The position numbers and the translations under genes were made by a program. 64,000 nt of DNA, taken from NCBI GenBank assembly GCA_049296855.1, contig JBAQTF010000010.1, positions 22,094 through 86,093 of the forward strand. Direction: 5' to 3'. The notes under the pieces were generated by a model. The model had not been told where the DNA came from and made no database searches. It worked only from the letters and a program-made list of their open reading frames with translations. Shown here piece after piece: positions 1 through 64,000 of the stretch. The stretch's first letter is position 1; each line of letters starts with the position of its first letter. This DNA is from Minisyncoccia bacterium. GTDB taxonomy: Bacteria > Patescibacteriota > Minisyncoccia > Phycocordibacterales > DATDWN01.

Positions 1-358
1 AGTCGGCCTTTGAAATGGGATCTAAAGTCGCAACTCCTTGCAAAGGCTCACTCACGTTTACTTTTATTGGATACAGTAGCTCTCCAGGAAGAGAGCTGTT
101 TGAGGCAGTGATTAAACCACTTCCCCCACCTACAAACAACAATACCGCTAAAACAGAATAAGAAAAAACTTTACTGTGAGAATAAAAAACGGAAGAGAAA
201 CTATACGCCCATGGACTTTTCACCGGACTTTTTACCATAAAAGGGCTTCCACTTTGTATAATAGCCATTAATTTGCTGAAAAGTACTTCCTTTTCATGAG
301 GATTCACCCCTATATTTTTTATTTCCTCTATTCCTTTTTTAAATTTGTCTTCATTCAT
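1..358 (-). CDS. Partial CDS running off the window start. Putative anti-sigma factor or membrane protein; the C-terminus lies outside the window.
   Basis: The ATG at 358-356 overlaps the TGA stop of the upstream ECF sigma gene (ATGAATGA). My hand translation MNEDKFKKGIEEIKNIGV... includes a hydrophobic TM segment (VLAVLLFVGGGSGLI) and stays open to position 1. It is not in the supplied ORF track because it has no stop inside the window. Confidence 0.4.
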   Translation of the reverse strand, partial: MNEDKFKKGIEEIKNIGVNPHEKEVLFSKLMAIIQSGSPFMVKSPVKSPWAYSFSSVFYSHSKVFSYSVLAVLLFVGGGSGLITASNSSLPGELLYPIKVNVSEPLQGVATLDPISKAD

Positions 359-902
359 TGTCTTTTTTTTCGTAACCAGTTATCTTCCTCAGCTGTTCTA
401 TTCCCCTGGTAATACGTACCGATACTACGTTTACTGACTGGCCGATAATCTCCGAGATTTCTTTTGGTTTCATATCTTCAACAAACCTCATGTAAACAAC
501 TTGCTGATACATAGGATCTAGTTCAGATATCTTTTCTAAAATATATCGCGCTTCTGAAGACATTTCGTGGTTCAGACTTTTTTTATCAGTAAGTAGATAA
601 TCTGTTTCTCTCGAGTCATCTTCTGTCAAAGACTCCAATGAAACAGATTTTTTCTTGCGATACCAGTCTATAATCAAATTCCGCACTATTTTAAAAATAA
701 ATGCCCTCTGATTTTCAATTACACTACTACCCTCACCAGATAACACATCCCAAAAACGAGCAAAAGTGTCTTGAGTCAGATCCATAGCTTTTTCGCGATC
801 TGATACTCGTAGAAGAGCGAACCTGAAAATAGCATCTACTTCTTTGTTATAAATCTCTGTAAAGAGCTTTATTTGCTGCACTTTTTTATCGTTTGGGCTC
901 AT
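351..902 (-). CDS. ECF-type RNA polymerase sigma-70 factor
   Basis: 183 aa. Region 2 motif (AMDLTQDTFARFWDVL) and a region 4 helix-turn-helix (KEISEIIGQSVNVVSVRITRGIEQLRK). Confidence 0.8.
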   Translation of the reverse strand: MSPNDKKVQQIKLFTEIYNKEVDAIFRFALLRVSDREKAMDLTQDTFARFWDVLSGEGSSVIENQRAFIFKIVRNLIIDWYRKKKSVSLESLTEDDSRETDYLLTDKKSLNHEMSSEARYILEKISELDPMYQQVVYMRFVEDMKPKEISEIIGQSVNVVSVRITRGIEQLRKITGYEKKDNE

Positions 903-1089
903 TGATGTAGACGCTTAAAAATCCAAATTATTACAGTATTATAGTCTTAAAGTCACTAAAAGCAAAAGATTTAGGCGACTTTATTTTCTTATGAGCACGA
1001 CCTAAATTTCTTGAGCGGAGCGATTAGAAATTGGAAGTACTCCTGTGGTGAAGCGAATTAGAAACACAAGAAGTGCTTAGTGGTGTAAG

Positions 1090-1118
1090 AGAAAAGGACC
1101 GTGTGGGATGCACGGTCC
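1090..1118 (-). terminator. Rho-independent terminator hairpin downstream of the DksA-like gene
   Basis: GGACCGTG-tgggatg-CACGGTCC, an 8-bp stem, followed by a T-rich run on the minus strand. Confidence 0.55.
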
Positions 1119-1174
1119 TTTCAAATCTTGTGATTCCGGCTAGTGGTTGGTCTACTACCTTTCTTGCACACAGG

Positions 1175-1510
1175 CTATGACTCGATATCTCTCCTCGAAA
1201 CAGACTTCGGGATCATGGGGTTCCGAAGATCCCTCTTCTCCTGACAACGTCTACAGACTTTCGTAAACGGCTTGGCGAGTAGCCTTTGCGATAGGATGGG
1301 TTCATCACAATCCTGACAGAGCCGCTCCTCGGACGCTAACTTCGTAGCGTTTTGGTTGAGCTCTCGTCGCTCCTTCACCATTTCCTGGACCAGTGGTTCC
1401 CCTACAGTCTTGAGGAAACTCTCAAGACTAAAGTTCGATATGTCACCGGGATCACCGTGACGTACCTCTTCATCAACCGAACGAGAAAAACCTACCTTTG
1501 AAACTGTCAT
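1175..1510 (-). CDS. DksA/TraR-family C4 zinc-finger protein
   Basis: 111 aa with a CQDC-x17-CRRC zinc finger matching DksA/TraR C4-type spacing. The gene is visibly GC-richer than its neighbours. Confidence 0.65.
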   Translation of the reverse strand: MTVSKVGFSRSVDEEVRHGDPGDISNFSLESFLKTVGEPLVQEMVKERRELNQNATKLASEERLCQDCDEPILSQRLLAKPFTKVCRRCQEKRDLRNPMIPKSVSRRDIES

Positions 1511-1668
1511 GACACACCTCCTAAAAAACGATCTGGGTTTAATAGTACCGAACTAATCGATATGAGTCAAGTAGAAGAGAGTTATTAAGGTTAGATATGA
1601 ACAGGTTGCTAGACAAAAACTGTTTATAGTGTGATATCATTTAGTTCATATTAAATAAAAACTAATTT

Positions 1669-2238
1669 ATGAATAAAAATACATGGATAGGAATTGTAGT
1701 AGTTTTAGTTCTCATTATATTAGGTTGGATGTTTTATTCACCAAAAAGTGGAGAAGCTCCTGTGATAGAAACTCCTAGTACAGTAACTACGGAAACAAAG
1801 ACAAATACTATATTAAATACAACAACCACACCAAAGCCAGCTCCAAAAGTTACAAATACATTTCCAGCAATTTTCACACAAGCTGGAAGTCATGAGTGTA
1901 CATACGAACAAACGAGCCAATCCTCTAAAAGCAAGAACACTGTCTATATTGCTGACGGAAAAATGCGCGGTGAATTCCGCACTACAGATTCTACAGGTAA
2001 AACAACAGCTAGTATGATGGTCTACAACAGTGGTGTCCTCTATCTATGGACTGAAGGTAAGGGTGTTGGAGTAAGATCAACACTAAAATCCGTCTCTGAT
2101 CTCCCTGTAGCAATACCCCAAGATCTTACAAGTGGATCAGTCTTAAGTAATGGCCAAAATATTGTTGGTTGGATTTGTCACGACTGGGCTAAAAACAACA
2201 GCCTATTAGCTCCTCCATCTTACGTAAAATTCCAATAA
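1669..2238 (+). CDS. Hypothetical membrane-anchored or secreted protein with a Thr-rich linker
   Basis: 189 aa. N-terminal TM helix (WIGIVVVLVLIILGWMFY), then a TTETKTNTILNTTTTPKP low-complexity stretch. Confidence 0.5.
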   Translation: MNKNTWIGIVVVLVLIILGWMFYSPKSGEAPVIETPSTVTTETKTNTILNTTTTPKPAPKVTNTFPAIFTQAGSHECTYEQTSQSSKSKNTVYIADGKMRGEFRTTDSTGKTTASMMVYNSGVLYLWTEGKGVGVRSTLKSVSDLPVAIPQDLTSGSVLSNGQNIVGWICHDWAKNNSLLAPPSYVKFQ

Positions 2239-3564
2239 TTAGCGTAACGGTGGTTTTACTGCTTGTTTTAAGACAGCGTCGACTAGACTCTGTGATTTGA
2301 AAGTTTTAGAAACTTGGGTTTTCCAACTTTTGTCGTTTATGTTCACATGTGGATCCACTCCACGACCGTCTATTGGCTGACCATCTTCACGCAAAGTCAA
2401 ATATTGAACGAGTAACATTGTATATTTTTCGTTTGAGTCTATAACTGTGTCTATAGGAAAAGTATTTTCAACTGTTCCCCATCCACGTGTATTTGTTCCA
2501 ACTACATGACCTAGGTTAAAACGTTTAAACATAGCTGTTATCACTTCAGCGGTAGACTGAGTCATATTATCTGTGATGATAGCTATATCAGCGAAACGTG
2601 AAAGCTCTGGATATTTACCAATAGTAGAACGTTGTGGTTTATATTCATCTTGATGAAACAAATCAAATGCATACTGGTTTGGTCCAATAAATAATCCTAT
2701 AAATGCTGGAGCAAAATCAAGCGCCCCCCCAATATTTCCCCTTAAATCAAGTATCATACTGTCCAGTCCAGGTGTAGTTGATGCACCATCTATTATTTTC
2801 GCAAACTCTTGAAGAGTGTTTGGAGATATTTTACTCATGCTGAGGTAAAGTGTTTTGCCTATAACATGTTTCCAAACTGTCGGCTCAATTTGAGCCTGAT
2901 CATACAAATTTTTATTATTTTTATCGGTCAAAACCTGATGTGCATATGTGACTTTTTCTAATTCTACCTTAGCTTCAGGAGTAGCTATTTTTGTAAGTTC
3001 TTCTTTTTTCTCGATGTAAGCAGTCTCTACTTCAGAAGTTGGAGCTCCCTTTGCAACACCTAGATCTTTATAAAGATCTTTTTCTGGATTTACATTTGTA
3101 ACTTCTTGCTGTAGTTGTTTTTGTTGAATGGAAGAAAGTAGCCCATCACGACCAGCAGGTGCTAAGTTGTAAAGTGCGACATTCAAGACACCTAAGGCAA
3201 GATTCTTCTTAGCATCTGTAGAAGTAGCTAGGTTAATTGCATCAAAAAGCATCTTTGCTACTCCGGCACGTGTAGTACTAGCAAGTGCTGGTAGAGTCCC
3301 TAAATTCTGGGTTTTTTGTAGAGAGAGTTGGAAAAGTCCCACCAAATCACTCTCTTTTGTTTTCATCCAATAATTCTCTGCAATTTTGTCATAAGCTTCC
3401 ATATCAAAACGAACGTAGAGGTCATTTTCTTCAACCGTCTTGTAACTTGTTTTAAGAGAAAGTAATTTGGGAGAATGTTTATAATAATAAACTCCACCCC
3501 ATACTACACCTGACAAAATAACCAGTAATATAAAAAGACCAATAATTCTTTTAATAAAATTCAT
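2239..3564 (-). CDS. S41-family C-terminal processing (tail-specific) peptidase
   Basis: 441 aa. N-terminal TM, and the motif ILDLRGNIGG typical of S41 peptidases. Confidence 0.8.
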   Translation of the reverse strand: MNFIKRIIGLFILLVILSGVVWGGVYYYKHSPKLLSLKTSYKTVEENDLYVRFDMEAYDKIAENYWMKTKESDLVGLFQLSLQKTQNLGTLPALASTTRAGVAKMLFDAINLATSTDAKKNLALGVLNVALYNLAPAGRDGLLSSIQQKQLQQEVTNVNPEKDLYKDLGVAKGAPTSEVETAYIEKKEELTKIATPEAKVELEKVTYAHQVLTDKNNKNLYDQAQIEPTVWKHVIGKTLYLSMSKISPNTLQEFAKIIDGASTTPGLDSMILDLRGNIGGALDFAPAFIGLFIGPNQYAFDLFHQDEYKPQRSTIGKYPELSRFADIAIITDNMTQSTAEVITAMFKRFNLGHVVGTNTRGWGTVENTFPIDTVIDSNEKYTMLLVQYLTLREDGQPIDGRGVDPHVNINDKSWKTQVSKTFKSQSLVDAVLKQAVKPPLR

Positions 3565-3623
3565 AACTGTCAGTATAACAACTTATTAAAAAATAAAAAA
3601 CTTTTTGATAAGTTGATGAGAGA

Positions 3624-4259
3624 TTACTGAACTAATACCCCTATTTTGAAACCAGTAAGTTCACTAGCGGGACGAGCTTGTCCACCGTGCTGACCGTTAA
3701 AAGCATCTGAAGCATCAACCCCACACATGGACTTGATGGCAGAACTGCCACCAGGGTGTTGCCCTATCCAGGCTGTCAGGTCATACACACCACCGTTTAC
3801 TACTGAGTAACAACTTGCAGATGAGTTATGTGTAGCAACCTGAGCCAGTGTAAATGTTGTTGTACTAGGTATTGATGTGGGTACAGAAACAACCTGAGAA
3901 GGACTCGATCCCCTAAAATCATCATCACCTTCATTCTCGTCTTCGTCATCCCCATCATCATTACCGTCATGCTTTGATGATTGCCTTATTTCGGAATTAT
4001 CATTATCATCATCTGACTTAGGTTTTGAAACAGATGAAACTGGAATGTTGACCTGAGCTGATTGTATAGTGTTCGACTCCAGTTCTACATCAGACTGACT
4101 TTTAACTGTCTCAAGTCGTTCTGATTCCACCCCTCCACTCCCGACTTTTTCTGATTCCTGTTTATTATGAAATACTTCGGCTACTGTAATCCCAGTGACC
4201 GCAAACATAAGAAAGACCAGTATTCCTATAGGTAATTTTTTTAATGTGTTAATTAACAT
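3624..4259 (-). CDS. Membrane-anchored acidic-repeat protein with a C-terminal cytochrome b5-like heme-binding domain
   Basis: 211 aa. N-terminal TM; a D/E/N-rich tract (DDDNDNSE...DDGDDEDENEGDDD); C-terminal VYDLTAWIGQHPGG...DASDAFNGQHGG matches the cytochrome b5 HPGG signature. Confidence 0.6.
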   Translation of the reverse strand: MLINTLKKLPIGILVFLMFAVTGITVAEVFHNKQESEKVGSGGVESERLETVKSQSDVELESNTIQSAQVNIPVSSVSKPKSDDDNDNSEIRQSSKHDGNDDGDDEDENEGDDDFRGSSPSQVVSVPTSIPSTTTFTLAQVATHNSSASCYSVVNGGVYDLTAWIGQHPGGSSAIKSMCGVDASDAFNGQHGGQARPASELTGFKIGVLVQ

Positions 4260-4344
4260 TATGATTTATTTATTATATTAATATTGATGAACGCACGTCA
4301 GGTATAACGTACATCAATCGTATTTCTTACAGATTTAATTAAGA

Positions 4345-4370
4345 AAAAACACCCAATCGGGTGTTTTTTC
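4345..4370 (-). terminator. Rho-independent terminator
   Basis: ACACCC-aatc-GGGTGT hairpin flanked by an A-run and a T-run. It lies immediately downstream of the 4375..4590 gene on the minus strand. Confidence 0.7.
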
Positions 4371-4374
4371 TTAA

Positions 4375-4590
4375 TTAAATCTCTTTAGCCTCGGCAAAGT
4401 CTTTCTTAAACTTCTTATTCCACTCAATCATCATTGGGTCAGTTGGGGAAGCTTTCAATACGTCCGCGGCCATTTTCGGATGCTTCTCTTCGAGATGTTT
4501 CATTCCATTCTTCATCATCTCATCTTCTGTATTGCCCTTAATCTTTGTATTGCATGGTCCACCCATTTGTTTACATGTCATTATTTTCAT
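4375..4590 (-). CDS. Small DUF1059-like protein
   Basis: 71 aa, MKIMTCKQMGGPCNTKIKGNTEDEMMKNGMKHLEEKHP. The size and the C/H pattern resemble the DUF1059 family. Recalled from memory, not searched. Confidence 0.5.
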   Translation of the reverse strand: MKIMTCKQMGGPCNTKIKGNTEDEMMKNGMKHLEEKHPKMAADVLKASPTDPMMIEWNKKFKKDFAEAKEI

Positions 4591-4716
4591 AACCTTTATA
4601 TTAACTATTAATTAACAGGATAATATCATGTATAAAATATCTGACAAACAATGCTCAATGACACTGACCCACTGGTATGAAGTTGGAATTATTTTAAGAA
4701 ATCCTGGATAAATCAC

Positions 4717-6156
4717 TTAGTTAAGACATTGTAATGGATTTATGTGCAGAGTATTTGTGTGTTTCTCTGCTTCGAGTATAATTTTTTCCATCATTTTAAC
4801 TGCCTCTACTGGATATTTACCCTTAGCCGTCTCGTCTGAAAGCATGACAACGTCCGCCCCCTCTAACACCGCCTCCGAGACATCTGTAATTTCTGCTCTA
4901 GTTGGCTCGGGATTTTCTACCATTGAAAAAAGCATTTGTGTAGCTACTATAACGGTTTTGTTAGCTGTTTTACACTTATTTATGATATCACTTTGAATAT
5001 AAGGTATTTTCTCAGGTGAAACATCTTTCCCTAAATCTCCTCTAGCTATCATAACTGCGTCACTAGATGCTATGATTTCGTAAATATTATCCACAGCTGC
5101 TTGGCGTTCTATTTTGGCAATAATTTTTTGTTTGCCAGAGTTTTTAGATATTATTTCCCTACACATTTCTATTTCCTTTGCACCACCAACAAAAGATAGA
5201 GCAATATAATCCACCTCTTTTTCTACACAAAACTTGATAAGATCCTTGTCAATCTCTGTTAAACCAGAAAGTGCCGAATGATTGAATTCGTGTCCATCTT
5301 GATTCTGTATTCTAGGTCCAGGTAAATCGGCAATAATAGGGATTTTTTTACCAGCATCACTACTAGCTCCCCTTACTAAATCAAAATATTCTTCGACATC
5401 CCTTTTATTCATCCAAGAAAAATTAAATCTTATAGCATCAACCTTGTTTGATAGCATCCTTATTAACGTTTCTTTTTCTATCGAAGATGGGCCTATTGTG
5501 GCTAAGATTTGAGTTTTTGAAATATCATACGATCGAATATCTGATTCAGCTTCCTTTATCTCTTTTTTAATCATGTGACCATTACTATCTAAATAGTAAA
5601 CAAAAACTTTTCCAAAAGGAAATTCGACATCAGCGATATCTTCATCAGAAATATTTTCAATATATTTTACCAAAGTCCGCATCGAGTTACCGTGTCCCAC
5701 AACTAAAACATTTTTATTCTCATTTATTTTAGGTAGTATTTTTTCTAGAAAAAATGGTACTACTCTTTCATAAACCATTTTTAGTGTCTCGCCGTTTGGT
5801 ATAGGGTAATCCCATCCGCGACGAAGTTTTCGAAACTCCTCCCCTCCCAACATTTTTTCCATTTCACCCTTATCTTTTCCGGTATAGTCACCATAGTCTC
5901 TTTCACTCAAAGAAGCCGAATGTTCAGTCGGAACATTAAATATATTGCAGACATTGAGCATACAAGAAAGCGTCTCTATGCTACGAACCTGCATAGAAGC
6001 AAAAGCGTAATCGATTTTAATGTCTTTCATCAGAAGTCCCAGATCTTCTGATTTTTCAAAACCAAGATCTGTTAAATGTCGGTCACGAGTACCTGTCCAT
6101 TTTCCAAGTTTGTTCCATTCTGACTCCTGATGTCTCGCGATGATTAATTTCCCCAT
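4717..6156 (-). CDS. Fusion protein: 2,3-BPG-dependent phosphoglycerate mutase (N-terminal half) joined to a lid-less pyruvate kinase barrel (C-terminal half)
   Basis: The N-terminal about 200 aa carry the histidine-phosphatase motifs (IIARHQESEWN ... VVGHGNSMRTL). The C-terminal about 270 aa carry pyruvate kinase motifs (IIADLPGPRIQ, KIIAKIERQAAVDN, MIARGDLG, VIVATQMLFSMVENPEPTRAEITDVSEAVLEGADVVMLSDETAKGKYP). There is no PK B/lid domain and no PK C-terminal domain. Confidence 0.8.
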   Translation of the reverse strand: MGKLIIARHQESEWNKLGKWTGTRDRHLTDLGFEKSEDLGLLMKDIKIDYAFASMQVRSIETLSCMLNVCNIFNVPTEHSASLSERDYGDYTGKDKGEMEKMLGGEEFRKLRRGWDYPIPNGETLKMVYERVVPFFLEKILPKINENKNVLVVGHGNSMRTLVKYIENISDEDIADVEFPFGKVFVYYLDSNGHMIKKEIKEAESDIRSYDISKTQILATIGPSSIEKETLIRMLSNKVDAIRFNFSWMNKRDVEEYFDLVRGASSDAGKKIPIIADLPGPRIQNQDGHEFNHSALSGLTEIDKDLIKFCVEKEVDYIALSFVGGAKEIEMCREIISKNSGKQKIIAKIERQAAVDNIYEIIASSDAVMIARGDLGKDVSPEKIPYIQSDIINKCKTANKTVIVATQMLFSMVENPEPTRAEITDVSEAVLEGADVVMLSDETAKGKYPVEAVKMMEKIILEAEKHTNTLHINPLQCLN

Positions 6157-6157
6157 A

Positions 6158-7129
6158 TTATTTATTTACTCTATTTATAACTTCCTTTCCTTCAAAAAAA
6201 TTAATTATATTTTCCGCAACAATTTTAGACATTTCTTGTCTTGCTTCAATACTTGCTGATGCAATATGTGGAGTTAGTATCACATTTTGTAACTTAATTA
6301 AGTCTGGAGAAATTTTTGGTTCAAATTCGAAAACATCGAGCCCTGCACCGGCGATAACTCCCCCCATCAAGGCTTTGATAAGTGATTCTTCTTCTATTAC
6401 AGGGCCTCTAGATGTGTTGACCAGAAACGCTGTTTTTTTCATAAGACTTATTTTCTCCCAATTAATCAGATGTCTTGTGCTTTCCAAAAGTGGCACGTGA
6501 ATACTGACGACATCAGCTTCTTTCAAAAGTTCCTCAATTGATTTGTGATATTCTGCACCACACTCATTTTCAATCTGCTCATTTCTTAAAACATCTTGAT
6601 AAATAATTTTCATTCCTAAACCCTTCGCGTAGTAGCCAACTCGACTACCAATCCTACCAACGCCAATTAGGCCCAGAGTTTTTCCCAAAATATCTGTGCC
6701 TATAAAATTAGTCGGAGACCAGCCATTGTACTTACCATCCCGAACAAACTGGTCAGCTTCAACTATCCTAGCCGCCAGTGCTAATATTAAAGCTAGAGTG
6801 TGCTCCGCAACAGCCTCAGAAGTTAGTCTTGCTGGAGCGTTAGCGACAGTAATACCTCTTTTTTTAGCTTCATTTATATCTATGTTATCAAAACCAGTTG
6901 CATAATTAATATAAAACTTAACATTTGGTACAGCGTCAAAAACTTTTGAATCGATTTTGTCTGTAAGTAAAGTCACAACAGCGTCATAAGGTTTTTTATT
7001 CAAAAAATCTATAATTTCCTCCTGACTTGGAATAACATCCGATTGATTGATATCAACCTTGTATCCTTTATCTTCTAGCATTTTTATACCAACCTCATCT
7101 ATCTTTCTAGTTAAGAATATATTTTTCAT
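6158..7129 (-). CDS. D-isomer-specific 2-hydroxyacid dehydrogenase (glycerate / phosphoglycerate dehydrogenase-like)
   Basis: NAD-binding GLIGVGRIGSRVG; catalytic region HIASAS. The start is set at MKNIFLTRK (7129-7127) because the 80-aa upstream extension in the ORF track overlaps the next gene and is not protein-like. Confidence 0.8.
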   Translation of the reverse strand: MKNIFLTRKIDEVGIKMLEDKGYKVDINQSDVIPSQEEIIDFLNKKPYDAVVTLLTDKIDSKVFDAVPNVKFYINYATGFDNIDINEAKKRGITVANAPARLTSEAVAEHTLALILALAARIVEADQFVRDGKYNGWSPTNFIGTDILGKTLGLIGVGRIGSRVGYYAKGLGMKIIYQDVLRNEQIENECGAEYHKSIEELLKEADVVSIHVPLLESTRHLINWEKISLMKKTAFLVNTSRGPVIEEESLIKALMGGVIAGAGLDVFEFEPKISPDLIKLQNVILTPHIASASIEARQEMSKIVAENIINFFEGKEVINRVNK

Positions 7130-7277
7130 CTTCTCATTATAGCAAAACAAGCACTTTTTTTCTCCAGACTTATTTGGCGAAAAAACAAACTCTGAAACTT
7201 GGCTACTAGACCTAGATCTCTCACTCTTTGCGAGTAAATCATATGAAAATGCGCCTGGTCTTTTGAAAAAATATGTT

Positions 7278-7640
7278 TTATTTTTTGTCTCGATAAAAAT
7301 AAAACAGTGCGAGAGGTGCTGCCCAGTTCGCAAAACGTTCAACAAAATCCCAAATTGGTAAACCAACAAGTGGTCTTACAAGAGCAGTCCAGAAACCCCA
7401 AAATGCCATCCATAATAATAATGGTTTAATTGGTTTCCAGAGAATAATAATAGCTAATAAAATATCTACGACTCCTATAATTGTTATAAAAGTTGTGGCA
7501 GTTGCCGTATCAAATCCAGCTAGTTGCTCAGACCACTTTATCCAATCAGCTTTGCCCAAAATAGCAAAAACACCATGGCCTAAAAATTCTCCCGCAACAC
7601 CAACTCTCAAAATCCACTCCACTTTTTTTTCATTAGTCAT
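7278..7640 (-). CDS. Small integral membrane protein (DoxX-like)
   Basis: 120 aa with 3-4 predicted TM helices. The similarity to DoxX is weak. Confidence 0.45.
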   Translation of the reverse strand: MTNEKKVEWILRVGVAGEFLGHGVFAILGKADWIKWSEQLAGFDTATATTFITIIGVVDILLAIIILWKPIKPLLLWMAFWGFWTALVRPLVGLPIWDFVERFANWAAPLALFYFYRDKK

Positions 7641-7798
7641 AATTATTTATAGATATCTATAATTAGCTATTAATAAATATATTATACCACTTTTAGACTT
7701 TCTTTAAACAGACATGTGCGACATTATGAATAAGAATTATTCAACCTTTTAGAATTAAACTAGACGGCTGACCGTAGGGTCATGAAGTTGGAACTAGT

Positions 7799-8029
7799 TT
7801 AATGAAAATTAACCATTCTTTTTAGAGCATGTAATCTTGAGTGTGCACTGCGAGACATTATCCAGAGATTACTCTTTCTAAAATTTCTTTTATTGCCGTC
7901 TATATGGTGAACAACCATTCCCGCAAAAATTTTTCCTCCAACTTTGTTTCTAGCAACAGTTCTGTGAACCAAAGTTCGACTAATCTTCCATCTTGGGTAG
8001 CCCTTTTTGTCTATATAAAATCCTTTCAT
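7799..8029 (-). CDS. Small HNH endonuclease
   Basis: 76 aa. VVHHIDGNKRNFRKSNL matches the HNH motif. It sits next to tRNA-Gln. Confidence 0.65.
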   Translation of the reverse strand: MKGFYIDKKGYPRWKISRTLVHRTVARNKVGGKIFAGMVVHHIDGNKRNFRKSNLWIMSRSAHSRLHALKRMVNFH

Positions 8030-8071
8030 AATTATATGTATAATACACCATAATTATGATAATGTCAATAG

Positions 8072-8142
8072 CTGCGGGACCTGGACTCGAACCAAGATAA
8101 ACGGTTCCAGAAACCGTTGTCCTACCATTAGACGATCCCGCA
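8072..8142 (-). tRNA. tRNA-Gln (anticodon CUG)
   Basis: Hand-folded cloverleaf: acceptor TGCGGGA/TCCCGCA, anticodon loop TTCTGGA, T-arm CTTGG-TTCGAGT-CCAGG. Confidence 0.75.
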
Positions 8143-8187
8143 ATAACCTTCAGGATAGCTTAAAAATTGGCTTTTTTCAAGGAGAAA

Positions 8188-17034: not shown

Positions 17035-17105
17035 TTGCGGGACCAGGACTTGCACCTGGGTCTGCAGGTTATGAGCCTACCGAGATACTGCTTCTCTATC
17101 CCGCT
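17035..17105 (-). tRNA. tRNA-Met (anticodon CAU), probably the initiator tRNA-fMet
   Basis: A1xA72 mismatch at the top of the acceptor stem (AGCGGGA/TCCCGCA), A11:U24 in the D-stem (GAGA/TCTC), anticodon loop CTCATAA, T-arm CCAGG-TGCAAGT-CCTGG. Confidence 0.65.
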
Positions 17106-17172
17106 ATTTTGACTAACGGGTAACATGGTATCACAACTCTATAGCTGAATCAATTACAACAGTGTATAAAGT

Positions 17173-18582
17173 TTAGATAATCTGAAACTCTTTAAACACA
17201 GTGCTGTATAATTCTACGACTCTCTTTGCTTCACGCTGTGATAGGGCAAACAACTGACCTTCGTGTGCAATCTGATTTCTAATTTTATGTGCTTCCCATG
17301 CGTTATCTACAGTTGTAAAATCACTTTTTTCTATCGCTTTCAATTTATCTCCTATGGTATCCCCTGGTAATGATAACTTTTCCAGAAGACTACTTAACAT
17401 TATATCTGCTTCTAATATTGCTAACCTCCAATCATTTTCATTTGGAGATTCAATATGAGCCAGAATTTGCTTCCATTGTGGATTAACATTAACTGTCGTT
17501 TTTGTAACATCTGGGTACAATGACTTTCTATCCTGTAATCGCAATTTTGTTAAATTTCTAAACAAATATACTATTGAACCGACACTAATAATCAGAAAAG
17601 CTATTAATAAATATTTCAAATAGTTAATAATTTTCCAAAACATGGCTGTTACTTTAGACGCAGGACTTTGTATCGCTGGATCTATATACCCAAGATCATT
17701 TTCAGATACCCAGCCCTCTTTTCCGTCATCAAATTTAATATGCCAATATTTCACTCCACCCCATACTAGTGGCCCATCTATTATAGTTCCCCTACTATCC
17801 GCTTTCTCTGTACCTATTTGTTTACCTCCTGGGCTATCATATATAGGTGTATCATTTTTCGAAGTCAAAACTTTCCCACCTATAATACTTGGTTTATCAG
17901 ATAATGGTGTGACTTTTTCTTGAATTTGATCCAGATCATCTTCTGCTACCCAACCGGTCGTTCCATCATCAAACTGTATTTTCCAATATTTCACACCATC
18001 TTTTGTGGATGGACCATCAACAACCTTGCCATTTGCATCGCGAGGTTCTGTAGTTATTTGATTTACACCTGGATCCGCAAAAACTACAGCTCTATTTTTT
18101 GACACGAGGACTCGTCCGTCTTTCGGATTTGAGGATTTAGAGAGGGGTACTCTAATATTTTCCAGAAAACTCAAACTACCCCCTCCTACCCAACCGTCTA
18201 CACCGTCTTCAAACTTTACGTGCCAATATTTCACACCATCTTTTATTATTGGCCCTTCTATTATGGTAGCTTTGGCTCCTTTTGGTTCACTGGCTATTTC
18301 AACTCCTCCCGGAGACGAGAGAACTGAAGTATCTTTTGAAGTTAATACCTTTCCGCCTATAAGAGTTACTACTTTCGACATCGGAACAGTTTTCTCTTTA
18401 ATTTCCACACCAAATATAGGAGCTAAAAAGCTGTTAGTTCTAATTGCAGATAAAAATCCATTCAGCAAATAAACAAAAAACAAAATAGAGATAATAAACC
18501 AAACCACCTCTACAAAAGGGTCTTTCTCTACGGTGGAAGCTGATTTATCAGCTGGTTTTTCAAATTTCTTTTCATCAGCCAT
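17173..18582 (-). CDS. Two-TM protein with three SH3b-like repeats (predicted extracytoplasmic) and a C-terminal HEPN-like domain carrying an R-x4-H motif
   Basis: TM1 at aa about 22-44. Three about 65-aa repeats (GGKVLTSK..SPGG..IDGP..GVKYWHIKFDDGxxGWVxExDL). TM2 at aa about 305-335. C-terminus ...EAHKIRNQIAHEGQLF... Confidence 0.6.
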   Translation of the reverse strand: MADEKKFEKPADKSASTVEKDPFVEVVWFIISILFFVYLLNGFLSAIRTNSFLAPIFGVEIKEKTVPMSKVVTLIGGKVLTSKDTSVLSSPGGVEIASEPKGAKATIIEGPIIKDGVKYWHVKFEDGVDGWVGGGSLSFLENIRVPLSKSSNPKDGRVLVSKNRAVVFADPGVNQITTEPRDANGKVVDGPSTKDGVKYWKIQFDDGTTGWVAEDDLDQIQEKVTPLSDKPSIIGGKVLTSKNDTPIYDSPGGKQIGTEKADSRGTIIDGPLVWGGVKYWHIKFDDGKEGWVSENDLGYIDPAIQSPASKVTAMFWKIINYLKYLLIAFLIISVGSIVYLFRNLTKLRLQDRKSLYPDVTKTTVNVNPQWKQILAHIESPNENDWRLAILEADIMLSSLLEKLSLPGDTIGDKLKAIEKSDFTTVDNAWEAHKIRNQIAHEGQLFALSQREAKRVVELYSTVFKEFQII

Positions 18583-18663
18583 ATAAATAGTATACAGTAG
18601 CTAGTAGTTAGTATCTAGAGGAAATCTAAATTCTTCTGACTACTAAAAGCTAAATCCTGTCCA

Positions 18664-20124
18664 CTATTCACCCAAAAATTTCTTACCGACTGTAAAAAGT
18701 AGATCCTCACAAGCATGTGGAGCCATGAACTGGATTCCAAGTGGTAAACTTTTACCTCCTTTTTTTATATTTCCCGCTGGAATTGATATAGCTGGAATAC
18801 CAACAATATTTGCTGGTACAGTAAAGACATCTTCCAGATAAAGGGAAAGTGGATCGTTTATTTTCTCACCTATTTTAAAAGCTACGCCTGGTGTTGTAGG
18901 AGTAACGATCACGTCGACTTTTTTAAATGCATTACTAAAATCATCTCCAATCTTCTGTCTCAATATCAATGCTTTGTTGTAATAAGCATCATGATAACCA
19001 GCTGATAGTACATAAGTACCTATGAGAATTCGTCTTCTGACTTCTTTACCAAATCCTTGTCCGCGAGTTTTTAGATAATCTTCGAGTAAATTCTTTCCAT
19101 CTATATGTAAACCATATTTAACACCGTCAAAACGAGCAAGGTTTGACGAGACTTCGGCTGGCATGAGAATATAATAAACCGCTAAAGAGTACTCTATATT
19201 TGGAAGTTTAATGTCTCTTATCTCAAATCCAGCATCTTTTAATCTTTGTATTGATTTATTGAAATTTTCCAAAACTTCAACTGATAATCCTCCTTTTTCT
19301 AATATGTGATATGGGACACCAATTACTAATTTTTCTTTAGATTTTCTTTTTTGGTGGTCATGCGACCACTGCTCGCTTTCAGCGGTTGCATAAATATCTT
19401 CACCATAAGTAGTACTATCCATTTTATCTTTACCCTTTATAATATTCCAGAGAATCTCTGAATCTGTTACTGTTTTTGTAATTGGCCCTATAACATCTAG
19501 AGACGAGCCCATAGCCATGAGTCCATAACGTGACACTCCACCATAAGTTGGTTTAAGTCCGACCATACCGCAAAATGAGGCTGGTTGTCTAACAGAACCA
19601 CCTGTATCTGATCCTAGAGAAGCTAGAGCACCAGCCATAGCAACAGAAGCCGAGGAGCCTCCGGAAGAACCTCCGGCAACACGTTCTAAGTCATTTGGAT
19701 TTTTTGTCACACCAAAAGCTGAATTCTCTGTAGAACCCCCCATGGCAAATTCATCCATATTCGTTCGGCCTAAAAATACAACCCCTTCTGACTTAAGTTT
19801 TTTTATTACCGTTGCGTCATATGGAGCAATATACCCTTCTAGAATTTTTGAAGCCGAAGTTACCTTCCTTCCAGAAATCAAAATATTATCTTTTATACTC
19901 ATTGGTATCCCAGTAAGAGTTCCTGTGGTCCCATTTTTTATTTTTTCATCAGCAACATCTGCCTGTGACAAAACATCTCCATAGACCTCGAGATAAGCAT
20001 TTATATCTTTATTAACAGAAGCAATGTGATCAAGATACTTCTGTGCTAACTCCCTCGCTGAAAAATCTTTATTAGCTAAACATTTTATCGCCTGTTTTAT
20101 TGTCAATGAGTAAATATCATTCAT
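18664..20124 (-). CDS. gatA: Glutamyl-tRNA(Gln)/aspartyl-tRNA(Asn) amidotransferase subunit A
   Basis: 486 aa. Amidase-signature stretch GGSSGGSSASVAMAGA. Confidence 0.9.
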   Translation of the reverse strand: MNDIYSLTIKQAIKCLANKDFSARELAQKYLDHIASVNKDINAYLEVYGDVLSQADVADEKIKNGTTGTLTGIPMSIKDNILISGRKVTSASKILEGYIAPYDATVIKKLKSEGVVFLGRTNMDEFAMGGSTENSAFGVTKNPNDLERVAGGSSGGSSASVAMAGALASLGSDTGGSVRQPASFCGMVGLKPTYGGVSRYGLMAMGSSLDVIGPITKTVTDSEILWNIIKGKDKMDSTTYGEDIYATAESEQWSHDHQKRKSKEKLVIGVPYHILEKGGLSVEVLENFNKSIQRLKDAGFEIRDIKLPNIEYSLAVYYILMPAEVSSNLARFDGVKYGLHIDGKNLLEDYLKTRGQGFGKEVRRRILIGTYVLSAGYHDAYYNKALILRQKIGDDFSNAFKKVDVIVTPTTPGVAFKIGEKINDPLSLYLEDVFTVPANIVGIPAISIPAGNIKKGGKSLPLGIQFMAPHACEDLLFTVGKKFLGE

Positions 20125-20399
20125 AAAATCTTTTTTACTTTAAGATAATTCCCCTCTCTAGAAGATGCATTTTGTAAAAGTCTCCCCGTGTATTCTCCTT
20201 CTTTATTTGTGACTTCATCATCACGCATCACGTTATGAAGTTTTGGAGTAATTTTTTCAACATCTCCAGTTGAATCTTTGATTTGACTGACGTATCCCAA
20301 AATAGAATCTATTTCAGAAGTCATTCTAACTACTTCTTCAGGACTGACTTCTATACGAGCAAGATTGGCGAGATTTTTTATATCTTCTTTTGTGATCAT
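20121..20399 (-). CDS. gatC: Glu/Asp-tRNA amidotransferase subunit C
   Basis: MITKEDIKNLANLARIEVSPEE... is GatC-like. The start is taken at the internal Met (aa 60 of the ORF-track entry). Stop/start overlap with gatA. Confidence 0.75.
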   Translation of the reverse strand: MITKEDIKNLANLARIEVSPEEVVRMTSEIDSILGYVSQIKDSTGDVEKITPKLHNVMRDDEVTNKEGEYTGRLLQNASSREGNYLKVKKIL

Positions 20400-20481
20400 T
20401 CGGTCAATAATAACATTTTTTGGAAGTTTGTTTAATTGACTTAACAATAGAGATGTAGTTAAATTCCATTCGGAGGCTATT

Positions 20482-20844
20482 ATGCTGAAAGTTGAAAATT
20501 TTGCCAAACTGATCTGTGAGGCAAGAAAGAAGTCTGGAAAAACACGAAAGGCTGTCTGCATCAAATTAGGTATCAAGGAGTATGGTCTGGCTAATTGGGA
20601 AAGGGCGATCTCCTTCCCGAAAGAAACAAAACTTCCCGAATTAGCTGTTGTGTTGGAGTTAGACTTTCAACTATTAAAAGAGGTGTGGAGCATCTCAAAA
20701 AAAGCCAGAGAAAAAGAAATTGAAGCCAAGAGACCTCCAAAGATCAAGCTGAAAAAGCCTGGTCTGAAAGGACTCGACGCATATTTCCATCCATATACAA
20801 CCAGTAACGGAAGAAGATTCAGGTCTAAATCAACAACAAAATGA
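20482..20844 (+). CDS. Small XRE-type helix-turn-helix protein
   Basis: 120 aa. HTH-like KSGKTRKAVCIKLGIKEYGLANWERAIS, then a basic tail. Confidence 0.5.
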   Translation: MLKVENFAKLICEARKKSGKTRKAVCIKLGIKEYGLANWERAISFPKETKLPELAVVLELDFQLLKEVWSISKKAREKEIEAKRPPKIKLKKPGLKGLDAYFHPYTTSNGRRFRSKSTTK

Positions 20845-20884
20845 GGCTATGGGGAGCTCAGTCTCCCCTAAACCTTTTTTTAAT

Positions 20885-23433
<2,549 letters not shown>

Positions 23434-23437
23434 AATA

Positions 23438-24034
23438 TTATTGACGATTGAATAGTGTTTGTATAATTTGTAATGATCTATCAACTCCTCTGTCAGTCCA
23501 ACTTATAGTAATAATAACGTTAACTTCTCTTGGGGGCACAACCGCAGGGAGGACTTCTTGAAATTGTATTTCTCTTTTGAAACTTGTCGGAACCCAACCA
23601 GCTCCAGATGTATATCCAAGTAAACCAGTAGAAGTTTGAACATTAAGAACTGGAGAAGTACCAGCTCCACCTGGATAATTCGTTACTACTTCAGTATATG
23701 AATCAATAGTACATGTCCTACCGTAAAAACACGGGTCTCCAGCTATATCTGACAGTCCAGTAAGCCAGTTATTCCCTTGTCCACCAATATTTCTAAGGGC
23801 ATTTTCGTCTCTCTTATTTCTAATGAACTCCATACCCTCTTGGATAAGATTAAAAGCTACGATTTGATCTTTTGCATATGTAGATGATTGCAAACCTTTT
23901 TGCACAGCTGTAAATGTTCCGGCAATAGATAACGTAAGTATCGCAATAGCCACAAGTGTTTCGACAACAGTAAATCCTGCATTTTTCAGTACTTCTATTT
24001 TTTTATTTTCTACCTTTTTATACATATAAATCAT
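23438..24034 (-). CDS. Type IV minor pilin
   Basis: Prepilin motif NAGFTVVETLVAIAILTL. Confidence 0.65.
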   Translation of the reverse strand: MIYMYKKVENKKIEVLKNAGFTVVETLVAIAILTLSIAGTFTAVQKGLQSSTYAKDQIVAFNLIQEGMEFIRNKRDENALRNIGGQGNNWLTGLSDIAGDPCFYGRTCTIDSYTEVVTNYPGGAGTSPVLNVQTSTGLLGYTSGAGWVPTSFKREIQFQEVLPAVVPPREVNVIITISWTDRGVDRSLQIIQTLFNRQ

Positions 24035-24627
24035 ATCTGTCTAAAATCAAAAGTCCTCTGTGAAACTGATGTCTGTAAAGTAAATGATGATTGGGTGGTC
24101 GGTTTTACTCCAGCATAACCACTGACTACCATCACAATTTTGGATTGTTTACATTGACTCGAAGGTAAACAACCTACTGGAGGACTTGTGTTGATATATG
24201 GTTCTGAACCACTGACAAAAAAAGTTAATCGAGTTATTGTTACATCCGATGATGTTAAATCTTGTGTTGTTACTCCAACTCTCTTTGTCACATGCCCGTT
24301 TGAAATTGAATAAGTAACTATTACTCCACTCAAATCTCTAACTGTAAGGGATGTGTCGCCACCAGCACAATCAAGAGGTGTTGAGGTGTCTCCAGTAGTT
24401 CCACAGTGATAATTTGTACCGAAACGTATAGAACGAGTCATGCTCTCCATAGTTATATTCAGATTATCCATGACGGTACGTAATGATTGCGATTTTTTAT
24501 TTCCATCAAACACACTGGCTATTGAACCACCCATCATAACCATAATTACGGCAAAAACAGATACAGAAACCATTATTTCTATTAAAGTAAATCCTCGGTT
24601 TGAATTTTTTAGTAATTTCTTTATCAC
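24031..24627 (-). CDS. Type IV minor pilin
   Basis: Prepilin motif NRGFTLIEIMVSVSVFAVIM. Confidence 0.7.
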   Translation of the reverse strand: MIKKLLKNSNRGFTLIEIMVSVSVFAVIMVMMGGSIASVFDGNKKSQSLRTVMDNLNITMESMTRSIRFGTNYHCGTTGDTSTPLDCAGGDTSLTVRDLSGVIVTYSISNGHVTKRVGVTTQDLTSSDVTITRLTFFVSGSEPYINTSPPVGCLPSSQCKQSKIVMVVSGYAGVKPTTQSSFTLQTSVSQRTFDFRQI

Positions 24628-24630
24628 TTT

Positions 24631-25320
24631 TTATTGTGGTTGAACGAGAACTTGTCCAGTGCTTTCAATTATAACCCATAAAATTCTACCTTTTGGTGAA
24701 CTTAAAATCACCTTCCCTCTTACGTCATTTAGAAATGAACCGTCGAGATTCCCGCCGTTATTAGCATAGTTTATACTGGCGTTTGGACTTGGCCGAAGAA
24801 ATGTGATATTCATCGTCTCTCCAGGATTAATCGCATAACAACTAGAACTATTACATATCTGAGAAATACTTATGCTTTTAGGTAAAGAGAATTTTTCTAC
24901 ACATTCCGTGGTAGCGCTACCACAAGCACCCAACCCAACGTCATAGTACTTGTCAGCATCTTTATCTACGAAAACATAATATTCAGTGGGATTGTCTTTA
25001 GGATTAAAGTTAATTCCATAAGCGTAAGAAAATTGCCCACCACCAGCAGAAGCTTCTTTAACGGCCAAAGCATAGGTCTGTGCCTCTCTTACAGCGATAG
25101 ATACTTCCTGTCCAGCAGCACCCAAAATAATATTGTCAGTAAAGACAGGATAATTAAACATAACCACACTCAAAAAGAGAGCGAAAAGACTAACTGAAAT
25201 CAAAACCTCTACAAATGTGAAACCGCGCACTAACTTTGACACTGTGCTTCGTATGACAGATTTTTGTGGTGCTAAGGTTAGTACACAGATAAACCAATTT
25301 TTTATAGTTTTTTTTAGCAT
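24631..25320 (-). CDS. Type IV pilin-like protein
   Basis: VRGFTFVEVLISVSLFALFL prepilin-like helix, preceded by an unusually long leader. The true start may be internal. Confidence 0.55.
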   Translation of the reverse strand: MLKKTIKNWFICVLTLAPQKSVIRSTVSKLVRGFTFVEVLISVSLFALFLSVVMFNYPVFTDNIILGAAGQEVSIAVREAQTYALAVKEASAGGGQFSYAYGINFNPKDNPTEYYVFVDKDADKYYDVGLGACGSATTECVEKFSLPKSISISQICNSSSCYAINPGETMNITFLRPSPNASINYANNGGNLDGSFLNDVRGKVILSSPKGRILWVIIESTGQVLVQPQ

Positions 25321-25321
25321 T

Positions 25322-26182
25322 TTATATACGGAGATTCAAAAGTACTCCTATACTCAGTACATCAATATGACTCCAAAATACAATTGCTGTGGCTAAAATT
25401 AAAAATGGGGCAAAAGGAACTTCTGTTTTTAAACTTATTTTATCTCTACTAGAAGTAAACCTATTATAGGCGAGAAGTGCAATACTCCATAGAGCTCCCA
25501 TCCAGAAAGCTAGAACTATAGCTGATGCTCCGAGAGTAAACCCTAAAAGTAGACCTATACCAAAAACCAGTTTTGCATCACCAAACCCAATCCACTTACC
25601 ATCTGACAAGAACCACAGTAGTGCAAATGGGACAAATAAAACAAATGGAGCGGACAGATCAAACATATCAAGTCTTGTTACGGAACTAAAAACAAAATGC
25701 TTACAATAGAAAAACAGACCTAATTTTAAGATGCCTAGTGCTATAAATGTGTAGACAAGAACATTTGGAATTATTTTGTGACGAATATCATAAAGAGTAA
25801 TAACTAAAAGTAGACTGAATACAATACAATAATATACAAAAAACATTATTGAGAAAAAAAGCCCGTGCTGAAAACCTCCATAAATAGACCAAAGTTTAAT
25901 CTGTCTTATGACTACTCCAAGAAAGATGAGACCAGTTAGAATCTCAACTATCATGTATTGCCAAGAAATAGAACTTTTACAAGTACGACATTTACCTCTA
26001 AGAAAAATAAAACTTAAAACTGGAAGAAGTTCATACCATCGCAGTTGTGTACTGCAGACGAAACATTTTGACCTACCCCGAGCAATAGAAAGTCCTGTGT
26101 TATAACGCAAAGCAACTACGTTTATGAAACTGCCGACGAGAGTCCCGAGAATAAATATGGAGATATAAAATAACAAATCCAT
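25322..26182 (-). CDS. pilD: Prepilin peptidase (A24 family)
   Basis: 286 aa, polytopic membrane protein with CxxC...CxxC (KCFVCSTQ...CRTCKSSI). Confidence 0.85.
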
Positions 26183-26213
26183 GTGCTAATTATAACATGT
26201 CGCACCACAAAGT

Positions 26214-26669
26214 TTATTTACAATTCTCAGGGGCACCAGTATTACAGACATACAAACCTCCGTACTGACCAGCTGGAGCTACATCACAAATCCTTTTGGC
26301 TTGTTTATAATCTACACACCAATAGTCAACACCTGACCCTGCACCCCATTGGTTTTGCACATTAAACGGGGCTACAGTTCTCCAACCCGCTGCACCAGAA
26401 CCCTGACAAGTTCCTCCGGCGGCAGAAACAATCGCCGAAATTTTTGAGTCAGCACATACAGCATTCCAACTTTCACTACCAGGATTAATATAATAAAACA
26501 TCTCTGTTGCACTAGATAAATTGGCAAGGTCGGACTTCACCGCCGTATCTTTACCCTTCGCACGAGCTGAATTTAAGGCACCAAAAACAATGGCTGACAT
26601 CATACCGATAACGGCGATAACAACAAGCAGTTCGATAAGTGTAAATGCTTTTTGTAAATTAGACTTCAT
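26214..26669 (-). CDS. pilA: Type IV major pilin
   Basis: N-terminus MKSNLQKAFTLIELLVVIAVIGMMSAIV, the class III signal plus methylated-Phe consensus. Confidence 0.8.
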   Translation of the reverse strand: MKSNLQKAFTLIELLVVIAVIGMMSAIVFGALNSARAKGKDTAVKSDLANLSSATEMFYYINPGSESWNAVCADSKISAIVSAAGGTCQGSGAAGWRTVAPFNVQNQWGAGSGVDYWCVDYKQAKRICDVAPAGQYGGLYVCNTGAPENCK

Positions 26670-26751
26670 ATGTTAGTTTAACCATACAGTTATATTATAA
26701 CAATGAAACATAACTAACAACAGTCTTATAAACAATTACTTCTTTAAATGT

Positions 26752-26780
26752 AAAAAGAGACCTTTCCAGGTCTCTTTTTA
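26752..26780 (-). terminator. Rho-independent terminator downstream of the upstream pilin gene
   Basis: AGAGACCT-ttcc-AGGTCTCT hairpin flanked by A and T runs. Confidence 0.7.
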
Positions 26781-26810
26781 CTAAACTAAATTTAGTTTAT
26801 ATAGAGAAGA

Positions 26811-27341
26811 CTATTCAACGCAAGCACCACCAGCAACTTCAGCAGTTATCTGAGCTTGAAGGAGGCCACCGTTAACCGTAATACCTTTTGATTTTCCTGT
26901 ACTGTCGACACACCAACCAGAATTAGGAGCATCAGCAACAGCAGTTTTTAGAATAGCAGCAACCGCCCAAGCAGTACCACCAGCTGTAGATGAACAAGCC
27001 ATGGTTAATCCACTTGCTGCGGCAGCAGCGGTAATCTGTGAAGAAATATTTGCTTGACCGAATATACTTACTGCTCCTGAAGCTGGACAAACACCAGCGT
27101 TTACAGCAGCTGGTACTGCAGGTGTACAAACGGTACCAGTGTTTGCATAACAACCTAGAGTATCGTACTGAATCTCAGCTTGAGCACGAATGTTAGCTAA
27201 GTTTGACTTGATCGCCGCATCAGCTCCCTTGCCTCTTGCTGTATTAAGAGAAGCAAGCACGACAGACGATAGAATACCAATGATTGCGATAACCACCAAT
27301 AATTCGATAAGTGTAAAACCTCGATTGAACTTTTTTATCAT
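26811..27341 (-). CDS. pilA: Type IV major pilin (Ala/Thr-rich)
   Basis: MIKKFNRGFTLIELLVVIAIIGILSSVVLASL. The gene is GC-richer than the flanks. Confidence 0.8.
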   Translation of the reverse strand: MIKKFNRGFTLIELLVVIAIIGILSSVVLASLNTARGKGADAAIKSNLANIRAQAEIQYDTLGCYANTGTVCTPAVPAAVNAGVCPASGAVSIFGQANISSQITAAAAASGLTMACSSTAGGTAWAVAAILKTAVADAPNSGWCVDSTGKSKGITVNGGLLQAQITAEVAGGACVE

Positions 27342-27498
27342 AATAAATTATTTAAATTATTAACTAAATTTTTGTAATACAATTTCTTAACTATTTTTGT
27401 TTTTTGTTCGACCGAATCTCTCCTTAGAGAGCTTACCGTTTTCTAAACGAATAAGTACATTATACGACTATATAACATCTGTGAAAAGAGCTCCTGTG

Positions 27499-27626
27499 GA
27501 TAAGGGCACACTTATGCCCAAAGTAATCTTTGGGCGAAGGGAGTGAAACGTACACTTATACTTGGAGTAATCTCCAAGTGCAAGGGAGTGAAACGTACAC
27601 TTATGTCTGGAGTATTATTCGGGTGG
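27499..27626. repeat. About 2.8 tandem units of a 45-bp repeat, each carrying a TAAT-loop hairpin, in the pilin 5' region
   Basis: AAGGGAGTGAAACGTACACTTAT is exact at 27537-27559 and 27582-27604. Hairpins GCCCAAAG-taat-CTTTGGGC and CTTGGAG-taat-CTCCAAG. Confidence 0.7.
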
Positions 27627-27637
27627 AAGCTTATAAA

Positions 27638-28843
27638 TTAAGCATTAGAAGCTAAATTGTATATAGGCATCAAAACCGCTGCAAGCAATATACCTACCCC
27701 TAAACCAAGAGAAACAATCATCACGGGCTCGATTAGACTAACCAGTGTATCTACAGCATTTACCATCTCTCTTTGGTAAAAGTTAGACAAAGACTTTAAA
27801 ATAGCACCTAACTCCCCTGTTTCTTCACCAACTTTAATCATTTGAGACATGATGTTAGGAATTTCTTCATAATCAGATAAAGCACTAGAGAGAGTGGCTC
27901 CGTCCTTTACACGCTCTAGGGTTTTATCTAAAATATCTTTATATATTAAGTTATCTACTACTGAAGAAGTGACTTCTAATGCTCTTAACATAGGTATACC
28001 ACTTATTATCATAGTGTTCATGTTATCGGCAATACGAGAAAGATATAATTTTCGATATAAATCACCAAAATAAGGAAAACTAATCTCCACTTTATCTATA
28101 AAATAGGCTCCTTCATTTGTTCTTGAATATCTAAAAAACAAGAAACCTCCAACTATTAAAGCAAGGGCAAAAAATATCCCATAATGTAGCAATAAGTCAC
28201 TAATCCAGAGAACTATCTTTGTGAATACAGGAACCTCCTGTCCTGATTGAGTGATCATCAGTGAAATCTTGGGAATAATAACAGTGAACATCAGAACCAT
28301 AACCCCAATAAAAGTAGCTACGATAAAAGCTGGATAAATAAGAGCATTTTTAGCTTTCGACGTAACGGCAAAAGTTCTATCTAGATAATCCGCTAAATAG
28401 TTAAAAATCTCATCAAGTTTACCTGATTCTTCACCTGCTTTGACCATATTTACGTAGAAAGGCGAAAAAGCATCTGGAAATTTCGATAAAGCGGTAGACA
28501 TAGAACTACCAGCCTGAAGATCATCAGAGATCATAAGTAGATATCTCTTTAATATTGGACTATCCATCTGTGAACCGAGTAGACGAAAAATTCGAAGCGC
28601 TGGGACTTGTGCAGAGAAAAGTGTGGCCATCTGCCTGGATAAAATAACAATGTCCTTGTTTGATATGTGATTAAAAATAGAAAGCGATGATAGATCAAAT
28701 TTTTTCTTTTCAGAATCATTTATTTCAGTAATAATCAGACCACGATTTTGGAGTAAATTAATGGCCGTATCGATATTAAAAGCTTCAATTACACCGTCTG
28801 CAGTCTCTCCTGTACTTTTTATTGCTTTATACTTAAAAATCAT
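27638..28843 (-). CDS. pilC: Type IV pilus platform protein (GspF family)
   Basis: 401 aa, two GspF repeats with TM segments. Confidence 0.9.
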   Translation of the reverse strand: MIFKYKAIKSTGETADGVIEAFNIDTAINLLQNRGLIITEINDSEKKKFDLSSLSIFNHISNKDIVILSRQMATLFSAQVPALRIFRLLGSQMDSPILKRYLLMISDDLQAGSSMSTALSKFPDAFSPFYVNMVKAGEESGKLDEIFNYLADYLDRTFAVTSKAKNALIYPAFIVATFIGVMVLMFTVIIPKISLMITQSGQEVPVFTKIVLWISDLLLHYGIFFALALIVGGFLFFRYSRTNEGAYFIDKVEISFPYFGDLYRKLYLSRIADNMNTMIISGIPMLRALEVTSSVVDNLIYKDILDKTLERVKDGATLSSALSDYEEIPNIMSQMIKVGEETGELGAILKSLSNFYQREMVNAVDTLVSLIEPVMIVSLGLGVGILLAAVLMPIYNLASNA

Positions 28844-28854
28844 GATTATTTAAG

Positions 28855-29922
28855 CTATATCATGCGATCCAAACCTTTTGGATTTTGTGAATACAGATAA
28901 GCATTCTCCATGGTGATTTCCCCTGTCCTAACTAAATCAGTCAAATAACGGTTTAAATCAATCATGCCTTGATCTAATCCCATCTCTATAACTGAACCTA
29001 TTTCATGAGTACGATTCTCTCTTATGAGATTTGATACCGCTGTGTTATTAACTAAAAGTTCAACTGCTGGAATAAGTCCTCCTGAGATACGTGGGATAAG
29101 TCGTTGAGAAAGAATGCCTAGAAGACTTGAAGCAAGTTGAGTACGAATCTGCGACTGTTGCCCTGATTGAAATGAATCAATGATACGTTCCACAGTTTGA
29201 GCAGCATTGTTTGTATGAAGTGTTGAAAATACAAGGTGCCCCGTCTCAGCGGCAGTTACGGCAGCAGAAATATCTTCCGGTGTACGCATTTCACCAATCA
29301 TAAGCACATCTATATCCTGTCGAAACATTCCGTTAAGTGCAGTGTGGAAATCAAAAGTATCTTGTCCGACCTCTCTTTGATCAATAATGGCTTTTTTTGA
29401 GTCAAAGACATATTCAACGGGGTCTTCGATGGTAATGATATGCTCCAAACGTCTTTCGTTTATCATATCAATCATACAAGCCAGAGTAGTACTTTTACCT
29501 TGACCCGTTGGACCAACAACTAAGAAAAACCCCTGTTGTTTATTAACAAAATTCTCTAGTGCATCAGGAAGAGCCAGCTCTTTTAAAGATTTGACTTTAC
29601 TTGGAATAATACGCAAAGCGATACCTATTTTACCCATTTGAAAAAAGGCATTACCTCTAAATCTAACAAGATTCCCATCTTGATAAGCAAAATCAACTTC
29701 TTTTTTTTCTAAAAAAATCTCCTTCTTTTTATCATCAATTAACTCATCAAGAATACCTTTTATATCTTGGTGTCTATGGATTGAGTGATTTTCAAGAGGT
29801 ATGAGAAAACCAGCTACACGAATAATAGGTTTGCGATCTTCCGCAAAATGTAAATCGGAAGCTCCTTCTGTTAAAACTATAGATATCAACTCTTCTAAAT
29901 CTTTTTTATAGCTAGGAGCCAT
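28855..29922 (-). CDS. pilT: Twitching-motility / retraction ATPase
   Basis: 355 aa. Walker A GPTGQGKSTT, Asp box, His box TLHTNNAAQT. Confidence 0.9.
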   Translation of the reverse strand: MAPSYKKDLEELISIVLTEGASDLHFAEDRKPIIRVAGFLIPLENHSIHRHQDIKGILDELIDDKKKEIFLEKKEVDFAYQDGNLVRFRGNAFFQMGKIGIALRIIPSKVKSLKELALPDALENFVNKQQGFFLVVGPTGQGKSTTLACMIDMINERRLEHIITIEDPVEYVFDSKKAIIDQREVGQDTFDFHTALNGMFRQDIDVLMIGEMRTPEDISAAVTAAETGHLVFSTLHTNNAAQTVERIIDSFQSGQQSQIRTQLASSLLGILSQRLIPRISGGLIPAVELLVNNTAVSNLIRENRTHEIGSVIEMGLDQGMIDLNRYLTDLVRTGEITMENAYLYSQNPKGLDRMI

Positions 29923-30317
29923 TAGTTTTTATTCTTATTATTATGGATAGATAATACTTGATCAACTACTTCTGAAGGTATAGACATTGCCTTGACAAGA
30001 TAACCGTCGACATCTAATGTTTTTGCTTTTTCTGAATCATCCACCTGGTTAGTCAGCATGATTATAGTCGCATTAGGCACAAGTTTTTCCTCCCTTATTT
30101 TTCCTAAAAGTTCTAAACCATCAATTCCAGGCATAATAACATCAAGTAAAACAATATCGTAATCATTGTTTTTTCTAAGTATTTCTAGCGCATTAGTACT
30201 ACTTGAAGATGTATCAAACTGTAAACCTAATTTTTTAAACTTCAAAGCGTACATATCGAGGAGAAAACGATCATCGTCCACAATAAGTATCTTTAAATCT
30301 TTTATTTCTTTAGACAT
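29922..30317 (-). CDS. Stand-alone response-regulator receiver domain (CheY/PilH-like)
   Basis: 131 aa. KILIVDDDRFLL ... DIVLLDVIMPGIDG, with phospho-acceptor Asp and Lys. Confidence 0.75.
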   Translation of the reverse strand: MSKEIKDLKILIVDDDRFLLDMYALKFKKLGLQFDTSSSSTNALEILRKNNDYDIVLLDVIMPGIDGLELLGKIREEKLVPNATIIMLTNQVDDSEKAKTLDVDGYLVKAMSIPSEVVDQVLSIHNNKNKN

Positions 30318-30340
30318 AAATTTATTATATTCTGATTATA

Positions 30341-32074
30341 CTACAGTGTATTAATCTCTTCAAAAGGAATGATTCTGTGCATGGCCTTTATAATAGCATC
30401 TTCCTTCATAGTCAGCATACCTTTTGAGCGAGCAGCTTTCATTATTTCATTTTCGTTTGCATTTTTTAATATAACTTCTTCGATATTCTTATCTACTTCC
30501 ATAACTTCCATGACAGCTAGACGGCCTCGTGTACCTGAAGGACAATCTAATGTTTCAGATTTACTATAGACTTTATCAGTAAAATCAATTTCATCTATAT
30601 ATTCTTGTGGTAGGTCTTTAAACTGATCGTCTATCATAAGCTTTAGACTTCCCTCAATTGGCATTTCTATTCCACCATTTGGGCAAAGTTGTGAAACAAG
30701 TCTCTGAGCAATAGCAATTATAAGGGTCGGGGCAATAAGATAAGGGTCAACTTCCATATCGAGTAACCTAGGAATAACACCTGCCGCGCTGTTGGTGTGA
30801 ATAGTGGAAAGAACGAGGTGACCTGTTAGAGCTGCTTGAATAGCCAATTGAGCCGTTTCTTTATCGCGAATCTCCCCTACCATAATAACATCCGGGTCTT
30901 GACGAAGAGTCGTTCGAAGACCAGTCGCAAATGTGTAACCAATTTCTGGTCGAACTTGTGACTGTGACATCCCCTCTATGTTATATTCAATAGGGTCTTC
31001 GAGTGAAAGTACGTTTAAATGTTCACGATCAACTTCATTTAACATTGAATAAAGCGTGGTGGTTTTTCCAGATCCTGTCGGCCCAGAAATAAGTATCAAA
31101 CCGAACGGTCTTGTCATGGCATTACGAATCAGATCAAGATTTTTCTTACTTAGTCCCATATCATCGAGTTTTTTGACACCAGCTTCTTGATCAAGAAGTC
31201 TCATAACAACTTTTTCACCAAAATACGTCGGAAAAGTGGAAACACGGAAATCAACTTTCCTGTTATCTATATGAGCAGTAAATCTACCGTCTTGTGGTTT
31301 ACGTTTTTCATCAAGTCTCATCTTACTGAGAAGTTTTATACGAGCTACAACAGACAGATGAACTTTTAGAGGTAACACTAAACTTGTACTCATAACCCCA
31401 TCAACACGAAAACGAACTTTTACATTTTCTCTCCAAGGTTCGATGTGAATATCAGATGCATGACCGTCAGTTGCATAACGTAAAATCGTTGCTACTATTT
31501 TTGTAACTGGAGCACTTTCTGAAACTTCTTTACTTTCACTATCAATATCCGAATCTTCTATGTCACTTGCACTTTTTTCATCTGTTTGTACTTTTGGATC
31601 AGCTTTTAATTCAACTTCAATTTCTGAAAGAGACTTCGAAACCTCGCTTGTTAAACCTTTATAGACGCTTAAAATTTTATTGAAACCTTCTTCTGTGATG
31701 AGGAATATCTTTACTGGTTTCTGTATTTTTGCAGATATAAAATTCAATGCATTTCTTGATTCAATGTTATCTGGATCTACCATTCCGACTTCTAACACAC
31801 CATCTTTTACATCAAGAGGAACAAAACGATAATAAGTTGCTGAGTCTTTTGGAATATAATCAAGTGTTCTACTAGAAACGTTTAAATCATCAGCATTTCT
31901 TACGGGTATATCAAATAGTTGCCCCTTGGCTGAAAGAATGTCTTGTGGAGAAATTCCTCTCTTTATCAAAACTTCTTCAACAGTCGCACCAGTATTCGTT
32001 GCCTCTTTTTCAACTTTAGAAACTTCTTTCTCTGATAAAGCGCCTTTTTGTACAAGTATTTGAAGTATATCCAT
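30341..32074 (-). CDS. pilB: Type IV pilus assembly ATPase (GspE family with an N-terminal GSPII_E_N domain)
   Basis: 577 aa. GPTGSGKTTTLYSML, His box STIHTNSAAG. Confidence 0.9.
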   Translation of the reverse strand: MDILQILVQKGALSEKEVSKVEKEATNTGATVEEVLIKRGISPQDILSAKGQLFDIPVRNADDLNVSSRTLDYIPKDSATYYRFVPLDVKDGVLEVGMVDPDNIESRNALNFISAKIQKPVKIFLITEEGFNKILSVYKGLTSEVSKSLSEIEVELKADPKVQTDEKSASDIEDSDIDSESKEVSESAPVTKIVATILRYATDGHASDIHIEPWRENVKVRFRVDGVMSTSLVLPLKVHLSVVARIKLLSKMRLDEKRKPQDGRFTAHIDNRKVDFRVSTFPTYFGEKVVMRLLDQEAGVKKLDDMGLSKKNLDLIRNAMTRPFGLILISGPTGSGKTTTLYSMLNEVDREHLNVLSLEDPIEYNIEGMSQSQVRPEIGYTFATGLRTTLRQDPDVIMVGEIRDKETAQLAIQAALTGHLVLSTIHTNSAAGVIPRLLDMEVDPYLIAPTLIIAIAQRLVSQLCPNGGIEMPIEGSLKLMIDDQFKDLPQEYIDEIDFTDKVYSKSETLDCPSGTRGRLAVMEVMEVDKNIEEVILKNANENEIMKAARSKGMLTMKEDAIIKAMHRIIPFEEINTL

Positions 32075-32101
32075 ATTTTAAGTATTTATTTCTGAAAAAA
32101 T

Positions 32102-32401
32102 TTATCCGTTATCCACTCCTATTGGAGCGAAAGGATTAGGTCGGCCCTGTGACTCTGGCAAAAGAGATGTGTTAAAGTCTCTTAAACTAACAAACAACAC
32201 TGATGAGAAAAAACTCTGGTCAATAGACGCATTCTTTAACTTTTCTACCAAAACAAGAATATCCTGTCCGACTACACCAGTTTCGGACAAATCAGGACTG
32301 GGTGCATAGTCTGCGATATTTGTCAGACTATAATATGCAACACCAGCTAAAATAATTAGAGTTACAAGAACGACAGTTACTTTTTGTAGTATTGGCGTCA
32401 T
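32102..32401 (-). CDS. Small single-TM protein in the position of PilP
   Basis: 99 aa. Assignment is by position only; there is no sequence evidence. Confidence 0.35.
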   Translation of the reverse strand: MTPILQKVTVVLVTLIILAGVAYYSLTNIADYAPSPDLSETGVVGQDILVLVEKLKNASIDQSFFSSVLFVSLRDFNTSLLPESQGRPNPFAPIGVDNG

Positions 32402-32402
32402 A

Positions 32403-32945
32403 TTATTTTAAAGAATAAGTGTAGACTTCTAAAGAATAAGTGTACAGATCATCCGTTGGCTTCGTACCAGTGTGTTTCACAGATAAATTGACTACATCTA
32501 CAAGTTGTAGACTAGACTCTAACTCAGTGAGAAATCTTTTAAGATAATTATACCTACCCTCTATAGAGAATGCTAATTTTGATATTTTATATGTAGTATT
32601 ATTATCATCTCCCTGACTAACTTTTTCTGCCTCGTTAACTTTGAAATCTTTAGCTTGAACTGCATTTCGAGATGCCATAATATTTACGTCGTTGATAAAC
32701 AATATAGCATTAAAAGTTTCTGGCATTAGTTTATTTAATCTAGAAAGGTCGCCACCTGGAATGTTAGCGTACTCAGTTAGGAGAAGATCTCGTTTCTCTC
32801 TTATGTCTTGCGATTTCGCTAAAACACTATCATACTCAGCCTTTTTTGATTTTAGTGATTTTATTTCTGCCAAAGTAGGGTTAATGTACATATAATACAT
32901 TCCAATGCATACTCCTATTATTATAAATGGTAGAAAAACTTTCAT
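32403..32945 (-). CDS. pilO: PilO-like pilus assembly protein
   Basis: N-terminal TM, coiled coil, conserved order between pilN and pilB. Confidence 0.5.
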   Translation of the reverse strand: MKVFLPFIIIGVCIGMYYMYINPTLAEIKSLKSKKAEYDSVLAKSQDIREKRDLLLTEYANIPGGDLSRLNKLMPETFNAILFINDVNIMASRNAVQAKDFKVNEAEKVSQGDDNNTTYKISKLAFSIEGRYNYLKRFLTELESSLQLVDVVNLSVKHTGTKPTDDLYTYSLEVYTYSLK

Positions 32946-32947
32946 GA

Positions 32948-33547
32948 TTATTGATTTATAGAAAGTGCCTCAATTGCCTTTCTGTATGATACTAAATCAG
33001 ATGATATGTCAGAAGAAAAATTAGCAGTAACTGTACCGTTCGTTGTTAATTTAAAATCACTGAATTTTGGGTTCTTAATAAACTCATTCTGAGAGAATAT
33101 TCCCTCTTGTTTTGCTAAGGCATTGTATGTTTGTGCCTCAACATTTATGGCGATTGATGACCCTGTATCATTCTTATATGTAAGTCCAGTAAAACGTATA
33201 GTTTTAATAGTAAGAAATTCCATTAAATCAATGAGTTTAGAGGAGAGAATGTGTTTCTCTAATAAACCTTTGGAAATACTTATTCTAAAACTTGATTCTA
33301 CGATTTTTTGAATATCCTCAATTTTTAGATCAGAACGTGCCTCGTTTATCTGTTTATCTACTTTCTTTATCTGATTTGTTAGAAGATATTTATAACCAAA
33401 AATACTGCCCGAAGCTAAAAGAGTCACAATCAGAAACACGTTAGCTACTATAGAGGAAATGTTGACACCGGAAGACACTTTGAAAGCATTTGTAGCAGAA
33501 CTTATAGATGCCTTCGGAATAAACGAAGATTGAAATTTGGGTTCCAT
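32948..33547 (-). CDS. pilN: PilN-like pilus assembly protein
   Basis: TM plus coiled coil, immediately after pilM. Confidence 0.5.
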   Translation of the reverse strand: MEPKFQSSFIPKASISSATNAFKVSSGVNISSIVANVFLIVTLLASGSIFGYKYLLTNQIKKVDKQINEARSDLKIEDIQKIVESSFRISISKGLLEKHILSSKLIDLMEFLTIKTIRFTGLTYKNDTGSSIAINVEAQTYNALAKQEGIFSQNEFIKNPKFSDFKLTTNGTVTANFSSDISSDLVSYRKAIEALSINQ

Positions 33548-33686
33548 AACTTCGCCAATTATAATACAAAAGAAAGCGAAAGGCTATGGAAGATGTGTAT
33601 AAAAACCCCTTTAGATGATATGTTTTTAGAGCACGGATATTTTTCTACTGAAAAGTCCTCTCGCTCAGTAATCAAAAAGACATGAG

Positions 33687-34823
33687 TTAATCCAACTCTT
33701 GTAAACGACGAAGAGCAGCTCCGACAGCTACAGCAAACTCAGGACCCGTTTCACGTAAGACTTTCTCTAAAAAGGCTGGTGCAACTACTTTTGAAAATGG
33801 ATTCCCTGCTTCTACTTCTGTTTGAAAGCTGTTCTTTGCGAAATCTGCTATACCTTTAAGAGCGCTTCCTCCCCCAACCAGCACTACTTTACTAACATTC
33901 TTTGTATATTTTTTCTGATAAGCCAGTATAGTGTGGTTAATTTCAGAGAAAATATAGTCTAGAGTGATGCTCATTATATTTTTTACTTCAATTCCGTTTA
34001 TCACGCCTTCCAATCCCTTCTCACGTTTCAGGTATTCAGCATCTGTAACCGAAATACCGAGTGACTTCGAAAGTTCATCAGTAATACTCTGAGAACCTTT
34101 GTTTATCATATGAGATGCTCGTAAAATACCTCGCTCGACTATATAAAGTTTTGTATTTGTTGCCCCCATATCAACAAGTAACACCGGAGAAATTTCTTGA
34201 TCCAAAATAGAACGCATTGTGCTAAAAATCTCGATCTCAAAAAAACTAGCATCAAGTGCTGTTTGTGTAATCATCTCTTTGTAACGACTGATGGTATCGT
34301 TATGTAGAGCAACTATAAGTACTTCGAGTCTCTCTGGAGCTTTCGATTTATCTGAATTTGCCACTTCAGTTTCAACACTTTTATCTTTCGGAATAATGTA
34401 CCAATCTAAAGCCACTTCAGAAATCGGCACTGGAATATACTTTCTTGCTTCAATAGGAATCATTTTATCTAAATCTGCTTTTGACACCATAGGCACATCG
34501 ATAACCGATATAAAACTTGAGGAAAAAGGAATGGCTACACCACAGGCTCTAGTGGTAATGTTCACATCTTTTTCTTTAAGAATGTCACCTATTGCTTCTA
34601 TAATTTTCTCTGTTGTTAAACCAGTGGCTTCACCTATATTTTTCCCAGCGTATTGACCGAGAGAAAGCTCAGCATAAGTATCTAAAACAGGATGACCATT
34701 TTTTTGGCTCAACTGAACGACTTTTATCGAAGATGAACCCACATCAATACCCAAAACACTTCTACTTCGTTTCTTGGTTAAACCACTAAATAGACCGGAA
34801 AAACTAGAAAGAAAATTTGGCAT
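33687..34823 (-). CDS. pilM: Type IV pilus assembly actin-like ATPase
   Basis: 378 aa. N-terminal LGIDVGSSSIKVVQL; actin/FtsA-like fold motifs. Confidence 0.85.
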   Translation of the reverse strand: MPNFLSSFSGLFSGLTKKRSRSVLGIDVGSSSIKVVQLSQKNGHPVLDTYAELSLGQYAGKNIGEATGLTTEKIIEAIGDILKEKDVNITTRACGVAIPFSSSFISVIDVPMVSKADLDKMIPIEARKYIPVPISEVALDWYIIPKDKSVETEVANSDKSKAPERLEVLIVALHNDTISRYKEMITQTALDASFFEIEIFSTMRSILDQEISPVLLVDMGATNTKLYIVERGILRASHMINKGSQSITDELSKSLGISVTDAEYLKREKGLEGVINGIEVKNIMSITLDYIFSEINHTILAYQKKYTKNVSKVVLVGGGSALKGIADFAKNSFQTEVEAGNPFSKVVAPAFLEKVLRETGPEFAVAVGAALRRLQELD

Positions 34824-34860
34824 AATTTATAAATAGTATATCACAATTATTATCTGTATA

Positions 34861-35550
34861 ATGACTTACATAATACACAATATGTTGAAAAGTATAGAAA
34901 AAATATTCTTCTCTATTCTTGATTTTATTATACCAACTAGAACAAACTTTACTATTGTAAAAAAACTCTCCCCTGAGAAAATAAACTCTCTACCTAAAGC
35001 GTCAAATATCGAAAATAGTGGAGAAAAAATAGACTGGATTCATCCGCTTTTTCACTACAAAGACAGTCGAGTTAAAGCAATCATCTGGGAACTAAAATAT
35101 AAAGAAAATACTCTTCCTCTCGACCATATCGGAAAACTTTTATATGAAGAAATTATCGCTCTCATCTCCGATATTATACTTTTTAACAATGATGCACAGT
35201 TTCTCCTAATACCAATACCAGTCACGGAAGACAGGCGACGAGAACGTGGCTACAATCAAAGCGAATATATCGCCAAAGCAATCTTAGAAAATGACCTTTC
35301 CCATACACTCCTCTACGCACCGCAATGGTTCAAAAAAACTAAAGAAACTCCTAGACAAAGTCATAGCGAATCAAAACAAGAACGTGTTTCAAACCTACGT
35401 GACTCGTTTGAAGCCGACCTGCGCGTGGACGGGAAATATGTAATTTTGATTGATGATGTCGTTACAACTGGAAGTACACTCTCGGAAGCTCGTAATACTC
35501 TCCTATCGGCAGGAGCACGAGATGTATTTGCGTTCACAATTGCACATTAA
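34861..35550 (+). CDS. comFC: ComF-family competence protein (phosphoribosyltransferase fold)
   Basis: 229 aa. C-terminal PRTase motif VILIDDVVTTGSTL. Confidence 0.8.
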   Translation: MTYIIHNMLKSIEKIFFSILDFIIPTRTNFTIVKKLSPEKINSLPKASNIENSGEKIDWIHPLFHYKDSRVKAIIWELKYKENTLPLDHIGKLLYEEIIALISDIILFNNDAQFLLIPIPVTEDRRRERGYNQSEYIAKAILENDLSHTLLYAPQWFKKTKETPRQSHSESKQERVSNLRDSFEADLRVDGKYVILIDDVVTTGSTLSEARNTLLSAGARDVFAFTIAH

Positions 35551-35563
35551 ATTCGCTTCAATG

Positions 35564-35651
35564 CGGACAGAGTGAGATTCGAACTCACGGTACCAATTAA
35601 GGTACGGCGGTTTAGTAAACCGCTGGTTTAAGCCACTCACCCATCTGTCCA
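35564..35651 (-). tRNA. Class II tRNA-Ser-like gene with a non-canonical anticodon loop (UUACUAA) and an 8-nt T-loop; possible pseudogene
   Basis: Acceptor GGACAGA/TCTGTCC with discriminator G, D-arm GGT..ACC, anticodon stem GCGGT/ACCGC with loop TTACTAA, long variable arm GTACC-ttaattg-GTAC, T-arm GTGAG-TTCGGAAT-CTCAC. Confidence 0.45.
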
Positions 35652-35845
35652 ATTTCTTCATATTAACACAAGATTTACATTTACGATCGCCTATAAAAAT
35701 GCTAATGTGTGGCTAAGTAAAATCAGTTTTAGATGGCTCAGATGCTAGGCGCTGACGAAGCTTGTGACCAAAGTGTATACGTATACTCTGCAGGAACAAC
35801 TGGAGTCAGCAACGACGCAGATGAATCATATCAAACTGATTTTTT

Positions 35846-35934
35846 GGAGACGTGTCAGAGTGGTCTATCGTACCTCTTTGCTAAAGAGGTGGAGGCTTTA
35901 AACCCTCCCGATGGTTCGAATCCATCCGTCTCCG
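35846..35934 (+). tRNA. tRNA-Ser (anticodon GCU)
   Basis: Acceptor GGAGACG/CGTCTCC with discriminator G, anticodon stem-loop CCTCT-TTGCTAA-AGAGG, long variable arm TGGAGG...CCTCCC, T-arm GATGG-TTCGAAT-CCATC. I could not fold a clean D-arm by hand. Confidence 0.7.
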
Positions 35935-37547
35935 CCCGAAACCCTTTTTCGTCCTACAAGAGCTTCAAAACCTTCCTTTAAGCTATATTTTAAGAGCTTT
36001 CTGTCTTTAATGACTATTTCGGAAAAAATCAAAGTTACAATTTCTCGCTTTTCACTATCAAGTGCGTGGTCAAAATAAATACTGGCATTTTTTATTAACT
36101 CTGAGAATGTAATTACGAACTTCAACATATCTTGAGCACTCTCTCCATAAACCTTAATTTCCTCCTCTATAGCAATTCTAGAGCCATTTAAACGGGTTTC
36201 TTCAGCAACTATATCTTCTGGTACCATTGCTTTCGTTCTCATTAAAGTAATTCTGTTTTCTGTAAGGAACTCAATGTTCTTACTAACCTCTCTATGTTTA
36301 TTATATAAGTCACTTAACTTCTTATCCCTTTGCCCTGCTATTATCGCTAGTTCTTTTTTTGCCTTAGATTCAATATCAGCTATTTCAGGGTCAGTAAAAT
36401 AAAGACCATCAATAATATTCTTAAACATAGAGGTTAATTCCTTTTCTGAAATATTTACATCTGGATTGTCACAGTCTAATTTACATCTTGATCTGTAGTA
36501 GGTATATCCTTTTTGTGGGTAAGGGCTGTAACATCTACCACAAGTACAATTAGCCATTCCACGATAAGCAAAAAATGGTTTATCAATATAACGAATTGTT
36601 TTTGAACGTTTTTTAAGAACTTCTTGAACTTTAATAAATAATGCACTATCAATTATAGGTTTATGTGCAGTGCTCGTTATATATTCATTGTGACCAATCT
36701 TAACTTTTCCTATGTAAAAAGGATTACTCAAAATTGATTCAACCGACTTATGATCAATCGGTCCAGAGACCTTCGGTAGCAAATCAAAATCAATTCCATT
36801 TTCCTGTTCCTCTTTAGTTCTCTTTCTTCTCTTGGGTCTTTTTGTTAAACCATTTTTTGTTGCCCATTTTGCAAGCTGCATAAAACTCCATTCTCCAGTC
36901 GCATACATTTCAAAAAGTCTTTTTATTAAAGGTGCTCTCTCGGGATCAATTGGTTTATTATCGGAGCCTCTATTAAGATAACCCAATGGAACGCTATATA
37001 TACATTTTCCTTCAGCTCTTAATTTTTCTTGACTGTATCTAACTTTTTCACTTATAACATCAGAATAATACTCAGCGAACATTCCTTGTACGTTCATATT
37101 GACCTTGCCTCCACTATTCTTATCAAACTGCATATCTGTGAATCTGATATCACATCCTTGCTCAACCAATCTCTGAATTATTACATTATCTTGGGCGTTT
37201 CTACTTGCTCTATCCCAGCAAAGAATAACAACCCCTTTAATTTTCTTGTCTTTCAGTAGTCGGATAAGTTTTACAAACTTTGGACGAAGGACACGATTAC
37301 TAAAAATGCCGTTTTCACCAATATCAAAATCATCATCTTCTTTATATCCAGAATGACTTTCATTTATAACTCCCTTTTCACAAAACCTTTCAATTGTTAG
37401 ATCAGCTATCGGGAGATTGTGTTTTCTCGCATATTCTTGATTAAGACTGCTCTGATATGTCAGAGAGTTTTTTTGATTCTCTTTATCATCAGTACTCTTT
37501 CGGTTATAAATCAAATATTTGTCTTTGTATTGATCTCCAATTTCCAT
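35898..37547 (-). CDS. Large serine recombinase (resolvase-domain integrase)
   Basis: 549 aa. N-terminal catalytic region LIYNRKSTDDKENQ, recombinase and zinc-ribbon regions with several Cys. The 3' end of the ORF overlaps the 3' end of tRNA-Ser(GCU). Confidence 0.85.
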   Translation of the reverse strand: MEIGDQYKDKYLIYNRKSTDDKENQKNSLTYQSSLNQEYARKHNLPIADLTIERFCEKGVINESHSGYKEDDDFDIGENGIFSNRVLRPKFVKLIRLLKDKKIKGVVILCWDRASRNAQDNVIIQRLVEQGCDIRFTDMQFDKNSGGKVNMNVQGMFAEYYSDVISEKVRYSQEKLRAEGKCIYSVPLGYLNRGSDNKPIDPERAPLIKRLFEMYATGEWSFMQLAKWATKNGLTKRPKRRKRTKEEQENGIDFDLLPKVSGPIDHKSVESILSNPFYIGKVKIGHNEYITSTAHKPIIDSALFIKVQEVLKKRSKTIRYIDKPFFAYRGMANCTCGRCYSPYPQKGYTYYRSRCKLDCDNPDVNISEKELTSMFKNIIDGLYFTDPEIADIESKAKKELAIIAGQRDKKLSDLYNKHREVSKNIEFLTENRITLMRTKAMVPEDIVAEETRLNGSRIAIEEEIKVYGESAQDMLKFVITFSELIKNASIYFDHALDSEKREIVTLIFSEIVIKDRKLLKYSLKEGFEALVGRKRVSGGDGWIRTIGRV

Positions 37548-37580
37548 AGTGTTTCTTCTAACTTAATTATAAATAAAGCT

Positions 37581-37835
37581 TTAGCTTTGACTATGAGGTG
37601 ATTGTGGGCAGTGAACCTCGCCATCTTTTATTACATACCCCTCAGCTATAAGCCTGAGGTGTACACCCTTGAGAACATCAGTAAACTTAAGAATATTTTT
37701 GATTCCATTTTCACTGAAACTGATATTTTTGGATTCAAAATCTGACTCTTTGATGGAAACGCCAGTCTCCAAAGAGCCAGATTCTAAAACCAATTCTTTT
37801 TTAATCTCTTTCTTTTTCATAATAAAACTACCCAT
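37581..37835 (-). CDS. Hypothetical protein
   Basis: 84 aa; no recognisable motif. Confidence 0.4.
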   Translation of the reverse strand: MGSFIMKKKEIKKELVLESGSLETGVSIKESDFESKNISFSENGIKNILKFTDVLKGVHLRLIAEGYVIKDGEVHCPQSPHSQS

Positions 37836-37884
37836 AATTATGGGCTTTATAGAAATAGATATTTGAATATAGGCTTATTCGGGA

Positions 37885-38490
37885 CTAAATAGGATTATTT
37901 TTACTGTGAGCTACCTCTAATTCGTTAGTCAATTTTTCAATATTAACCCTATTTTGGTTAAGTTCTAAAGCTGTAACTTCCTTTCTAAACATCACATCGT
38001 TCTTTCCTCTCTTTGGGAAAAATGCTTTCAGGATTTCTCCCTTGAAACCCAGTGCATTTATTATTTTCGGAAAAGTTTTTCCAGAAACATCTTTCTTTAA
38101 ATACTCAGGCATCATTTCTCTTTCTATATGCTGACCATTATTTTCAAAAAGATACTCAAAAAAACTCATATTTTTTCCTGTTGCGTGAGGCTTACTTAAT
38201 AGATAACTGTTAATCCAAATTTCTCTATCCTTTATTGAAACTTTAAAGTTATCAGTAGTACTTACCGAATCTATGTTTTTGTAATGAGCTGAGTTAACTA
38301 AATCAACCAACATTCCATTAGCAATTAGTGGTGGAGGTACTTGCTTCTCAAAATGAGCAATCTGCTCATCAAGTTCTTTAAGTTCCTTTGTGTACGGAAC
38401 TCCTATGCCAAGACGAAACCTCTCAGAGGCTCTTTGTTGAACTTCTTCTCTTATGGCACGTAGATGTCTTAAAGTTTGTTCGGGGGTCAT
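37885..38490 (-). CDS. Hypothetical protein
   Basis: 201 aa; protein-like composition, no recognisable motif. Confidence 0.45.
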   Translation of the reverse strand: MTPEQTLRHLRAIREEVQQRASERFRLGIGVPYTKELKELDEQIAHFEKQVPPPLIANGMLVDLVNSAHYKNIDSVSTTDNFKVSIKDREIWINSYLLSKPHATGKNMSFFEYLFENNGQHIEREMMPEYLKKDVSGKTFPKIINALGFKGEILKAFFPKRGKNDVMFRKEVTALELNQNRVNIEKLTNELEVAHSKNNPI

Positions 38491-38727
38491 TGGCGTTTCC
38501 TCTTTTTGTCATTTAAGCATATTTCATTTATAATCAGGTTACAACTGAATATACCGTTAGCCTAACCCTAGAAGGTAACTTCTAGGTATGGCACAAAATC
38601 GCACGATACAAGAAAACCCGTTATTAGGGCGTATCGTGCGTTATGCAGGGAAACTTGCATAGAGGTCTTCGGACCTTCCTAGTAGCGGGCTTTGTTGTGT
38701 CTGGCTACTAGTTATAACTTAACTAGT

Positions 38728-39933
38728 ATGAAAAAATACCTTTTTGTTTCTCTTGTAATAATTTTAATAATCCCTTCAGTTACGTTTGCAGCTTGGTGGA
38801 ATCCATTTACTTGGTCAATCTTTCAAAGAGCTCCAAAAGTTGAGGTTCAAAAAACTGAACAAGTTTCCACAACTACGGCTCCTAAAGATAACTCTGAAAT
38901 TGACGCATTAAAACAAGAAATTGCTGACCTAAAAAATCAAGTCAATCAACCAAAGCCTGAGACAAAGAAAGTAACAACCACAACAAAACCTCCCGTAACA
39001 ACCAAAGTTGCAGAAACACCGAAAGTTACAGTAACTCCAACAGTATCAGTCTCTGTTTCAAAAAATCCTGCTTCTCAATGTCTTGCAACAAAAGACAGTT
39101 GGAATAGTTTTATTAAGATAAAAAATGATGTAGATACAAAGCTTTTAGCTCTTATATCTTCTTACAACAAATCTGCTTGGGGTACAGGAAATAAACCATC
39201 AGAAGTTATCGCTCAATTTTCGTATAACTATGAAAGGATGAACCCTGCAAAAACGAAGTTCTTTTCGGATGCAGATGCGATTGATAAAGTGATTGATACA
39301 ATTCCTCAACCTCCAGTTTCAAGCAATACAATTCTTGACCAAATTAAAAAGAATTTTAACAACAGCGTTGCGTCATATAGAAGTGCTTACGAACTGACTC
39401 TCAGTTCATTTAAAGTTATTGCAGATGATGATAATGGGTTATCAAAAGCAGAAATTGATACAACATTGTCACTTCTCAATGATGGTAGCGATAAGTTCAA
39501 AGAAGGATCATCAAACTGGAATCTTAATAATCCCTTCTTTGATACTAATGACTACCGAAGTCTTAAAAAAGCTCTTAACTCACAATACTCTTCAAATGGC
39601 TGTGCTTTCACATTCTTTTCTAATGACACCATAGAGACTACAATACCCGAGGAATACAATTTTACTCAGCAGATGCCAAAGTCTAATGCTAACTCTGATG
39701 GCTCTGCCACGGTCTCTATAGCGACAACTTTGCCCATTGAAACAGACGTTGGTGGAACAAACAAGACAGTTTTAAAACTAATATGTAATGGTGGAGAGTT
39801 ACCAGTTTCTCAAATTGATCCAAAAACTGTAGGTATACATATATCTAAAAATAACTACAACCTTGAATGTCATTTTACTTACACTGGGAATGGAAATACT
39901 TTATCAACCAGAATGCTATACTTTAATTACTAA
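38728..39933 (+). CDS. Secreted or surface protein with a signal peptide and a Thr/Pro/Val-rich linker
   Basis: MKKYLFVSLVIILIIPSVTFAAWW signal-like N-terminus, then a KKVTTTTKPPVTTKVAETPKVTVTPTVSVSVS tract. Confidence 0.55.
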   Translation: MKKYLFVSLVIILIIPSVTFAAWWNPFTWSIFQRAPKVEVQKTEQVSTTTAPKDNSEIDALKQEIADLKNQVNQPKPETKKVTTTTKPPVTTKVAETPKVTVTPTVSVSVSKNPASQCLATKDSWNSFIKIKNDVDTKLLALISSYNKSAWGTGNKPSEVIAQFSYNYERMNPAKTKFFSDADAIDKVIDTIPQPPVSSNTILDQIKKNFNNSVASYRSAYELTLSSFKVIADDDNGLSKAEIDTTLSLLNDGSDKFKEGSSNWNLNNPFFDTNDYRSLKKALNSQYSSNGCAFTFFSNDTIETTIPEEYNFTQQMPKSNANSDGSATVSIATTLPIETDVGGTNKTVLKLICNGGELPVSQIDPKTVGIHISKNNYNLECHFTYTGNGNTLSTRMLYFNY

Positions 39934-39936
39934 ACT

Positions 39937-40341
39937 ATGAAAGTATACAATATCACTAAAGGTCAGCTAATTACTTTGTGGATTTTTGGGGGAATAGGTA
40001 TGTTTTGGGCATTGGTTCAAGCTGATAGTTACTCTACAGAAGACAGAGGTATATTTTTCTTATGGTTCATACCTTTAGTTTTAATTTTTTACACTATTGG
40101 ATGGAAAAACTATAAGAAAAATAAACCAAGTAATTCATACGAGCATCTTTCTGAAGATGATCTGTATGAAGAAGTAAAAAACTTAGTAATAAAGGAACAA
40201 AAAGCTTCAACTTCTTTTATTCAGAGGAAACTGGGAATTGGTTATGCTAGAGCTGCTAGATTAATGGATGTTTTAGAAGAAAATGGGGTTATAGGAGAAG
40301 GCAGAGGTGCAGAGCCAAGAAATGTGATAATTAAGGAGTAA
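39937..40341 (+). CDS. Membrane-anchored protein with a C-terminal FtsK-gamma-like winged-helix domain
   Basis: Two N-terminal TM segments. C-terminus ASTSFIQRKLGIGYARAARLMDVLEENGVIGEGRGAEPR resembles FtsK gamma (...LQRRLRIGYNRAARLIE...). Confidence 0.55.
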   Translation: MKVYNITKGQLITLWIFGGIGMFWALVQADSYSTEDRGIFFLWFIPLVLIFYTIGWKNYKKNKPSNSYEHLSEDDLYEEVKNLVIKEQKASTSFIQRKLGIGYARAARLMDVLEENGVIGEGRGAEPRNVIIKE

Positions 40342-40403
40342 GTCCTGTTAGGGTCAAGTCATAGGTATCATTTTAATGATTCTGTATGATCTGAGGATGA
40401 AGT

Positions 40404-40441
40404 AAGGCTAGATTTTCTAATCTTGCCGTGCTTAACTTAAT
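40404..40441 (+). repeat. 38-bp direct repeat, left copy
   Basis: AAGGCTAGATTTTCTAATCTTGCCGTGCTTAACTTAAT. It has one mismatch to the copy at 43179-43216. Confidence 0.8.
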
Positions 40442-40450
40442 GCAATTACA

Positions 40451-40921
40451 ATGAAAGACCTCCTGCAACAATTACTCTGGAAAACATTGGGATATGGTGT
40501 TGTACCAACAATAATCCTATGGAATGGCGACCATAGCCCAAAGACTTGGTTAATAACACTTCTTATCGTATTGGTAGTAAGCTCTCTTACTACTTATTAT
40601 TCTCTCTTAGATAAGAAAGAGGAAAAATATAAAAAAGATATATTTGCTATTCAACAAAAAGCACAGGCTGAAGTTACTGAAGCAACAAAGCTAAAAGAAA
40701 GAGCTGTAGTAGAACAAGAAATCTGGAAACAAACAATGCTAGAAAGAAATGCGGGGTTTAAAACGCTCCTGTCATATATAAGTTATTTTGAAAAATTAAG
40801 AGATGAACCAATAACACATTATCTACATACCAAAAAACATCCAGCTCCGTCTGCTGGAGAAGTCGTGAAGGAACAAACGAAAAGGCGTAGAGAAGCAGAT
40901 TTTCTAAACAAGAGAACATAA
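40451..40921 (+). CDS. Hypothetical membrane protein with a coiled-coil region
   Basis: 156 aa; TM segments at the N-terminus. Confidence 0.45.
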   Translation: MKDLLQQLLWKTLGYGVVPTIILWNGDHSPKTWLITLLIVLVVSSLTTYYSLLDKKEEKYKKDIFAIQQKAQAEVTEATKLKERAVVEQEIWKQTMLERNAGFKTLLSYISYFEKLRDEPITHYLHTKKHPAPSAGEVVKEQTKRRREADFLNKRT

Positions 40922-40933
40922 GCTCTTATAGAA

Positions 40934-41677
40934 ATGTACGAACAGTACGCACCCTTTCTTGTTGATCTAAAGGATGATATCCCTGACGTTGATGATGTAA
41001 AAATATTTGAAGAATATAGTGAAGAAGAAAGACAAGATGAGGTTGTTAATTATTTAACTAAAGAAGAGTACAGAAAACTTCCATCTGTAGAGAGAAATCA
41101 ACTTGCTCTAGATAGATTTTGGGATAGACCAAAATCTAAATGGCTTATAGGTAAATTATATGAAAGATACGTAGGCTTTTTATACGAACAGAAGGGTTAT
41201 AAAGTAAAGTACTTTGGAATAGACGAGAGATACGAAGATATGGGTAGAGATTTGATTTGTCACAAAGGTGATGAGACATTGATTATTCAATGTAAAAATT
41301 GGGCTGAGTTTAGAACGATATATGAAAAACATATTTTTCAACTTTTTGGAACAATCTTTGAATATAAAGAGTCACATCCAAATGAAAAAGTGAAAGCCAT
41401 CTTTTGTACTACAACTCAACTTTCACCACTAGCAAGAAAGATCGCAACCACATTAGGGATTGAACTATATGAAAACTTCAAGTTTGATAAAAAATATCCT
41501 TGCATAAAATGTAATATAAGCACTCAAGGCGACCAAAAGATCTACCATCTACCTTTTGACCAAAAATATGACGAGACTAAGATTGATAGAAAAGGAGAGA
41601 TGTATTGCATCACAGTAAAAGAAGCTGAGGAGGCAGGATTCAGAAGAGCATTCAGATGGCAGGGAGAAAAAGTGTAA
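40934..41677 (+). CDS. Mrr-like restriction-endonuclease-fold (PD-(D/E)xK) protein
   Basis: ERYEDMGRDLICHKGDETLIIQCKNW matches the Mrr_cat pattern (G-x-D ... E/Q-x-K); C-terminal CxxC... Confidence 0.6.
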   Translation: MYEQYAPFLVDLKDDIPDVDDVKIFEEYSEEERQDEVVNYLTKEEYRKLPSVERNQLALDRFWDRPKSKWLIGKLYERYVGFLYEQKGYKVKYFGIDERYEDMGRDLICHKGDETLIIQCKNWAEFRTIYEKHIFQLFGTIFEYKESHPNEKVKAIFCTTTQLSPLARKIATTLGIELYENFKFDKKYPCIKCNISTQGDQKIYHLPFDQKYDETKIDRKGEMYCITVKEAEEAGFRRAFRWQGEKV

Positions 41678-41695
41678 TATTAAAAGTATTATTAA

Positions 41696-42901
41696 TTAAT
41701 AGAGCCATTCTAATTTTATTCTCCAATCGTGCCTATTTACTAAATTTATATCATTAGTAATTCCAGTTGAACGAGGATCAGCCATCATAAGGCTAATGCT
41801 GAATGTTTCCTTGATATTATTTGCATCACCCTTCCAAAGAACTTTGCTTATAAACTTTCTAGTCAAAGATTGTAGTTTATAAAGATTTTTCGTTATTAAT
41901 TCAATTTCCTCTTTTTCTAATGGAGTAAATCTGCCGTGAGCTATATTACTTCTCAAATCGTATAAGACATATTCTTTTCCACTCTTTCCTTTAATCTTTT
42001 TCTTAAAAGCCTTAAATGCATTGCTTTCTTTACCAAGAACAGCTTCTAAAACCTTTTTAGTCTTACTGTAATTACCTATTTCCTTATGGAATAGCTTTCC
42101 TAAAATCTTATTGAAAAAGTCTTTAACGAACTTCTTTTCTGCTTTCTGAAAACCATAATCTTTACTAGCTTCCATCTCACCATCGTGCAAATTCAAGGCT
42201 AGTTTTTCTAATGCGAAGTAATAACTCAAGAAACTTAAAAGAGGATTCTCATTAGATAGTCTATTTCCTTCTTGATACCAACTAATAACATTATCAAGTA
42301 AAACGCTGTCGTCTCCTTGAAATTTACGTACGTAGTCTTCAGCGATTCTAGTATCTTCGTCTGTTAAATTAATCATTCCACCACCCCCTCTACTACTATG
42401 CGGATATTTAAGAAACCAATCATATTTGGCATTAATTCCGTACGCTAATCTGTAAAGAAAGATGTTGATTAGATCCAGTCCTTCCTCTATTGCTTTAATG
42501 GTAATTTCTGGAATTTCTAAAGAACAATCATATACTTGCAAGTTTGCTTCAGTATTATTCTCTAAATTAACAACTTCAATCTTTCTCATATGTAGGTGAC
42601 CTATATCGTGGCTGACTCCACTGTCAGAGTAAGTTGTAGAGAAATTGCCTTTAACTATAAACTCTATAACAGGAAATCCTGTAGCTAACATATATTTTAA
42701 ACAACCTGTTATTCTATGATCTGTATCTTCGGTTACCATAGATCTTACTTTTTTATCTAATGCATCTATATCACCTAAATATAAAAGAGGTCTCCATTCT
42801 CCATATGGATTATATCGGGCAGGTATTGGTCTCGGATAAACAGGTAAGTCTTTGGTTTCTTCCATAACATCAATACTGTACCTATTTGGGTTTTCCATCA
42901 A
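41696..42901 (-). CDS. Hypothetical 401-aa protein with an R-x4-H HEPN-like motif
   Basis: ...EYVLYDLRSNIAHGRFTPLEKEE... carries R-x4-H. The same local motif ([IL]R[NS]xIAH[EG]) occurs in the protein at 17173..18582. Convergent with the Mrr-like gene. Confidence 0.5.
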   Translation of the reverse strand: MMENPNRYSIDVMEETKDLPVYPRPIPARYNPYGEWRPLLYLGDIDALDKKVRSMVTEDTDHRITGCLKYMLATGFPVIEFIVKGNFSTTYSDSGVSHDIGHLHMRKIEVVNLENNTEANLQVYDCSLEIPEITIKAIEEGLDLINIFLYRLAYGINAKYDWFLKYPHSSRGGGGMINLTDEDTRIAEDYVRKFQGDDSVLLDNVISWYQEGNRLSNENPLLSFLSYYFALEKLALNLHDGEMEASKDYGFQKAEKKFVKDFFNKILGKLFHKEIGNYSKTKKVLEAVLGKESNAFKAFKKKIKGKSGKEYVLYDLRSNIAHGRFTPLEKEEIELITKNLYKLQSLTRKFISKVLWKGDANNIKETFSISLMMADPRSTGITNDINLVNRHDWRIKLEWLY

Positions 42902-43163
42902 CTCTTTCCCAGATATAAGCCATAACTTTCACATTTCCATCTACAATTGCCTTTCTAAGCAACTGTTCAACATAGAACCTTCTATCAATAGAAGCACTGA
43001 CCTCTGGATTTTTTACTCTATTTAGAGCCCTTATCAATTTAGTATTAAAATTTATTGATCCAGAAACTTTTCCTCCTAGTTTTCTGTGTCCAATAAGAAA
43101 GCGACCCCTTGAATCTCTTTCCACTAAATCTCCACTATTTCTTGTGGTTGACTCTATTTGCAT
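42882..43163 (-). CDS. Small hypothetical protein, possibly DNA-binding
   Basis: 93 aa, basic; no firm motif. Confidence 0.35.
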   Translation of the reverse strand: MQIESTTRNSGDLVERDSRGRFLIGHRKLGGKVSGSINFNTKLIRALNRVKNPEVSASIDRRFYVEQLLRKAIVDGNVKVMAYIWERVDGKPK

Positions 43164-43178
43164 ACGGATTATCTTAAA

Positions 43179-43216
43179 AAGGCTAGATTTTCTAATCTTG
43201 CTGTGCTTAACTTAAT
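43179..43216 (+). repeat. 38-bp direct repeat, right copy
   Basis: AAGGCTAGATTTTCTAATCTTGCTGTGCTTAACTTAAT. Confidence 0.8.
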
Positions 43217-43314
43217 CAACGGATATATGCTATATATTTCGGAAAAGAGGTTATAACCCCCGCAATTTTTGAAAATCCGAATTCCCGCTAAAGAAAAACT
43301 TAAAATCAAAAATT

Positions 43315-43782
43315 ATGGCCACATACAAACACACTCAAATTGGTTACCTGATGCTGGTTATTACACTGACCGTGCTGATGCTTTTCGCATGGGTTTATAT
43401 TATGGCCTCAGCCGAGCCTCCTTCGGTCGACTCTGGCCCAAATTTTGCCATTACTGCCATAATGGTATTAATTCTGTTTATTCTTACATCGTTTACCACG
43501 CTGACAACGTCGATTGATGAAAACTATCTTCGGATCAAATTTGGCTATGGAATTTTTGCCAGGAAGTTTGCACTTAATCAGATAGCGAGAGTTCAATCAG
43601 TAAAGAATCACTGGTACTACGGATGGGGAGTGAAAGTCTGGTTCTGGCCGTATATGTGGATTTACAATATTTCCGGTTTTGATGCAGTTGAAATAATTAT
43701 GAGAAACGGAAAAATTTATAGAATAGGGACAGATACCCCCGGCGAACTAGAAACTGCAATCAAGCAAGCTATAAATACCTAA
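43315..43782 (+). CDS. Two-TM membrane protein with a C-terminal beta-rich (PH-like) domain
   Basis: 155 aa. TM segments at the N-terminus. Confidence 0.45.
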   Translation: MATYKHTQIGYLMLVITLTVLMLFAWVYIMASAEPPSVDSGPNFAITAIMVLILFILTSFTTLTTSIDENYLRIKFGYGIFARKFALNQIARVQSVKNHWYYGWGVKVWFWPYMWIYNISGFDAVEIIMRNGKIYRIGTDTPGELETAIKQAINT

Positions 43783-43882
43783 TTGGTAAGTGGAAGAGGT
43801 CCCTGTTTATACCCCTTGTAGCCAAAATCCCCCTCTATGCTATACTGTAGGGAGCATTAATAAATAATAAACAAAAATATAT

Positions 43883-44137
43883 ATGCCAAAAGCGAACTCT
43901 GCGTTTATGAAACCAATGACTATAAGTAGCGAATTAGCTGTTGTTGTTGGAAAAGGACCAATGCCTCGATCTGAAGTTGTTAAAAAACTCTGGGTATACA
44001 TAAAAGGTAAAAATCTCCAGGACCCAAAGAACAAACGAAACATCAATGCTGATGAAGCTCTGAAAAAAGTTTTTGGTGGAAAAGGAACTGTAAACATGTT
44101 TGAAATGACTAAGCTCGTTTCAAAACACCTCTCATAA
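43883..44137 (+). CDS. SWIB/MDM2-domain protein
   Basis: 84 aa. SSELAVVVGKGPMPRSEVVKKLWVYIKGKNLQDPKNKRNINADEALKKVFG matches the SWIB fold consensus. Confidence 0.7.
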   Translation: MPKANSAFMKPMTISSELAVVVGKGPMPRSEVVKKLWVYIKGKNLQDPKNKRNINADEALKKVFGGKGTVNMFEMTKLVSKHLS

Positions 44138-44272
44138 AAATCTTCCAAATCTAGTTCATTTCTTGGTTATACAAAACAAAAAGAAATGGCGACCAAAAGT
44201 CGCTATTTCTTTTTGTTTTGGAGATATCTGTAATATAATGGGTCATCTAACTGTAAAGAAAGGTAAATCACC

Positions 44273-45430
44273 ATGGATTACTTCAAACAATCAGTACTAC
44301 TTCACAAGAAACTCAAGGGGAAACTCGGTGTTCATTCAAAATCTCCCATCAAAAATAAGACTGATTTGTCTTTAGTTTACACACCTGGAGTTGCGGAGGT
44401 TTCAAGAGAGATAGCAAAAAACAAAAAGTTGGCTTACGACTACACTTTGAAATCAAATTCAGTTGCAGTTATATCTGACGGCTCAGCTGTTTTAGGACTT
44501 GGAAATATTGGCCCCTACGCCGCACTGCCTGTTATGGAGGGCAAAGCGCTTCTGTTTAAAGAATTTGCAAACATTGACGCCTACCCTATTTGCCTAGATA
44601 CACAGGATGTCGAGGAAATAATAAAAACGATAAAAATAATTTCCATTGGCTTTGGAGGAGTAAACCTCGAAGATATCTCTGCTCCCAGGTGCTTTGAGAT
44701 AGAAGAAAGGCTGAAGAAAGAGCTGAATATCCCTGTAATGCATGATGATCAACACGGCACCGCTATAGTTGTTCTATCTGCACTCATAAACTCACTTAAG
44801 GTAGTTAGAAAAAAGAAAGAAAAAGTAAAAATAATAATAAACGGGGCTGGTTCGGCGGCAATAGCAACAGCAAATTTACTTATGGAATATGGAATTCCTG
44901 GAATAAATATAATAATGCTCGATAGTAAAGGCACGATTCATACTGGAAGAGCCGACCTGAATAAATACAAAAGCATGATAGCAAAAAAGACAAACTCAAA
45001 ACAAGTAGATGGCGGATTGGGAGTTGCTTTAATTGATGCTGATGTTTTTATAGGAGTATCAACTGCAAATGTTTTGAAAAAAGAATGGATAAATCTAATG
45101 TCAGACGACCCAATAGTGTTTGCAATGGCCAATCCAAATCCAGAAATAAGCTTGGAAGAAGCTAAAAAGACAAAAATAAAAGTTTTTGGCACAGGAAGAA
45201 GTGACTACCCAAACCAGATAAACAATGTTTTGGTCTTTCCAGGTATTTTCCGAGGAGCATTAGACGCTAGAGCAAAATCCATAACAGAAAAAATGAAGCT
45301 AGCCTCCGCCGTAGCTATAGCAAACCTAGTTTCAAAAAGAGAATTGTCACAAAACTGCATCATTCCAAACCCTTTTGATAAACGTGTAGTTATCGCCGTA
45401 GCAAAAGCCGTCAAATCCTCCACAAAATAA
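44273..45430 (+). CDS. NAD(P)-dependent malic enzyme (short bacterial form)
   Basis: 385 aa. SLVYTPGVAEVSREIAKN..., Rossmann motif GAGSAAIATANLL. Confidence 0.85.
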   Translation: MDYFKQSVLLHKKLKGKLGVHSKSPIKNKTDLSLVYTPGVAEVSREIAKNKKLAYDYTLKSNSVAVISDGSAVLGLGNIGPYAALPVMEGKALLFKEFANIDAYPICLDTQDVEEIIKTIKIISIGFGGVNLEDISAPRCFEIEERLKKELNIPVMHDDQHGTAIVVLSALINSLKVVRKKKEKVKIIINGAGSAAIATANLLMEYGIPGINIIMLDSKGTIHTGRADLNKYKSMIAKKTNSKQVDGGLGVALIDADVFIGVSTANVLKKEWINLMSDDPIVFAMANPNPEISLEEAKKTKIKVFGTGRSDYPNQINNVLVFPGIFRGALDARAKSITEKMKLASAVAIANLVSKRELSQNCIIPNPFDKRVVIAVAKAVKSSTK

Positions 45431-45610
45431 TACCCCCAACTCCTCTTCAAGGTCGAACCTTGAAGTAACGTGTATGTGTATATTATATATTGATCAAGGC
45501 GAGAGGAGAAATTTAGAACCTAACTTCTTACAGAAGACAAATCTTGTAAAGAAAAGCACCTTATAGTAGAGTGGTGCCCATCGGAAAAAGTCTGACTAAC
45601 TGATTTTCTT

Positions 45611-46855
45611 ATGGAAAAAATTGAGGGGAAACAAGACAAACGGCTAGATAAAATTGAACAAGAACTCAAAAAAGGAACTGATCTTTCAATCATTAGTTTA
45701 ATTAACTATATAGTAGAAAAAGCTCATCAAAGTGGTGTCTCTGACATCCACATCGATCCAGGAAATAAAAAAGTTCGTGTTAGATTTAGAATAGATGGAG
45801 TTTTACAAGAAATGTACATTTTTCCAAAAGAAATTCACGGGGAAGTTATTTCTCGTATAAAAGTTCTAGCAAAACTTCGTACTGACGAACACCAAGCAAC
45901 TCAAGACGGACGTTTTAGACATTTGTTTCCTGACACAAATGAATTCGTCGACATACGTGTTTCCATAGTTCCAACATATCACGGCGAAAATACTGTTATG
46001 CGACTACTTTCTGACAAAGCAGCAAACTACAGTCTGGAGAACCTCGGTTTTAGTGAAAGTGATAGAAACAAAATTTTAGAAGCAATAAAAAAATCTAGTG
46101 GAATGATCCTCGCTACTGGTCCAACAGGCTCTGGAAAAACAACTACATTGTATACACTGATAAAAATGTTAAACCGTCCAGAAGTATCAATTATTACCAT
46201 CGAAGACCCTATTGAGTACGCCATTGATAATATTGAGCAAATACAGGTAAACGCTAAGGCTGGACTGACTTTTGCGAACGGTCTTCGCTCAATTCTTCGC
46301 CAAGATCCAAATATCATCATGGTCGGCGAGATTCGCGACTCTGAAACAGCTAGTATTGCCGTGAATACTGCTTTGACTGGACATTTACTCCTCTCAACTC
46401 TCCATACCAGTGACGCTGCAACTACCCTACCTCGTCTATTAGATATGGGAATAGAGGAATATCTCGTTGCATCTACAGTTAGTATCGCGATAGGTCAAAG
46501 ACTCGTTCGAAAAATATGTACAAAATGTAAAGTGAAAATGGAGACGACTCCCATGTTAAAAGAATCTATATCTAAAATGCCTTTTGGTTCTCTAGTTCGA
46601 GATGACCATGTTTTCTACAGAGGAAAAGGTTGTGAAAAATGCAACGACAGTGGTTATCTAGGCAGAATCTGTATAAACGAAGTTTTGGTTGCAGATGAAG
46701 TAATTCGTGAAGCAATTCTGCAAAAGAAATCATCAAATGATATTCGTAACATAGCTATAGGTCATGGAATGACAACAATGTTGCAGGATGGTTTTCTAAA
46801 ATGTCTATCGGGGGAGACGACAATCGAAGAAATTCTACGAGTAATCCAAAACTAA
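45611..46855 (+). CDS. GspE/PilB-family secretion ATPase, second copy, without an N-terminal GSPII_E_N domain
   Basis: GPTGSGKTTTLYTLIKML, His box STLHTSDAATT, C-terminal tetracysteine CTKC...CEKC. Confidence 0.85.
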   Translation: MEKIEGKQDKRLDKIEQELKKGTDLSIISLINYIVEKAHQSGVSDIHIDPGNKKVRVRFRIDGVLQEMYIFPKEIHGEVISRIKVLAKLRTDEHQATQDGRFRHLFPDTNEFVDIRVSIVPTYHGENTVMRLLSDKAANYSLENLGFSESDRNKILEAIKKSSGMILATGPTGSGKTTTLYTLIKMLNRPEVSIITIEDPIEYAIDNIEQIQVNAKAGLTFANGLRSILRQDPNIIMVGEIRDSETASIAVNTALTGHLLLSTLHTSDAATTLPRLLDMGIEEYLVASTVSIAIGQRLVRKICTKCKVKMETTPMLKESISKMPFGSLVRDDHVFYRGKGCEKCNDSGYLGRICINEVLVADEVIREAILQKKSSNDIRNIAIGHGMTTMLQDGFLKCLSGETTIEEILRVIQN

Positions 46856-46868
46856 TAAAGACACAAAA

Positions 46869-47972
46869 ATGAAAAAAAACAAACCTCAAAGTCTACTTAC
46901 TAAAATAAGTAAAATATCTGTCAACAGAATGTCTGGAAAAGACCTGGTATTTTTTATAAAAAGATTATCTTTCCTTATAAAAGCTGGTATACCAGTACTA
47001 GATAGTCTGCAAATGATACGAGAGCAGACACGAGGAAAAGTCTATGGACGTATGCTTGATACGGTCATAGATGATGTTTCCAATGGACAATACCTTTCAA
47101 CGAGTCTTTCCAGATACAAGAACATGTTCGGTGAATTTTCTATAAACATAATCGGTTTCGGTGAATCGACTGGAATACTGTCTGACAACTTGGAATATCT
47201 TGCCGATGAATTGAAAAAAAGACAAACTCTCCGCAAAAAAGTCATTGGGGCTTTTATTTATCCAGCTATTGTAACACTAGCAACTTTTGGTATCACCGCA
47301 TTCCTCATGATCTATCTTTTTCCAAAAATACTTCCAGTCTTTTCTAGCATCCACATGGAGTTACCGCTTTCAACACGAATTGTCATGTTTCTTTCAAATT
47401 CTATTATAAATTATGGTCTCATAGGTCTAGGCATTATTTTTATATTTGTAATAACTTTTGTCGTCACTTTAAAACGTAGTAAAAAATTCCATTTTTACTT
47501 TGACAAATTTCTACTAAAAACACCTATTCTAGGAACGACTCTTCAATACTACAACCTAGCAAACTGCACTCGTACAATGGGCCTACTTCTAAAAAGTGGT
47601 ATCACCATAAGCGATGCTCTACCGATAGTAGTAAAAACAACCGTTAACCTTGTTTATAAAAAAGAATTCGACAATCTTTCTCGTATTGTAAGTAAGGGGG
47701 AAAAAATGTCTAACTATCTAAAAAGCAGACGAACAATATTCCCCGACGTCATTAGTCAGATTATTTCCGTTGGAGAACGGAGCGGTAACCTAGAAAACTC
47801 GTTGGTTTATCTTTCGGAAATGTACGAGGCTGAAGTCGATGATTTCACAAAAAATCTATCTGGATTGATTGAGCCAATACTTATGATTTTCATGGGTATA
47901 TTGGTCGGCTTTATAGCAATTTCTATTATCACACCGATTTATGGAATTACCCAACATCTACAACCTAAATAA
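46869..47972 (+). CDS. GspF/PilC-family platform protein, second copy
   Basis: 367 aa with duplicated GspF domains and 3 TM segments. Confidence 0.85.
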   Translation: MKKNKPQSLLTKISKISVNRMSGKDLVFFIKRLSFLIKAGIPVLDSLQMIREQTRGKVYGRMLDTVIDDVSNGQYLSTSLSRYKNMFGEFSINIIGFGESTGILSDNLEYLADELKKRQTLRKKVIGAFIYPAIVTLATFGITAFLMIYLFPKILPVFSSIHMELPLSTRIVMFLSNSIINYGLIGLGIIFIFVITFVVTLKRSKKFHFYFDKFLLKTPILGTTLQYYNLANCTRTMGLLLKSGITISDALPIVVKTTVNLVYKKEFDNLSRIVSKGEKMSNYLKSRRTIFPDVISQIISVGERSGNLENSLVYLSEMYEAEVDDFTKNLSGLIEPILMIFMGILVGFIAISIITPIYGITQHLQPK

Positions 47973-48402
47973 AGGTATCACTTTGATCGAAGTGATAATC
48001 GTTATAGCTATAATTGGGCTAATAATTAGTCTCGGAACGGTCGTTAGTTTTGGTTCTTATCAAAAATACTACTTCCGTTCAGAAAACACTATTTTAGTTT
48101 CGATATTGATGAGAGCTCGAAGCCGAGCGATGAGCAATTCATATGAAAGCCCACACGGAGTATGTTATGTATCTCCAAATTATATTATTTTCCGTGGGAC
48201 AATATGCAATAGTGTGCTTGGAACAAATGAATTAATTCCTGCAAATACTGAAATAGCAAACTTGTCTAACTTTTCTGGAACTTTTCCAACTGTTGTTTTC
48301 ACCCAACTTTCTGGTATCACAACCACAGCAACAATCCACATCACAGATGGTATTTCAACTCAAGACATTACAATAAACAACGAGGGTGTAATAGATTGGT
48401 AA
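47941..48402 (+). CDS. Pseudopilin
   Basis: NKGITLIEVIIVIAIIGLIISLG prepilin-like N-terminus. Confidence 0.6.
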   Translation: MELPNIYNLNKGITLIEVIIVIAIIGLIISLGTVVSFGSYQKYYFRSENTILVSILMRARSRAMSNSYESPHGVCYVSPNYIIFRGTICNSVLGTNELIPANTEIANLSNFSGTFPTVVFTQLSGITTTATIHITDGISTQDITINNEGVIDW

Positions 48403-48403
48403 A

Positions 48404-49882
48404 ATGAAAACGCAAATAAAAAATAAAGGTAGTATAACAATGGAAATACTTCTTGCATTCACAATACTTATTTTGTGCCTTAGCGCTGTTATTCTGGTTG
48501 GCTTTGGTAACCAGAAAATAACAGTGGACTCAGAAATAAATATCGAAGCACTTTCTAAAGCAGGAAAGGTACTAGAAGATGCTAGAGCTTTGTCACGACA
48601 AGATTATCCGTCTGTCACAGCGACTACAGGTACAGAAACTGTAAACGGCCTACAATACACTAAGACGTTAAGTATTAATGATATAACTCAGTGCAAAAAA
48701 CAAGCTATGTCAACTATTACATGGACAACTGAAGGACGGTCACAAAAGATTGAACTCGTAACATATCTATCTGATATAGCCGGGGCTATGACGCTTGGTG
48801 GTGATTGTATAGGTGAACCTGGCCCAAACTGGAACAATCCGAAAAAATTTGCATCTGATAATATGAGTCCAGGAAAATCTACAGCGATTGACATTTCGAA
48901 TCGTATAGCTTATTTAGGTTCTGACAAAAATCCATATTTCTATATAGCTGATACAAGAAGTGCAACTTTAGGTCAGACTAGCGGCTTGTTTGTAACATTT
49001 ACAAATAATTTTACGACCGACGACACAATTAATTCACTTGATGCAGTTCATAACAGCACAACTGATAAAAATTATGTTTTTGCGGTATTAGCATCCTCGA
49101 CTGCTCAACTTATAGTTATAGACACCACTGATATTTATAACCCGACTCTAGTCGCAAAAAAGCGTTTATCAGCTTGTGTCGCTGGATCATTCCCAGAAGG
49201 GTGGCGACTTTATTATTACAAAGATCGTATTTACTTAACGACTCGTTATACTGCTGGACCTGAGTTTCATATTTTTAATGTCAGCGACCCAACTAATCCA
49301 GTAGAATTTTCGATTGGAAGTGTTGGGTGTAAAGGATTAGATTTAGGAAATACAGTAAACGGTATGGTAGTAGCAGAGCAGAAAATTGGCGGTATAACAA
49401 AACGTTTTATTTATTTTGCAACAGATGAAAGTGATAAGGAACTCAGAGTTTTTGACATAACAAGTTCAATCAACCCAATAGAAGTCACAACAGCAAATCA
49501 GGACTTAAGTGGCGCACAAAATGGACAAAGTGTTTATATCATTGGGAATAAACTGTTTTTTGGGAGACAGTCCACTCCATCTGGACCAGATCTTTATGTA
49601 TATAACATAAGTGACCCTTTTTCAGGACTTCCCCTTCTTGGTTCAAAAGATATTACTACTGGTGTCCTTCAAATACGTGTATCTGGAAAATTTGCTTTTC
49701 TTGCAACTCCACAATCAAACAAAGAATTTCAAGTCTGGGATATTTCTGACCTTTCAAATATCTCACTGATTAAAGCTTACAACTTTGGAAACATAGTCGA
49801 ACAAGGTGTCGACTATGAGCCTGATTGGATTTATGCCACTGGTCAAGCTACTCCTAACTTCCAAATGCTTTATAACCAGTAA
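48404..49882 (+). CDS. Pseudopilin-anchored LVIVD-repeat beta-propeller protein (putative pilus-tip adhesin)
   Basis: N-terminal pilin-like helix (KGSITMEILLAFTILILCLSAVILVG). At least six repeats of the LVIVD type (YIADTRSATLG, LIVIDTTDIYNPTLVA, IFNVSDPTNPVEF, VFDITSSINPIEV, VYNISDPFSGLPLLG, VWDISDLSNISLI). Confidence 0.6.
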   Translation: MKTQIKNKGSITMEILLAFTILILCLSAVILVGFGNQKITVDSEINIEALSKAGKVLEDARALSRQDYPSVTATTGTETVNGLQYTKTLSINDITQCKKQAMSTITWTTEGRSQKIELVTYLSDIAGAMTLGGDCIGEPGPNWNNPKKFASDNMSPGKSTAIDISNRIAYLGSDKNPYFYIADTRSATLGQTSGLFVTFTNNFTTDDTINSLDAVHNSTTDKNYVFAVLASSTAQLIVIDTTDIYNPTLVAKKRLSACVAGSFPEGWRLYYYKDRIYLTTRYTAGPEFHIFNVSDPTNPVEFSIGSVGCKGLDLGNTVNGMVVAEQKIGGITKRFIYFATDESDKELRVFDITSSINPIEVTTANQDLSGAQNGQSVYIIGNKLFFGRQSTPSGPDLYVYNISDPFSGLPLLGSKDITTGVLQIRVSGKFAFLATPQSNKEFQVWDISDLSNISLIKAYNFGNIVEQGVDYEPDWIYATGQATPNFQMLYNQ

Positions 49883-49892
49883 TCTGAAAAAT

Positions 49893-50384
49893 ATGAAAGA
49901 TTCGAAAAAAAATTCTGGTGGTTTCACAATAATCGAGGTTGTTATTTATATCGCCCTTTTTTCTATTCTCATGACCGGGTGCCTCACTGTCGCCTACCAA
50001 CTTTTAGACGGATCTGGGAAGTTAAATAGTAAATCAGTGATTGAAAACGAGGGTAATTTTGTTTTACGAAAATTCGCTTGGGTATTGACAGGAATCGATC
50101 CAGCAATAGTTCCGACCACAGGTGGCTCTGGATGTTTACAAACTTTAACTATTAGCAAAACAGACAGCACAGTGAGTCCTGTTGTCATCAGATTAAACAC
50201 TATATCGGGAATAAATTACATCGAAATACAAAGAAATGGTGGATCATTCTACCCAATCACTACCATAAATGTTTCACCAACATGTCTTAAATTTTCTCTT
50301 ATTTCTGGAACTCCAACAGGGGTAAGTGCGATTGCAACTATTAGTGGAGTTGATTTCTCAATGACGAAATACGTCCGTAAATAA
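49893..50384 (+). CDS. Pseudopilin
   Basis: SGGFTIIEVVIYIALFSILM prepilin motif. The start is set at the internal ATG at 49893. Confidence 0.6.
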   Translation: MKDSKKNSGGFTIIEVVIYIALFSILMTGCLTVAYQLLDGSGKLNSKSVIENEGNFVLRKFAWVLTGIDPAIVPTTGGSGCLQTLTISKTDSTVSPVVIRLNTISGINYIEIQRNGGSFYPITTINVSPTCLKFSLISGTPTGVSAIATISGVDFSMTKYVRK

Positions 50385-50387
50385 AAT

Positions 50388-50789
50388 ATGAAACAAAAAA
50401 CAGAAAAAAATAAAGGTTTTATAGCTTTGATATCGGTCGTATTTATTTCCACTATACTACTTCTAGTTGCCGTAACACTTTCTCTTTCTGGGTTTTATGG
50501 ACGTTATAATATTTTAGACTCCGAATTAAAAGATCGAAGCTTTGCTCTAGCTGAAGCCTGCGCTGATACAGCTCTCCTCAAACTTGCAAACGATAGTAGC
50601 TACAATCCTATAGATGAAATCATAAACATAAATATTGACAGTTGTTTAATTAAGAGCGTTGCAGTCAGTGATAGTAATAAAATAATTCTTATTAAAGAAA
50701 ATTACAAAAACTATTACACTAATTTGAGAATTACTGTTGACTCTATTACACTTTCTGTAATTTCGTGGGAGGAAGTGCCAATATTATAA
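50388..50789 (+). CDS. Pseudopilin-like protein (GspJ/K-like)
   Basis: NKGFIALISVVFISTILLLVAVTLSL N-terminus. Confidence 0.5.
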   Translation: MKQKTEKNKGFIALISVVFISTILLLVAVTLSLSGFYGRYNILDSELKDRSFALAEACADTALLKLANDSSYNPIDEIININIDSCLIKSVAVSDSNKIILIKENYKNYYTNLRITVDSITLSVISWEEVPIL

Positions 50790-50872
50790 AGGATTCACAA
50801 AAACATAAACTTGTGATAGCCTGAGCGAATCTTAAAAAGAATAGAATTACAAACTTAACTTAACTTACCAAT

Positions 50873-51367
50873 ATGAAGAAAACAGCAAAGATTAAGGGTT
50901 TTACGTTGATTGAAATCTTGGTTGTTATAGGTATCATTGCCGTGCTAGCGACTATTGTGATCATAGCAATTAACCCAGCTCGACAGTTCGCTCAAGCTCG
51001 AAATACTCAAAGACAAGCAAATATAAACTCAATTCTAAACGCGATCGGACAACATATTGCAGACAACAAGGGTATCTTTCTAGGTGGATCTCCTGCTTGT
51101 CCAGCCCTTGCAGTTAGTACAGCAAGCTCAAGTATCATGATTGAAGCAGGAACTCCTCCAACTTTACCATCAACCAATATTAATCTGTCATGTCTTGTCC
51201 CTACTTATATACCATCATTTCCAACTGACCCTGACACAACATTTGCTGTTACTGGTTATAGTGGATACGATATAAGTACAGATGCAAATGGACGAGTTAT
51301 GGTTTGTGCTTCAAAAGCACAGGAACCTGCGATTTCTGGAAGTACAGGAATCTGTGTGATTCGGTAA
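50873..51367 (+). CDS. Type IV pilin / major pseudopilin
   Basis: MKKTAKIKGFTLIEILVVIGIIAVLATIV. Confidence 0.75.
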   Translation: MKKTAKIKGFTLIEILVVIGIIAVLATIVIIAINPARQFAQARNTQRQANINSILNAIGQHIADNKGIFLGGSPACPALAVSTASSSIMIEAGTPPTLPSTNINLSCLVPTYIPSFPTDPDTTFAVTGYSGYDISTDANGRVMVCASKAQEPAISGSTGICVIR

Positions 51368-51443
51368 TAAAGACTATTTTGTTTAAATATGTTTACTTGA
51401 CTTTATTTTTATATATGATACAATGAAAGGAGGAGGTTAGCAG

Positions 51444-51653
51444 ATGCTGAACCAGTTGATGAGCTACGTCATCATCTCGCTCTTAATGTTGTTCGGTTTC
51501 GACGTTCTGCTTTTCCAGGAAAATGCCTGGCGACGCGGGATGACCAGACGGGTACTCCGCTGGGGATGGAACCTAGCGGTGCGATTCGTCGCTTACCTCC
51601 TTCGTCTTGGAGGTGTTCTGGTTACAATATTCATTCTCGGCCATCTACCATGA
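51444..51653 (+). CDS. GC-rich small (69 aa) two-TM peptide with an Arg/Trp-rich loop
   Basis: Strong Shine-Dalgarno AAAGGAGGAGG 8 nt upstream of the start. MLNQLMSYVIISLLMLFGFDVLLF...RRGMTRRVLRWGWNLAVRFVAYLLRLGGVLVTIFILG. Confidence 0.4.
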   Translation: MLNQLMSYVIISLLMLFGFDVLLFQENAWRRGMTRRVLRWGWNLAVRFVAYLLRLGGVLVTIFILGHLP

Positions 51654-51729
51654 GGAAGTAGATGGCCTTTTCGTTTGTCTAAAATATCTCAAAATATTGT
51701 GCGACACTGAATTATGCTAGAATTTAGTC

Positions 51730-52680
51730 ATGTCTTCTCTTAAACAACTCAAACAACAATTCCTAGAATATATCGAGATAGAAAAGGGTCGCTCTCTCAA
51801 AACTGTCGAGAACTACGACCATTATCTCACTCGCTTTTTAAACTTTACAAAAAATGATGACCCAGGGAAAATCACACCCGATTCCGTACGTGAATTCCGT
51901 CTCTGGCTCAACAGACAATCCGCCACCCAGAGTAAAACTGGAAATGAAACTCTCTCTCGAAAAACTCAGAATTACTATCTCATCGCTCTACGCGCTTTTC
52001 TCAAATATCTTGCAAGACAGGAAATAAAGTCTCTTCCGGCAGAACGTATTGAGTTGGCAAAAGTTGCGGAAAGATCACTTGACCTTATCACTAAAGCAGA
52101 ACTTTCTCGTTTACTTTCCTCTCCAAAAGGCACAGATCTAAAGGATCTCCGTGACAAAGCTATTTTTGAGCTTTTATTTTCAACTGGTCTCCGTGTTTCC
52201 GAGCTCTGTTCTCTCACCTCTGACATTGATCTAACTTCCGACGAACTTTCTATTCGAGGTAAGGGAGGTAAAGTTCGCGTTGTTTTTATTTCAGATGAAG
52301 CAAAAAAATGTTTGAAGGCTTATTTATCAGTGCGCAAAGACATGAGTGATGCACTTTTTGTCCAGATAGAAAGAGAGACTGGAAAAGAAACGTCAAAAAA
52401 AGGAAGTAATAAGGTAAAAACTAAAAATGTGAATCCCCTAACAAAAAGATCTATAGAGAGAATAATAAAACAGCATGCAATAAAAGCTGGGATTTCCAAA
52501 AAAGTAACTCCTCACACCATGCGCCACCTTTTCGCAACCGATCTCTTATCAAACGGCGCAGACATCCGCTCTGTACAAGCACTCCTTGGTCACTCAAGCA
52601 TTATTACCACCCAAATTTATACTCATGTGACGGATAAACACCTAAGTGATATTCATAAAAAATTTCACAATAGAGGTTAA
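51730..52680 (+). CDS. Tyrosine recombinase of the XerC/XerD type
   Basis: Catalytic R...HxxR...Y: HTMRHLFATDLLSNGADIRSVQALLGHSSIITTQIYTHV. It carries a Lys-rich insertion. Confidence 0.85.
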   Translation: MSSLKQLKQQFLEYIEIEKGRSLKTVENYDHYLTRFLNFTKNDDPGKITPDSVREFRLWLNRQSATQSKTGNETLSRKTQNYYLIALRAFLKYLARQEIKSLPAERIELAKVAERSLDLITKAELSRLLSSPKGTDLKDLRDKAIFELLFSTGLRVSELCSLTSDIDLTSDELSIRGKGGKVRVVFISDEAKKCLKAYLSVRKDMSDALFVQIERETGKETSKKGSNKVKTKNVNPLTKRSIERIIKQHAIKAGISKKVTPHTMRHLFATDLLSNGADIRSVQALLGHSSIITTQIYTHVTDKHLSDIHKKFHNRG

Positions 52681-52702
52681 TTTTTTATGTTAGAATAATT
52701 CA

Positions 52703-53500
52703 ATGAAAATAATCTCTTGGAATGTGAATGGAATCAGAGCTGTACATAAGAAAGGACTTTTTGTGCCTTTCGTCGAGAAATACAAACCGGATATTATTTG
52801 TTTACAGGAAACAAAAGCCGAAGAACATCAAAGCGAAGTTGACCTACCTGATTACGAGGAATATTGGAACTCTGCTACTCGTAAAGGCTACAGTGGTACA
52901 GCAATTTTCACTAAAGAGAAACCTCTTTCTATTCTACTAGGAATACCCAAAAAAATAGCAAAGAAATACAAACTCAACGACGATAGCTACGGAGATCCAA
53001 CTACAGAGGGACGTGTTTCTGCTCTTGAGTACAAAGATTTTTATATTGTTACTGTCTACACCCCAAATGCAAAAGATGACCTCTCTCGCATTCCCCTACG
53101 ACACAAGAAATGGGACCCTGCTTTCCTAGAATACATGAAAGAACTCGACAAAAAGAAACCCGTGATTTTTTGCGGAGATTTAAATGTCGCACACACAGAA
53201 GATGACCTAGCAAGACCAAAGGAAAATATCGATAAAAAAGGTTTTACTGCAGAAGAGCGCGAAGGTATAGAAAAAATGATTGATGCTGATTTTGTTGATA
53301 CCTTTCGCATCTTCACAAAAGGCAACGGCCACTACTCATGGTGGAGTCACTTTGCAAATGCTCGCGAAAGAAACATTGGTTGGAGAATAGACTATATTTT
53401 TGTCAGTAAAAAATTAGAAAAAAAAGTAAAATCCTCTCGAATCTATAAAGAAATCTACGGCTCCGACCACTGTCCTGTCGAGGTGGAAATTGATTTATAA
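52703..53500 (+). CDS. xth: Exodeoxyribonuclease III
   Basis: MKIISWNVNGIRA, ...GDLNVAHTEDD..., SDHCPV. Confidence 0.9.
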   Translation: MKIISWNVNGIRAVHKKGLFVPFVEKYKPDIICLQETKAEEHQSEVDLPDYEEYWNSATRKGYSGTAIFTKEKPLSILLGIPKKIAKKYKLNDDSYGDPTTEGRVSALEYKDFYIVTVYTPNAKDDLSRIPLRHKKWDPAFLEYMKELDKKKPVIFCGDLNVAHTEDDLARPKENIDKKGFTAEEREGIEKMIDADFVDTFRIFTKGNGHYSWWSHFANARERNIGWRIDYIFVSKKLEKKVKSSRIYKEIYGSDHCPVEVEIDL

Positions 53501-53574
53501 CAAGAGTTATCCACAGATTTACTCATCTTGTCCTTGACCTGTCTTTTAAGAATGCTAAACTAATCTCAGATGAG

Positions 53575-53855
53575 ATTGAATGTCCGATAAACCCCGGATT
53601 GATAATCTCGAGTTAGTTCCTTCTGTTCTTTGACGCGTGTCGCTTTTTTGGGAGTCGGCCGACTCCCCTATCAGAAGACCATTTGGTTTCCGTAAAGAAA
53701 CGGGTGTAAACAAATTCTCGCTATCTACTATTTTTTTGGAATTTCGTTACAACGTCCGGCTTCGAGGAATACTGTGTGGATCTTCTCCCTCTAAACCGCT
53801 CAATGATGAGTGCCCATCTCGTATGGACTTTCATTATTGGGCGGTTTTTTAATAC
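53575..53855 (-). ncRNA. rnpB: Candidate reduced-size RNase P RNA
   Basis: Minus-strand GAAAGTCCATACGAG (reverse complement of 53818-53832) resembles the P4 5' strand GGAAAGTCCGG/GGAAAGTCCATGC. Minus-strand AATCCGGGGTTTATCGG near 53600 resembles the P4 3' strand ACAGAACCCGGCTTATCGG. GC-rich hairpins lie between them (GGGAGTCGGCCGACTCCC). It sits between xth and cca. Confidence 0.45.
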
Positions 53856-53860
53856 AGAAA

Positions 53861-55330
53861 CTATTTCACATAGTGACTAGAACGTATTTTCTTTATCTCT
53901 TCTTCGTCAGCTTCTTCTTTTGACTGTTTTCCTTGTTTTCCAAGCACCTCAAGTTCGTTTATTGGCAAATTAGCTAGTTCTTTAGCCTTATTTTTAAGAT
54001 ATTCCTCAGTATTTTTCTTTGGATCCTCGAGCACTTCTTCCAAAAGTGCATGTAAAGTAAATCCAACTTTTGGTCCAGGCGCTATTCCCGTTACCTCCAT
54101 TATTTTTTTACCATTAATCTTTAACATTCCAACAGAAATTGGGTCACGAAGTGCCTCTTCTATCATTGCATGATATTTTCGGAGACGGTATGGATCTTCT
54201 TTGGGTCTACCAGTCCCTATACGGTCACATATGCGTAGATTCATAAGATCCCATATGTTTGTCCGTCCAACATTTACAATCATTCTACGGACCGCTGAGA
54301 GCGTTATTTGTTCTGTGTCAGAAAAGAACATGTGCCAACGAATCATTTTTACAACTTTCTCTATAACTTTGCTTGGGTACTTCAGATCTGTCAGAATTTT
54401 TTTTGCTTTTCGTGCTCCGAGTACCTCATGTCCATAAAAAGTCCAGGCTTTGTTTTTTCCACCACTTCTCCGAGACTCGGGTTTGGAAATATCGTGAAAT
54501 AGAGCGCTTAGACGTATTTCTAAAGGGTATTTTTTATCAGCTGAACCCTGCAAAGAACGGAGTAAATGCTCCCAAACATCAAAAGTATGAACACCCCCCT
54601 GCTCAATACCAATAGTTTCCTCTAGCTCTGGTACTATATACTTTAAAATATTCAGCTTTTTCATCAGTAGTAAGCCTTCCATTGGCCTATCAGACATTAC
54701 TATTTTCGTAAATTCTTCGCGTATTCGTTCTTTAGAAATATTTTGAAGAAGATCGGCATTTTCAGAAATAACCCTTTCTGTTACGTGCTCAATTTGAAAT
54801 TCTAGTTCAGCTACAAACCTAACTGCACGAAGAATTCTGAGACCGTCTTCATTGAATCTATTTACTGGATCTCCTACTGTGCGTATAACTTTGTCCTTTA
54901 TATCTTTCTGTCCATCATAAAGGTCAACTACCTCATCCTTAGATAGAGAGTAGGCTAAAGCATTAATAGTAAAGTCACGTCTCTTCAAATCATCCTCTAT
55001 TTTTTGACTAAAAGTGACTGTATCTGGATGTCTATTGTCAGAATATGACGATTCTAGGCGGTATGGAGTCACTTCTATTACTTTTAGTGTTTCATCCTCT
55101 ACTACTTCATTAACCACTCCTACTGTCCCAAATGTATTTTCATAAAATGTCTTGTCGAATAAAGCTATGATTTCATCTGGTTTAGCATTTGTTGTCACAT
55201 CCCAGTCCTTTGGAGCCTTATTTATTACCAAATCTCGTACACATCCACCCACCAAAAAAGCCTCAAAACCAGCTTTTTCTAGTTTCTCTGTTACTTGTGA
55301 AACTTCTTTTGGAATAGAGAACGATTTCAT
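53861..55330 (-). CDS. cca: tRNA nucleotidyltransferase (CCA-adding) / poly(A) polymerase family with an HD domain
   Basis: GGCVRDLVINKAPKDWDVTT nucleotidyltransferase head; HD-domain histidines. Confidence 0.85.
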   Translation of the reverse strand: MKSFSIPKEVSQVTEKLEKAGFEAFLVGGCVRDLVINKAPKDWDVTTNAKPDEIIALFDKTFYENTFGTVGVVNEVVEDETLKVIEVTPYRLESSYSDNRHPDTVTFSQKIEDDLKRRDFTINALAYSLSKDEVVDLYDGQKDIKDKVIRTVGDPVNRFNEDGLRILRAVRFVAELEFQIEHVTERVISENADLLQNISKERIREEFTKIVMSDRPMEGLLLMKKLNILKYIVPELEETIGIEQGGVHTFDVWEHLLRSLQGSADKKYPLEIRLSALFHDISKPESRRSGGKNKAWTFYGHEVLGARKAKKILTDLKYPSKVIEKVVKMIRWHMFFSDTEQITLSAVRRMIVNVGRTNIWDLMNLRICDRIGTGRPKEDPYRLRKYHAMIEEALRDPISVGMLKINGKKIMEVTGIAPGPKVGFTLHALLEEVLEDPKKNTEEYLKNKAKELANLPINELEVLGKQGKQSKEEADEEEIKKIRSSHYVK

Positions 55331-55380
55331 TTTGATTTTTTATTGATTTTATTATACTATAAAACTTACAACTAAAAATT

Positions 55381-55451
55381 GCGGGCATGGTTAAGTGGTA
55401 TAACAGGTCCTTGCCAAGGACCAGTCGAGGTTTCGATTACCTCTGCCCGCA
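55381..55451 (+). tRNA. tRNA-Gly (anticodon GCC)
   Basis: Acceptor GCGGGCA/TGCCCGC, D-arm GTTA-AGTGGTA-TAAC, anticodon loop TTGCCAA, T-arm GAGGT-TTCGATT-ACCTC. Confidence 0.8.
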
Positions 55452-55492
55452 CAAGAAAAAATCAAGTTGAGAATATGGGACTCACCCGGCAG

Positions 55493-55505
55493 GAAACTAT
55501 CCTTA
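55493..55505 (-). repeat. Partial duplicate of the tRNA-Arg 3' end
   Basis: Plus-strand cacccggcaggaa recurs at 55642-55654, inside the tRNA. Confidence 0.5.
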
Positions 55506-55636
55506 CAGGATCAGTACCCCAATTGGATATTTTATTTCGCTAAGCTCACAAAATATCTCAATCGGGCTTCGATTCCTGACGAAAGCCGTACCCACGGCTT
55601 TCTCCGTGGTACACGAAAATTTCGTAATCGAAATTT

Positions 55637-55711
55637 TGGTGCACCCGGCAGGAATCGAACCCACATCCACGGTTCCGAAGACCGGTACTCTATCCGTTGA
55701 GCTACGGGTGC
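55637..55711 (-). tRNA. tRNA-Arg (anticodon UCG)
   Basis: Acceptor GCACCCG/CGGGTGC, anticodon stem-loop CCGGT-CTTCGGA-ACCGT, CCA encoded. Confidence 0.75.
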
Positions 55712-55956
55712 ATCGATCCACTATAACATAATGATGTTTTTACACAATATTTCGTGACTATTGTCCAAATCTGTGGATAACCCTGGGGACATGTGTATTA
55801 AAGACAAGTCTTTAAATATGATTCTATTTAGAGACTTATTCCTGTCTGTTTCATTTCTATGGCTTATAATATGACTTTCTTTAATGGGACATGTCCCAAA
55901 ACTGTCTGTTTTAACCAAAATCTCGAAAAAGTTTCACGTGAAATAGATAAAGCTAT

Positions 55957-56014
55957 AGATTTGATGTTAATCATGAAACAATCAGAGATTCGTTTCATGA
56001 TTAACATCAAATCT
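55957..56014. repeat. Near-perfect palindrome with 23-bp arms and a 12-bp centre
   Basis: AGATTTGATGTTAATCATGAAAC-aatcagagattc-GTTTCATGATTAACATCAAATCT. It sits in the intergenic region upstream of yraN. Confidence 0.75.
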
Positions 56015-56053
56015 CACGTTGCATCTTTGCCATAGTTCAGATATATTTACCGA

Positions 56054-56470
56054 ATGTTTAATAAGAGATTCATAAAGGAACCGACCGAAAAGCAGAGAAT
56101 TGGACAGATTGGTGAAGATTTAGCTTGTGAGTATTTGAGTAAGAATGGTTATAAAGTTATTGAGAGAAACTATTTAAAAAAGTGGGGAGAGATAGATATT
56201 ATTACTAAGAAGGGAAGCAAAATACATTTTGTAGAAGTAAAAGCTGTTACTCGTGAAACAAACGAGATAACAAGAATTGGAGACTCCTACAGGCCTGAGG
56301 ACAATATGCATCCGTGGAAGCTACAGAGACTGGGCAGAGCAATACAGTCCTACCTCCTGGATAAAGACGTCGCTGATAACATAGATTGGCAATTTGATGT
56401 AGCTACGGTTTATTTAGATCAAACAGGCAAACTCCAAAAGATTCTGATTTTGGAAGATATTGTCCTTTAG
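56054..56470 (+). CDS. yraN: YraN-family (UPF0102) endonuclease
   Basis: IGQIGEDLACEYLSKNGYKVIERNY...GEIDIITKKGSKIHFVEVKA. Confidence 0.8.
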   Translation: MFNKRFIKEPTEKQRIGQIGEDLACEYLSKNGYKVIERNYLKKWGEIDIITKKGSKIHFVEVKAVTRETNEITRIGDSYRPEDNMHPWKLQRLGRAIQSYLLDKDVADNIDWQFDVATVYLDQTGKLQKILILEDIVL

Positions 56471-56622
56471 AAAACTTCAATCATAACTTTTCAGAACACA
56501 CATAAAATCTTGCTAGACTTTTGCTCTCGCTCAGCAATCAAGCAATTACCTGAAAATTGATAATTTTCGTTTTTGTAAAATATAGTTTATATGCTAGACT
56601 TCAGTTTGTATTTGTCGTATTT

Positions 56623-56695
56623 CGGAGTGTAGTGTAACGGCTAACATTCCTGTTTTGGGAACAGGCGACTCTGGGTTCGAATCCCAGCACTCCGA
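56623..56695 (+). tRNA. tRNA-Pro (anticodon UGG)
   Basis: Acceptor CGGAGTG/CACTCCG, anticodon stem-loop CCTGT-TTTGGGA-ACAGG, T-arm CTGGG-TTCGAAT-CCCAG. Confidence 0.8.
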
Positions 56696-56698
56696 CAA

Positions 56699-57277
56699 AT
56701 GAAAAGAGTCTTTATGGTCCATGGTTGGGAGGGGAGTCCAGAGAACAACTGGTTTCCTTGGCTTAAAACTAAATTAAGAGATAATGGTTTTGAAGTTATT
56801 GCCCCAACTATGCCTGACACTGATAAGCCGGTAAAATCTGTGTGGTTGAAAACACTCCAGAACTTGATTACAAATCCAGATAAAAATACATACCTTATTG
56901 GTCATAGTATGGGTTGTCAAGCCATTCAAAGATATTTGGAGAGTCTACAAGGTGATATCGTTGTCGGTGGGGCGGTTCTAGTTGCTGGTTGGATAAATGA
57001 TCCTAGGTGGGATGGAAGAACAGAAGAGGAGGCGAAAGTGATCCACGATTGGTTTGACCAACCAAAGGATTACGACAAGATAAAATCTCATTGCAAAAAA
57101 TTTATTTCTATTTTTTCAAGTAACGATCCATTTATACTAAAGACAAACTGGAAAGAATCGGAGGATATTCTTGGTGCAAAAGTAATGATACTAAAAAACA
57201 TGAGTCATTTTGATGATGACGCAGGAATAAAAAAACTTCCAGAAGCTCTGAAGGCTCTTTTAGAAATATCTAAATAA
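56699..57277 (+). CDS. Alpha/beta hydrolase (YdeN/RBBP9-like serine hydrolase)
   Basis: GHSMG nucleophile elbow; 192 aa. Confidence 0.7.
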   Translation: MKRVFMVHGWEGSPENNWFPWLKTKLRDNGFEVIAPTMPDTDKPVKSVWLKTLQNLITNPDKNTYLIGHSMGCQAIQRYLESLQGDIVVGGAVLVAGWINDPRWDGRTEEEAKVIHDWFDQPKDYDKIKSHCKKFISIFSSNDPFILKTNWKESEDILGAKVMILKNMSHFDDDAGIKKLPEALKALLEISK

Positions 57278-57287
57278 AAAAGTAACT

Positions 57288-57587
57288 ATGTCATTTATCA
57301 AAACAAAAGAAGATTTTATTTGTGAGAAATGTGGATTTTTCGTGAATGGAAATGGTTATACAAACCACTGTCCGCAATGTCTGTGGTCAAAGCATGTTGA
57401 TATTTCACCGGGGGATAGGGCGAGTGAGTGTTGTGGAATGATGGAACCGATTCGTGTAGAGAAGAAGGGAAAAGAATACACAATAACTCACAAATGTGAA
57501 AAGTGTAACTTTGAAAAACCAAACAAAGCTGTAAAAGAAGATGACTTCCAAATGCTAATTCAAGTAAGTGCAGAAAACTCCAAGTAG
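57288..57587 (+). CDS. RNHCP-domain zinc-ribbon protein
   Basis: CEKCG...NHCPQC...CEKCN with the conserved HCP motif. Confidence 0.55.
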   Translation: MSFIKTKEDFICEKCGFFVNGNGYTNHCPQCLWSKHVDISPGDRASECCGMMEPIRVEKKGKEYTITHKCEKCNFEKPNKAVKEDDFQMLIQVSAENSK

Positions 57588-57636
57588 GTAACTATACGAT
57601 ATATCGTATAGTTAAAATTAATTGGTTTGATTAATT

Positions 57637-58758
57637 TTAATTTGTCTTTAGTAAAACTTCAGTGATCAAATCCACCAACCCTGGAACATTTTTCTCTTGA
57701 AACTTTTTGGCAAAAGCTGGAACATCCTGACTGAGGAACTGCTCAAGTGACATTCCTAGTTCACTTTTCATACTCCTGTTTATGTATGGAACCGTAATGG
57801 CGTTCAAGCCACGATCACTCGTGGTTGTACCGTCTGAGCTAGTACTGATAATTCCAATAAGGGTCGCAAATCTATCTACAACGAGACCCCCGGAGGACCC
57901 CTTCTGAGAAACAACTGTACCTGGAACGGCCAACAGATCTCTCGTACCCTCTTTAAAAGTAAAAATATCTTTGATGGTTGTTATAGCACTGGCTATATTC
58001 AGATTTTGAGCAATTGATTGTCCTCCTAGAAAACCTGCTGGGTATGAGACTAGAAGCACTGGTTCACCCTTCTCAATATTTTCGCGAATGTCCATTGGGA
58101 TAAATAAAAAACTCTCTGGAAGACTTGAACCATCGACACTATCAATTATGCGCAAAAAAGCAAAATCATTTTCTCCTGTACCTTTTGGATTCTGATCCTT
58201 TATAATAGCACTGTTGTTTTCAACCCAAGTTGGAGAAATATAAACCATTTCTAAATCATATTTTGGATAAGCTGGACTACCTGTTCGAACAACACATTTT
58301 ATAAAATCTTTCTGGCGAAAATCTTTCAAAAGTAAATACTGCGCTATATGAGCGTTTGTCAAAATTACTCCGTCTTTAGTAACGACAACACCCGTACCTG
58401 ATATAGGAGAGAGACTCCCGCCTATCGTCGTGCAGTAAATGTTAACTGTAGCTTGCCTCGCATATGTGTTTATCAACTCGAAGTCAGGTATTGGTCCTGT
58501 AAAAGTCATCGGAGTAGACTGTGCAGGGTCTGGTATTGGTTTTGTCTTCGTAACTGCTTTTGTCGTTGTAGCTAATTTTGCTTTTGTTGTGATAGTAGCA
58601 GGTTTGGTTTGCTCTGTACTTGAACTAATGACGATTTCACTAGTTGTCGTGGCAATAGGCACAGAAACAGGAGAAGCGACATATACCCTCGTACTAATCC
58701 CACCAAGTATAAGCAGGGGAGCAAATATAAAAGATATGATGCTTTTAATAAACGCCAT
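57637..58758 (-). CDS. Secreted trypsin-like (S1) serine protease
   Basis: Signal/TM N-terminus, Thr-rich linker, GVILTNAHIA (His), GSSGGLVVD (Ser). Confidence 0.7.
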   Translation of the reverse strand: MAFIKSIISFIFAPLLILGGISTRVYVASPVSVPIATTTSEIVISSSTEQTKPATITTKAKLATTTKAVTKTKPIPDPAQSTPMTFTGPIPDFELINTYARQATVNIYCTTIGGSLSPISGTGVVVTKDGVILTNAHIAQYLLLKDFRQKDFIKCVVRTGSPAYPKYDLEMVYISPTWVENNSAIIKDQNPKGTGENDFAFLRIIDSVDGSSLPESFLFIPMDIRENIEKGEPVLLVSYPAGFLGGQSIAQNLNIASAITTIKDIFTFKEGTRDLLAVPGTVVSQKGSSGGLVVDRFATLIGIISTSSDGTTTSDRGLNAITVPYINRSMKSELGMSLEQFLSQDVPAFAKKFQEKNVPGLVDLITEVLLKTN

Positions 58759-58833
58759 GAGCTGATTATATCACCTTGTTGTCTTTATAAAAAAATTGCG
58801 ATAAAAGTTTTTTTTTGCTAGGATAATTCAATT

Positions 58834-58904
58834 GCGGGATTAGTTTAGTGGTAAAACGACAGTTTTCCAAACTGTAGTCACCGATTCGATTCCGGTATCC
58901 CGCA
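58834..58904 (+). tRNA. tRNA-Gly (anticodon UCC)
   Basis: Acceptor GCGGGAT/ATCCCGC, anticodon stem-loop ACAGT-TTTCCAA-ACTGT. Confidence 0.75.
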
Positions 58905-58918
58905 CACAGTCTATAAAC

Positions 58919-58947
58919 AAAAAAGCGCCAACTGACGCTTTTTTGAT
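58919..58947. terminator. Bidirectional terminator between tRNA-Gly and hup
   Basis: AAGCG-ccaactga-CGCTT, then TTTTTG. Confidence 0.5.
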
Positions 58948-58965
58948 TTTCCACTAGATAAGCGA

Positions 58966-59238
58966 CTACTTTACGGCTTCTTTGAGAGCTTTAGCTGCTC
59001 TAAATTTTGGAACTTTCATTGATGGAACAGAAATAGCTTCTCCAGTTCTTGGGTTTCGAGCTTGTCTAGCAGCTCGAGTCTTTGTTGAAAAGATCCCCAA
59101 TCCTGCAATCGAAACCTCACCACCTTTTTTGAGTGTTCCAACTATTGATTCTATTACTAGATCAACGACTTCTTCAGCTTGGACTTTTGTACCGCCTAGT
59201 TTTCCGTGTACTGCGTCCACAATTGATGCTTTATTCAT
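58966..59238 (-). CDS. hup: DNA-binding protein HU
   Basis: 90 aa. ...GFGKFEVRERAARxGRNPxTGE... pattern (IFSTKTRAARQARNPRTGEAI). Confidence 0.9.
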   Translation of the reverse strand: MNKASIVDAVHGKLGGTKVQAEEVVDLVIESIVGTLKKGGEVSIAGLGIFSTKTRAARQARNPRTGEAISVPSMKVPKFRAAKALKEAVK

Positions 59239-59492
59239 GATTAATAATTATTAAACACTAATAATTCTGACTTATCTACTATGGGGTTATTATATACCAA
59301 CGTTTTTTTGACGCAACAACTTGACTAATAGTTAAAAAATTGTAGAAAGAACCACAAATACGAAGTGCTCGAAACAAATTAAATCGCCTCAGGTACTAGG
59401 CGCAGGAAATTTTGTGAGTGAGCCGTACTAATCGTACGGTGAATGAACAAAATTGAACTGCAACAACGCAGATGAGGTGATTTCATTTGTTT

Positions 59493-61022
59493 CTAGCGTG
59501 CAAACTCGATAGTTCGTAACTCACGAATGACGGCTACTTTGATTTCACCTGGATATTTGAGTTCAGATTCTATTCGAGTAGCTATATCTCTAGCCATTCT
59601 TTTAGCTTCTAAGTCTGTCACTTCAGTAGGAGTAACAAAAATCCTTATTTCACGGCCTGCTTGAAGAGCGTATGACTTTTCAACACCTTTGAATGAATTG
59701 GCCACTGCTTCTAGGTCTTTTAGTCGTTTTAAGTAATTTTCGACACTGTCTCTTCTCGCTCCTGGACGTCCGCCAGATATAGCATCTGCGGACTGGACTA
59801 TCATTGATTCTAAAGTTTCATAAGGATATTCCTCATGATGTGCTTGCATTGCTTTGATAATGTCTTCGTCTGTACCAAATTTTTGAAGAATCCTGCGCCC
59901 TATTTCAACGTGCGTACCAATAACTTCATGATCTAGTGCTTTACCAATGTCATGAACAAGTGCACCCGCTTTTGCTATTTGAACATTTGCACCAATTTCT
60001 TCAGCAAGCATACCCGCAATATGAGTCATCTCTACTGAGTGAGCTAATACATTCTGACCATAACTTGTACGAAAATGAAGTCTACCTAATATAGATATTA
60101 CTCTAGAATCAAGTCCCAAAACTCCAGTTTCATAAACAGCTTCTTCACCTTTTTCTTTTATTATCTTCGTAATTTCTTGTTCTGACTTAGCAACCATTTC
60201 TTCTATTTTTGCTGGCTGAATACGCCCATCAGCAATAAGTTTTTCCAATGCCAGTCTAGCGACCTGACGACGGACAGGATCAAAAGAGGAGATGGTGATA
60301 GAGCCTGGTGTATCATCGACAATGACCTCGACTCCAGTGCAACGCTCGAAAGCTTTGATGTTTCGTCCCTCTTTCCCAATAATTTTTCCTTTCAGTTCAT
60401 CGTTTGGTATCTCCACATGAGTTGTCATCATATCCGAAGTCACAGAGTTTGAAAGACGCTGAATCGATGCGGCAAGAATTCCTTTAGCTTTTTCTTCAAG
60501 TTTTTCTTGACCAGTCATCTCCAATTTTCTCATGCGAGCAAGAATATCTTCTTCTGATTCTCTTTCTACAGTTCGAAGAATTTCTATCTTTGCCTCTTCA
60601 GGTGTCAATCTAGCTATTTTCTGTAACTCCTCCTTTTTTTGAAGTTCAGTTTTTTCAGCAGTTTCTCTTATGACTTTTATCTCCTGAATCCTTTTTTTGA
60701 CCTCTTCAACCTCTTTATCCATTTCTGTCTGTCTATTCAAAAGTAACTCATCTTTTTTGACAAGTCTTTCTTCCGTTTTCTTGTTATCATCCTCCTTCTG
60801 TTTAATCTCGACACGAGCAACTTTCAAAATCTCTTCAGCCTTTTTGTCGGCTTCGTCGATGATCGCTTTCTCGCGGTTCTTTGCTTCGAGCATCATTTGT
60901 TTGATGTCGAGCTCCATCGAACCTTTTTTCCCAAGTGAAATAATCAGACGCAGATAATAACCTAATCCTAATGATATAAGCGATGCTGTACTAAGTAACA
61001 GCGCAACTATTTTTAATGACAT
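59493..61022 (-). CDS. rny: Ribonuclease Y
   Basis: N-terminal TM, coiled coil, KH domain (GKIIGKEGRNIKAFE), HD domain (HSVEMTHIAGMLA...HDIGK). Confidence 0.9.
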   Translation of the reverse strand: MSLKIVALLLSTASLISLGLGYYLRLIISLGKKGSMELDIKQMMLEAKNREKAIIDEADKKAEEILKVARVEIKQKEDDNKKTEERLVKKDELLLNRQTEMDKEVEEVKKRIQEIKVIRETAEKTELQKKEELQKIARLTPEEAKIEILRTVERESEEDILARMRKLEMTGQEKLEEKAKGILAASIQRLSNSVTSDMMTTHVEIPNDELKGKIIGKEGRNIKAFERCTGVEVIVDDTPGSITISSFDPVRRQVARLALEKLIADGRIQPAKIEEMVAKSEQEITKIIKEKGEEAVYETGVLGLDSRVISILGRLHFRTSYGQNVLAHSVEMTHIAGMLAEEIGANVQIAKAGALVHDIGKALDHEVIGTHVEIGRRILQKFGTDEDIIKAMQAHHEEYPYETLESMIVQSADAISGGRPGARRDSVENYLKRLKDLEAVANSFKGVEKSYALQAGREIRIFVTPTEVTDLEAKRMARDIATRIESELKYPGEIKVAVIRELRTIEFAR

Positions 61023-61250
61023 ATTTTTCGGAAAACAGGTAGTTTCGTTTCTCTAGATGTGAAATTTTCTGAATGTGCTTTCTAAAAGAAAAATATTTAA
61101 GTTTTTTTAATTGTAATTTGGTAAAATCGTAATAAATCGTAAAATGTACATAAAAAACAAAAACAACCGGTTATTTAATTAAAGTAAATAATACCCCTAC
61201 TATATAGGAAAGAGGGAAATAAGTCAAAAACCAGGAGAAAAACTAGTGTT

Positions 61251-61820
61251 TTAGAGAACTTTGTCAATAATTCCGTACTTTTTAGCCTCCTCAGCGGACA
61301 TGAAGAAATTTCTATCCATATCCTTTTCTATCTTAGTTAGTGACTGTCCAGTATTTTTTGCTAGTATTTTATTTAATTCGGCTCTGGTTTTTATGATATG
61401 TCTAGCTGATATTTCGATGTCAGATGCCTGTCCTTCTGCTCCTCCGAGAGGTTGATGAATCATTACTTCTGCGTTCGGCAAAGCAAATCTTTTCCCTTTT
61501 GCCCCTGATGCTAGTATGTGAGCCCCCATAGACGCGGCAATTCCTACTGCAACTGTAGATATATCGTTTTTTATGTGGTTCATCGTGTCTATAATTGCGA
61601 GACCTGCTGTAACTGAGCCACCTGGTGAATTTATATAAAAAGAAATGTCTTTTTTAGGATCCTCTGATTGAAGGAATAACATTTGAGCAATAATAAGGTT
61701 GGCCACATGGTCATCTATCGGACCATCTAGGAAAATTATATTATCTCGCAAAAGACGCGAGAAAATGTCGTACGCTCTCTCGCCAAATTGAGATTTCTCT
61801 ATTACTGTTGGTATAAGCAT
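61251..61820 (-). CDS. clpP: ATP-dependent Clp protease proteolytic subunit
   Basis: Catalytic Ser in the GIAASMGA context, plus His and Asp; 189 aa. Confidence 0.9.
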
Positions 61821-61928
61821 TCTGGCAGTATATCAGAAAGTTTAAAATAGACAAATAATAAACTCTTGACGACTTTAGTTTAGAGAGTAGGATAAGAGGC
61901 GCGGCGTTATGCCTCTTTTTCTTTAAAT

Positions 61929-62879
61929 ATGGAATATTTATCAAAAAAAGTTGTCTGTCTTGGAGGTGGAACTGGTTTGCCGGTTCTTCTTTCAGGTCTT
62001 AAATCTAATCCATGGCTTGAACTATCAGCGATAGTTAATATGTTTGATAATGGAGGTAGCTCAGGTGAGTTAATGGACAAGTTTGGAATATTGCCACCTG
62101 GCGATGTTTTAAAGTGTCTTTTAGCTCTTTCAAAATATGAACAATCAGCTCGTGAAATATTATTAAAAAGAATTAGGAACAAAAAATATTCTGGCCATAC
62201 AGGTGGAAACGTTTTACTTTTAGGTTTTGAAAAAGTTTTTGGTGATCATGACTCTGCAATTAATGCACTTGGACAACTTTTGTCTATCAAGGGTAAAGTT
62301 ATTCCGGTTACAGGTGAGCCGAGTACTATATGTGCTCAATATGAAGGGGGTGAGATTTATAAAGGTGAAACAAGTGTCGACAAAGGAATTAAAGAGGGGA
62401 AAGTGGTAAAAAAGCTATATTTAGAGCCAGAAGTTGAGGTTTCAGAGGAAGCCTTAAAATCAATCGCAGAAGCTGATTTTATCTGTATGGGACCAGGAAG
62501 TTTTTATACAAGTATTATACCAAATTTTTTGCCTAAGAAAATCAAAGAAACAATATCTGAATCAGGAGCTAAAATAATTTTTATATGTAATCTTTTTACA
62601 GAAGGAAAGGGAATGAAAAAATATACAGCCGAAACTTTTGTTTCTATTTTAGAAAAATATATCGGTAGAAAAGTTGATACGGTTATAGTAAACAAATCAC
62701 TTCAAGGCAAAGATGTTTTGAAACGTTATTCAGTCGAAGATAAATATCCCGTCGTTGTTGATAAAAAAAATAAAGATCCTCGCTTTATATTTGCCAATCT
62801 TTGGACAGATTCGCATTTTGCTCGTCATGACTCTGTGAGACTAGCCAATTTAATCTCTGGGGTCATCGATTTGAAATAG
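61929..62879 (+). CDS. YvcK/CofD-family gluconeogenesis factor (UPF0052)
   Basis: VVCLGGGTGLPVLLSGLK N-terminus. Confidence 0.8.
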   Translation: MEYLSKKVVCLGGGTGLPVLLSGLKSNPWLELSAIVNMFDNGGSSGELMDKFGILPPGDVLKCLLALSKYEQSAREILLKRIRNKKYSGHTGGNVLLLGFEKVFGDHDSAINALGQLLSIKGKVIPVTGEPSTICAQYEGGEIYKGETSVDKGIKEGKVVKKLYLEPEVEVSEEALKSIAEADFICMGPGSFYTSIIPNFLPKKIKETISESGAKIIFICNLFTEGKGMKKYTAETFVSILEKYIGRKVDTVIVNKSLQGKDVLKRYSVEDKYPVVVDKKNKDPRFIFANLWTDSHFARHDSVRLANLISGVIDLK

Positions 62880-62909
62880 TTGATTTATGTTATAATGATT
62901 TGACTACAA

Positions 62910-63614
62910 ATGAGACTCCACAGGTTTTATGTAAAAACTCCTATTTCAGAGGATAAATTCGATATATCCGACCGTGATCTTGTGCATCAATGGAGGAGTG
63001 TTTTTCGATACAATGTTGGTAGTCAAGTAATTCTTTTTGATGGATCTGGAATAGATTACTTGGCTTTAATCACATCTCTTCGTAATACCGGAGCGACCAT
63101 GGAAATAATAGAGAAAAAATTTAGAAAAAATCTAAACAACGCAAGGAATCTTTTTCTGTGCGTTGGACTTATAAAAAAAGATAACTTTGAACTTGTTGTG
63201 CAGAAAACGACCGAACTCGGAGCCAAACACATTATCCCCGTGCTTTGCGAAAGAAGCGAGAAAAAAAATCTAAATATGAAACGTCTAGAAAAAATTGCTA
63301 TCGAAGCTTCAGAGCAATCAGGTCGAGGAGATATTCCAATAATCAGTGAAATCGTAGAGCTTTCTTATCTACTAAAAAATAACACTCTACCTAAAGAAAA
63401 ATTTTTCCTACACATGGATGGACAGTATATCGGTGACACTTTACAAAATAAAAATTCCAAAGATTTAGCTGTATTTATAGGACCAGAAGGCGGCTTTAGT
63501 GACAAAGAAATTCAAGATTTTGCTTTTCACAATACCCCAAGTGTCTCTCTAGGCACCCAAACTCTCCGAGCCGAAACAACAGCCATTGCTGTGACGAGTC
63601 TATTACTTTTGTGA
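62910..63614 (+). CDS. rsmE: 16S rRNA (uracil1498-N3)-methyltransferase
   Basis: MRLHRFYV... N-terminus, PUA-like domain plus SPOUT fold. Confidence 0.85.
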   Translation: MRLHRFYVKTPISEDKFDISDRDLVHQWRSVFRYNVGSQVILFDGSGIDYLALITSLRNTGATMEIIEKKFRKNLNNARNLFLCVGLIKKDNFELVVQKTTELGAKHIIPVLCERSEKKNLNMKRLEKIAIEASEQSGRGDIPIISEIVELSYLLKNNTLPKEKFFLHMDGQYIGDTLQNKNSKDLAVFIGPEGGFSDKEIQDFAFHNTPSVSLGTQTLRAETTAIAVTSLLLL

Positions 63615-64000
63615 TTCCAAAAACTGAAAAACTAGCTCATTAGTCAAGAATGTTTCAATATACATCCTAACTCGAAAACGTTCTGCGTCTTTGTAGTGAG
63701 AGAGGATATGCTCCATTTCTTTTTTTATATCTTCTTCTTTTGGTGCAATACTCTCATCTTTTGCGATAGTGTTCAAAATAACTTGAGATTTAGCCCTCTT
63801 TACTGCTGTTTCTTTCCACTCAAGTTTGAGATCAAACTCAGTTTTATTTATATGTTTTAAATACTCCTCGTAAGAAACTCCTGATTTCGCTATATCGTCC
63901 TTAAATTGAGCCAACATTTTTTCCATTTCACCTTCGATAATAATTTTTGGTAAATCTATTGTTGAAGAATCCATTATCGCCTCTAACATCGCAGTCCTCT
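63603..64000 (-). CDS. tig: Trigger factor, C-terminal domain only; the gene runs off the window end
   Basis: The C-terminal helical-domain sequence is trigger-factor-like, and the frame is open to the window edge. The printed sequence and the ORF track disagree by 1 nt here. Confidence 0.55.
   Translation of the reverse strand, partial: RTAMLEAIMDSSTIDLPKIIIEGEMEKMLAQFKDDIAKSGVSYEEYLKHINKTEFDLKLEWKETAVKRAKSQVILNTIAKDESIAPKEEDIKKEMEHILSHYKDAERFRVRMYIETFLTNELVFQFLESQK

What the first reader, a model, noticed from the sequence alone, without database searches (positions are those of the whole stretch)
4717..6156. Gene fusion of phosphoglycerate mutase (dPGM) with a minimal, lid-less pyruvate kinase
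One ORF encodes an N-terminal histidine-phosphatase dPGM (RHxxSEWN ... GHGNS) and a C-terminal pyruvate kinase TIM barrel with all signature motifs but no B (lid) domain and no C-terminal allosteric domain. The two enzymes catalyse glycolytic steps 8 and 10; enolase lies between them. The immediate neighbour is a D-2-hydroxyacid (glycerate/3-PG) dehydrogenase. To my knowledge a PGM-PK fusion is not a described arrangement. It may reflect channelling in a streamlined fermentative organism, or a PK domain repurposed to another phosphotransfer role.
Basis: partly seen in the sequence, partly recalled or inferred. Interest (0 to 1): 0.6.

Follow-up and report, generated by a model that had tools for sequence, protein, structure and literature searches.

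The report
Phosphoglycerate mutase fused to lid-less pyruvate kinase
A tiny-celled (CPR/Parcubacteria) bacterium encodes one protein joining phosphoglycerate mutase to a stripped-down pyruvate kinase that lacks its active-site lid and regulatory domain; it belongs to a large, apparently undescribed family of "mini" pyruvate kinases that sit beside or are fused to neighbouring glycolytic enzymes.

Summary
Window 4717-6156 (minus strand) is one 479-aa ORF: a short-form cofactor-dependent phosphoglycerate mutase (res 1-200), a 14-residue flexible linker, and a pyruvate-kinase A-domain TIM barrel (res 215-465). In the barrel a 10-residue hairpin replaces the ~100-residue lid (B domain), and the C domain is absent. 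It is not a frameshift: 120 homologues keep both halves with all catalytic residues essentially invariant. The main result lies beyond the fusion. The PK half belongs to a large Patescibacteria (CPR) clade of lid-less "mini-PKs". These occur alone (~265 aa, more than 120 clusters), fused to dPGM in both orders, fused to enolase, to glycerate kinase, or to both. They are almost always in operons with enolase and a D-2-hydroxyacid dehydrogenase. A 69%-identical relative has separate dPGM and mini-PK genes with an ATGA overlap, so fusion is shallow and recurrent. The clade has its own signature: lid-hinge Arg119 to Gln, His77 to Trp, Arg at 117, and an invariant His in the stub. Most likely it is a non-allosteric, K+-independent PK for lower glycolysis. 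A PEP-dependent dPGM-priming role (precedent: PKM2 on PGAM1) is not excluded. I found no literature description.

The parts
4717..6156 (-). Complete ORF (479 aa plus stop) of the dPGM / mini-PK fusion protein
   Evidence: The identical protein P0001 is annotated 'MAG: pyruvate kinase [Minisyncoccia bacterium]'.
5557..6156 (-). dPGM domain, res 1-200. Short, S. pombe-like cofactor-dependent phosphoglycerate mutase with R8, H9, S12, N15, R58, E85, Y88, K96, R113, H155, N157.
   Evidence: TIGR01258 162 bits (cutoff 81.7); end-to-end match to S. pombe PGM 1FZT (res 4-200 to 10-208, 129 bits); catalytic residues invariant in 119-120 of 120 fused homologues.
5515..5556 (-). Inter-domain linker, res 201-214 (KEAESDIRSYDISK). 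Variable in sequence and length among homologues.
   Evidence: pLDDT below 50 at res 205-209, pTM 0.61 despite mean pLDDT 92; poorly conserved, gapped columns.
4762..5514 (-). Mini-PK: pyruvate-kinase A-domain TIM barrel, res 215-465, with T220, R243, N245, D277, R282, K348, E350, D374, T406, S440, E442. No B domain and no C domain.
5284..5313 (-). Stub beta-hairpin, res 282-291 (RIQNQDGHEF), that replaces the ~100-residue lid. Carries Arg at position 117 (R282), Gln at position 119 (Q284) and the clade-invariant His (H289).
   Evidence: DSSP strands 282-285 and 288-291; alignment against lid-bearing PKs; a His within 8 residues after position 119 in 131/133 lid-less vs 6/69 canonical sequences. 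H289 in 120/120.
4720..4761 (-). C-terminal tail after the barrel, res 466-479 (HTNTLHINPLQCLN). Contains the family-conserved 'H..x..N-x-L' ending found where canonical PKs continue into the C domain.
   Evidence: consensus ...EAExHxxxxxxxNxL; H466 at least 90% conserved.
6158..7129 (-). Upstream operon partner: 323-aa D-2-hydroxyacid dehydrogenase of the GyaR (glyoxylate/hydroxypyruvate reductase)-like subfamily. Its stop codon lies 1 nt before the fusion's ATG.
   Evidence: PRK13243 363 bits, below cutoff 455; Pyrococcus glyoxylate reductase 2DBQ, 298 bits. The same gene class is adjacent in relatives.
4335..4378 (.). Palindromic 20-bp-stem hairpin with T-runs: the only strong terminator-like element downstream of the fusion, lying after the small DUF1059 gene (4375-4590). 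Possible end of the transcription unit.
   Evidence: This is a consensus scan only; the terminator count in the region was 3 against 1.6 +/- 1.4 in shuffles.

Best explanation
The ORF encodes a genuine bifunctional lower-glycolysis enzyme of a Paceibacterota (Parcubacteria, CPR) bacterium. The N-terminal domain is an active short-form cofactor-dependent phosphoglycerate mutase (3-PG to 2-PG). The C-terminal domain is a 'mini-PK', an A-domain-only pyruvate kinase that converts PEP to pyruvate. It most likely still passes the phosphoryl group to ADP/NDP, without a closing lid, without allosteric control (no C domain) and without a K+ requirement (Arg at position 117). Enolase, the step in between, is encoded elsewhere in this genome but is the adjacent gene in relatives. 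The upstream 2-hydroxyacid dehydrogenase is co-transcribed and handles a 2-oxoacid linked to the pathway (pyruvate to D-lactate, or hydroxypyruvate to D-glycerate). The fusion arose by loss of the ATGA stop/start overlap between adjacent dPGM and mini-PK genes. It is one of many interchangeable architectures of the same module, so its benefit is probably equimolar co-expression and proximity rather than an obligatory inter-domain mechanism. Shown here: the domain identities, retention of catalytic residues, loss of the lid and C domain, the family signature, the operon and fusion partners, and the recurrence. Inferred: catalytic activity, ADP as acceptor, K+ independence, and compensation of lost lid contacts by W248, H289, R282 and D/E441.
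For: Both halves are under strong purifying selection. In 120 fused homologues the dPGM residues R8, H9, N15, R58, E85, Y88, R113, H155, N157 and the PK residues R243, N245, D277, K348, E350, D374, T406, S440, E442 are 99-100% conserved. The dPGM half matches the active short S. pombe enzyme end to end. The PK half is a complete A barrel (rmsd 1.0 A over 257 columns; pLDDT 92).

Gene context places mini-PK at the PEP-to-pyruvate step. Enolase is directly adjacent in L006, L008, L009, L011, L014, L016, L094 and L095. Rosetta-stone fusions exist: mini-PK with enolase (P0124), glycerate kinase with mini-PK (P0128), and glycerate kinase with enolase and mini-PK (P0156). In the glycerate-kinase versions, only a PK that regenerates ATP balances the ATP spent by the kinase (inference).

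The fusion is facultative. L014 has two genes with an ATGA overlap, both domain orders exist, stand-alone forms exist, and fusion types are interspersed in a crude tree. AF2 gives a flexible linker and pTM 0.61, so no fixed interface is predicted.

A lid-less PK can work. [quoted passage not shown] 2020; title only, cited in PMC10176505). K+-independent M. tuberculosis PK reaches its active state without lid movement (PMC8835810). The nearest lid-bearing relatives are of the K+-independent type, DLxGP[K/R]xR. The K+ ligand Ser76 (S247) is not conserved (S 84, F 23, A 7, Y 5 of 120). H77, which bounds the adenine pocket, is replaced by Trp in 114/120, which is compatible with continued adenine stacking.
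Against: All three lid residues known to contact the nucleotide are gone (R119 to the beta-phosphate, K206 to the ribose, D177 to the Mg-ATP water; PMC8835810). R119 is systematically Gln (113/133, against Arg in 68/69 lid-bearing relatives). The protein falls below every curated NCBIfam PK cutoff. No member has been assayed. I could not test whether these genomes lack a canonical PK: the window (64 kb) has no second PK motif, but that is under a tenth of a genome. The role of the dehydrogenase is unresolved. By sequence it is closest to glyoxylate/hydroxypyruvate reductases, not D-LDH, and a different 2-Hacid_dh subfamily accompanies mini-PK in L013 and L016.
Confidence: 0.68

Rival explanations
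1. The mini-PK domain is, solely or additionally, a PEP-dependent histidine kinase for the dPGM domain. With no lid, its open active site accepts the dPGM catalytic His9 and transfers the phosphoryl group of PEP to it, releasing pyruvate. This primes the mutase without a free 2,3-bisphosphoglycerate pool.
For: There is a direct experimental precedent. Human PKM2 phosphorylates PGAM1 His11 from PEP. Monomer and dimer do so but the tetramer does not, the catalytic-Lys mutant K270M is inactive, and pyruvate is produced (PMC11183095; it builds on Vander Heiden 2010, cited there). Mini-PK lacks the C domain that forms the tetramer interface and lacks the nucleotide-contacting lid residues. In the Paceibacteria clade it is fused to, or directly next to, a dPGM. 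H9 and K348 are invariant.
Against: Mini-PKs also occur with no dPGM within +/-10 kb (L015, L016) or within +/-6 kb (L094), and in glycerate-kinase/enolase operons and fusions where 2-PG is made without a mutase. So priming cannot be the family's general function. Both domain orders and unfused genes work, and AF2 predicts no fixed interface. Stoichiometric priming would not explain why all pyruvate-forming residues, including the proton-donor Thr, are conserved in a pathway that needs catalytic flux from PEP to pyruvate.
Confidence: 0.14
2. The lid-less barrel keeps PEP/pyruvate chemistry but uses no nucleotide. It could be a PEP phosphatase, use a small acceptor (Pi, AMP, a sugar or acid), or act as an oxaloacetate decarboxylase (a known side reaction of PK; from my own knowledge).
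For: Every lid-borne nucleotide contact is lost, R119 is systematically Gln, and an unusual invariant His sits in the stub.
Against: A PEP phosphatase would waste one of the very few ATP-yielding steps available to an obligate fermenter, and would make the glycerate kinase-enolase-mini-PK route a net ATP sink (inference). The phosphate-binding residues R243 and K348 are invariant, which argues against a pure decarboxylase. The adenine-pocket position is kept aromatic (W/Y/F in 120/120).
Confidence: 0.1
3. Artefact: two adjacent genes joined by a sequencing or assembly frameshift, or a chimeric contig.
For: A close relative (L014) does have two separate genes overlapping by 4 nt, so a single indel could create the fusion.
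Against: The identical 479-aa protein occurs on three contigs, among them an NCBI MAG contig and a Logan run assembly. More than 90 PGM-PK and 20 PK-PGM proteins from many samples, 51-76% identical, are in frame. The linker is a real, variable peptide. GC and GC3 are uniform.
Confidence: 0.01

Closest known systems
Canonical bacterial pyruvate kinase, K+-independent type (e.g. M. tuberculosis PK 5WS8/5WS9; E. coli PykF 1PKY)
   Same: Homologous A-domain TIM barrel (40-50% identity over the barrel). Same PEP/Mg2+ catalytic set (R72, N74, D112, K269, E271, D295, T327, S361, E363 in rabbit M1 numbering). Leu at 113 and a positive residue at 117, as in K+-independent PKs (PMC8835810).
   Different: No B/lid domain (a 10-residue hairpin instead) and no C domain. 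R119 to Gln, H77 to Trp, G362 to Asp/Glu, Pro rather than Gln at 114, Arg rather than Lys at 117, and an invariant stub His. Below the NCBIfam PK cutoffs.
Engineered lid-deleted E. coli PykF (Sugrue et al. 2020, Eur Biophys J 49:761; known to me by title only, as cited in PMC10176505)
   Same: PK without its B domain. [quoted passage not shown]
   Different: That is a laboratory construct retaining the C domain and the native hinge residues. Here the loss is natural, ancient and family-wide, with apparent compensatory substitutions, and the C domain is gone as well.
Short A+B-only pyruvate kinases of ~340 aa (NCBIfam PRK06739 type; e.g. P0134, P0145, and the Falkowbacteria PK in L093)
   Same: No C domain. 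They are among the nearest lid-bearing relatives by score and in the crude tree.
   Different: They keep the full B domain, R119 and H77.
Schizosaccharomyces pombe phosphoglycerate mutase (PDB 1FZT), the short dPGM form
   Same: End-to-end alignment (res 4-200 to 10-208, 129 bits), the same ~25-residue deletion relative to 250-aa dPGMs, and the full catalytic set.
   Different: The S. pombe enzyme is a free-standing protein. Here it is covalently linked to a PK barrel.
Human PKM2-PGAM1 histidine-kinase relationship (PMC11183095)
   Same: A PK and a dPGM that interact physically. PEP is the phosphoryl donor to the mutase's catalytic His, and the non-tetrameric PK is favoured.
   Different: It is a regulated, non-covalent interaction of a full-length PK in tumour cells. 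There is no evidence here that the CPR proteins carry out this transfer.
Other glycolytic enzyme fusions (TPI-GAPDH in stramenopiles, PMC3527533; PGK-TPI in Thermotoga, from my own knowledge)
   Same: Covalent linkage of enzymes of one pathway.
   Different: Those link consecutive steps. dPGM and PK are steps 8 and 10, with enolase between them. In this family enolase itself is sometimes the fused partner.

Membership tests
Pyruvate kinase (EC 2.7.1.40; Pfam PF00224, NCBIfam TIGR01064) | A-domain (beta/alpha)8 barrel homologous to PK | tested here: met
   PF00224 239 bits (cutoff 30). Foldseek to PK A domains at rmsd 1.0 A over 257 columns.
Pyruvate kinase (EC 2.7.1.40; Pfam PF00224, NCBIfam TIGR01064) | PEP/Mg2+ catalytic residues (rabbit M1 R72, N74, D112, K269, E271, D295, T327, S361, E363) | tested here: met
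   R243, N245, D277, K348, E350, D374, T406, S440, E442 are present and 99-100% conserved in 120 homologues. The mapping to rabbit numbering is by motif, partly from my own knowledge and partly from PMC8835810.
Pyruvate kinase (EC 2.7.1.40; Pfam PF00224, NCBIfam TIGR01064) | B (lid) domain inserted in the barrel, carrying nucleotide contacts R119, D177 and K206 | tested here: not met
   The B-domain part of the PF00224 profile is unmatched. A 10-residue hairpin takes its place. Position 119 is Gln.
Pyruvate kinase (EC 2.7.1.40; Pfam PF00224, NCBIfam TIGR01064) | C-terminal alpha/beta (PK_C) domain. Common but not universal. | tested here: not met
   No PF02887 hit. The protein ends 14 residues after the barrel.
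Pyruvate kinase (EC 2.7.1.40; Pfam PF00224, NCBIfam TIGR01064) | Score above the curated equivalog cutoff | tested here: not met
   TIGR01064 295.8 vs 306.4; PRK05826 304.9 vs 432.
Pyruvate kinase (EC 2.7.1.40; Pfam PF00224, NCBIfam TIGR01064) | Catalyses PEP + ADP to pyruvate + ATP | not testable with these tools
   Needs an enzyme assay. The context evidence (enolase adjacency and fusions) supports the PEP-to-pyruvate step only.
K+-independent PK subgroup (signature L113/Q114/K117/(L,I,V)120; PMC8835810) | Leu113 and a positively charged residue at 117 | tested here: inconclusive
   L278 (L in 122/133). Position 117 is Arg (130/133) rather than Lys. Position 114 is Pro rather than Gln. Position 120 lies in the stub and is not comparable. 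The K+ ligand S76 is not conserved.
Cofactor-dependent phosphoglycerate mutase (dPGM; NCBIfam TIGR01258, Pfam PF00300 branch 1) | Score above the curated cutoff, and best matches are dPGMs rather than other His phosphatases | tested here: met
   TIGR01258 162 bits (cutoff 81.7). The other His-phosphatase models (cobC, PspA, SixA-like) score 67 bits or less. The PDB top hits are all PGM/BPGM.
Cofactor-dependent phosphoglycerate mutase (dPGM; NCBIfam TIGR01258, Pfam PF00300 branch 1) | Catalytic set: RHG/xES-WN phospho-His motif, second His in HGNS, Glu acid/base, and phosphate-binding Arg/Asn/Lys | tested here: met
   R8, H9, S12, N15, R58, E85, Y88, K96, R113, H155, N157 are present and conserved in 119-120 of 120.
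Cofactor-dependent phosphoglycerate mutase (dPGM; NCBIfam TIGR01258, Pfam PF00300 branch 1) | 2,3-BPG-dependent interconversion of 3-PG and 2-PG | not testable with these tools
   Needs an assay.
PEP-utilising His-phosphotransfer enzymes (Enzyme I / PPDK / PEP synthase) | Swivelling PEP-utilizer phospho-His domain and the PEP-utilizers_C barrel | tested here: not met
   No such Pfam domains were found, only PK, His_Phos_1 and a sub-threshold HpcH_HpaI hit. The resemblance is mechanistic analogy only.

The most novel reading that the evidence does not exclude
The lid-less mini-PK is a hard-wired bacterial counterpart of the PKM2-to-PGAM1 histidine kinase. Its open active site transfers phosphate from PEP directly to the catalytic His9 of the fused or adjacent dPGM, with the invariant stub His289 possibly assisting. 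This makes the mutase independent of a free 2,3-BPG pool in ultra-small cells, while the same barrel also serves as the cell's only, minimal pyruvate kinase.
Probability: 0.13. Interest if true: 0.85.

Novelty: new variant of a known kind. Interest (0 to 1): 0.6.

Why it matters
(1) It defines a natural minimal pyruvate kinase: a ~260-residue barrel without the lid that textbooks treat as part of the active site, and without the allosteric domain. That is a natural test of what PK chemistry actually requires, and a compact scaffold for enzymology and engineering.

(2) It bears on CPR/Patescibacteria metabolism. Surveys report PK in only about a third of CPR genomes and PGM 'absent' in some Parcubacteria clades, possibly because divergent forms fall below HMM thresholds (PMC7304191). 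This protein does fall below the curated NCBIfam PK cutoffs. Fused or mini forms may therefore be miscounted and lower glycolysis under-called.

(3) The set of interchangeable fusions (dPGM, enolase, glycerate kinase, mini-PK) is a clean Rosetta-stone case for a lower-glycolysis metabolon in ultra-small cells.

(4) The covalent PK-dPGM link gives an independent, testable angle on the debated PEP-dependent phosphorylation of PGAM.

Tried and rejected
Frameshift or chimera: rejected.

Dead PK pseudo-domain: rejected, because all catalytic residues are invariant.

N-terminal half being a phosphoserine, ribazole or other phosphatase rather than dPGM: rejected on scores (162 bits vs 67 or less) and PDB hits.

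Enzyme I/PPDK-like membership: rejected, no PEP-utilizer domains.

'One constant dehydrogenase orthologue, therefore it acts on pyruvate': weakened after one search showed two different 2-Hacid_dh subfamilies next to mini-PK genes. Left open.

Looking for other glycolytic genes in the window by motif: none found (no enolase, PGK, GAPDH, TPI, second PK or PPDK motif). This is uninformative for the whole genome.

Sugrue et al. 2020 full text: not held, so only the title is used.

AFDB fold search to compare inter-domain orientation: library unavailable.

Promoter/terminator scan: promoter-like sites were not above shuffles (17 vs 14.1 +/- 3.3), so no promoter is claimed.

NJ tree: no support values, and one stand-alone sequence (P0129) falls among lid-bearing PKs. 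It is used only as consistent evidence, not as proof of a single lid loss.
Full report
OBSERVATION. Window 4717..6156 holds one ORF on the minus strand (479 aa, ATG start). Pfam finds His_Phos_1 over residues 4-193. It also finds the pyruvate-kinase barrel PF00224 in two stretches; the best-scoring one covers profile positions 171-328, and the PDB alignments show the other at residues ~212-284, matching the barrel's N-terminal part. The part of the profile that holds the B domain is therefore unmatched, and there is no PK_C hit. NCBIfam puts the N-terminal half in the dPGM subfamily (TIGR01258, 162 bits, cutoff 81.7). It matches every PK model but below cutoff (TIGR01064 295.8 vs 306.4).

NOT AN ARTEFACT. 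The identical protein is on three contigs, among them an NCBI MAG contig (180,751 bp, 'Minisyncoccia bacterium') and a Logan run assembly. More than 120 clusters (90% identity) of homologues, down to 51% identity, carry both Pfam domains. All named sources are Parcubacteria, Paceibacterota, Nomurabacteria, Zambryskibacteria or Patescibacteria MAGs, apart from one partial protein labelled Nitrospira sp.. GC and GC3 are uniform across the two halves and the upstream gene. In 120 fused homologues the catalytic residues of both halves are 99-100% conserved. This also rules out a decaying or dead domain.

ANATOMY. Residues 1-200 align end to end with the short S. pombe dPGM (1FZT). They carry R8, H9, S12, N15, R58, E85, Y88, K96, R113, H155 and N157. 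Residues 201-214 are a variable linker; AF2 gives pLDDT below 50 at 205-209 and pTM 0.61 despite mean pLDDT 92, so no fixed inter-domain geometry is predicted. Residues 215-465 are a complete PK A barrel: foldseek gives 257 columns at 1.0 A rmsd and 40% identity to Leishmania PK chains. Where lid-bearing PKs leave the barrel for about 100 residues of B domain, this protein has a 10-residue beta-hairpin, RIQNQDGHEF (282-291). A 14-residue tail with a family-conserved H...N-x-L ending replaces the C domain.

THE PK HALF BELONGS TO A LARGE LID-LESS CLADE. An exhaustive phmmer search of 1.84 billion representatives with the PK half alone gave three kinds of hit. There were stand-alone proteins of 259-269 aa matched in one stretch. 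There were other multidomain proteins. Only then came lid-bearing PKs, matched in two stretches. Pfam on the multidomain hits shows mini-PK with enolase (P0124, 679 aa), DUF4147+MOFRL (glycerate-kinase type) with mini-PK (P0128, 690 aa), and glycerate kinase with enolase and mini-PK (P0156, 1092 aa). A profile search with stand-alone members saturated at 120 clusters of 262-271 aa, PF00224 only. Every one that carries an organism name is from Paceibacterota, Parcubacteria or Patescibacteria. A Saccharibacteria MAG also has one (L016).

The dPGM fusion exists in both orders: 90 PGM-PK and 20 PK-PGM among the sequences held. Compared with 69 of the nearest lid-bearing PKs, the 133 lid-less sequences share a distinct signature:
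- Position 117 (rabbit M1 numbering) is Arg in 130/133.
- Position 119 is Gln in 113/133 and Arg in only 2, against Arg in 68/69 lid-bearing PKs.
- Position 77 is Trp in 99/111, against His in 63/66.
- Position 362 is Asp/Glu in 129/132.
- A His lies within 8 residues after position 119 in 131/133, against 6/69.

In the AF2 hairpin, strands 282-285 and 288-291 put H289 directly across from Q284 and on the same face as R282. That is the face carrying positions 117 and 119, which in canonical PKs point into the active site. This is an inference from the DSSP register. A crude NJ tree without support values groups the lid-less sequences together except one, and intersperses the fusion types.

GENE CONTEXT. 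In the window, a 323-aa D-2-hydroxyacid dehydrogenase ends 1 nt before the fusion's ATG. No enolase motif occurs in the 64 kb. The relatives read as follows:
- 2-Hacid_dh, PGM-PK, enolase (L006, L008).
- Enolase overlapping PK-PGM (L009).
- PK-PGM, 2-Hacid_dh (L003).
- Separate dPGM, mini-PK, enolase (L011).
- dPGM, then a mini-PK-enolase fusion (L012).
- Enolase, mini-PK, 2-Hacid_dh (L094).
- 2-Hacid_dh, glycerate kinase, a 143-aa gene, enolase, mini-PK (L095).
- 2-Hacid_dh overlapping the triple fusion (L013).
- L014, 69% identical to the window protein: 2-Hacid_dh, dPGM (210 aa), mini-PK (269 aa), enolase, with dPGM and mini-PK overlapping by ATGA.

The module is therefore a 2-PG supplier (dPGM or glycerate kinase), enolase, mini-PK and a 2-hydroxyacid dehydrogenase. 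Fusions are made and unmade easily; a single indel at an ATGA overlap would be enough.

The dehydrogenase is GyaR-like in the Paceibacteria loci (309-363 bits to PRK13243; the closest structure is Pyrococcus glyoxylate reductase 2DBQ). In L013 and L016 it is a different, PGDH/VanH-like subfamily. Its substrate (pyruvate, hydroxypyruvate or glyoxylate) cannot be decided from sequence.

MECHANISM. The best-supported reading is a bifunctional lower-glycolysis enzyme: an active dPGM plus a non-allosteric, probably K+-independent pyruvate kinase that works without lid closure. Support comes from several directions:
- Complete retention of the PEP/Mg/proton-transfer residues.
- The position of mini-PK next to, or fused with, enolase.
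- ATP balance in the glycerate-kinase versions (inference).
- The finding that K+-independent M. tuberculosis PK reaches its active state without lid movement (PMC8835810).
- The K+-independent-type signature (L113, positive residue at 117) together with loss of the K+ ligand Ser76 in many members.

Against it, the three lid residues that contact the nucleotide (R119, K206, D177) are all absent, no member has been assayed, and I could not establish that these genomes lack a full-length PK. I propose, as inference only, that W248 (adenine stacking), H289 and R282 (phosphates) and D/E441 (Mg-water) compensate for the lost contacts.

RIVALS. The most interesting rival is that the open barrel phosphorylates the mutase's His9 from PEP. 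Human PKM2 does exactly this to PGAM1 His11. The reaction is PEP-dependent, K270-dependent and favoured by the non-tetrameric enzyme (PMC11183095). The covalent or adjacent pairing with dPGM, and the loss of the C domain and nucleotide contacts, fit this reading. However, mini-PKs also occur with no dPGM nearby and in glycerate-kinase operons where 2-PG needs no mutase. Priming therefore cannot be the family's general role, and at most it is an added activity (about 0.14). A nucleotide-independent PEP phosphatase, another acceptor, or oxaloacetate decarboxylase activity is possible but energetically unattractive (about 0.1). Artefact is excluded (about 0.01).

COMPARISON AND NOVELTY. The protein works like a PK and is homologous to PK. 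It fails three features of the canonical family (lid, lid-borne nucleotide contacts, curated equivalog score) and lacks the common C domain. I therefore class it as a new variant of a known kind, not an ordinary member. The dPGM half is an ordinary short-form dPGM. Sequences of this architecture have been public for years (for example, RIFCSP-named Nomurabacteria and Zambryskibacteria entries), auto-named 'pyruvate kinase', 'phosphoglycerate mutase' or 'hypothetical'. Eight full-text searches found no description of a PGM-PK fusion or of natural lid-less PKs. The main CPR metabolism survey notes patchy PK and PGM and possible sub-threshold divergent forms without mentioning this. Absence from the held library is not proof of absence from the literature.

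VERDICT. This is a real, conserved and mechanistically intriguing feature. Interest 0.6: it would surprise PK enzymologists, it is useful for CPR metabolic reconstruction, and it gives a testable link to the PK-PGAM phosphotransfer question. The function still rests on inference.

Noticed in passing
window 38559-38677 (+): Strong match to the Rfam LOOT RNA motif (RF03000, 83.7 bits vs gathering score 46.4, full-length model). Its function and context were not examined.
   Followed up: no
window 3624-4259 (-): A 211-aa protein with an N-terminal hydrophobic segment, a long Asp/Glu/Asn/Ser-rich low-complexity stretch and a C-terminal cytochrome b5-like heme/steroid-binding domain (PF00173, 64 bits). 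This is an unexpected domain for a presumed obligate fermenter of the CPR.
   Followed up: no
window 4335-4378: A perfect 20-bp-stem palindromic hairpin with flanking A/T runs between the DUF1059 gene and the Cyt-b5 gene. It looks like a bidirectional terminator.
   Followed up: partly
window 7799-8029 (-) and 8072-8142 (-): A small 76-aa HNH_3 endonuclease-like ORF lies immediately beside a tRNA gene, between the CTP synthase gene and the DoxX-like/dehydrogenase genes. It may be a mobile-element remnant.
   Followed up: no
window 6158-7369 (-): The mechanical ORF list extends the dehydrogenase to a TTG at 7369 (403 aa), overlapping the 120-aa DoxX-like ORF (7278-7640). The real start is the ATG at 7129 (323 aa), as called in the public record and as seen in all orthologues.
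   Followed up: yes
P0123 (1051 aa) and P0132 (691 aa): Other unusual PK architectures turned up. One is a full-length PK followed by further PK-like sequence and a C-terminal adenylate kinase domain (P0123). The other is a full lid-bearing PK followed by a second, lid-less PK barrel in the same protein (P0132).
   Followed up: no
P0117 (484 aa PGM-PK homologue): This is the only one of 120 fused proteins in which the second catalytic His of the dPGM half (H155 in window numbering) is Ser (SSGN instead of SHGN). It could be a sequencing error or a lineage with an altered mutase.
   Followed up: partly
L013 1281-2282 and L016 6479-7507: The 2-hydroxyacid dehydrogenases next to the triple fusion and next to the Saccharibacteria mini-PK belong to a different subfamily (best NCBIfam hits PGDH and VanH-type D-lactate dehydrogenase, ~190-218 bits) from the GyaR-like enzyme in the window. 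Two dehydrogenase lineages have therefore been recruited to the same module.
   Followed up: partly
L095 11260-12285: A Cas1 gene lies about 4.5 kb downstream of a mini-PK operon in a Patescibacteria MAG contig. It is unrelated to the finding and was not examined.
   Followed up: no

Follow-up and report, generated by a model that had tools for sequence, protein, structure and literature searches.

The gene under study occupies positions 17173..18582 on the minus strand of the window, the whole 64-kb stretch of DNA that was analysed, and encodes 469 amino acids plus a stop codon from an ATG start. Its G+C content is that of its surroundings and its NCBI product name is 'GW dipeptide domain-containing protein'. 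Directly upstream on the same strand, across an 81-bp gap, lies gatA (18664..20124), the gene for the amidase subunit and a conserved gene-order partner, which is preceded by gatC (20121..20399, minus strand; positions 6184-6462 of locus L001 mapped onto the window) and, further upstream, by the likewise conserved ligA, encoding an NAD-dependent DNA ligase (20885..22912, minus strand). Downstream, a tRNA-Met(CAT) gene (17034..17105) follows after 68 bp on the same strand, and beyond it a perfect 11-bp hairpin, AAAAAACTCCC-AGAT-GGGAGTTTTTT (17002..17027, minus strand), was read directly in the sequence. A consensus terminator scan returned no flag at 17002..17027; judged by its sequence, the hairpin is likely to be the terminator of a unit formed by gatC, gatA, the gene under study and the tRNA.

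The upstream arrangement was found to be strongly conserved: gatA immediately precedes the gene in the same orientation in 70 of the 71 loci, taken from different species, that could be tested (median gap 28 bp), and ligA is upstream in 57 of 60. As GatA is only 54-73% identical across the surveyed loci, the order of gatA and the gene has been kept across deep divergence. The gene is almost certainly co-transcribed with gatC-gatA, and the gatCA gene order may be frozen synteny without a functional link. In 49 of 60 loci the gene was followed within 1.5 kb by tRNA-Met(CAT), a frequent downstream neighbour in the family; in 18 of those 49 the tRNA was on the opposite strand, which weakens the case for the tRNA as an obligatory co-transcribed partner. 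Other downstream neighbours were variable genes. A cluster of type IV pilin and prepilin peptidase genes was present upstream of ligA in all loci examined (five inspected), and in the same five no antitoxin, MNT or other partner gene adjoined the gene.

An earlier note, made from the sequence alone, had described the protein as a transmembrane (TM) segment, three SH3b-like repeats, a second TM segment and a C-terminal HEPN-like domain with an R-x4-H motif, and this order was borne out by hydropathy, AlphaFold modelling, Foldseek and alignments. The coordinates that follow are all on the minus strand. The N-terminal tail (residues 1-25; 18508..18582) has, in alignment A2, a conserved MA[DE]EKK start in which M1, A2 and K5 are invariant and a DPFVE motif just before TM1; its residues 1-18 were modelled with pLDDT <50. 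The two hydrophobic segments were called by a Kyte-Doolittle scan of 19 residues, TM1 at residues ~26-48 (18439..18507; helix 22-48 in the AlphaFold model) and TM2 at residues ~322-341 (17560..17619; within a continuous model helix of residues 307-355). A basic juxtamembrane helix and variable linker, beginning RNLTKLRLQDRK (residues 342-362; 17497..17559), with a low-confidence stretch at 357-363 in the model, give a spacing of 21 residues between TM2 and the HEPN-fold domain (residues 363-469; 17176..17496). The full-length model had an overall pLDDT of 81.5. Among 272 homologues, the mean number of K+R per 15-residue flank was 2.0 before and 1.15 after TM1, and 1.44 before and 3.82 after TM2. 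By the positive-inside rule, these counts mean that the N-terminal tail and the HEPN domain face the cytoplasm while the repeats lie on the outside, a predicted topology at odds with a wholly cytoplasmic protein. The soluble cytoplasmic fragment comprises 128 amino acids.

The three repeats (residues 65-143, 18154..18390; residues 144-223, 17914..18153; residues 224-302, 17677..17913) were delimited by BLASTP self-comparison, AlphaFold and Foldseek. They are pairwise 42-49% identical, with BLASTP E-values from 1e-22 to 5e-27, and each closes with GVKYW[HK][IV][KQ]F[DE]DGxxGWV; their measured period of about 79-80 amino acids replaces the length of about 65 given previously. In the full-length model they are all-beta (pLDDT 80-92), and a Foldseek search against the PDB returned 32 matches at E<=1e-3, all with SH3-like barrel modules of the bacterial SH3b or eukaryotic Tudor kind, mostly in tandem, so the SH3b-like fold proposed for them was upheld. 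Examples were the YrvJ amidase model (2e-8), NlpC/P60 SH3b proteins, the Listeria autolysin 5jqc, the Psm endolysin and the SETDB1 Tudor domain, with a weaker match of the same type to the teichoic-acid-binding domain of SlpA (3e-3). The best sub-threshold Pfam matches fell in repeat 2, namely SH3_3 (PF08239; 25.0 bits, gathering cut-off 27), GW (PF13457; 21.0 bits, exactly its cut-off of 21) and Tudor_5 (25.7 bits, cut-off 31), and precomputed Pfam annotation lists GW and SH3_3 for many homologues. Repeats of the SH3b/GW type are of the kind that binds peptidoglycan or teichoic acid. Like the modules of autolysins, endolysins and S-layer proteins (YrvJ, the Listeria autolysin, Psm, NlpC/P60, SlpA), those described here are tandem SH3-like barrels of ~80 amino acids with a G-W dipeptide; unlike them, they are unaccompanied by a hydrolase and form an insertion in the external loop of a TM hairpin that ends in HEPN.

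An AF2 model of residues 363-469 (pLDDT 94.8, pTM 0.87) contained helices at domain positions 6-16, 20-40, 63-82 and 87-103 in the canonical order, with a short insert helix at 48-54. The domain carries AWEAHKIRNQIAHEG (R435, N436, H440), and the motif R435-N436-x3-H440 (17263..17280), the predicted active site, lies in a block that is invariant in homologue alignments, AWEAHKxRNxIAH. The pattern W[ED]xH[KR]xRNxxxH was present in 120 of 120 homologues among the matches listed; R, N and H were invariant in a 48-sequence alignment thinned to <70% identity, as was R-x4-H in alignments A1 and A2. The HEPN catalytic signature consists of Rx4-6H at the end of helix 3, a polar N, D or H after the Arg and an acidic residue in helix 2 (PMC3710099). 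Here, R435 and H440 (domain R73 and H78) lie in the final part of helix 3 (63-82), the Arg is followed by the invariant polar residue N436, and helix 2 (20-40) carries an acidic pair, E391/D393 (EAD; domain E29/D31), that is at least 90% conserved. In HepT, R102 and H107 lie about as far from the C-terminus (chains of 141-147 amino acids, from PDB entry titles). The closest structural matches included the HepT toxins, Csm6 and Csx1; among the matches there were also the binding-only HEPN domains of sacsin and Swt1 and the C-terminal domain of KNTase.

Sub-threshold Pfam matches of the 48 members concentrated on HEPN families, chiefly HEPN_Swt1 (29/48, best E 0.0034; 13 bits for the protein studied here, cut-off 27.5), followed by Cthe_2314 (9/48), RiboL-PSP (7/48), pEK499_p136 (6/48), DUF4145 (2/48) and Hypoth_Ymh (2/48). 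An NCBIfam match to Cas13e had an E-value of 0.13, and sub-threshold matches to the ABC-3C domain CTD11 were seen in 14 of the 48 members (best E 7e-5). No curated HEPN model in Pfam or NCBIfam reached its gathering score for this protein or the 48 members, and for the C-terminal domain no family in Pfam, NCBIfam, PADLOC or PHROGs scored above threshold. Sequence-profile matches in the PDB to MukF and glutamate dehydrogenase were weak and were discarded as noise. By its modelled fold and conserved residues, the C-terminal domain represents a new HEPN family with the full catalytic signature, in agreement with the HEPN-like assignment made earlier and at variance with an unrelated helical domain or a non-conserved Arg/His pair. 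A link to the protein encoded at 41696..42901, also drawn in the earlier note, held only in part: a generic motif is common to both proteins, but homology was not supported (BLASTP E=0.92).

The family comprises 2827 clusters at 50% identity (E<=1e-3) and is carried by at least 585 species genomes; the record titles listed were Patescibacteria-group names or MAGs, with the exception of a single contig deposited as a Nitrospira sp. MAG. In the very small genomes of Patescibacteria (CPR), much of the conserved gene set has no known function. The number of SH3b repeats varies by lineage from 0 to 6, with three in this protein, and the ectodomain is absent in 54 of 76 species-level members. Repeats are missing from the ectodomain of most members, so the family did not start out with an outside sensor; its core consists of a TM hairpin joined to HEPN, and the SH3b repeats were inserted into the outer loop in particular lineages. 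The family looks like a vertically inherited core gene of Paceibacteria/Minisyncoccia. No description of it was found in the literature on HEPN in Patescibacteria, HEPN combined with SH3b or TM segments, membrane-anchored HEPN ribonucleases, or ABC-3C CTD11. The analysis gives a large Patescibacteria family its fold, a likely chemistry (HEPN RNA cleavage) and a predicted topology.

Three bacterial groups of membrane-associated HEPN proteins were predicted by Anantharaman, Makarova, Burroughs, Koonin and Aravind in 2013, with stimulus-dependent RNA cleavage at the inner membrane face as their proposed logic (PMC3710099). They share with the present protein a cytoplasmic HEPN domain with intact Rx4-6H, fused TM segments and possible external domains (PMC3710099), and the protein is a new variant of this predicted class. 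Group 1 has a single TM segment with a WP signature and a DUF4145-type HEPN, group 2 an Abi2/Swt1 HEPN after one TM segment that is itself preceded by an alpha-helical domain, and group 3 an N-terminal HEPN, two TM segments and a Zn-ribbon (PMC3710099). None of them matches the order found here of TM, 0-6 SH3b repeats, TM and C-terminal HEPN; in contrast to group 1, the family has two TM segments and no WP signature (alignment A2), and DUF4145 is matched weakly by only two of the 48 members. The family differs from all three groups in its confinement to Patescibacteria-type genomes, its housekeeping operon context and the absence of a Pfam or NCBIfam model.

Ire1 is the eukaryotic sensor of the unfolded-protein response, and its RNase is activated by oligomerisation. 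It resembles the protein studied here in coupling a lumenal or outside sensor through the membrane to a cytosolic HEPN RNase (its KEN domain is a HEPN), a functional analogy (PMC3710099). However, Ire1 has one TM segment and a Ser/Thr kinase between it and a circularly permuted KEN domain, whereas here there is a hairpin, no kinase and a canonical helix order; there is no sequence relationship, and most family members have no sensor domain. The coupling of an outside sensor to an RNase-type effector had been called unusual in the earlier note; the architecture is real, but Ire1 and the three groups predicted in 2013 are precedents (PMC3710099). The HepT/MNT toxins, such as SO_3166 (5yep) and the Aphanizomenon HEPN toxin (7ae2, 8xdj), are soluble, have an adjoining MNT antitoxin and carry an RX4HXY motif whose Tyr is AMPylated, whereas the present protein is membrane-anchored and gatCA-syntenic, has no MNT neighbour and reads RNQIAHEG without the Tyr, position H+2 being Gly in nearly all homologues. 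RNase Y is the membrane-anchored endoribonuclease of Gram-positive-type bacteria, with an N-terminal TM segment and a housekeeping role. It is comparable to the protein studied here, a predicted endoribonuclease with a putative housekeeping role, in its tether and its role, and differs in its unrelated KH and HD fold and its metal-dependent mechanism.

Our preferred reading, which we hold to be somewhat probable, is that the protein is a HEPN endoribonuclease tethered to the membrane, with a housekeeping or regulatory role and perhaps under the influence of the envelope, and the product of a core gene rather than a conflict system; such a role is suggested because the gene appears to be a vertically inherited core gene that is almost certainly co-transcribed with gatC-gatA. 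The protein would form a TM hairpin in the inner membrane with both ends in the cytoplasm and three SH3b/GW-type beta barrels on the outer loop. The HEPN domain would most likely be a metal-independent endoribonuclease on the inner face of the membrane, probably a dimer in which two R-x4-H motifs make one active site, by analogy with other HEPN RNases, and its cleavage would serve to process or turn over mRNA or tRNA at the membrane. The ancestral form would have had a short outer loop only, with the SH3b repeats an accessory insertion that may hold the protein at the cell wall or influence how it oligomerises; RNase activity, dimerisation, substrate and envelope regulation are predictions. 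Counting against this reading, there is no evident gap for a general mRNA-decay enzyme to fill, as the same genome already encodes a canonical membrane-anchored RNase Y (59493..61022), which also led us to reject the idea that the protein replaces RNase Y in a reduced genome. Furthermore, a HEPN RNase free of regulation would be toxic to the cell, and nothing that inhibits or regulates the putative RNase was identified; some HEPN domains, moreover, are binders without catalysis. The position after gatCA also suggested a stand-in for GatB in gatCAB, a candidate rejected on the grounds that a 107-aa HEPN domain cannot supply GatB chemistry; GatB motifs were not found by regex search of the 64-kb window, nor was a GatB Pfam match within 8 kb in five loci. 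A core, membrane-tethered and apparently partner-less HEPN would be a rare domesticated bacterial HEPN RNase, comparable to the eukaryotic Las1 and Ire1.

In a more specific version, which we regard as unlikely, the protein would be a minimal bacterial counterpart of Ire1, in which binding of the SH3b repeats to the wall or a host cell surface controls dimerisation of the TM hairpin and thereby the activity of the HEPN RNase, which would cut specific tRNAs or membrane-proximal mRNAs and so couple envelope or attachment state to translation. Many Patescibacteria are episymbionts. A substrate related to tRNA is hinted at by the linkage to gatCA and by the tRNA-Met gene that is often nearby. This version is limited to the repeat-bearing lineages, with the wall being the organism's own, and such variants would give a simple model of outside-in control of RNA cleavage.

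It could also be that the HEPN domain is non-catalytic and binds RNA, nucleotide or protein, the whole serving as a membrane or cell-wall tether or scaffold that localises, for example, tRNA, GatCA or translating ribosomes. The existence of binding-only HEPN domains among the structural matches (KNTase C-terminal domain, sacsin, Swt1; PMC3710099), the tight gatC-gatA linkage, which is compatible with a physical partnership, and the provision for bulk decay by RNase Y all speak for it. However, non-catalytic HEPN domains typically lose Rx4-6H (PMC3710099), whereas invariant R, N and H together with helix-2 acidic residues conserved to at least 90% over thousands of clusters form an active-site pattern, and we consider this alternative doubtful. 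The earlier note had instead suggested an effector of dormancy or abortive infection that a signal activates, or a toxin that senses the surface. In such a scheme the SH3b repeats would detect contact with a phage or damage to the envelope and set free a suicidal HEPN RNase. Most prokaryotic HEPN domains do belong to conflict systems, namely toxin-antitoxin, Abi and CRISPR accessory RNases (PMC3710099), HepT, Csm6 and Csx1 are among the closest structural matches, and the architecture would permit outside-in activation. Evidence against this suggestion is that 70 of 71 loci have the gene at one and the same place in the chromosome, after gatCA, and that an adjoining MNT, antitoxin or other partner is lacking in the five inspected. 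The protein gave no match to the PADLOC-DB 2.0 defence-protein models and showed no defence-island or mobile-element location, its neighbours being housekeeping genes, and collections of 50,697 phage records, 72,556 plasmids and 2.9 million IMG/VR contigs yielded no relatives. With 54 of 76 species-level members devoid of the ectodomain and AHEG in place of the HepT HxY tyrosine, an effector of this kind is improbable.

Least probable of all, and by our estimate very improbable, is a mainly envelope-related function, in which the SH3b repeats anchor the membrane to the wall or position the type IV pilus machinery and the C-terminal domain is a structural plug. The likeness of the repeats to wall-binding modules of autolysins and S-layer proteins, and the pilin and prepilin peptidase cluster upstream of ligA, would fit such a function. 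However, the repeats are missing from most members, the universally conserved part is the cytoplasmic domain (mean column identity 66%) and not the ectodomain, and the pilus genes are set apart from the gene by ligA and gatCA.

The HEPN gene (17173..18582, minus strand) is an open reading frame with an ATG start that encodes 469 aa. A 19-residue hydropathy scan detected exactly two hydrophobic segments in its product, at residues ~26-48 (TM1) and ~322-341 (TM2), and these segments enclose three tandem repeats (residues 65-143, 144-223 and 224-302), which are 42-49% identical in pairwise BLASTP comparisons (E values 1e-22 to 5e-27) and all terminate in GVKYW[HK][IV][KQ]F[DE]DGxxGWV. Beyond TM2 the protein continues with a basic stretch (RNLTKLRLQDRK) and a variable linker, which leads into a helical C-terminal domain of ~107 aa that includes AWEAHKIRNQIAHEG. 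As the gene, both TM segments, the tandem repeats, the basic stretch with its linker and the motif-bearing helical domain were all recovered, the architecture described in an earlier note was confirmed, except that the repeat period measured was 79-80 aa and not ~65 aa. The G+C content of the gene (0.37-0.38) is the same as that of the window around it. The positive-inside rule was applied to the mean number of K+R residues in the 15-residue TM flanks of 272 homologues (2.0 before and 1.15 after TM1, 1.44 before and 3.82 after TM2), and the N-terminal tail and HEPN domain are therefore predicted to be cytoplasmic, with the loop and repeats outside. This predicted location of the repeats agrees with that of the SH3b modules known so far, all of which are, to our knowledge, extracytoplasmic. 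An N-terminal MA[DE]EKK and a DPFVE just before TM1 (18508-18582, minus strand) hardly vary in many members of the family, repeat-bearing and repeat-less alike, and are missing from a second subfamily with sequences starting MQTMDPL.. or MDARF..; they could act as a regulatory peptide in the cytoplasm or reflect a constraint on how translation starts.

The fold of the repeats was examined in a full-length model built on A2, an alignment of 31 three-repeat homologues (mean pLDDT 81.5), in which the repeats are all-beta (pLDDT 80-92), TM1 forms helix 22-48 and TM2 lies within a long helix, 307-355, running into the cytoplasm. A Foldseek search of this model against the PDB gave 32 matches at E ≤ 1e-3, all with SH3-like barrel modules, mostly tandem, including a B. 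subtilis YrvJ amidase model (2e-8), the SETDB1 triple Tudor, Bacteroides and Photobacterium NlpC/P60 enzymes with SH3b domains, Listeria autolysin 5jqc, Clostridium phage endolysin Psm and a Trichomonas NlpC; the teichoic-acid-binding domain of Lactobacillus SlpA fell slightly past this cut-off (E 3e-3). Together with Pfam scores that reach or fall slightly short of the cut-offs (SH3_3 25.0 against 27, GW 21.0 against 21, Tudor_5 25.7 against 31) and the NCBI name of the protein, GW dipeptide domain protein, these matches show that the description of the repeats as SH3b-like was apt and that SH3b/GW-like is correct. The repeats are ordinary SH3b/GW modules, and it is their site in a HEPN protein that is unusual.

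For the C-terminal domain, an alignment of 48 sequences less than 70% identical to one another (A1) yielded a confident AlphaFold2 model (mean pLDDT 94.8, pTM 0.87) with helices at 6-16, 20-40, 63-82 and 87-103 and a short helix, 48-54, inside a long insert. The structural matches of this model were AF0298 (2hsb, score 10.4), HepT toxin SO_3166 (5yep_B, 9.7), TTHA0636 (1wwp, 9.6), an AMPylated HEPN toxin (8xdj, 9.1), YutE (1ylm, 8.6), Csx1-Crn2 (8y7f, 8.5), a HEPN toxin (7ae2, 8.4) and, all at 8.2, HI0074 (1jog), Csm6 (6tug), sacsin HEPN (3o10) and kanamycin nucleotidyltransferase (6nlt). Foldseek returned nothing for the domain model at E ≤ 1e-3; its matches with a TM score of at least 0.5, namely 5yep_B (TM 0.67, prob 0.89), 1wty, 7ae6 and 2hsb, were all HEPN-type, which lends weak independent support, short of proof, to a HEPN fold. 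No curated sequence model matched the domain above threshold, and the sub-threshold Pfam matches of the 48 members cluster on HEPN families (HEPN_Swt1 in 29, best E 0.0034; Cthe_2314-like HEPN in 9; RiboL-PSP-HEPN in 7; pEK499_p136 in 6; DUF4145 and Hypoth_Ymh in 2 each), with the weak hits of the window's protein to HEPN_Swt1 and to the NCBIfam Cas13e model sitting exactly on the R-N-x3-H region. Pfam CTD11, C-terminal domain 11 of ABC-three-component conflict systems, was also seen below threshold in 14 of the 48 (best E 7.3e-05).

The defining traits of HEPN domains (PMC3710099) are four helices in an up-down bundle, an insert that separates helices 2 and 3, an Rx4-6H motif ending helix 3, a polar residue next to its Arg on the C-terminal side and an acidic residue in helix 2, and all five features were found in the alignment and model. 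The invariant positions of A1 are W8, L34, F60, A66, W67, H70, R73, N74, H78, F101 and E103, with E29 and D31 at least 90% conserved; adding 362 gives the protein numbering (R435, N436 and H440). R73/H78 in the 107-aa domain compares with R102/H107 in the 141-147-aa HepT chain. Membership of the HEPN superfamily is considered highly probable.

When the full-length protein was compared with 5.8 billion proteins, 294 relatives were identified, and the only names they carry are those of Minisyncoccia, Paceibacterota, Parcubacteria or Patescibacteria MAG proteins, taxon names being generic in many MAG records. Their lengths are quantised (~312, 390, 475, 550, 605 and 697 aa), matching proteins with between one and six repeats. 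With only the C-terminal 128 aa as query, 853 more proteins were retrieved, which among the matches listed are mostly of 190-225 aa, with two TMs, a short loop and this domain but no repeats. A1 was also the query of an exhaustive HMM search across 1.84 billion cluster representatives, which matched 2827 clusters at E ≤ 1e-3 (1780 at E ≤ 1e-10 and 657 at E ≤ 1e-30), the domain being C-terminal in every match among those listed; the block W[ED]xH[KR]xRNxxxH was present in 120 of 120 first-round homologues. In the best 80 loci of the GTDB species scan described below, 76 members were found: 54 had no repeat, 14 had one, five had three, two had four and one had six. The cytoplasmic domain is the constant part of the family and the ectodomain is variable and mostly missing; in the window's protein, the SH3b repeats form an insertion into the outer loop that is specific to its lineage. 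The constant part is a TM hairpin bearing a predicted cytoplasmic HEPN domain whose catalytic signature is complete and invariant.

The gene lies directly downstream of gatA (18664-20124, minus strand), across an 81-bp gap in which a scan showed no terminator-like site, with gatC (20121-20399, minus strand) upstream of gatA and ligA (20885-22912) farther upstream. A tRNA-Met(CAT) gene on the same strand (17034-17105, minus) follows 68 bp downstream, and after it a perfect 11-bp hairpin with a T-run (17002-17027, minus strand). The order type IV pilin/prepilin peptidase, ligA, gatC, gatA, HEPN gene is kept across the five contigs that were inspected, which encode family members with 0, 3 or 4 repeats. 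With each GTDB species represented by a single genome, at least 585 genomes were seen to carry a relative, and synteny was counted in the best 80 of these loci, which have Patescibacteria-group names or no taxon name, plus one contig filed as a Nitrospira MAG. Here gatA directly preceded the gene, on its strand, in 70 of the 71 loci with enough sequence (gap ≤210 bp in 67, median 28 bp), ligA was upstream in 57/60, and tRNA-Met(CAT) was found ≤1.5 kb downstream in 49/60, on the same strand in 31 of the 49. As GatA is only 54-73% identical to that of the window across loci, this order has been conserved over considerable divergence. The HEPN gene is almost certainly co-transcribed with gatCA, and the evidence describes a core, vertically inherited gene among genomes carrying a relative. 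The usual arrangement is a gatCAB operon, with gatB after gatC-gatA. In the window and at the family loci inspected, gatC-gatA have no gatB behind them; no GatB Pfam domain was found ≤8 kb away in five loci, and no GatB motif in the 64-kb window.

By inference from the HEPN superfamily, the predicted activity is most likely metal-independent endoribonucleolytic cleavage at the inner membrane face, and, by analogy with other HEPN RNases, the domain would dimerise and have a composite active site. In the window's protein, the SH3b repeats would attach it to the wall and may influence its oligomeric state. A serious, if unlikely, rival is that the domain is non-catalytic and has a binding or scaffold role. 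Inactive HEPN domains usually lose the motif (PMC3710099), whereas here R, N, H and the acidic pair are strictly retained across thousands of clusters, as expected of an active site. The abortive-infection effector or toxin initially proposed is contradicted by the conserved housekeeping position of the gene, by the finding of no recurrent partner, MNT or antitoxin gene at any locus examined, and by the absence of relatives from 50,697 phage records, 72,556 plasmids and 2.9 million IMG/VR contigs; most family members, moreover, have no outside sensor, and PADLOC gave no match for the protein. Nor is this protein simply the organism's membrane decay nuclease, since the window also encodes a canonical RNase Y (RNase_Y_N + KH + HD; 59493-61022, minus strand), which would make RNase Y a second, unrelated membrane-anchored endoribonuclease of this genome. 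A specialised role, such as cleavage of tRNA or membrane-proximal mRNA, quality control or stress regulation, appears more plausible.

The family was compared with the bacterial membrane-associated HEPN proteins predicted in 2013 by Anantharaman et al. (PMC3710099) and with their eukaryotic model, Ire1. The family fits none of the three architectures described for the former, and lacks the kinase domain and circular permutation of Ire1. The small HepT-type HEPN domains are structurally closest, but their MNT partner and HxY tyrosine are likewise missing, and the family was therefore classed as a new HEPN family. None of the Pfam, NCBIfam, PADLOC and PHROG models fits it, and the literature searched holds no description of it. 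What is new is the family and its membrane architecture, and its core-gene context is unusual among prokaryotic HEPN domains.

A likeness had also been claimed to the 401-aa R-S-x-I-A-H protein encoded at 41696-42901 (minus strand). The shared R[NS]xIAH motif is generic, and homology was not borne out (BLASTP E=0.92); this second protein has weak matches to MauJ (E 0.0018) and PADLOC DzbB (E 0.0048). Low G+C (0.33) over 36-42 kb of the window, flanking tRNA-Ser genes, a large serine recombinase adjoining them (35898-37547, minus strand) and an Mrr-type (Mrr_cat) restriction-type nuclease (40934-41677, plus strand) indicate that 35563-42901 is probably an integrated element or defence islet. 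If either protein is a conflict-system HEPN, it is the second protein and not the HEPN gene product. A normal tRNA-Ser(GCT) gene (35845-35937, plus strand) lies at the edge of the recombinase gene, and ~200 bp from it ARAGORN called a tRNA-Ser with the unusual anticodon ACT (35563-35650, minus strand), which may be what is left of an attachment site, or else a mis-call. Elsewhere in the window, a single open reading frame (4717-6156, minus strand) joins a His_Phos_1 histidine phosphatase (residues 4-193) to a pyruvate kinase barrel domain, an unusual arrangement for a glycolytic enzyme.

Follow-up and report, generated by a model that had tools for sequence, protein, structure and literature searches.

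A stop-interrupted membrane-anchored Mrr gene and an unpaired HEPN accessory gene at the probable right end of a tRNA-Ser serine-recombinase element in Patescibacteria

Results

The analysed window is a 64-kb stretch of a Minisyncoccia contig, in which a tRNA-Ser gene, a large serine recombinase (LSR) gene, a LOOT RNA, a membrane-anchored Mrr-type nuclease gene (TM-Mrr), a convergent gene for a 401-aa protein with a HEPN domain and a gene for a 93-aa basic protein follow one another, the last three genes being flanked by two copies of a 38-nt repeat (Table 1). The 3′ end of the LSR gene overlaps the 3′ part of tRNA-Ser, and a tRNA/LSR overlap occurs in more than 12 related loci (designated by L numbers), the same overlap as in the window being found in L009, L011, L013, L027, L037, L039, L052, L062 and L082. 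The LSR, with its Resolvase and Recombinase domains, bears out an earlier note on this DNA, which had placed the repeat-flanked genes inside a serine-recombinase element. The LOOT RNA recurs in five related loci (L009, L011, L013, L176 and, twice, L017), and an LSR lies less than 8 kb from TM-Mrr in 10 of the 15 CPR loci that have sufficient flanking sequence on either side. The window thus has the layout of an element type, namely an LSR overlapping a tRNA 3′ end, a LOOT RNA and TM-Mrr in conserved order, and this layout is standard because single elements (L009, L011 and L013) carry both LOOT and TM-Mrr, by which two tandem elements joined at repeat copy 1 are also ruled out. In L011 and L012, a 24-nt tRNA-derived direct repeat (att) brackets the region from the LSR to TM-Mrr and DUF5681. 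At the right end of the window's element, neither a tRNA-Ser remnant nor an att repeat was found above the shuffled background, and this end is presumed, being placed by analogy only.

Table 1. Features of the element and of its presumed right end, in window positions
Feature	Position	Strand	Remarks
tRNA-Ser(GCU), integration target	35845..35937	+	ARAGORN; Rfam tRNA 44 bits
Large serine recombinase (LSR), 549 aa, element integrase	35898..37547	-	Pfam Resolvase 6.4e-15, Recombinase 2.4e-17
LOOT RNA (Rfam RF03000), head of the element's rightward operon	38559..38677	+	Full-length match, 83.7 bits (gathering score 46.4)
Direct repeat copy 1	40404..40441	.	9 nt 5′ of the TM-Mrr start codon; palindromic core 40406-40427
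TM-Mrr, single interrupted gene	40451..41677	+	Mrr_cat 3.6e-9; sunset domain NF051437 3.1e-7
401-aa two-domain protein	41696..42901	-	N-terminal alpha/beta domain, C-terminal HEPN domain, conserved C-terminal tail
Partial third repeat copy	42195..42212	.	17/18 match, left half only, inside the 401-aa gene
93-aa basic DUF5681-like protein	42882..43163	-	Aligns end to end to its L011 DUF5681 counterpart (pairwise E 2e-6)
Direct repeat copy 2	43179..43216	.	One C-to-T change relative to copy 1

TM-Mrr comprises a TM anchor (one hydrophobic segment, residues ~32-53), a coiled coil, an Mrr_cat PD-(D/E)xK nuclease domain and a C-terminal 'sunset' domain. The 247-aa ORF at 40934-41677 matches Pfam Mrr_cat (PF04471) with an E value of 3.6e-9 and 37.2 bits (cut-off 21), and the D...QxK motif lies in GRDLICHKGDETLIIQCK, the D and QCK of which are invariant in the homologue alignment, in agreement with the earlier assignment of an Mrr_cat-like nuclease. 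The small membrane protein that had been listed as a gene of its own proves to be the N-terminal part of the same protein, as the ORFs 40451-40921 and 40934-41677 share a frame and are split by a single TAA (40919-40921), at a position that is Gln in every close homologue ('...NKRT*ALIEMYEQY' versus '...NKRTQAIIEMYEQY', the asterisk being the stop), with a possible restart at ATG 40934. Of the "exactly four genes" counted between the repeats, four ORFs do lie where they had been placed, but the first two are one gene. The stop recurs in an independent contig of another sample, 100% identical over 8,060 nt, and recoding of TAA as its cause is ruled out, since TAA terminates other genes of the window (e.g. 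40339-40341). The HMM match above the gathering threshold and the D...(E/Q)xK motif are in place here, and an intact full-length gene is not; judged from its sequence, this copy would be either a pseudogene or expressed as two pieces.

TM-Mrr homologues are single proteins of 360-420 aa and number more than 4,286, the best 120 of them showing 63-89% identity, while nucleotide similarity between the window and 175 related loci is restricted to TM-Mrr and the LOOT region; on both grounds TM-Mrr is a conserved gene of the element family and not cargo. Its neighbours vary and include DUF4238, DUF4145, AbiTii, DpnI, Fic, reverse transcriptase and SocA genes, a ~150-aa Zn_ribbon_Top1 partner being frequent (30 of 125 neighbours). 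At the other end of the segment, the 93-aa protein had been described as small and basic; basic it is (19 K+R against 10 D+E), and more exactly it is a divergent DUF5681-like protein, its counterpart in L011 being above the Pfam threshold and in the same terminal position. Since the start of the 401-aa gene overlaps the 93-aa gene, which is the element's resident end gene, by 20 nt, the two genes form one operon and are probably co-transcribed.

The 401-aa protein has an N-terminal alpha/beta domain (residues ~40-180) with invariant E80/D125/K165 and a C-terminal HEPN domain (residues ~200-356) with an invariant R317-x4-H322, followed by the conserved tail. The sequence LRSNIAHG, which had been read as a HEPN signature, is this R-x4-H motif: R317 and H322 are invariant among 100 diverse sequences (27% mean identity) and in an independent set of 70, and besides the conserved R-x4-6-H motif the domain has the predicted fold of a HEPN protein, a four-helix up-and-down bundle. 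The AlphaFold model was built on the 100-sequence alignment, the 11 close homologues alone having given a pLDDT of 44.8, and the superfamily model from the larger alignment is of high confidence. The profile and structure searches that had been recommended for both proteins gave Mrr_cat above threshold for the one; for the other, PADLOC returned HEPN-level matches below threshold, and Foldseek with the whole 401-aa chain gave nothing significant in PDB or BFVD. A relationship of the N-terminal domain to the Mrr domain is ruled out (hhalign probability 0.1%). The superfamily includes a long form of ~650 aa with an N-terminal extension of ~250 aa, to which the products of the genes lying upstream of the 401 family (298 aa, 93 aa and HTH) were compared without any correspondence being found.

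Genes of the 401 family adjoin LSR genes in L001-3, L005, L008 and L176, in one further context (L004) the 8 kb upstream contain no LSR, and the family is absent from viral contigs. Tightly 5′ of each 401-family gene lies a small gene not homologous from one context to another (HTH_3 of 68 aa, or genes for 298, 177 or 93 aa). This arrangement bears on the idea that the 401-aa protein serves the element and not defence, e.g. as the toxin of an addiction pair in which the small upstream protein is the antitoxin, or by processing RNA for the element. We consider this unlikely, as the upstream genes are homologous neither to each other nor to known HEPN antitoxins (none has an MNT domain), and most LSR/LOOT/TM-Mrr elements have no 401-aa gene, which is therefore not needed for element function.

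The earlier note had combined the nuclease and the HEPN protein into a two-gene defence or toxin-immunity system on a repeat-bounded mobile cassette. Both domains are confirmed, the genes adjoin convergently with a gap of 18 nt between flanking direct repeats, and a HEPN-type DUF4145 (L011) or AbiTii (L174) gene precedes TM-Mrr elsewhere, so that HEPN/Abi genes recur as a class. However, an Mrr-like ORF was found in none of seven other independent contexts of the 401 family or superfamily (E <= 10, six-frame translation), and a 401-like gene in none of 160 TM-Mrr loci (80 CPR and 80 viral), an outcome that the note had itself named beforehand as telling against the pair. Moreover, TM-Mrr is kept across thousands of elements beside many different neighbours, the stop codon breaks it here while the HEPN gene is intact, the two genes run convergently and are not co-transcribed, and the repeats enclose the resident end gene too. 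The pairing is thus largely refuted by the lack of co-occurrence, and a dedicated Mrr and HEPN system is highly improbable. The two genes are positional neighbours, not functional partners or a dedicated defence pair, and the proposed pair therefore merits no entry as a new system.

The two repeat copies are in direct orientation and 37/38 identical, as first reported, and are the only two in the 64 kb at <=3 mismatches, where 0 are expected (100 shuffles). Their edges are sharp, and the sequences flanking the two copies are unrelated. The core is an imperfect palindrome of 22 nt, GGCTAGATT-TTCT-AATCTTGCC, with inverted arms of 9-10 nt and a spacer of 4-6 nt, and the identity runs 14 nt past the palindrome on one side only. 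The two convergent transcription units each have one copy at their 5′ edge. Copy 2 lies at the element's presumed right end and begins 15 nt before the start codon of the 93-aa gene, which is on the opposite strand. The partial third copy codes for ALEKLAL in the first HEPN helix pair of the 401-aa protein, and its chance probability is ~1e-3 by our own estimate.

Between the copies lie 2.7 kb with TM-Mrr, the 401-aa HEPN gene and the DUF5681-like end gene, and no recombinase gene. The 38-mer or its flanks are absent from the 175 related loci (2 Mb), IMG/VR and GenBank phages, and no analogous flanking repeats were seen among the other 401-family and TM-Mrr loci examined. The search for an empty site, as had been advised, yielded neither such a site nor a circular form of the segment, two Logan contigs having exactly the occupied form. 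Taken as a cassette boundary, the repeats do flank the genes, but they also enclose a conserved element gene and the end gene, no recombinase lies between them, and neither an empty site nor an analogue in relatives was found. The repeat is recent, because its copies are 37/38 identical, and it would be a duplication private to the element of the window.

Two functions of the repeats were weighed. As recombination sites, they would make the 2.7-kb segment excisable or exchangeable, through a recombinase in trans or a short-homology single crossover. The sharp edges with unrelated flanks, the recent and direct copies, the resemblance of the core with its arms and spacer to a recombinase core site, and the att direct repeats that the element family makes elsewhere (24 nt, L011/L012) are consistent with such sites; but the half-sites do not reappear at the LSR/tRNA junction, the segment has no recombinase and includes a conserved element gene besides cargo, neither an empty site nor a circle was found, and the 38-mer is absent from the related loci and IMG/VR. 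We consider this function unlikely.

A duplicated operator, in which a dimeric protein of the element, e.g. the 93-aa DUF5681-like protein, binds the palindrome and co-regulates both convergent units, is doubtful as well, if slightly less so. A palindrome can serve in either orientation, the centre of this one is 34 nt before the TM-Mrr start codon and 28 nt before that of the 93-aa gene, a promoter-like TTGCCG-18-TACAAT overlaps copy 1, and the 93-aa protein has the basic charge noted above. On the other hand, promoter-like matches in the region are no commoner than in shuffled sequence, relatives have no equivalent, DUF5681 proteins are not known to bind DNA, and the direct 14-nt identity past the palindrome on one side argues for duplication and not for selection on a symmetric site. 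Direct orientation fits neither a promoter shared by two convergent operons nor a simple operator, since these 14 bases lie on one side only. Most likely, the repeats are either a duplicated operator (protein-binding site) or a scar left by Campbell-type recombination through short homology.

Discussion

Based on the gene identities, folds, conservation, contexts and repeat established above, we consider it probable that, as a whole, the region is the right end of a tRNA-Ser LSR element in which a broken TM-Mrr stands beside an unpaired HEPN accessory gene and the repeats are private. The region would be the right-hand end of an integrative element of ~7.4 kb, inserted at tRNA-Ser by its LSR in a CPR (Patescibacteria) host. 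The family to which this element would belong combines a recurrent LSR and a highly conserved TM-Mrr, beside which lie variable accessory genes; a LOOT RNA often stands at the head of the rightward operon, and some members end in a small DUF5681-type gene. The 401-aa gene would then be the accessory gene of this element copy.

Taking ApeA and similar single-chain HEPN defence proteins as a model, we infer RNase activity, a defence role and regulation for the 401-aa protein, in which a putative HEPN ribonuclease domain would be fused to the N-terminal domain. The N-terminal domain and the conserved tail may hold the putative RNase in check until, for example, phage infection or stress triggers it; the protein could then cut RNA (tRNA, rRNA or mRNA) and halt growth, and such an arrest would give abortive infection or addiction to the element. 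As a single-protein effector of abortive infection, the 401-aa superfamily is a reasonable candidate. A further-reaching proposal, that the repeats are functional recombination sites of a swappable right arm of LSR/LOOT elements and that, in addition, the 401-aa protein is an effector with two active sites (E/D/K and HEPN) founding an undescribed defence family of ~266 sequence clusters, is quite improbable as a joint claim; if true, the swappable arm would be a mechanism by which CPR mobile elements exchange accessory and defence genes as nested cassettes.

The favoured reading, of a right element end with an unpaired HEPN gene, carries a caution, namely that where a mobile element has nuclease domains side by side, one may belong to a conserved gene of the element and the other to cargo. 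It also sketches, for the first time, a family of very small serine-recombinase elements that integrate at tRNA genes in CPR bacteria, of which our literature searches found no description, and gives the orphan LOOT motif a genomic context. An unnamed HEPN superfamily is gained as well; its model is of high confidence, and besides the invariant R-x4-H it has an E/D/K triad as a second invariant feature.

Among known systems, tRNA-targeting LSR integrative elements with defence 'moron' genes at one end likewise have the LSR end overlapping the tRNA target and a variable accessory region opposite, whereas the present family is very small (5-8 kb), CPR-specific and marked by a recurrent LOOT RNA and TM-Mrr. 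With the Mrr-family (Mrr_cat) type IV restriction nucleases, TM-Mrr shares the Pfam Mrr_cat domain above threshold and D...QxK, but a membrane anchor and coiled coil replace the winged-helix DNA reader at its N-terminus; it also differs in its C-terminal 'sunset' domain, in being kept in LSR elements and phage-like contigs, in its canonical partner, the ~150-aa Zn_ribbon_Top1 protein, and, in this copy, in its stop codon.

For the 401-aa protein, the Pfam families HEPN_MAE_28990 and HEPN_RiboL-PSP, together with MauJ, which have R-x4-H in common with it, give weak but consistent matches over residues ~206-345 in 4-5 of 11 members, all below the gathering thresholds and leaving the N-terminal domain and C-terminal tail outside. 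No MNT antitoxin, as in HEPN-MNT toxin-antitoxin systems, was found beside the gene, the neighbour being DUF5681-like here and HTH_3 or unassigned proteins in the other contexts. DzbB of Dazbog (PADLOC PDLC03836) matches the protein below threshold, at HEPN level (E 4.8e-3); among close family members, 8 of 11 match the C-terminal part of its profile with their C-terminal ~130 residues (best E 2.2e-6), and of the 70 wider relatives only 4 match. Moreover, only positions 200-327 of the 341 in the profile align, which is short of a full-length match, and the DzbA (DUF262) partner was found neither among the neighbours in the window nor in any other 401-family context.

ApeA, a single-protein HEPN anti-phage system, cleaves the tRNA anticodon loop after a ligand binds a pocket distant from the active site (bioRxiv 10.64898/2026.01.26.701840). 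Like the 401-aa protein, ApeA (PDB 9hxm) is a single chain in which a large non-catalytic or sensor region precedes a C-terminal HEPN RNase domain, and its 619 aa are similar in size to the ~650-aa long form of the superfamily. It is also the sole PDB sequence match of the superfamily profile, a non-significant one in the first HEPN helix pair (E 0.58, 54 columns), and no ApeA-type Pfam family was found for the protein or its family at E <= 0.1. The 401-aa protein is set apart from ApeA by its own N-terminal domain with the invariant E/D/K triad and by its carriage on a CPR LSR element.

Results

TM-Mrr is one gene split by an in-frame stop codon

Two ORFs at 40451-40921 (156 aa) and 40934-41677 (247 aa) share one frame with a single TAA (40919-40921) between them, and they are one gene, here termed TM-Mrr for its membrane-anchored Mrr-type nuclease product. 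Homologous genes encode one protein of 360-420 aa with '...NKRTQAIIEMYEQY...' at the point where the window has '...NKRT*ALIEMYEQY...'. The TAA takes the place of a conserved Gln codon and divides the product into a membrane piece of 156 aa and a nuclease piece of 247 aa; four codons 3' of this stop is an ATG. The identical in-frame stop occurs in an 8,060-nt contig of another sample, which is 100% identical to the window; therefore, it is not an error of the window's assembly alone. The 'exactly four genes' counted in the earlier note between two direct repeats are thus right as ORFs, but make up three genes, of which one is broken.

A single strongly hydrophobic segment is present in the N-terminal piece, and a highly charged stretch comes after it. 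The call of an Mrr_cat-like nuclease was borne out by a Pfam Mrr_cat match above threshold (E 3.6e-9) and the Mrr-type D...QxK motif, and the C-terminus matches the NCBIfam 'sunset' domain. More than 4,286 homologue matches were found, in hosts including Woesebacteria, Falkowbacteria, Magasanikbacteria, Nomurabacteria and Paceibacterota, and 162 IMG/VR viral contigs carry relatives. With 63-89% identity among the best 120 matches, conservation is unusually high across distant lineages of the CPR (Patescibacteriota).

TM-Mrr belongs to a tRNA-integrating element family

In the closest relatives and many other CPR loci, a large serine recombinase (LSR) gene lies a few kb from TM-Mrr, its 3' end overlapping a tRNA gene (Glu, Arg, Gly, Asn, Asp, Ala or Gln; Ser in the window), and this distance was at most 8 kb in 10 of the 15 CPR loci, counting only loci with at least 8 kb of flank on both sides. 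The placement of the repeat-bounded segment inside a serine-recombinase element, as proposed before, agrees with this recurrent layout. In two related loci, L011 and L012, a 24-nt tRNA-derived direct repeat encloses the LSR gene through a small DUF5681 gene directly after TM-Mrr. A LOOT RNA (Rfam RF03000; 69-89 bits in the window and relatives) always stands at the head of the operon diverging from the LSR side, and at the nucleotide level the window resembles 175 related loci only in TM-Mrr and the LOOT region. Other TM-Mrr neighbours vary (DUF4238, DUF4145, AbiTii, DpnI, Fic, reverse transcriptase, SocA and others), the commonest being a Zn_ribbon_Top1 protein of about 150 aa with a topoisomerase-type C4 zinc ribbon (30/125 neighbours). 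Because the family is very large and its LSR/tRNA context consistent, TM-Mrr belongs to the conserved genes of a mobile-element family rather than to its defence cargo.

At the related locus L017 (1-9152), two LSR genes (532 and 600 aa) flank one TM-Mrr gene and the locus has two LOOT RNAs, which suggests tandem or nested elements of this family. Just outside the L011 element, a 43-nt unit repeated three times in tandem (L011:10344-10472) overlaps the 5' part of a tRNA-Val; the units look like partial tRNA duplications and are possibly scars of repeated integration.

Features of the window and LOOT RNAs of related loci
Feature	Location	Strand	Remarks
Second tRNA-Ser	35563-35650	-	Rfam 54.5 bits; divergent from tRNA-Ser(GCU), 195 nt away
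27-nt inverted repeat	35719-35745 / 35817-35843		between both tRNA-Ser genes
tRNA-Ser(GCU)	35845-35937		overlapped by LSR 3' end
LSR gene	35898-37547	-
LOOT RNA, full length	38559-38677	+	Rfam RF03000, 83.7 bits
134-aa protein	39937-40341	+	FtsK-gamma winged-helix domain, E 4.4e-26; predicted membrane N-terminus
38-nt repeat, copies 1 / 2	40404-40441 / 43179-43216	direct	37/38 identical
401-aa HEPN-type protein	41696-42901	-
93-aa protein	42882-43163	-
LOOT RNA in relatives	L009:5543-5664; L011:5438-5565; L013:3021-3137; L176:5437-5552; L017:2671-2803 and 11225-11341		Rfam RF03000

ARAGORN assigns the second tRNA-Ser the unusual anticodon ACT. In each of two different runs, a Logan contig stops at exactly 43664, within a 155-aa ORF (43315-43782), and the longer of the two contigs has its other end at 35605, within the tRNA-Ser(ACT) gene. 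These ends do not match the presumed element ends; they probably correspond to branch points of the assembly graph, which may mark variation between strains. The 134-aa FtsK-gamma protein gene, just upstream of repeat copy 1, has a relative in the same operon of the related locus L082.

The Mrr-type and HEPN genes are not a pair

The proposed two-gene Mrr and HEPN defence system did not survive comparison in either direction. The other independent contexts of the 401-aa family (L001-3, one locus in three samples; L004; L005; L008; L177; and L176, a long form) contain no TM-Mrr-like ORF in six-frame translation at E <= 10, and no 401-like ORF occurs in 80 CPR and 80 viral TM-Mrr loci. An LSR gene does stand beside the 401-family gene in L001-3, L005, L008 and L176. 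A tightly coupled small upstream gene also recurs, its identity differing among contexts (68-aa HTH_3; 298, 177 and 93 aa). In the window this is the gene of the 93-aa protein, which can be aligned over its full length with the product of the DUF5681 end gene in L011; the gene is therefore a resident of the element. Read most simply, the 401-aa gene is accessory cargo in the element's variable right end, with TM-Mrr on one side and the DUF5681-like end gene on the other.

The 401-aa protein represents a new HEPN family

A word-indexed search of 5.8 billion sequences returned only 11 relatives, while an exhaustive profile search gave 266 cluster representatives of the superfamily. Most members are about 650 aa (P0132-P0218, about 600-680 aa) with the 400-aa module C-terminal; the N-terminal extension of about 250 aa, which the window's short form lacks, has no Pfam match except a weak MutS_III in a single member. 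In a 100-sequence alignment with 27% mean identity, only D125, K165, R317 and H322 are invariant, and thus the R-x4-H pair, from which HEPN had been called, is conserved throughout the superfamily; E80, F81 and W208 join them in an independent alignment of 70 sequences. Matches to HEPN_MAE_28990, HEPN_RiboL-PSP, MauJ and PADLOC DzbB are weak but consistent among members. Foldseek gave no match for the whole chain. The alpha/beta domain at the N-terminus, which bears the E/D/K triad, is unassigned and showed no relation to the Mrr domain.

The 38-nt repeats are real and recent

The two 38-nt direct repeats were found as described, with one mismatch. Their boundaries are sharp, the flanks of the two copies share no similarity, and the 64-kb window holds no further copy at up to 3 mismatches, none being expected by chance; the repeats are real and recent. 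Repeat nucleotides 1-24 contain an imperfect palindrome, GGCTAGATT-TTCT-AATCTTGCC. Copy 1 stops 9 nt short of the TM-Mrr start codon and copy 2 begins 15 nt from the 93-aa start codon on the opposite strand, so that the palindrome lies about 30 nt upstream of the start in both convergent units, which fits an operator preceding each unit. However, the copies stay identical for 14 nt beyond the palindrome, on just one of its sides and in direct orientation, a pattern suggestive of duplication. The core also resembles the core site of a recombinase, but as recombination sites the copies would enclose a segment that has no recombinase and holds a conserved element gene, and their half-sites were not found at the LSR junction. 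No relative of the 38-mer was found in 2 Mb of related loci, IMG/VR or GenBank phages, nor an analogous repeat in related elements, and the independent contigs show the occupied form only. The cassette reading is unproven.

A third, partial copy (42195-42212; 17 of the repeat's first 18 nt, the left half, in the same orientation) falls within the 401-aa gene, coding ALEKLAL of the HEPN domain; at a chance probability that we estimate at about 1e-3, it is unlikely to be fortuitous.

Discussion

The by-product of this analysis, an LSR, LOOT RNA and TM-Mrr element family at CPR tRNA genes, for which we found no description in the literature searched, is more interesting than the HEPN protein. Through its recurrence in tRNA-integrating LSR elements, the orphan LOOT RNA motif gains a clear setting on mobile elements.

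The HEPN protein stands for a family that is new and unnamed, within a well-known kind: HEPN RNases encoded by accessory genes of mobile elements. It differs from DzbB, to which the match is limited to the C-terminal third of DzbB and occurs in 4 of 70 wider relatives, and whose DUF262 partner is absent from the window and all 401-family contexts. Its HEPN fold and catalytic pair, both confirmed, resemble those of single-chain HEPN defence proteins such as ApeA, the sole PDB sequence match of the superfamily, at a non-significant E of 0.58. In ApeA, a ligand binds outside the active site, in a separate pocket, and tRNA anticodon loops are then cleaved (bioRxiv 10.64898/2026.01.26.701840). By analogy, the 401-aa protein would most likely be a latent RNase, whose activity the N-terminal domain and the conserved tail may gate, and which could act in abortive infection or element stabilisation.

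What the first reader, a model, noticed from the sequence alone, without database searches (positions are those of the whole stretch)
45611..51367. Second T2SS/T4P-like apparatus whose largest pseudopilin is fused to an LVIVD-repeat beta-propeller
Separate from the complete pilM-to-pilD competence-pilus locus, this locus encodes a short GspE-type ATPase with no N1 domain, a GspF platform, four pseudopilins and a pilin. One 492-aa pseudopilin carries at least 6 LVIVD-type repeats behind its pilin helix. A propeller displayed on a pilus fits a tip adhesin. In an episymbiotic CPR-type organism this would be a candidate host-attachment device. There is no secretin, PilM/N/O or prepilin peptidase here, so it would share PilD with the other locus.
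Basis: partly seen in the sequence, partly recalled or inferred. Interest (0 to 1): 0.55.

Follow-up and report, generated by a model that had tools for sequence, protein, structure and literature searches.

The report
Pilus operon with propeller-tipped minor pilin
A Parcubacteria (candidate phyla radiation) genome carries a compact seven-gene pilus operon in which one tip-type pilin subunit is fused to a seven-bladed beta-propeller, a likely surface-binding device; the protein architecture is already catalogued, and an analogous propeller pilin has been tested in Saccharibacteria.

Summary
Window 45611-51367 (+) is a tightly packed seven-gene operon. It encodes a PilB/GspE-class assembly ATPase without an N-terminal domain, a PilC/GspF platform, four minor pilins and a major pilin.

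- **A core tip set.** The four minor pilins follow the H-I-J-K pattern: a GspH-like subunit, the propeller pilin (module closest to ComGE/PilV/GspI, below threshold), a J-position pilin, and a Glu5-less pilin whose model best matches GspK.
- **Distribution.** Gene order is conserved in about 26 other Patescibacteria species genomes. The family has 1353 clusters at E<=1e-30.
- **Missing parts.** No secretin, PilMNO, PilT or peptidase lies in the locus. PilD is in the other pilus locus of the window.

Most likely this is a Com-like type IV filament that displays the propeller at its tip as a ligand-binding module. That function is inferred, not shown.

It is not new in kind. Pilin-LVIVD architectures are listed in Raynaud et al. 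2021. A propeller-bearing minor pilin (PilX2) is needed for efficient host binding in Saccharibacteria TM7x. Interest is moderate.

The parts
45611..46855 (+). Assembly (extension) ATPase of the PilB/GspE class, 414 aa, made of N2 and C-terminal domains only. It has Walker A 170-177, Asp box 197-202, Walker B 235-243, His box 256-265 and a tetracysteine zinc motif at C303/C306/C341/C344.
   Evidence: PF00437 E=2e-121. NCBIfam GspE 491 bits and PilB 461 bits, both below cut-off, with matches starting at model positions 92 and 164. PDB PilF, GspE and PilB all score about 333 bits. 42% identical to the locus-1 PilB. Motifs.
46869..47972 (+). Platform protein (PilC/GspF/ComGB type), 367 aa.
   Evidence: PF00482 with two stretches, E=3.6e-51. 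GspF 268 bits, below the cut-off of 424. 29% identical to the locus-1 PilC.
47941..48402 (+). H-type minor pilin, 153 aa, with signal ...NKG|ITLIE.
   Evidence: N_methyl 27 bits. Pfam GspH 20.8 bits (cut-off 21). NCBIfam gspH E=1e-4. Orthologs keep G|F[TS]xIE.
48404..49882 (+). Modular minor pilin, 492 aa: leader residues 1-9 (MKTQIKNKG|), pilin module residues 10-135, then the propeller.
   Evidence: AlphaFold2 pLDDT 91.4, pTM 0.86. G9, E14, C97 and C135 are invariant in 57 homologs. 253 near full-length homologs. 1353 clusters at E<=1e-30.
48431..48808 (+). Pilin module of the 492-aa protein: alpha1 helix residues 10-66, a 4-stranded sheet residues 74-123, and an invariant Cys97-Cys135 pair.
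   Evidence: for secondary structure. Family members hit ComGE (20 of 23), PilV (14 of 23), XpsI (13 of 23) and GspI (5 of 23), all below the cut-offs.
48842..49873 (+). Seven-bladed LVIVD-type beta-propeller, residues 147-490. It is acidic.
49893..50384 (+). J-position minor pilin, 163 aa, with signal ...SGG|FTIIE.
   Evidence: N_methyl 29 bits. Start confirmed by an independent gene call. Family hits to ComGF, GspJ, ComGE and GspH are mixed, so the type is assigned by position only.
50388..50789 (+). K-type minor pilin without Glu5, 133 aa, with signal ...KNKG|FIALI. Probable cap subunit.
50873..51367 (+). Candidate major pilin, 164 aa, with signal ...KIKG|FTLIE. It has the highest Gly+Ala+Ser+Thr (GAST) content of the locus.
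   Evidence: N_methyl 28.8 bits. GAST 37.2% against about 25% for the cytoplasmic and membrane parts. Similar to the locus-1 pilin only in the N-terminal helix. Present at the operon end in 16 distinct related loci.
25322..26182 (-). Prepilin peptidase PilD of the other pilus locus. It is the only A24 peptidase found in the window and is presumed to process the five prepilins of this operon.
   Evidence: PF06750 E=4e-30 and PF01478 E=6e-10. Sharing is inferred.

Best explanation
This is a self-contained, minimal type IV filament operon of a Parcubacteria (class Minisyncoccia) bacterium. Its organisation resembles the ComG operon of monoderm bacteria: ATPase, platform and five prepilins, with no PilMNO, PilT or secretin.

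Proposed mechanism:

1. PilD, encoded in the other pilus locus, cleaves the five prepilins.
2. The four minor pilins form a GspH-I-J-K-like priming complex on the platform. The Glu5-less K-type subunit sits on top.
3. The ATPase then drives polymerisation of the 164-aa major pilin beneath this complex, so the complex ends up at the filament tip.
4. The I-type subunit carries a covalently fused, disulfide-stapled, acidic seven-bladed LVIVD beta-propeller. The filament therefore presents the propeller at or near its tip as a ligand-binding module. The ligand is most likely a conserved surface component of a partner cell or substrate.

Shown here:
- the gene content;
- the prepilin signals;
- the predicted pilin and propeller folds;
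- the GspK-like fold of the cap subunit;
- conserved synteny.

Inferred:
- processing by the shared PilD;
- the tip location;
- the adhesive function.
For: - Family hits for all parts.
- Intact ATPase motifs.
- Gly-1 and Glu+5 invariant in 57 homologs of the propeller pilin.
- The pilin module is closest to the I-type minor pilins ComGE, PilV, XpsI and GspI.
- The downstream 133-aa protein lacks Glu5 in every ortholog with a recognisable signal. Its model best matches GspK and XcpX.
- The order E-F-H-P-J-K(-G) is conserved in about 26 other GTDB species genomes (Zambryski-, Giovannoni-, Vogel-, Adlerbacteria and other Paceibacterota), with differing flanks. A WWE3 genome keeps the order except for the K gene.
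- An invariant Cys97-Cys135 pair and a strictly co-occurring Cys258/Cys309 pair fit an extracytoplasmic protein.
- Some relatives add C-terminal extensions of 80-300 aa; one of them has a weak, sub-threshold Ig-like hit.
- Precedents: in Saccharibacteria TM7x the beta-propeller minor pilin PilX2 is needed for efficient host binding (PMC11623550). Modular pilins are argued to be tip-displayed adhesins (PMC8179133).
Against: - No experiment or expression data exist for this organism.
- The lifestyle of this lineage is unknown.
- The I-type and J-type assignments rest on sub-threshold hits, driven mostly by the N-terminal helix, and on gene order.
- The propeller is more conserved (median 54% identity) than the four minor-pilin modules (37-45%). 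This argues against a rapidly evolving host-specific adhesin and allows a structural, priming or enzymatic role.
- PilD sharing is untested; only 64 kb of the genome was seen.
Confidence: 0.6

Rival explanations
1. DNA-uptake (competence) pseudopilus. The operon would be the Parcubacterial counterpart of ComG, and the tip propeller would capture extracellular DNA, as the modular pilin ComZ is proposed to do in Thermus.
For: - Same parts list and near-identical gene order as comGA-GG: an ATPase without an N-terminal domain, a platform and five prepilins, with no PilMNO or PilT.
- The pilin module most often hits ComGE.
- Patescibacteria are enriched in competence genes (PMC11665869).
Against: - The propeller domain is acidic throughout the family: median pI 4.68, net charge -10, range -30 to 0. 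This is unfavourable for DNA binding.
- ComGA (260 bits, cut-off 300) and ComGB (145 bits, cut-off 240) are below threshold.
- No ComEA, ComEC or DprA lies next to the operon in the window or in the two other neighbourhoods with gene calls.
- The YncE match is no better than matches to dozens of unrelated WD40 proteins.
- The other locus, which has PilT, is at least as good a candidate for DNA uptake.
Confidence: 0.13
2. Secretion pseudopilus of T2SS type. A short piston-like pseudopilus would push proteins through the wall or S-layer, with the propeller acting as a substrate-docking cap.
For: - The best NCBIfam models are GspE and GspF. Orthologs score about 30 bits higher on GspE than on PilB.
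- A GspH-like subunit and a GspK-like subunit are present.
- There is no retraction ATPase in the locus.
Against: - All Gsp scores are below the equivalog cut-offs.
- There is no N1E domain.
- No GspC, L, M or secretin GspD lies in the locus or among the window ORFs scanned.
- From established knowledge, Patescibacteria lack an outer membrane, so the defining T2SS context is missing.
- From established knowledge, H-I-J-K sets are shared by T4aP and Com systems too.
Confidence: 0.1
3. The propeller is not an adhesin. It would be a conserved priming or plug module needed for filament biogenesis (a PilY1-like role), or a tip-displayed enzyme acting on an envelope polymer.
For: - The propeller is the most conserved extracellular part of the operon.
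- Several polar residues are invariant or nearly so (D134, Q235, E287, H289, E346, R388, Q443). By the strand order of the model, those within the blades lie mostly in the loops between the second and third strands, on one face.
- Seven-bladed propellers include enzymes, for example a lactonase among the Foldseek hits.
Against: - There is no match to any enzyme family or to PilY1 (PF05567) at E<=1.
- From published work as I recall it, the PilY1 propeller docks non-covalently on the minor pilins. Here the pilin module already provides that link.
- In TM7x, loss of PilX2 did not prevent filament extrusion.
Confidence: 0.15

Closest known systems
PilX2 of Nanosynbacter lyticus TM7x (Saccharibacteria T4P-2; Grossman et al., PMC11623550 / ISME J 2025)
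   Same: It is a minor pilin of a second pilus system in a Patescibacterium. It carries a C-terminal seven-bladed beta-propeller and is encoded among other minor pilins and a major pilin. It is proposed as a tip adhesin, and its deletion lowers host binding.
   Different: - The PilX2 propeller is described as RCC1-type. This protein hits LVIVD and shows no RCC1 match.
- PilX2 was not predicted to have a PilD signal. This family has invariant Gly-1 and Glu+5.
- The TM7x T4P-2 machinery has its own PilM, PilN and PilO and is split over separate loci. Here ATPase, platform and pilins form one operon without PilMNO.
- No direct sequence comparison was possible.
Modular type IV pilins (S. sanguinis PilB and PilC; Raynaud et al. 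2021, PMC8179133), including the catalogued IPR012902-IPR013211 (N-methyl + LVIVD) architectures
   Same: A small pilin module carries a bulky functional module grafted to its C-terminus. Such pilins are argued to be tip-exposed adhesins. Dataset S1 of that paper already lists pilin-LVIVD architectures with 1, 2, 5 and up to 12 repeats, many from candidate phyla. IPR013211 is the LVIVD repeat.
   Different: - The paper calls the LVIVD motif 'of unknown function' and does not analyse its fold, operon or tip-complex context.
- S. sanguinis uses vWA and lectin modules, not a propeller.
PilY1/PilC tip adhesin of type IVa pili
   Same: A beta-propeller protein sits with the four core minor pilins at the pilus tip and mediates adhesion.
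   Different: - PilY1 is not a pilin and associates non-covalently.
- Its propeller family (PF05567/IPR008707) is not matched here.
- In PilY1 the conserved propeller is the docking part and the variable N-terminus is the effector. Here the pilin module docks and the propeller is the displayed part.
GspH-I-J-K minor pseudopilin set and the GspK-I-J tip complex of the T2SS (PDB 3ci0, 5vtm)
   Same: The gene order is H-I-J-K. The last subunit lacks Glu5, and its model is most similar to GspK and XcpX. An H-like first subunit is present.
   Different: - The K-type subunit is minimal (133 aa) and lacks the alpha-domain of GspK.
- The I-type subunit is enlarged by 350 aa.
- There is no secretin and no GspC, L or M.
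- The organism lacks an outer membrane (established knowledge).
ComG competence pilus operon of Firmicutes
   Same: It is a monoderm-type minimal operon with an ATPase lacking an N-terminal domain, a platform and five prepilins. The peptidase is encoded elsewhere, and there is no PilMNO or PilT.
   Different: - The major pilin is the last gene, not the third.
- ComGA and ComGB models score below their cut-offs.
- No Com minor pilin carries a propeller.

Membership tests
Type IV filament superfamily / type IV pilin | Class III signal peptide: short basic leader ending in Gly, Glu at +5, then a hydrophobic alpha1N helix | tested here: met
   Four of the five pilins have G|xxxxE. For the 492-aa protein, G9 and E14 are invariant in 57 homologs. 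The fifth pilin lacks Glu5, as GspK-type subunits do.
Type IV filament superfamily / type IV pilin | Pilin fold: a long N-terminal helix packed on an antiparallel beta-sheet | tested here: met
   AlphaFold2 gives helix 10-66 plus a 4-stranded sheet in the 492-aa protein, and helix 9-68 plus a 5-stranded sheet in the 133-aa protein. Both models have pLDDT above 91. These are predictions, not solved structures.
Type IV filament superfamily / type IV pilin | Dedicated assembly ATPase, polytopic platform protein and prepilin peptidase | tested here: met
   T2SSE and T2SSF hits in the operon. An A24 peptidase lies at 25322-26182 in the other locus. Cleavage by it is not testable here.
Modular pilin (sensu Raynaud et al. 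2021) | An N-terminal pilin module followed by a domain not specific to pilus biology | tested here: met
   Pilin module residues 10-135, then an LVIVD propeller at residues 147-490. Relative P0129 passes Pfam N_methyl and hits LVIVD just below its cut-off.
LVIVD repeat family (PF08309) | Score above Pfam's gathering threshold | tested here: met
   25.2 bits against 20.2, for one stretch at residues 423-460. Relatives reach 72 bits. The other six blades are seen only in the model.
Type II secretion system | GspE and GspF equivalog scores; GspE N1 domain | tested here: not met
   GspE 491 bits against a cut-off of 630. GspF 268 bits against 424. The match starts at GspE position 92.
Type II secretion system | Secretin GspD and assembly-platform proteins GspC, L and M | tested here: not met
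   None are in the operon or its flanks, and none were found among the window ORFs scanned. The rest of the genome was not seen.
Type IVa pilus | PilM, PilN and PilO alignment proteins, the PilT retraction ATPase, and the PilB equivalog score | tested here: not met
   These genes are absent from this operon and present only in the other locus. PilB scores 461 bits against a cut-off of 676.
Com (ComG) competence pilus | ComGA and ComGB equivalog scores | tested here: not met
   ComGA 260 bits against 300. ComGB 145 bits against 240. The operon layout is similar. Phylogenetic placement in the Com clade was not tested.
PilY1/PilC adhesins | PilY1-type C-terminal propeller (PF05567) | tested here: not met
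GspK-type cap minor pilin (the 133-aa protein) | Lacks Glu5; pilin core structurally like GspK | tested here: met
GspI/PilV/ComGE-type minor pilin (pilin module of the 492-aa protein) | Sequence match to I-type models; position between the H-type and J-type genes | tested here: inconclusive
   Hits to ComGE (20 of 23), PilV (14 of 23), XpsI (13 of 23) and GspI (5 of 23) are all below the cut-offs and driven mostly by the helix. The gene position fits. A profile search against PDB sequences gave nothing significant.

The most novel reading that the evidence does not exclude
The propeller is more conserved than the pilin modules around it. It may therefore be a tip-mounted receptor or enzyme for one widely shared envelope polymer, for example a wall glycan of bacterial or archaeal hosts. 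That would give Parcubacteria a common, lineage-wide contact device whose ligand reveals what these uncultured cells attach to.
Probability: 0.12. Interest if true: 0.7.

Novelty: new member of a known kind. Interest (0 to 1): 0.38.

Why it matters
Parcubacteria are among the largest uncultured bacterial groups, and for most of them neither partners nor mode of contact are known. This operon is compact and conserved across many of their lineages. It puts a well-folded, soluble-looking propeller on a pilus tip subunit. That gives a concrete bait (residues about 139-492) for ligand or host identification and a marker gene for comparative surveys. It also extends the theme of a propeller on a minor pilin from Saccharibacteria, where it has been tested, to a second Patescibacterial class that uses an unrelated repeat family. 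This suggests the same solution arose more than once.

Tried and rejected
- **Promoter and terminator scans of 45300-51800.** Counts were no higher than in shuffles, so operon boundaries rest on spacing only.
- **Profile of the pilin module against PDB sequences.** Nothing significant; the best hit was a geopilin helix at E=0.23.
- **AFDB (afdb50) fold search.** The library was unavailable.
- **First genome scan with the 57-sequence alignment.** It failed for lack of a conserved stretch and was repeated with 15 sequences.
- **NCBIfam typing of the J-position pilin.** Hits were mixed and did not discriminate.
- **NCBIfam typing of the K-type pilin.** It is essentially undetected by sequence models.
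- **GspE versus PilB assignment of the ATPase.** Differences of about 30 bits, below the cut-offs, together with tied PDB scores, do not settle it.
- **DNA-receptor idea.** Weakened by the acidic charge of the propeller.
- **Literature search for LVIVD plus pilin.** No relevant paper beyond the catalogue in Raynaud et al..

Full report
**1. What is there**

They are packed with gaps of -32 to +83 nt. The fifth ORF is listed mechanically from a GTG at 49806. Its real start is the ATG at 49893 (MKDSKKNSGG|FTIIE), 10 nt after the preceding stop. An independent gene call on an identical contig gives the same 163-aa product.

Pfam and NCBIfam give:
- T2SSE (E=2e-121) for the 414-aa protein;
- T2SSF (E=3.6e-51) for the 367-aa protein;
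- N_methyl for three of the five small proteins;
- a near-threshold GspH hit for the 153-aa protein;
- LVIVD (25.2 bits, threshold 20.2) for the 492-aa protein.

The flanks are housekeeping genes: malic enzyme and a SWIB protein upstream, then a XerC/D-like recombinase, an exonuclease III-type nuclease and a CCA-adding enzyme downstream.

The exact 492-aa protein is on record from an NCBI metagenome-assembled genome labelled Minisyncoccia bacterium, the Parcubacteria part of the candidate phyla radiation.

The other pilus locus is also real. It holds PilM, two unassigned small proteins, PilB with an MshEN domain, a response regulator, PilT, PilC, two pilins, PilD (25322-26182) and three to four more pilins.

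**2. The ATPase and platform**

The ATPase has all catalytic motifs and the tetracysteine zinc motif typical of extension ATPases. It aligns to GspE only from model position 92 and to PilB from position 164. It therefore consists of the N2 and C-terminal domains only.

The label 'GspE-type' is weak:
- GspE scores 491 bits and PilB 461 bits, both far below the equivalog cut-offs.
- Solved PilF, GspE and PilB structures tie at about 333 bits.
- Orthologs show the same advantage of about 30 bits for the GspE model.

The ATPase is 42% identical to the PilB of the other locus, and the platform is 29% identical to that locus's PilC. These are old paralogs and not a recent duplication.

**3. The 492-aa protein**

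Its N-terminus reads MKTQIKNKG|SITMEILLAF. In an alignment of 57 homologs (39-64% identical), Gly9 (position -1) and Glu14 (position +5) are invariant. Every sequence shows a short basic leader followed by a hydrophobic helix.

AlphaFold2 on that alignment gives pLDDT 91.4 and pTM 0.86. The model has:
- a 57-residue helix (10-66);
- a four-stranded antiparallel sheet (74-123);
- a short linker with an invariant GGDC motif;
- seven groups of three or four strands between residues 147 and 490.

The repeats do model as a propeller, and the N-terminus is a prepilin signal with a pilin fold.

Cys97 and Cys135 are invariant. Cys258 and Cys309 are either both present (30 of 57) or both absent. This pattern fits disulfides in an exported protein.

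**4. The minor-pilin set**

Orthologs from related loci show canonical G|FxxxE signals for the 153-aa, 163-aa and 164-aa proteins. The 133-aa protein always reads G|F[IV]AL[ILF]S, without Glu5. From established knowledge of type II secretion and type IV pili, absence of Glu5 marks the GspK-type subunit that caps the tip complex.

The pilin module of the 492-aa family most often hits ComGE (20 of 23 members), PilV (14), XpsI (13) and GspI (5). These are the I-type subunits. All hits are below the cut-offs.

The order H-like, I-like with propeller, J-position, K-like matches the order of gspH-I-J-K, and, from established knowledge, of fimU-pilV-pilW-pilX and comGD-GG. The I and J assignments remain tentative.

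The 164-aa protein has the highest Gly+Ala+Ser+Thr content of the locus (37%). It ends the operon and is the likely major pilin.

**5. Conservation**

- Near full-length homologs (about 470-520 aa) are numerous. A word-indexed search found 253.
- A profile search found 1353 clusters at 50% identity with E<=1e-30. Nearly all of the top 150 match from the pilin N-terminus to the last blade.
- A scan of GTDB species genomes found 32 loci, all labelled as Patescibacteria apart from one titled only 'bacterium'. They include Zambryski-, Giovannoni-, Vogel-, Adler- and Colwellbacteria, other Paceibacterota, and one WWE3 genome. Several records carry a generic 'uncultured Candidatus Saccharibacteria' title that I could not verify.
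- In about 26 of these loci the order ATPase, platform, H, propeller pilin, J, K holds. The major pilin follows in 16 distinct loci. Flanking genes differ between loci.
- Some relatives carry a further 80-300 residues after the propeller; in one of them part of the extension gives a weak, sub-threshold Ig-like hit. Relative P0129 passes Pfam N_methyl and hits LVIVD just below its cut-off.
- Across 12 loci with all parts, median identity to the window proteins is as follows:

| Part | Median identity |
|---|---|
| ATPase | 67% |
| Propeller | 54% |
| Platform | 51% |
| K-type pilin | 45% |
| Pilin module of the 492-aa protein | 44% |
| H-type pilin | 40% |
| J-position pilin | 37% |

The displayed propeller is thus the best-conserved extracellular part of the operon.

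**6. How it most likely works**

The parts list matches a minimal type IV filament of the monoderm (ComG-like) layout. I propose the following:

1. PilD of the other locus processes the prepilins.
2. The four minor pilins prime assembly and remain at the tip, with the K-type subunit on top.
3. The I-type subunit presents its propeller there as a binding module.

Two precedents support this. In Saccharibacteria TM7x, the minor pilin PilX2 carries a seven-bladed propeller, and its loss halves host binding without abolishing filaments (PMC11623550). Modular pilins in general are argued to be tip-displayed adhesins (PMC8179133).

Tip location, adhesion and PilD sharing are inferences.

Two observations qualify the host-adhesin reading. 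The propeller is strongly conserved, which suggests a conserved ligand or another role. The lifestyle of this lineage is also unknown.

The propeller's acidic charge (median pI 4.7, net charge -10) argues against a DNA-receptor role. The absence of any T2SS-specific part argues against a secretion system.

**7. Comparison with what is known, and novelty**

The protein is not a PilY1 (no PF05567 match). It is not detectably RCC1-type like PilX2.

The operon does not meet the thresholds for GspE/F, PilB or ComGA/GB. I therefore file it only as a type IV filament system with a modular minor pilin.

The architecture itself is not new. Dataset S1 of Raynaud et al. 2021 lists N-methyl (IPR012902) plus IPR013211 architectures with one to twelve repeats. 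IPR013211 is the LVIVD repeat. That paper calls the motif 'of unknown function'.

This analysis adds four things:
- the fold;
- the conserved seven-gene operon;
- the H-I-J-K context with a GspK-like cap;
- the conservation pattern.

I found no paper describing this operon in Parcubacteria.

**Verdict.** The feature is real, well defined and widespread. It is a new member of a known kind and of moderate interest.

Noticed in passing
window 40404-40441 and 43179-43216: A 38-nt direct repeat (97% identical, 2775 nt apart) brackets four ORFs. These are 40451-40921, an Mrr-like restriction endonuclease at 40934-41677, an unassigned 401-aa ORF at 41696-42901 (-) and a 93-aa ORF. GC content here is low (0.33). 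This may be a small insertion with att-like ends.
   Followed up: partly
window 35563-37547: A large serine recombinase (35898-37547, - strand; Resolvase and Recombinase domains) abuts two tRNA-Ser calls. One has an unusual ACT anticodon (35563-35650, -). The other (35845-35937, +, GCT) overlaps the end of the recombinase ORF. This may be an element integrated at tRNA-Ser.
   Followed up: no
window 30341-32074 (-) versus 45611-46855 (+): The PilB of the first pilus locus has lost the tetracysteine zinc motif; it has only two Cys and no CxxC. The short ATPase of the second locus keeps C303/C306/C341/C344.
   Followed up: partly
window 29922-30317 (-): A stand-alone response-regulator receiver gene sits between pilB and pilT in the first pilus locus. 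This suggests phosphorelay control of extension and retraction.
   Followed up: no
window 48404-49882, residues 258 and 309: In the propeller-pilin family, Cys258 and Cys309 are either both present (30 of 57 sequences) or both absent, never one alone. This suggests an optional second disulfide inside the propeller.
   Followed up: partly
L031 3224-8263 (WWE3 genome) and proteins P0129, P0141, P0183: There are variants of the theme. A WWE3 locus has a full-length 559-aa ATPase with an N-terminal domain and a 628-aa propeller protein. Some relatives of about 800 aa add roughly 300 residues after the propeller, with a weak, sub-threshold Ig-like hit in one of them.
   Followed up: partly
window 17173-18582 (-): A 469-aa protein has weak SH3_3 and GW-type hits and may be a wall-binding surface protein.
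   Followed up: no
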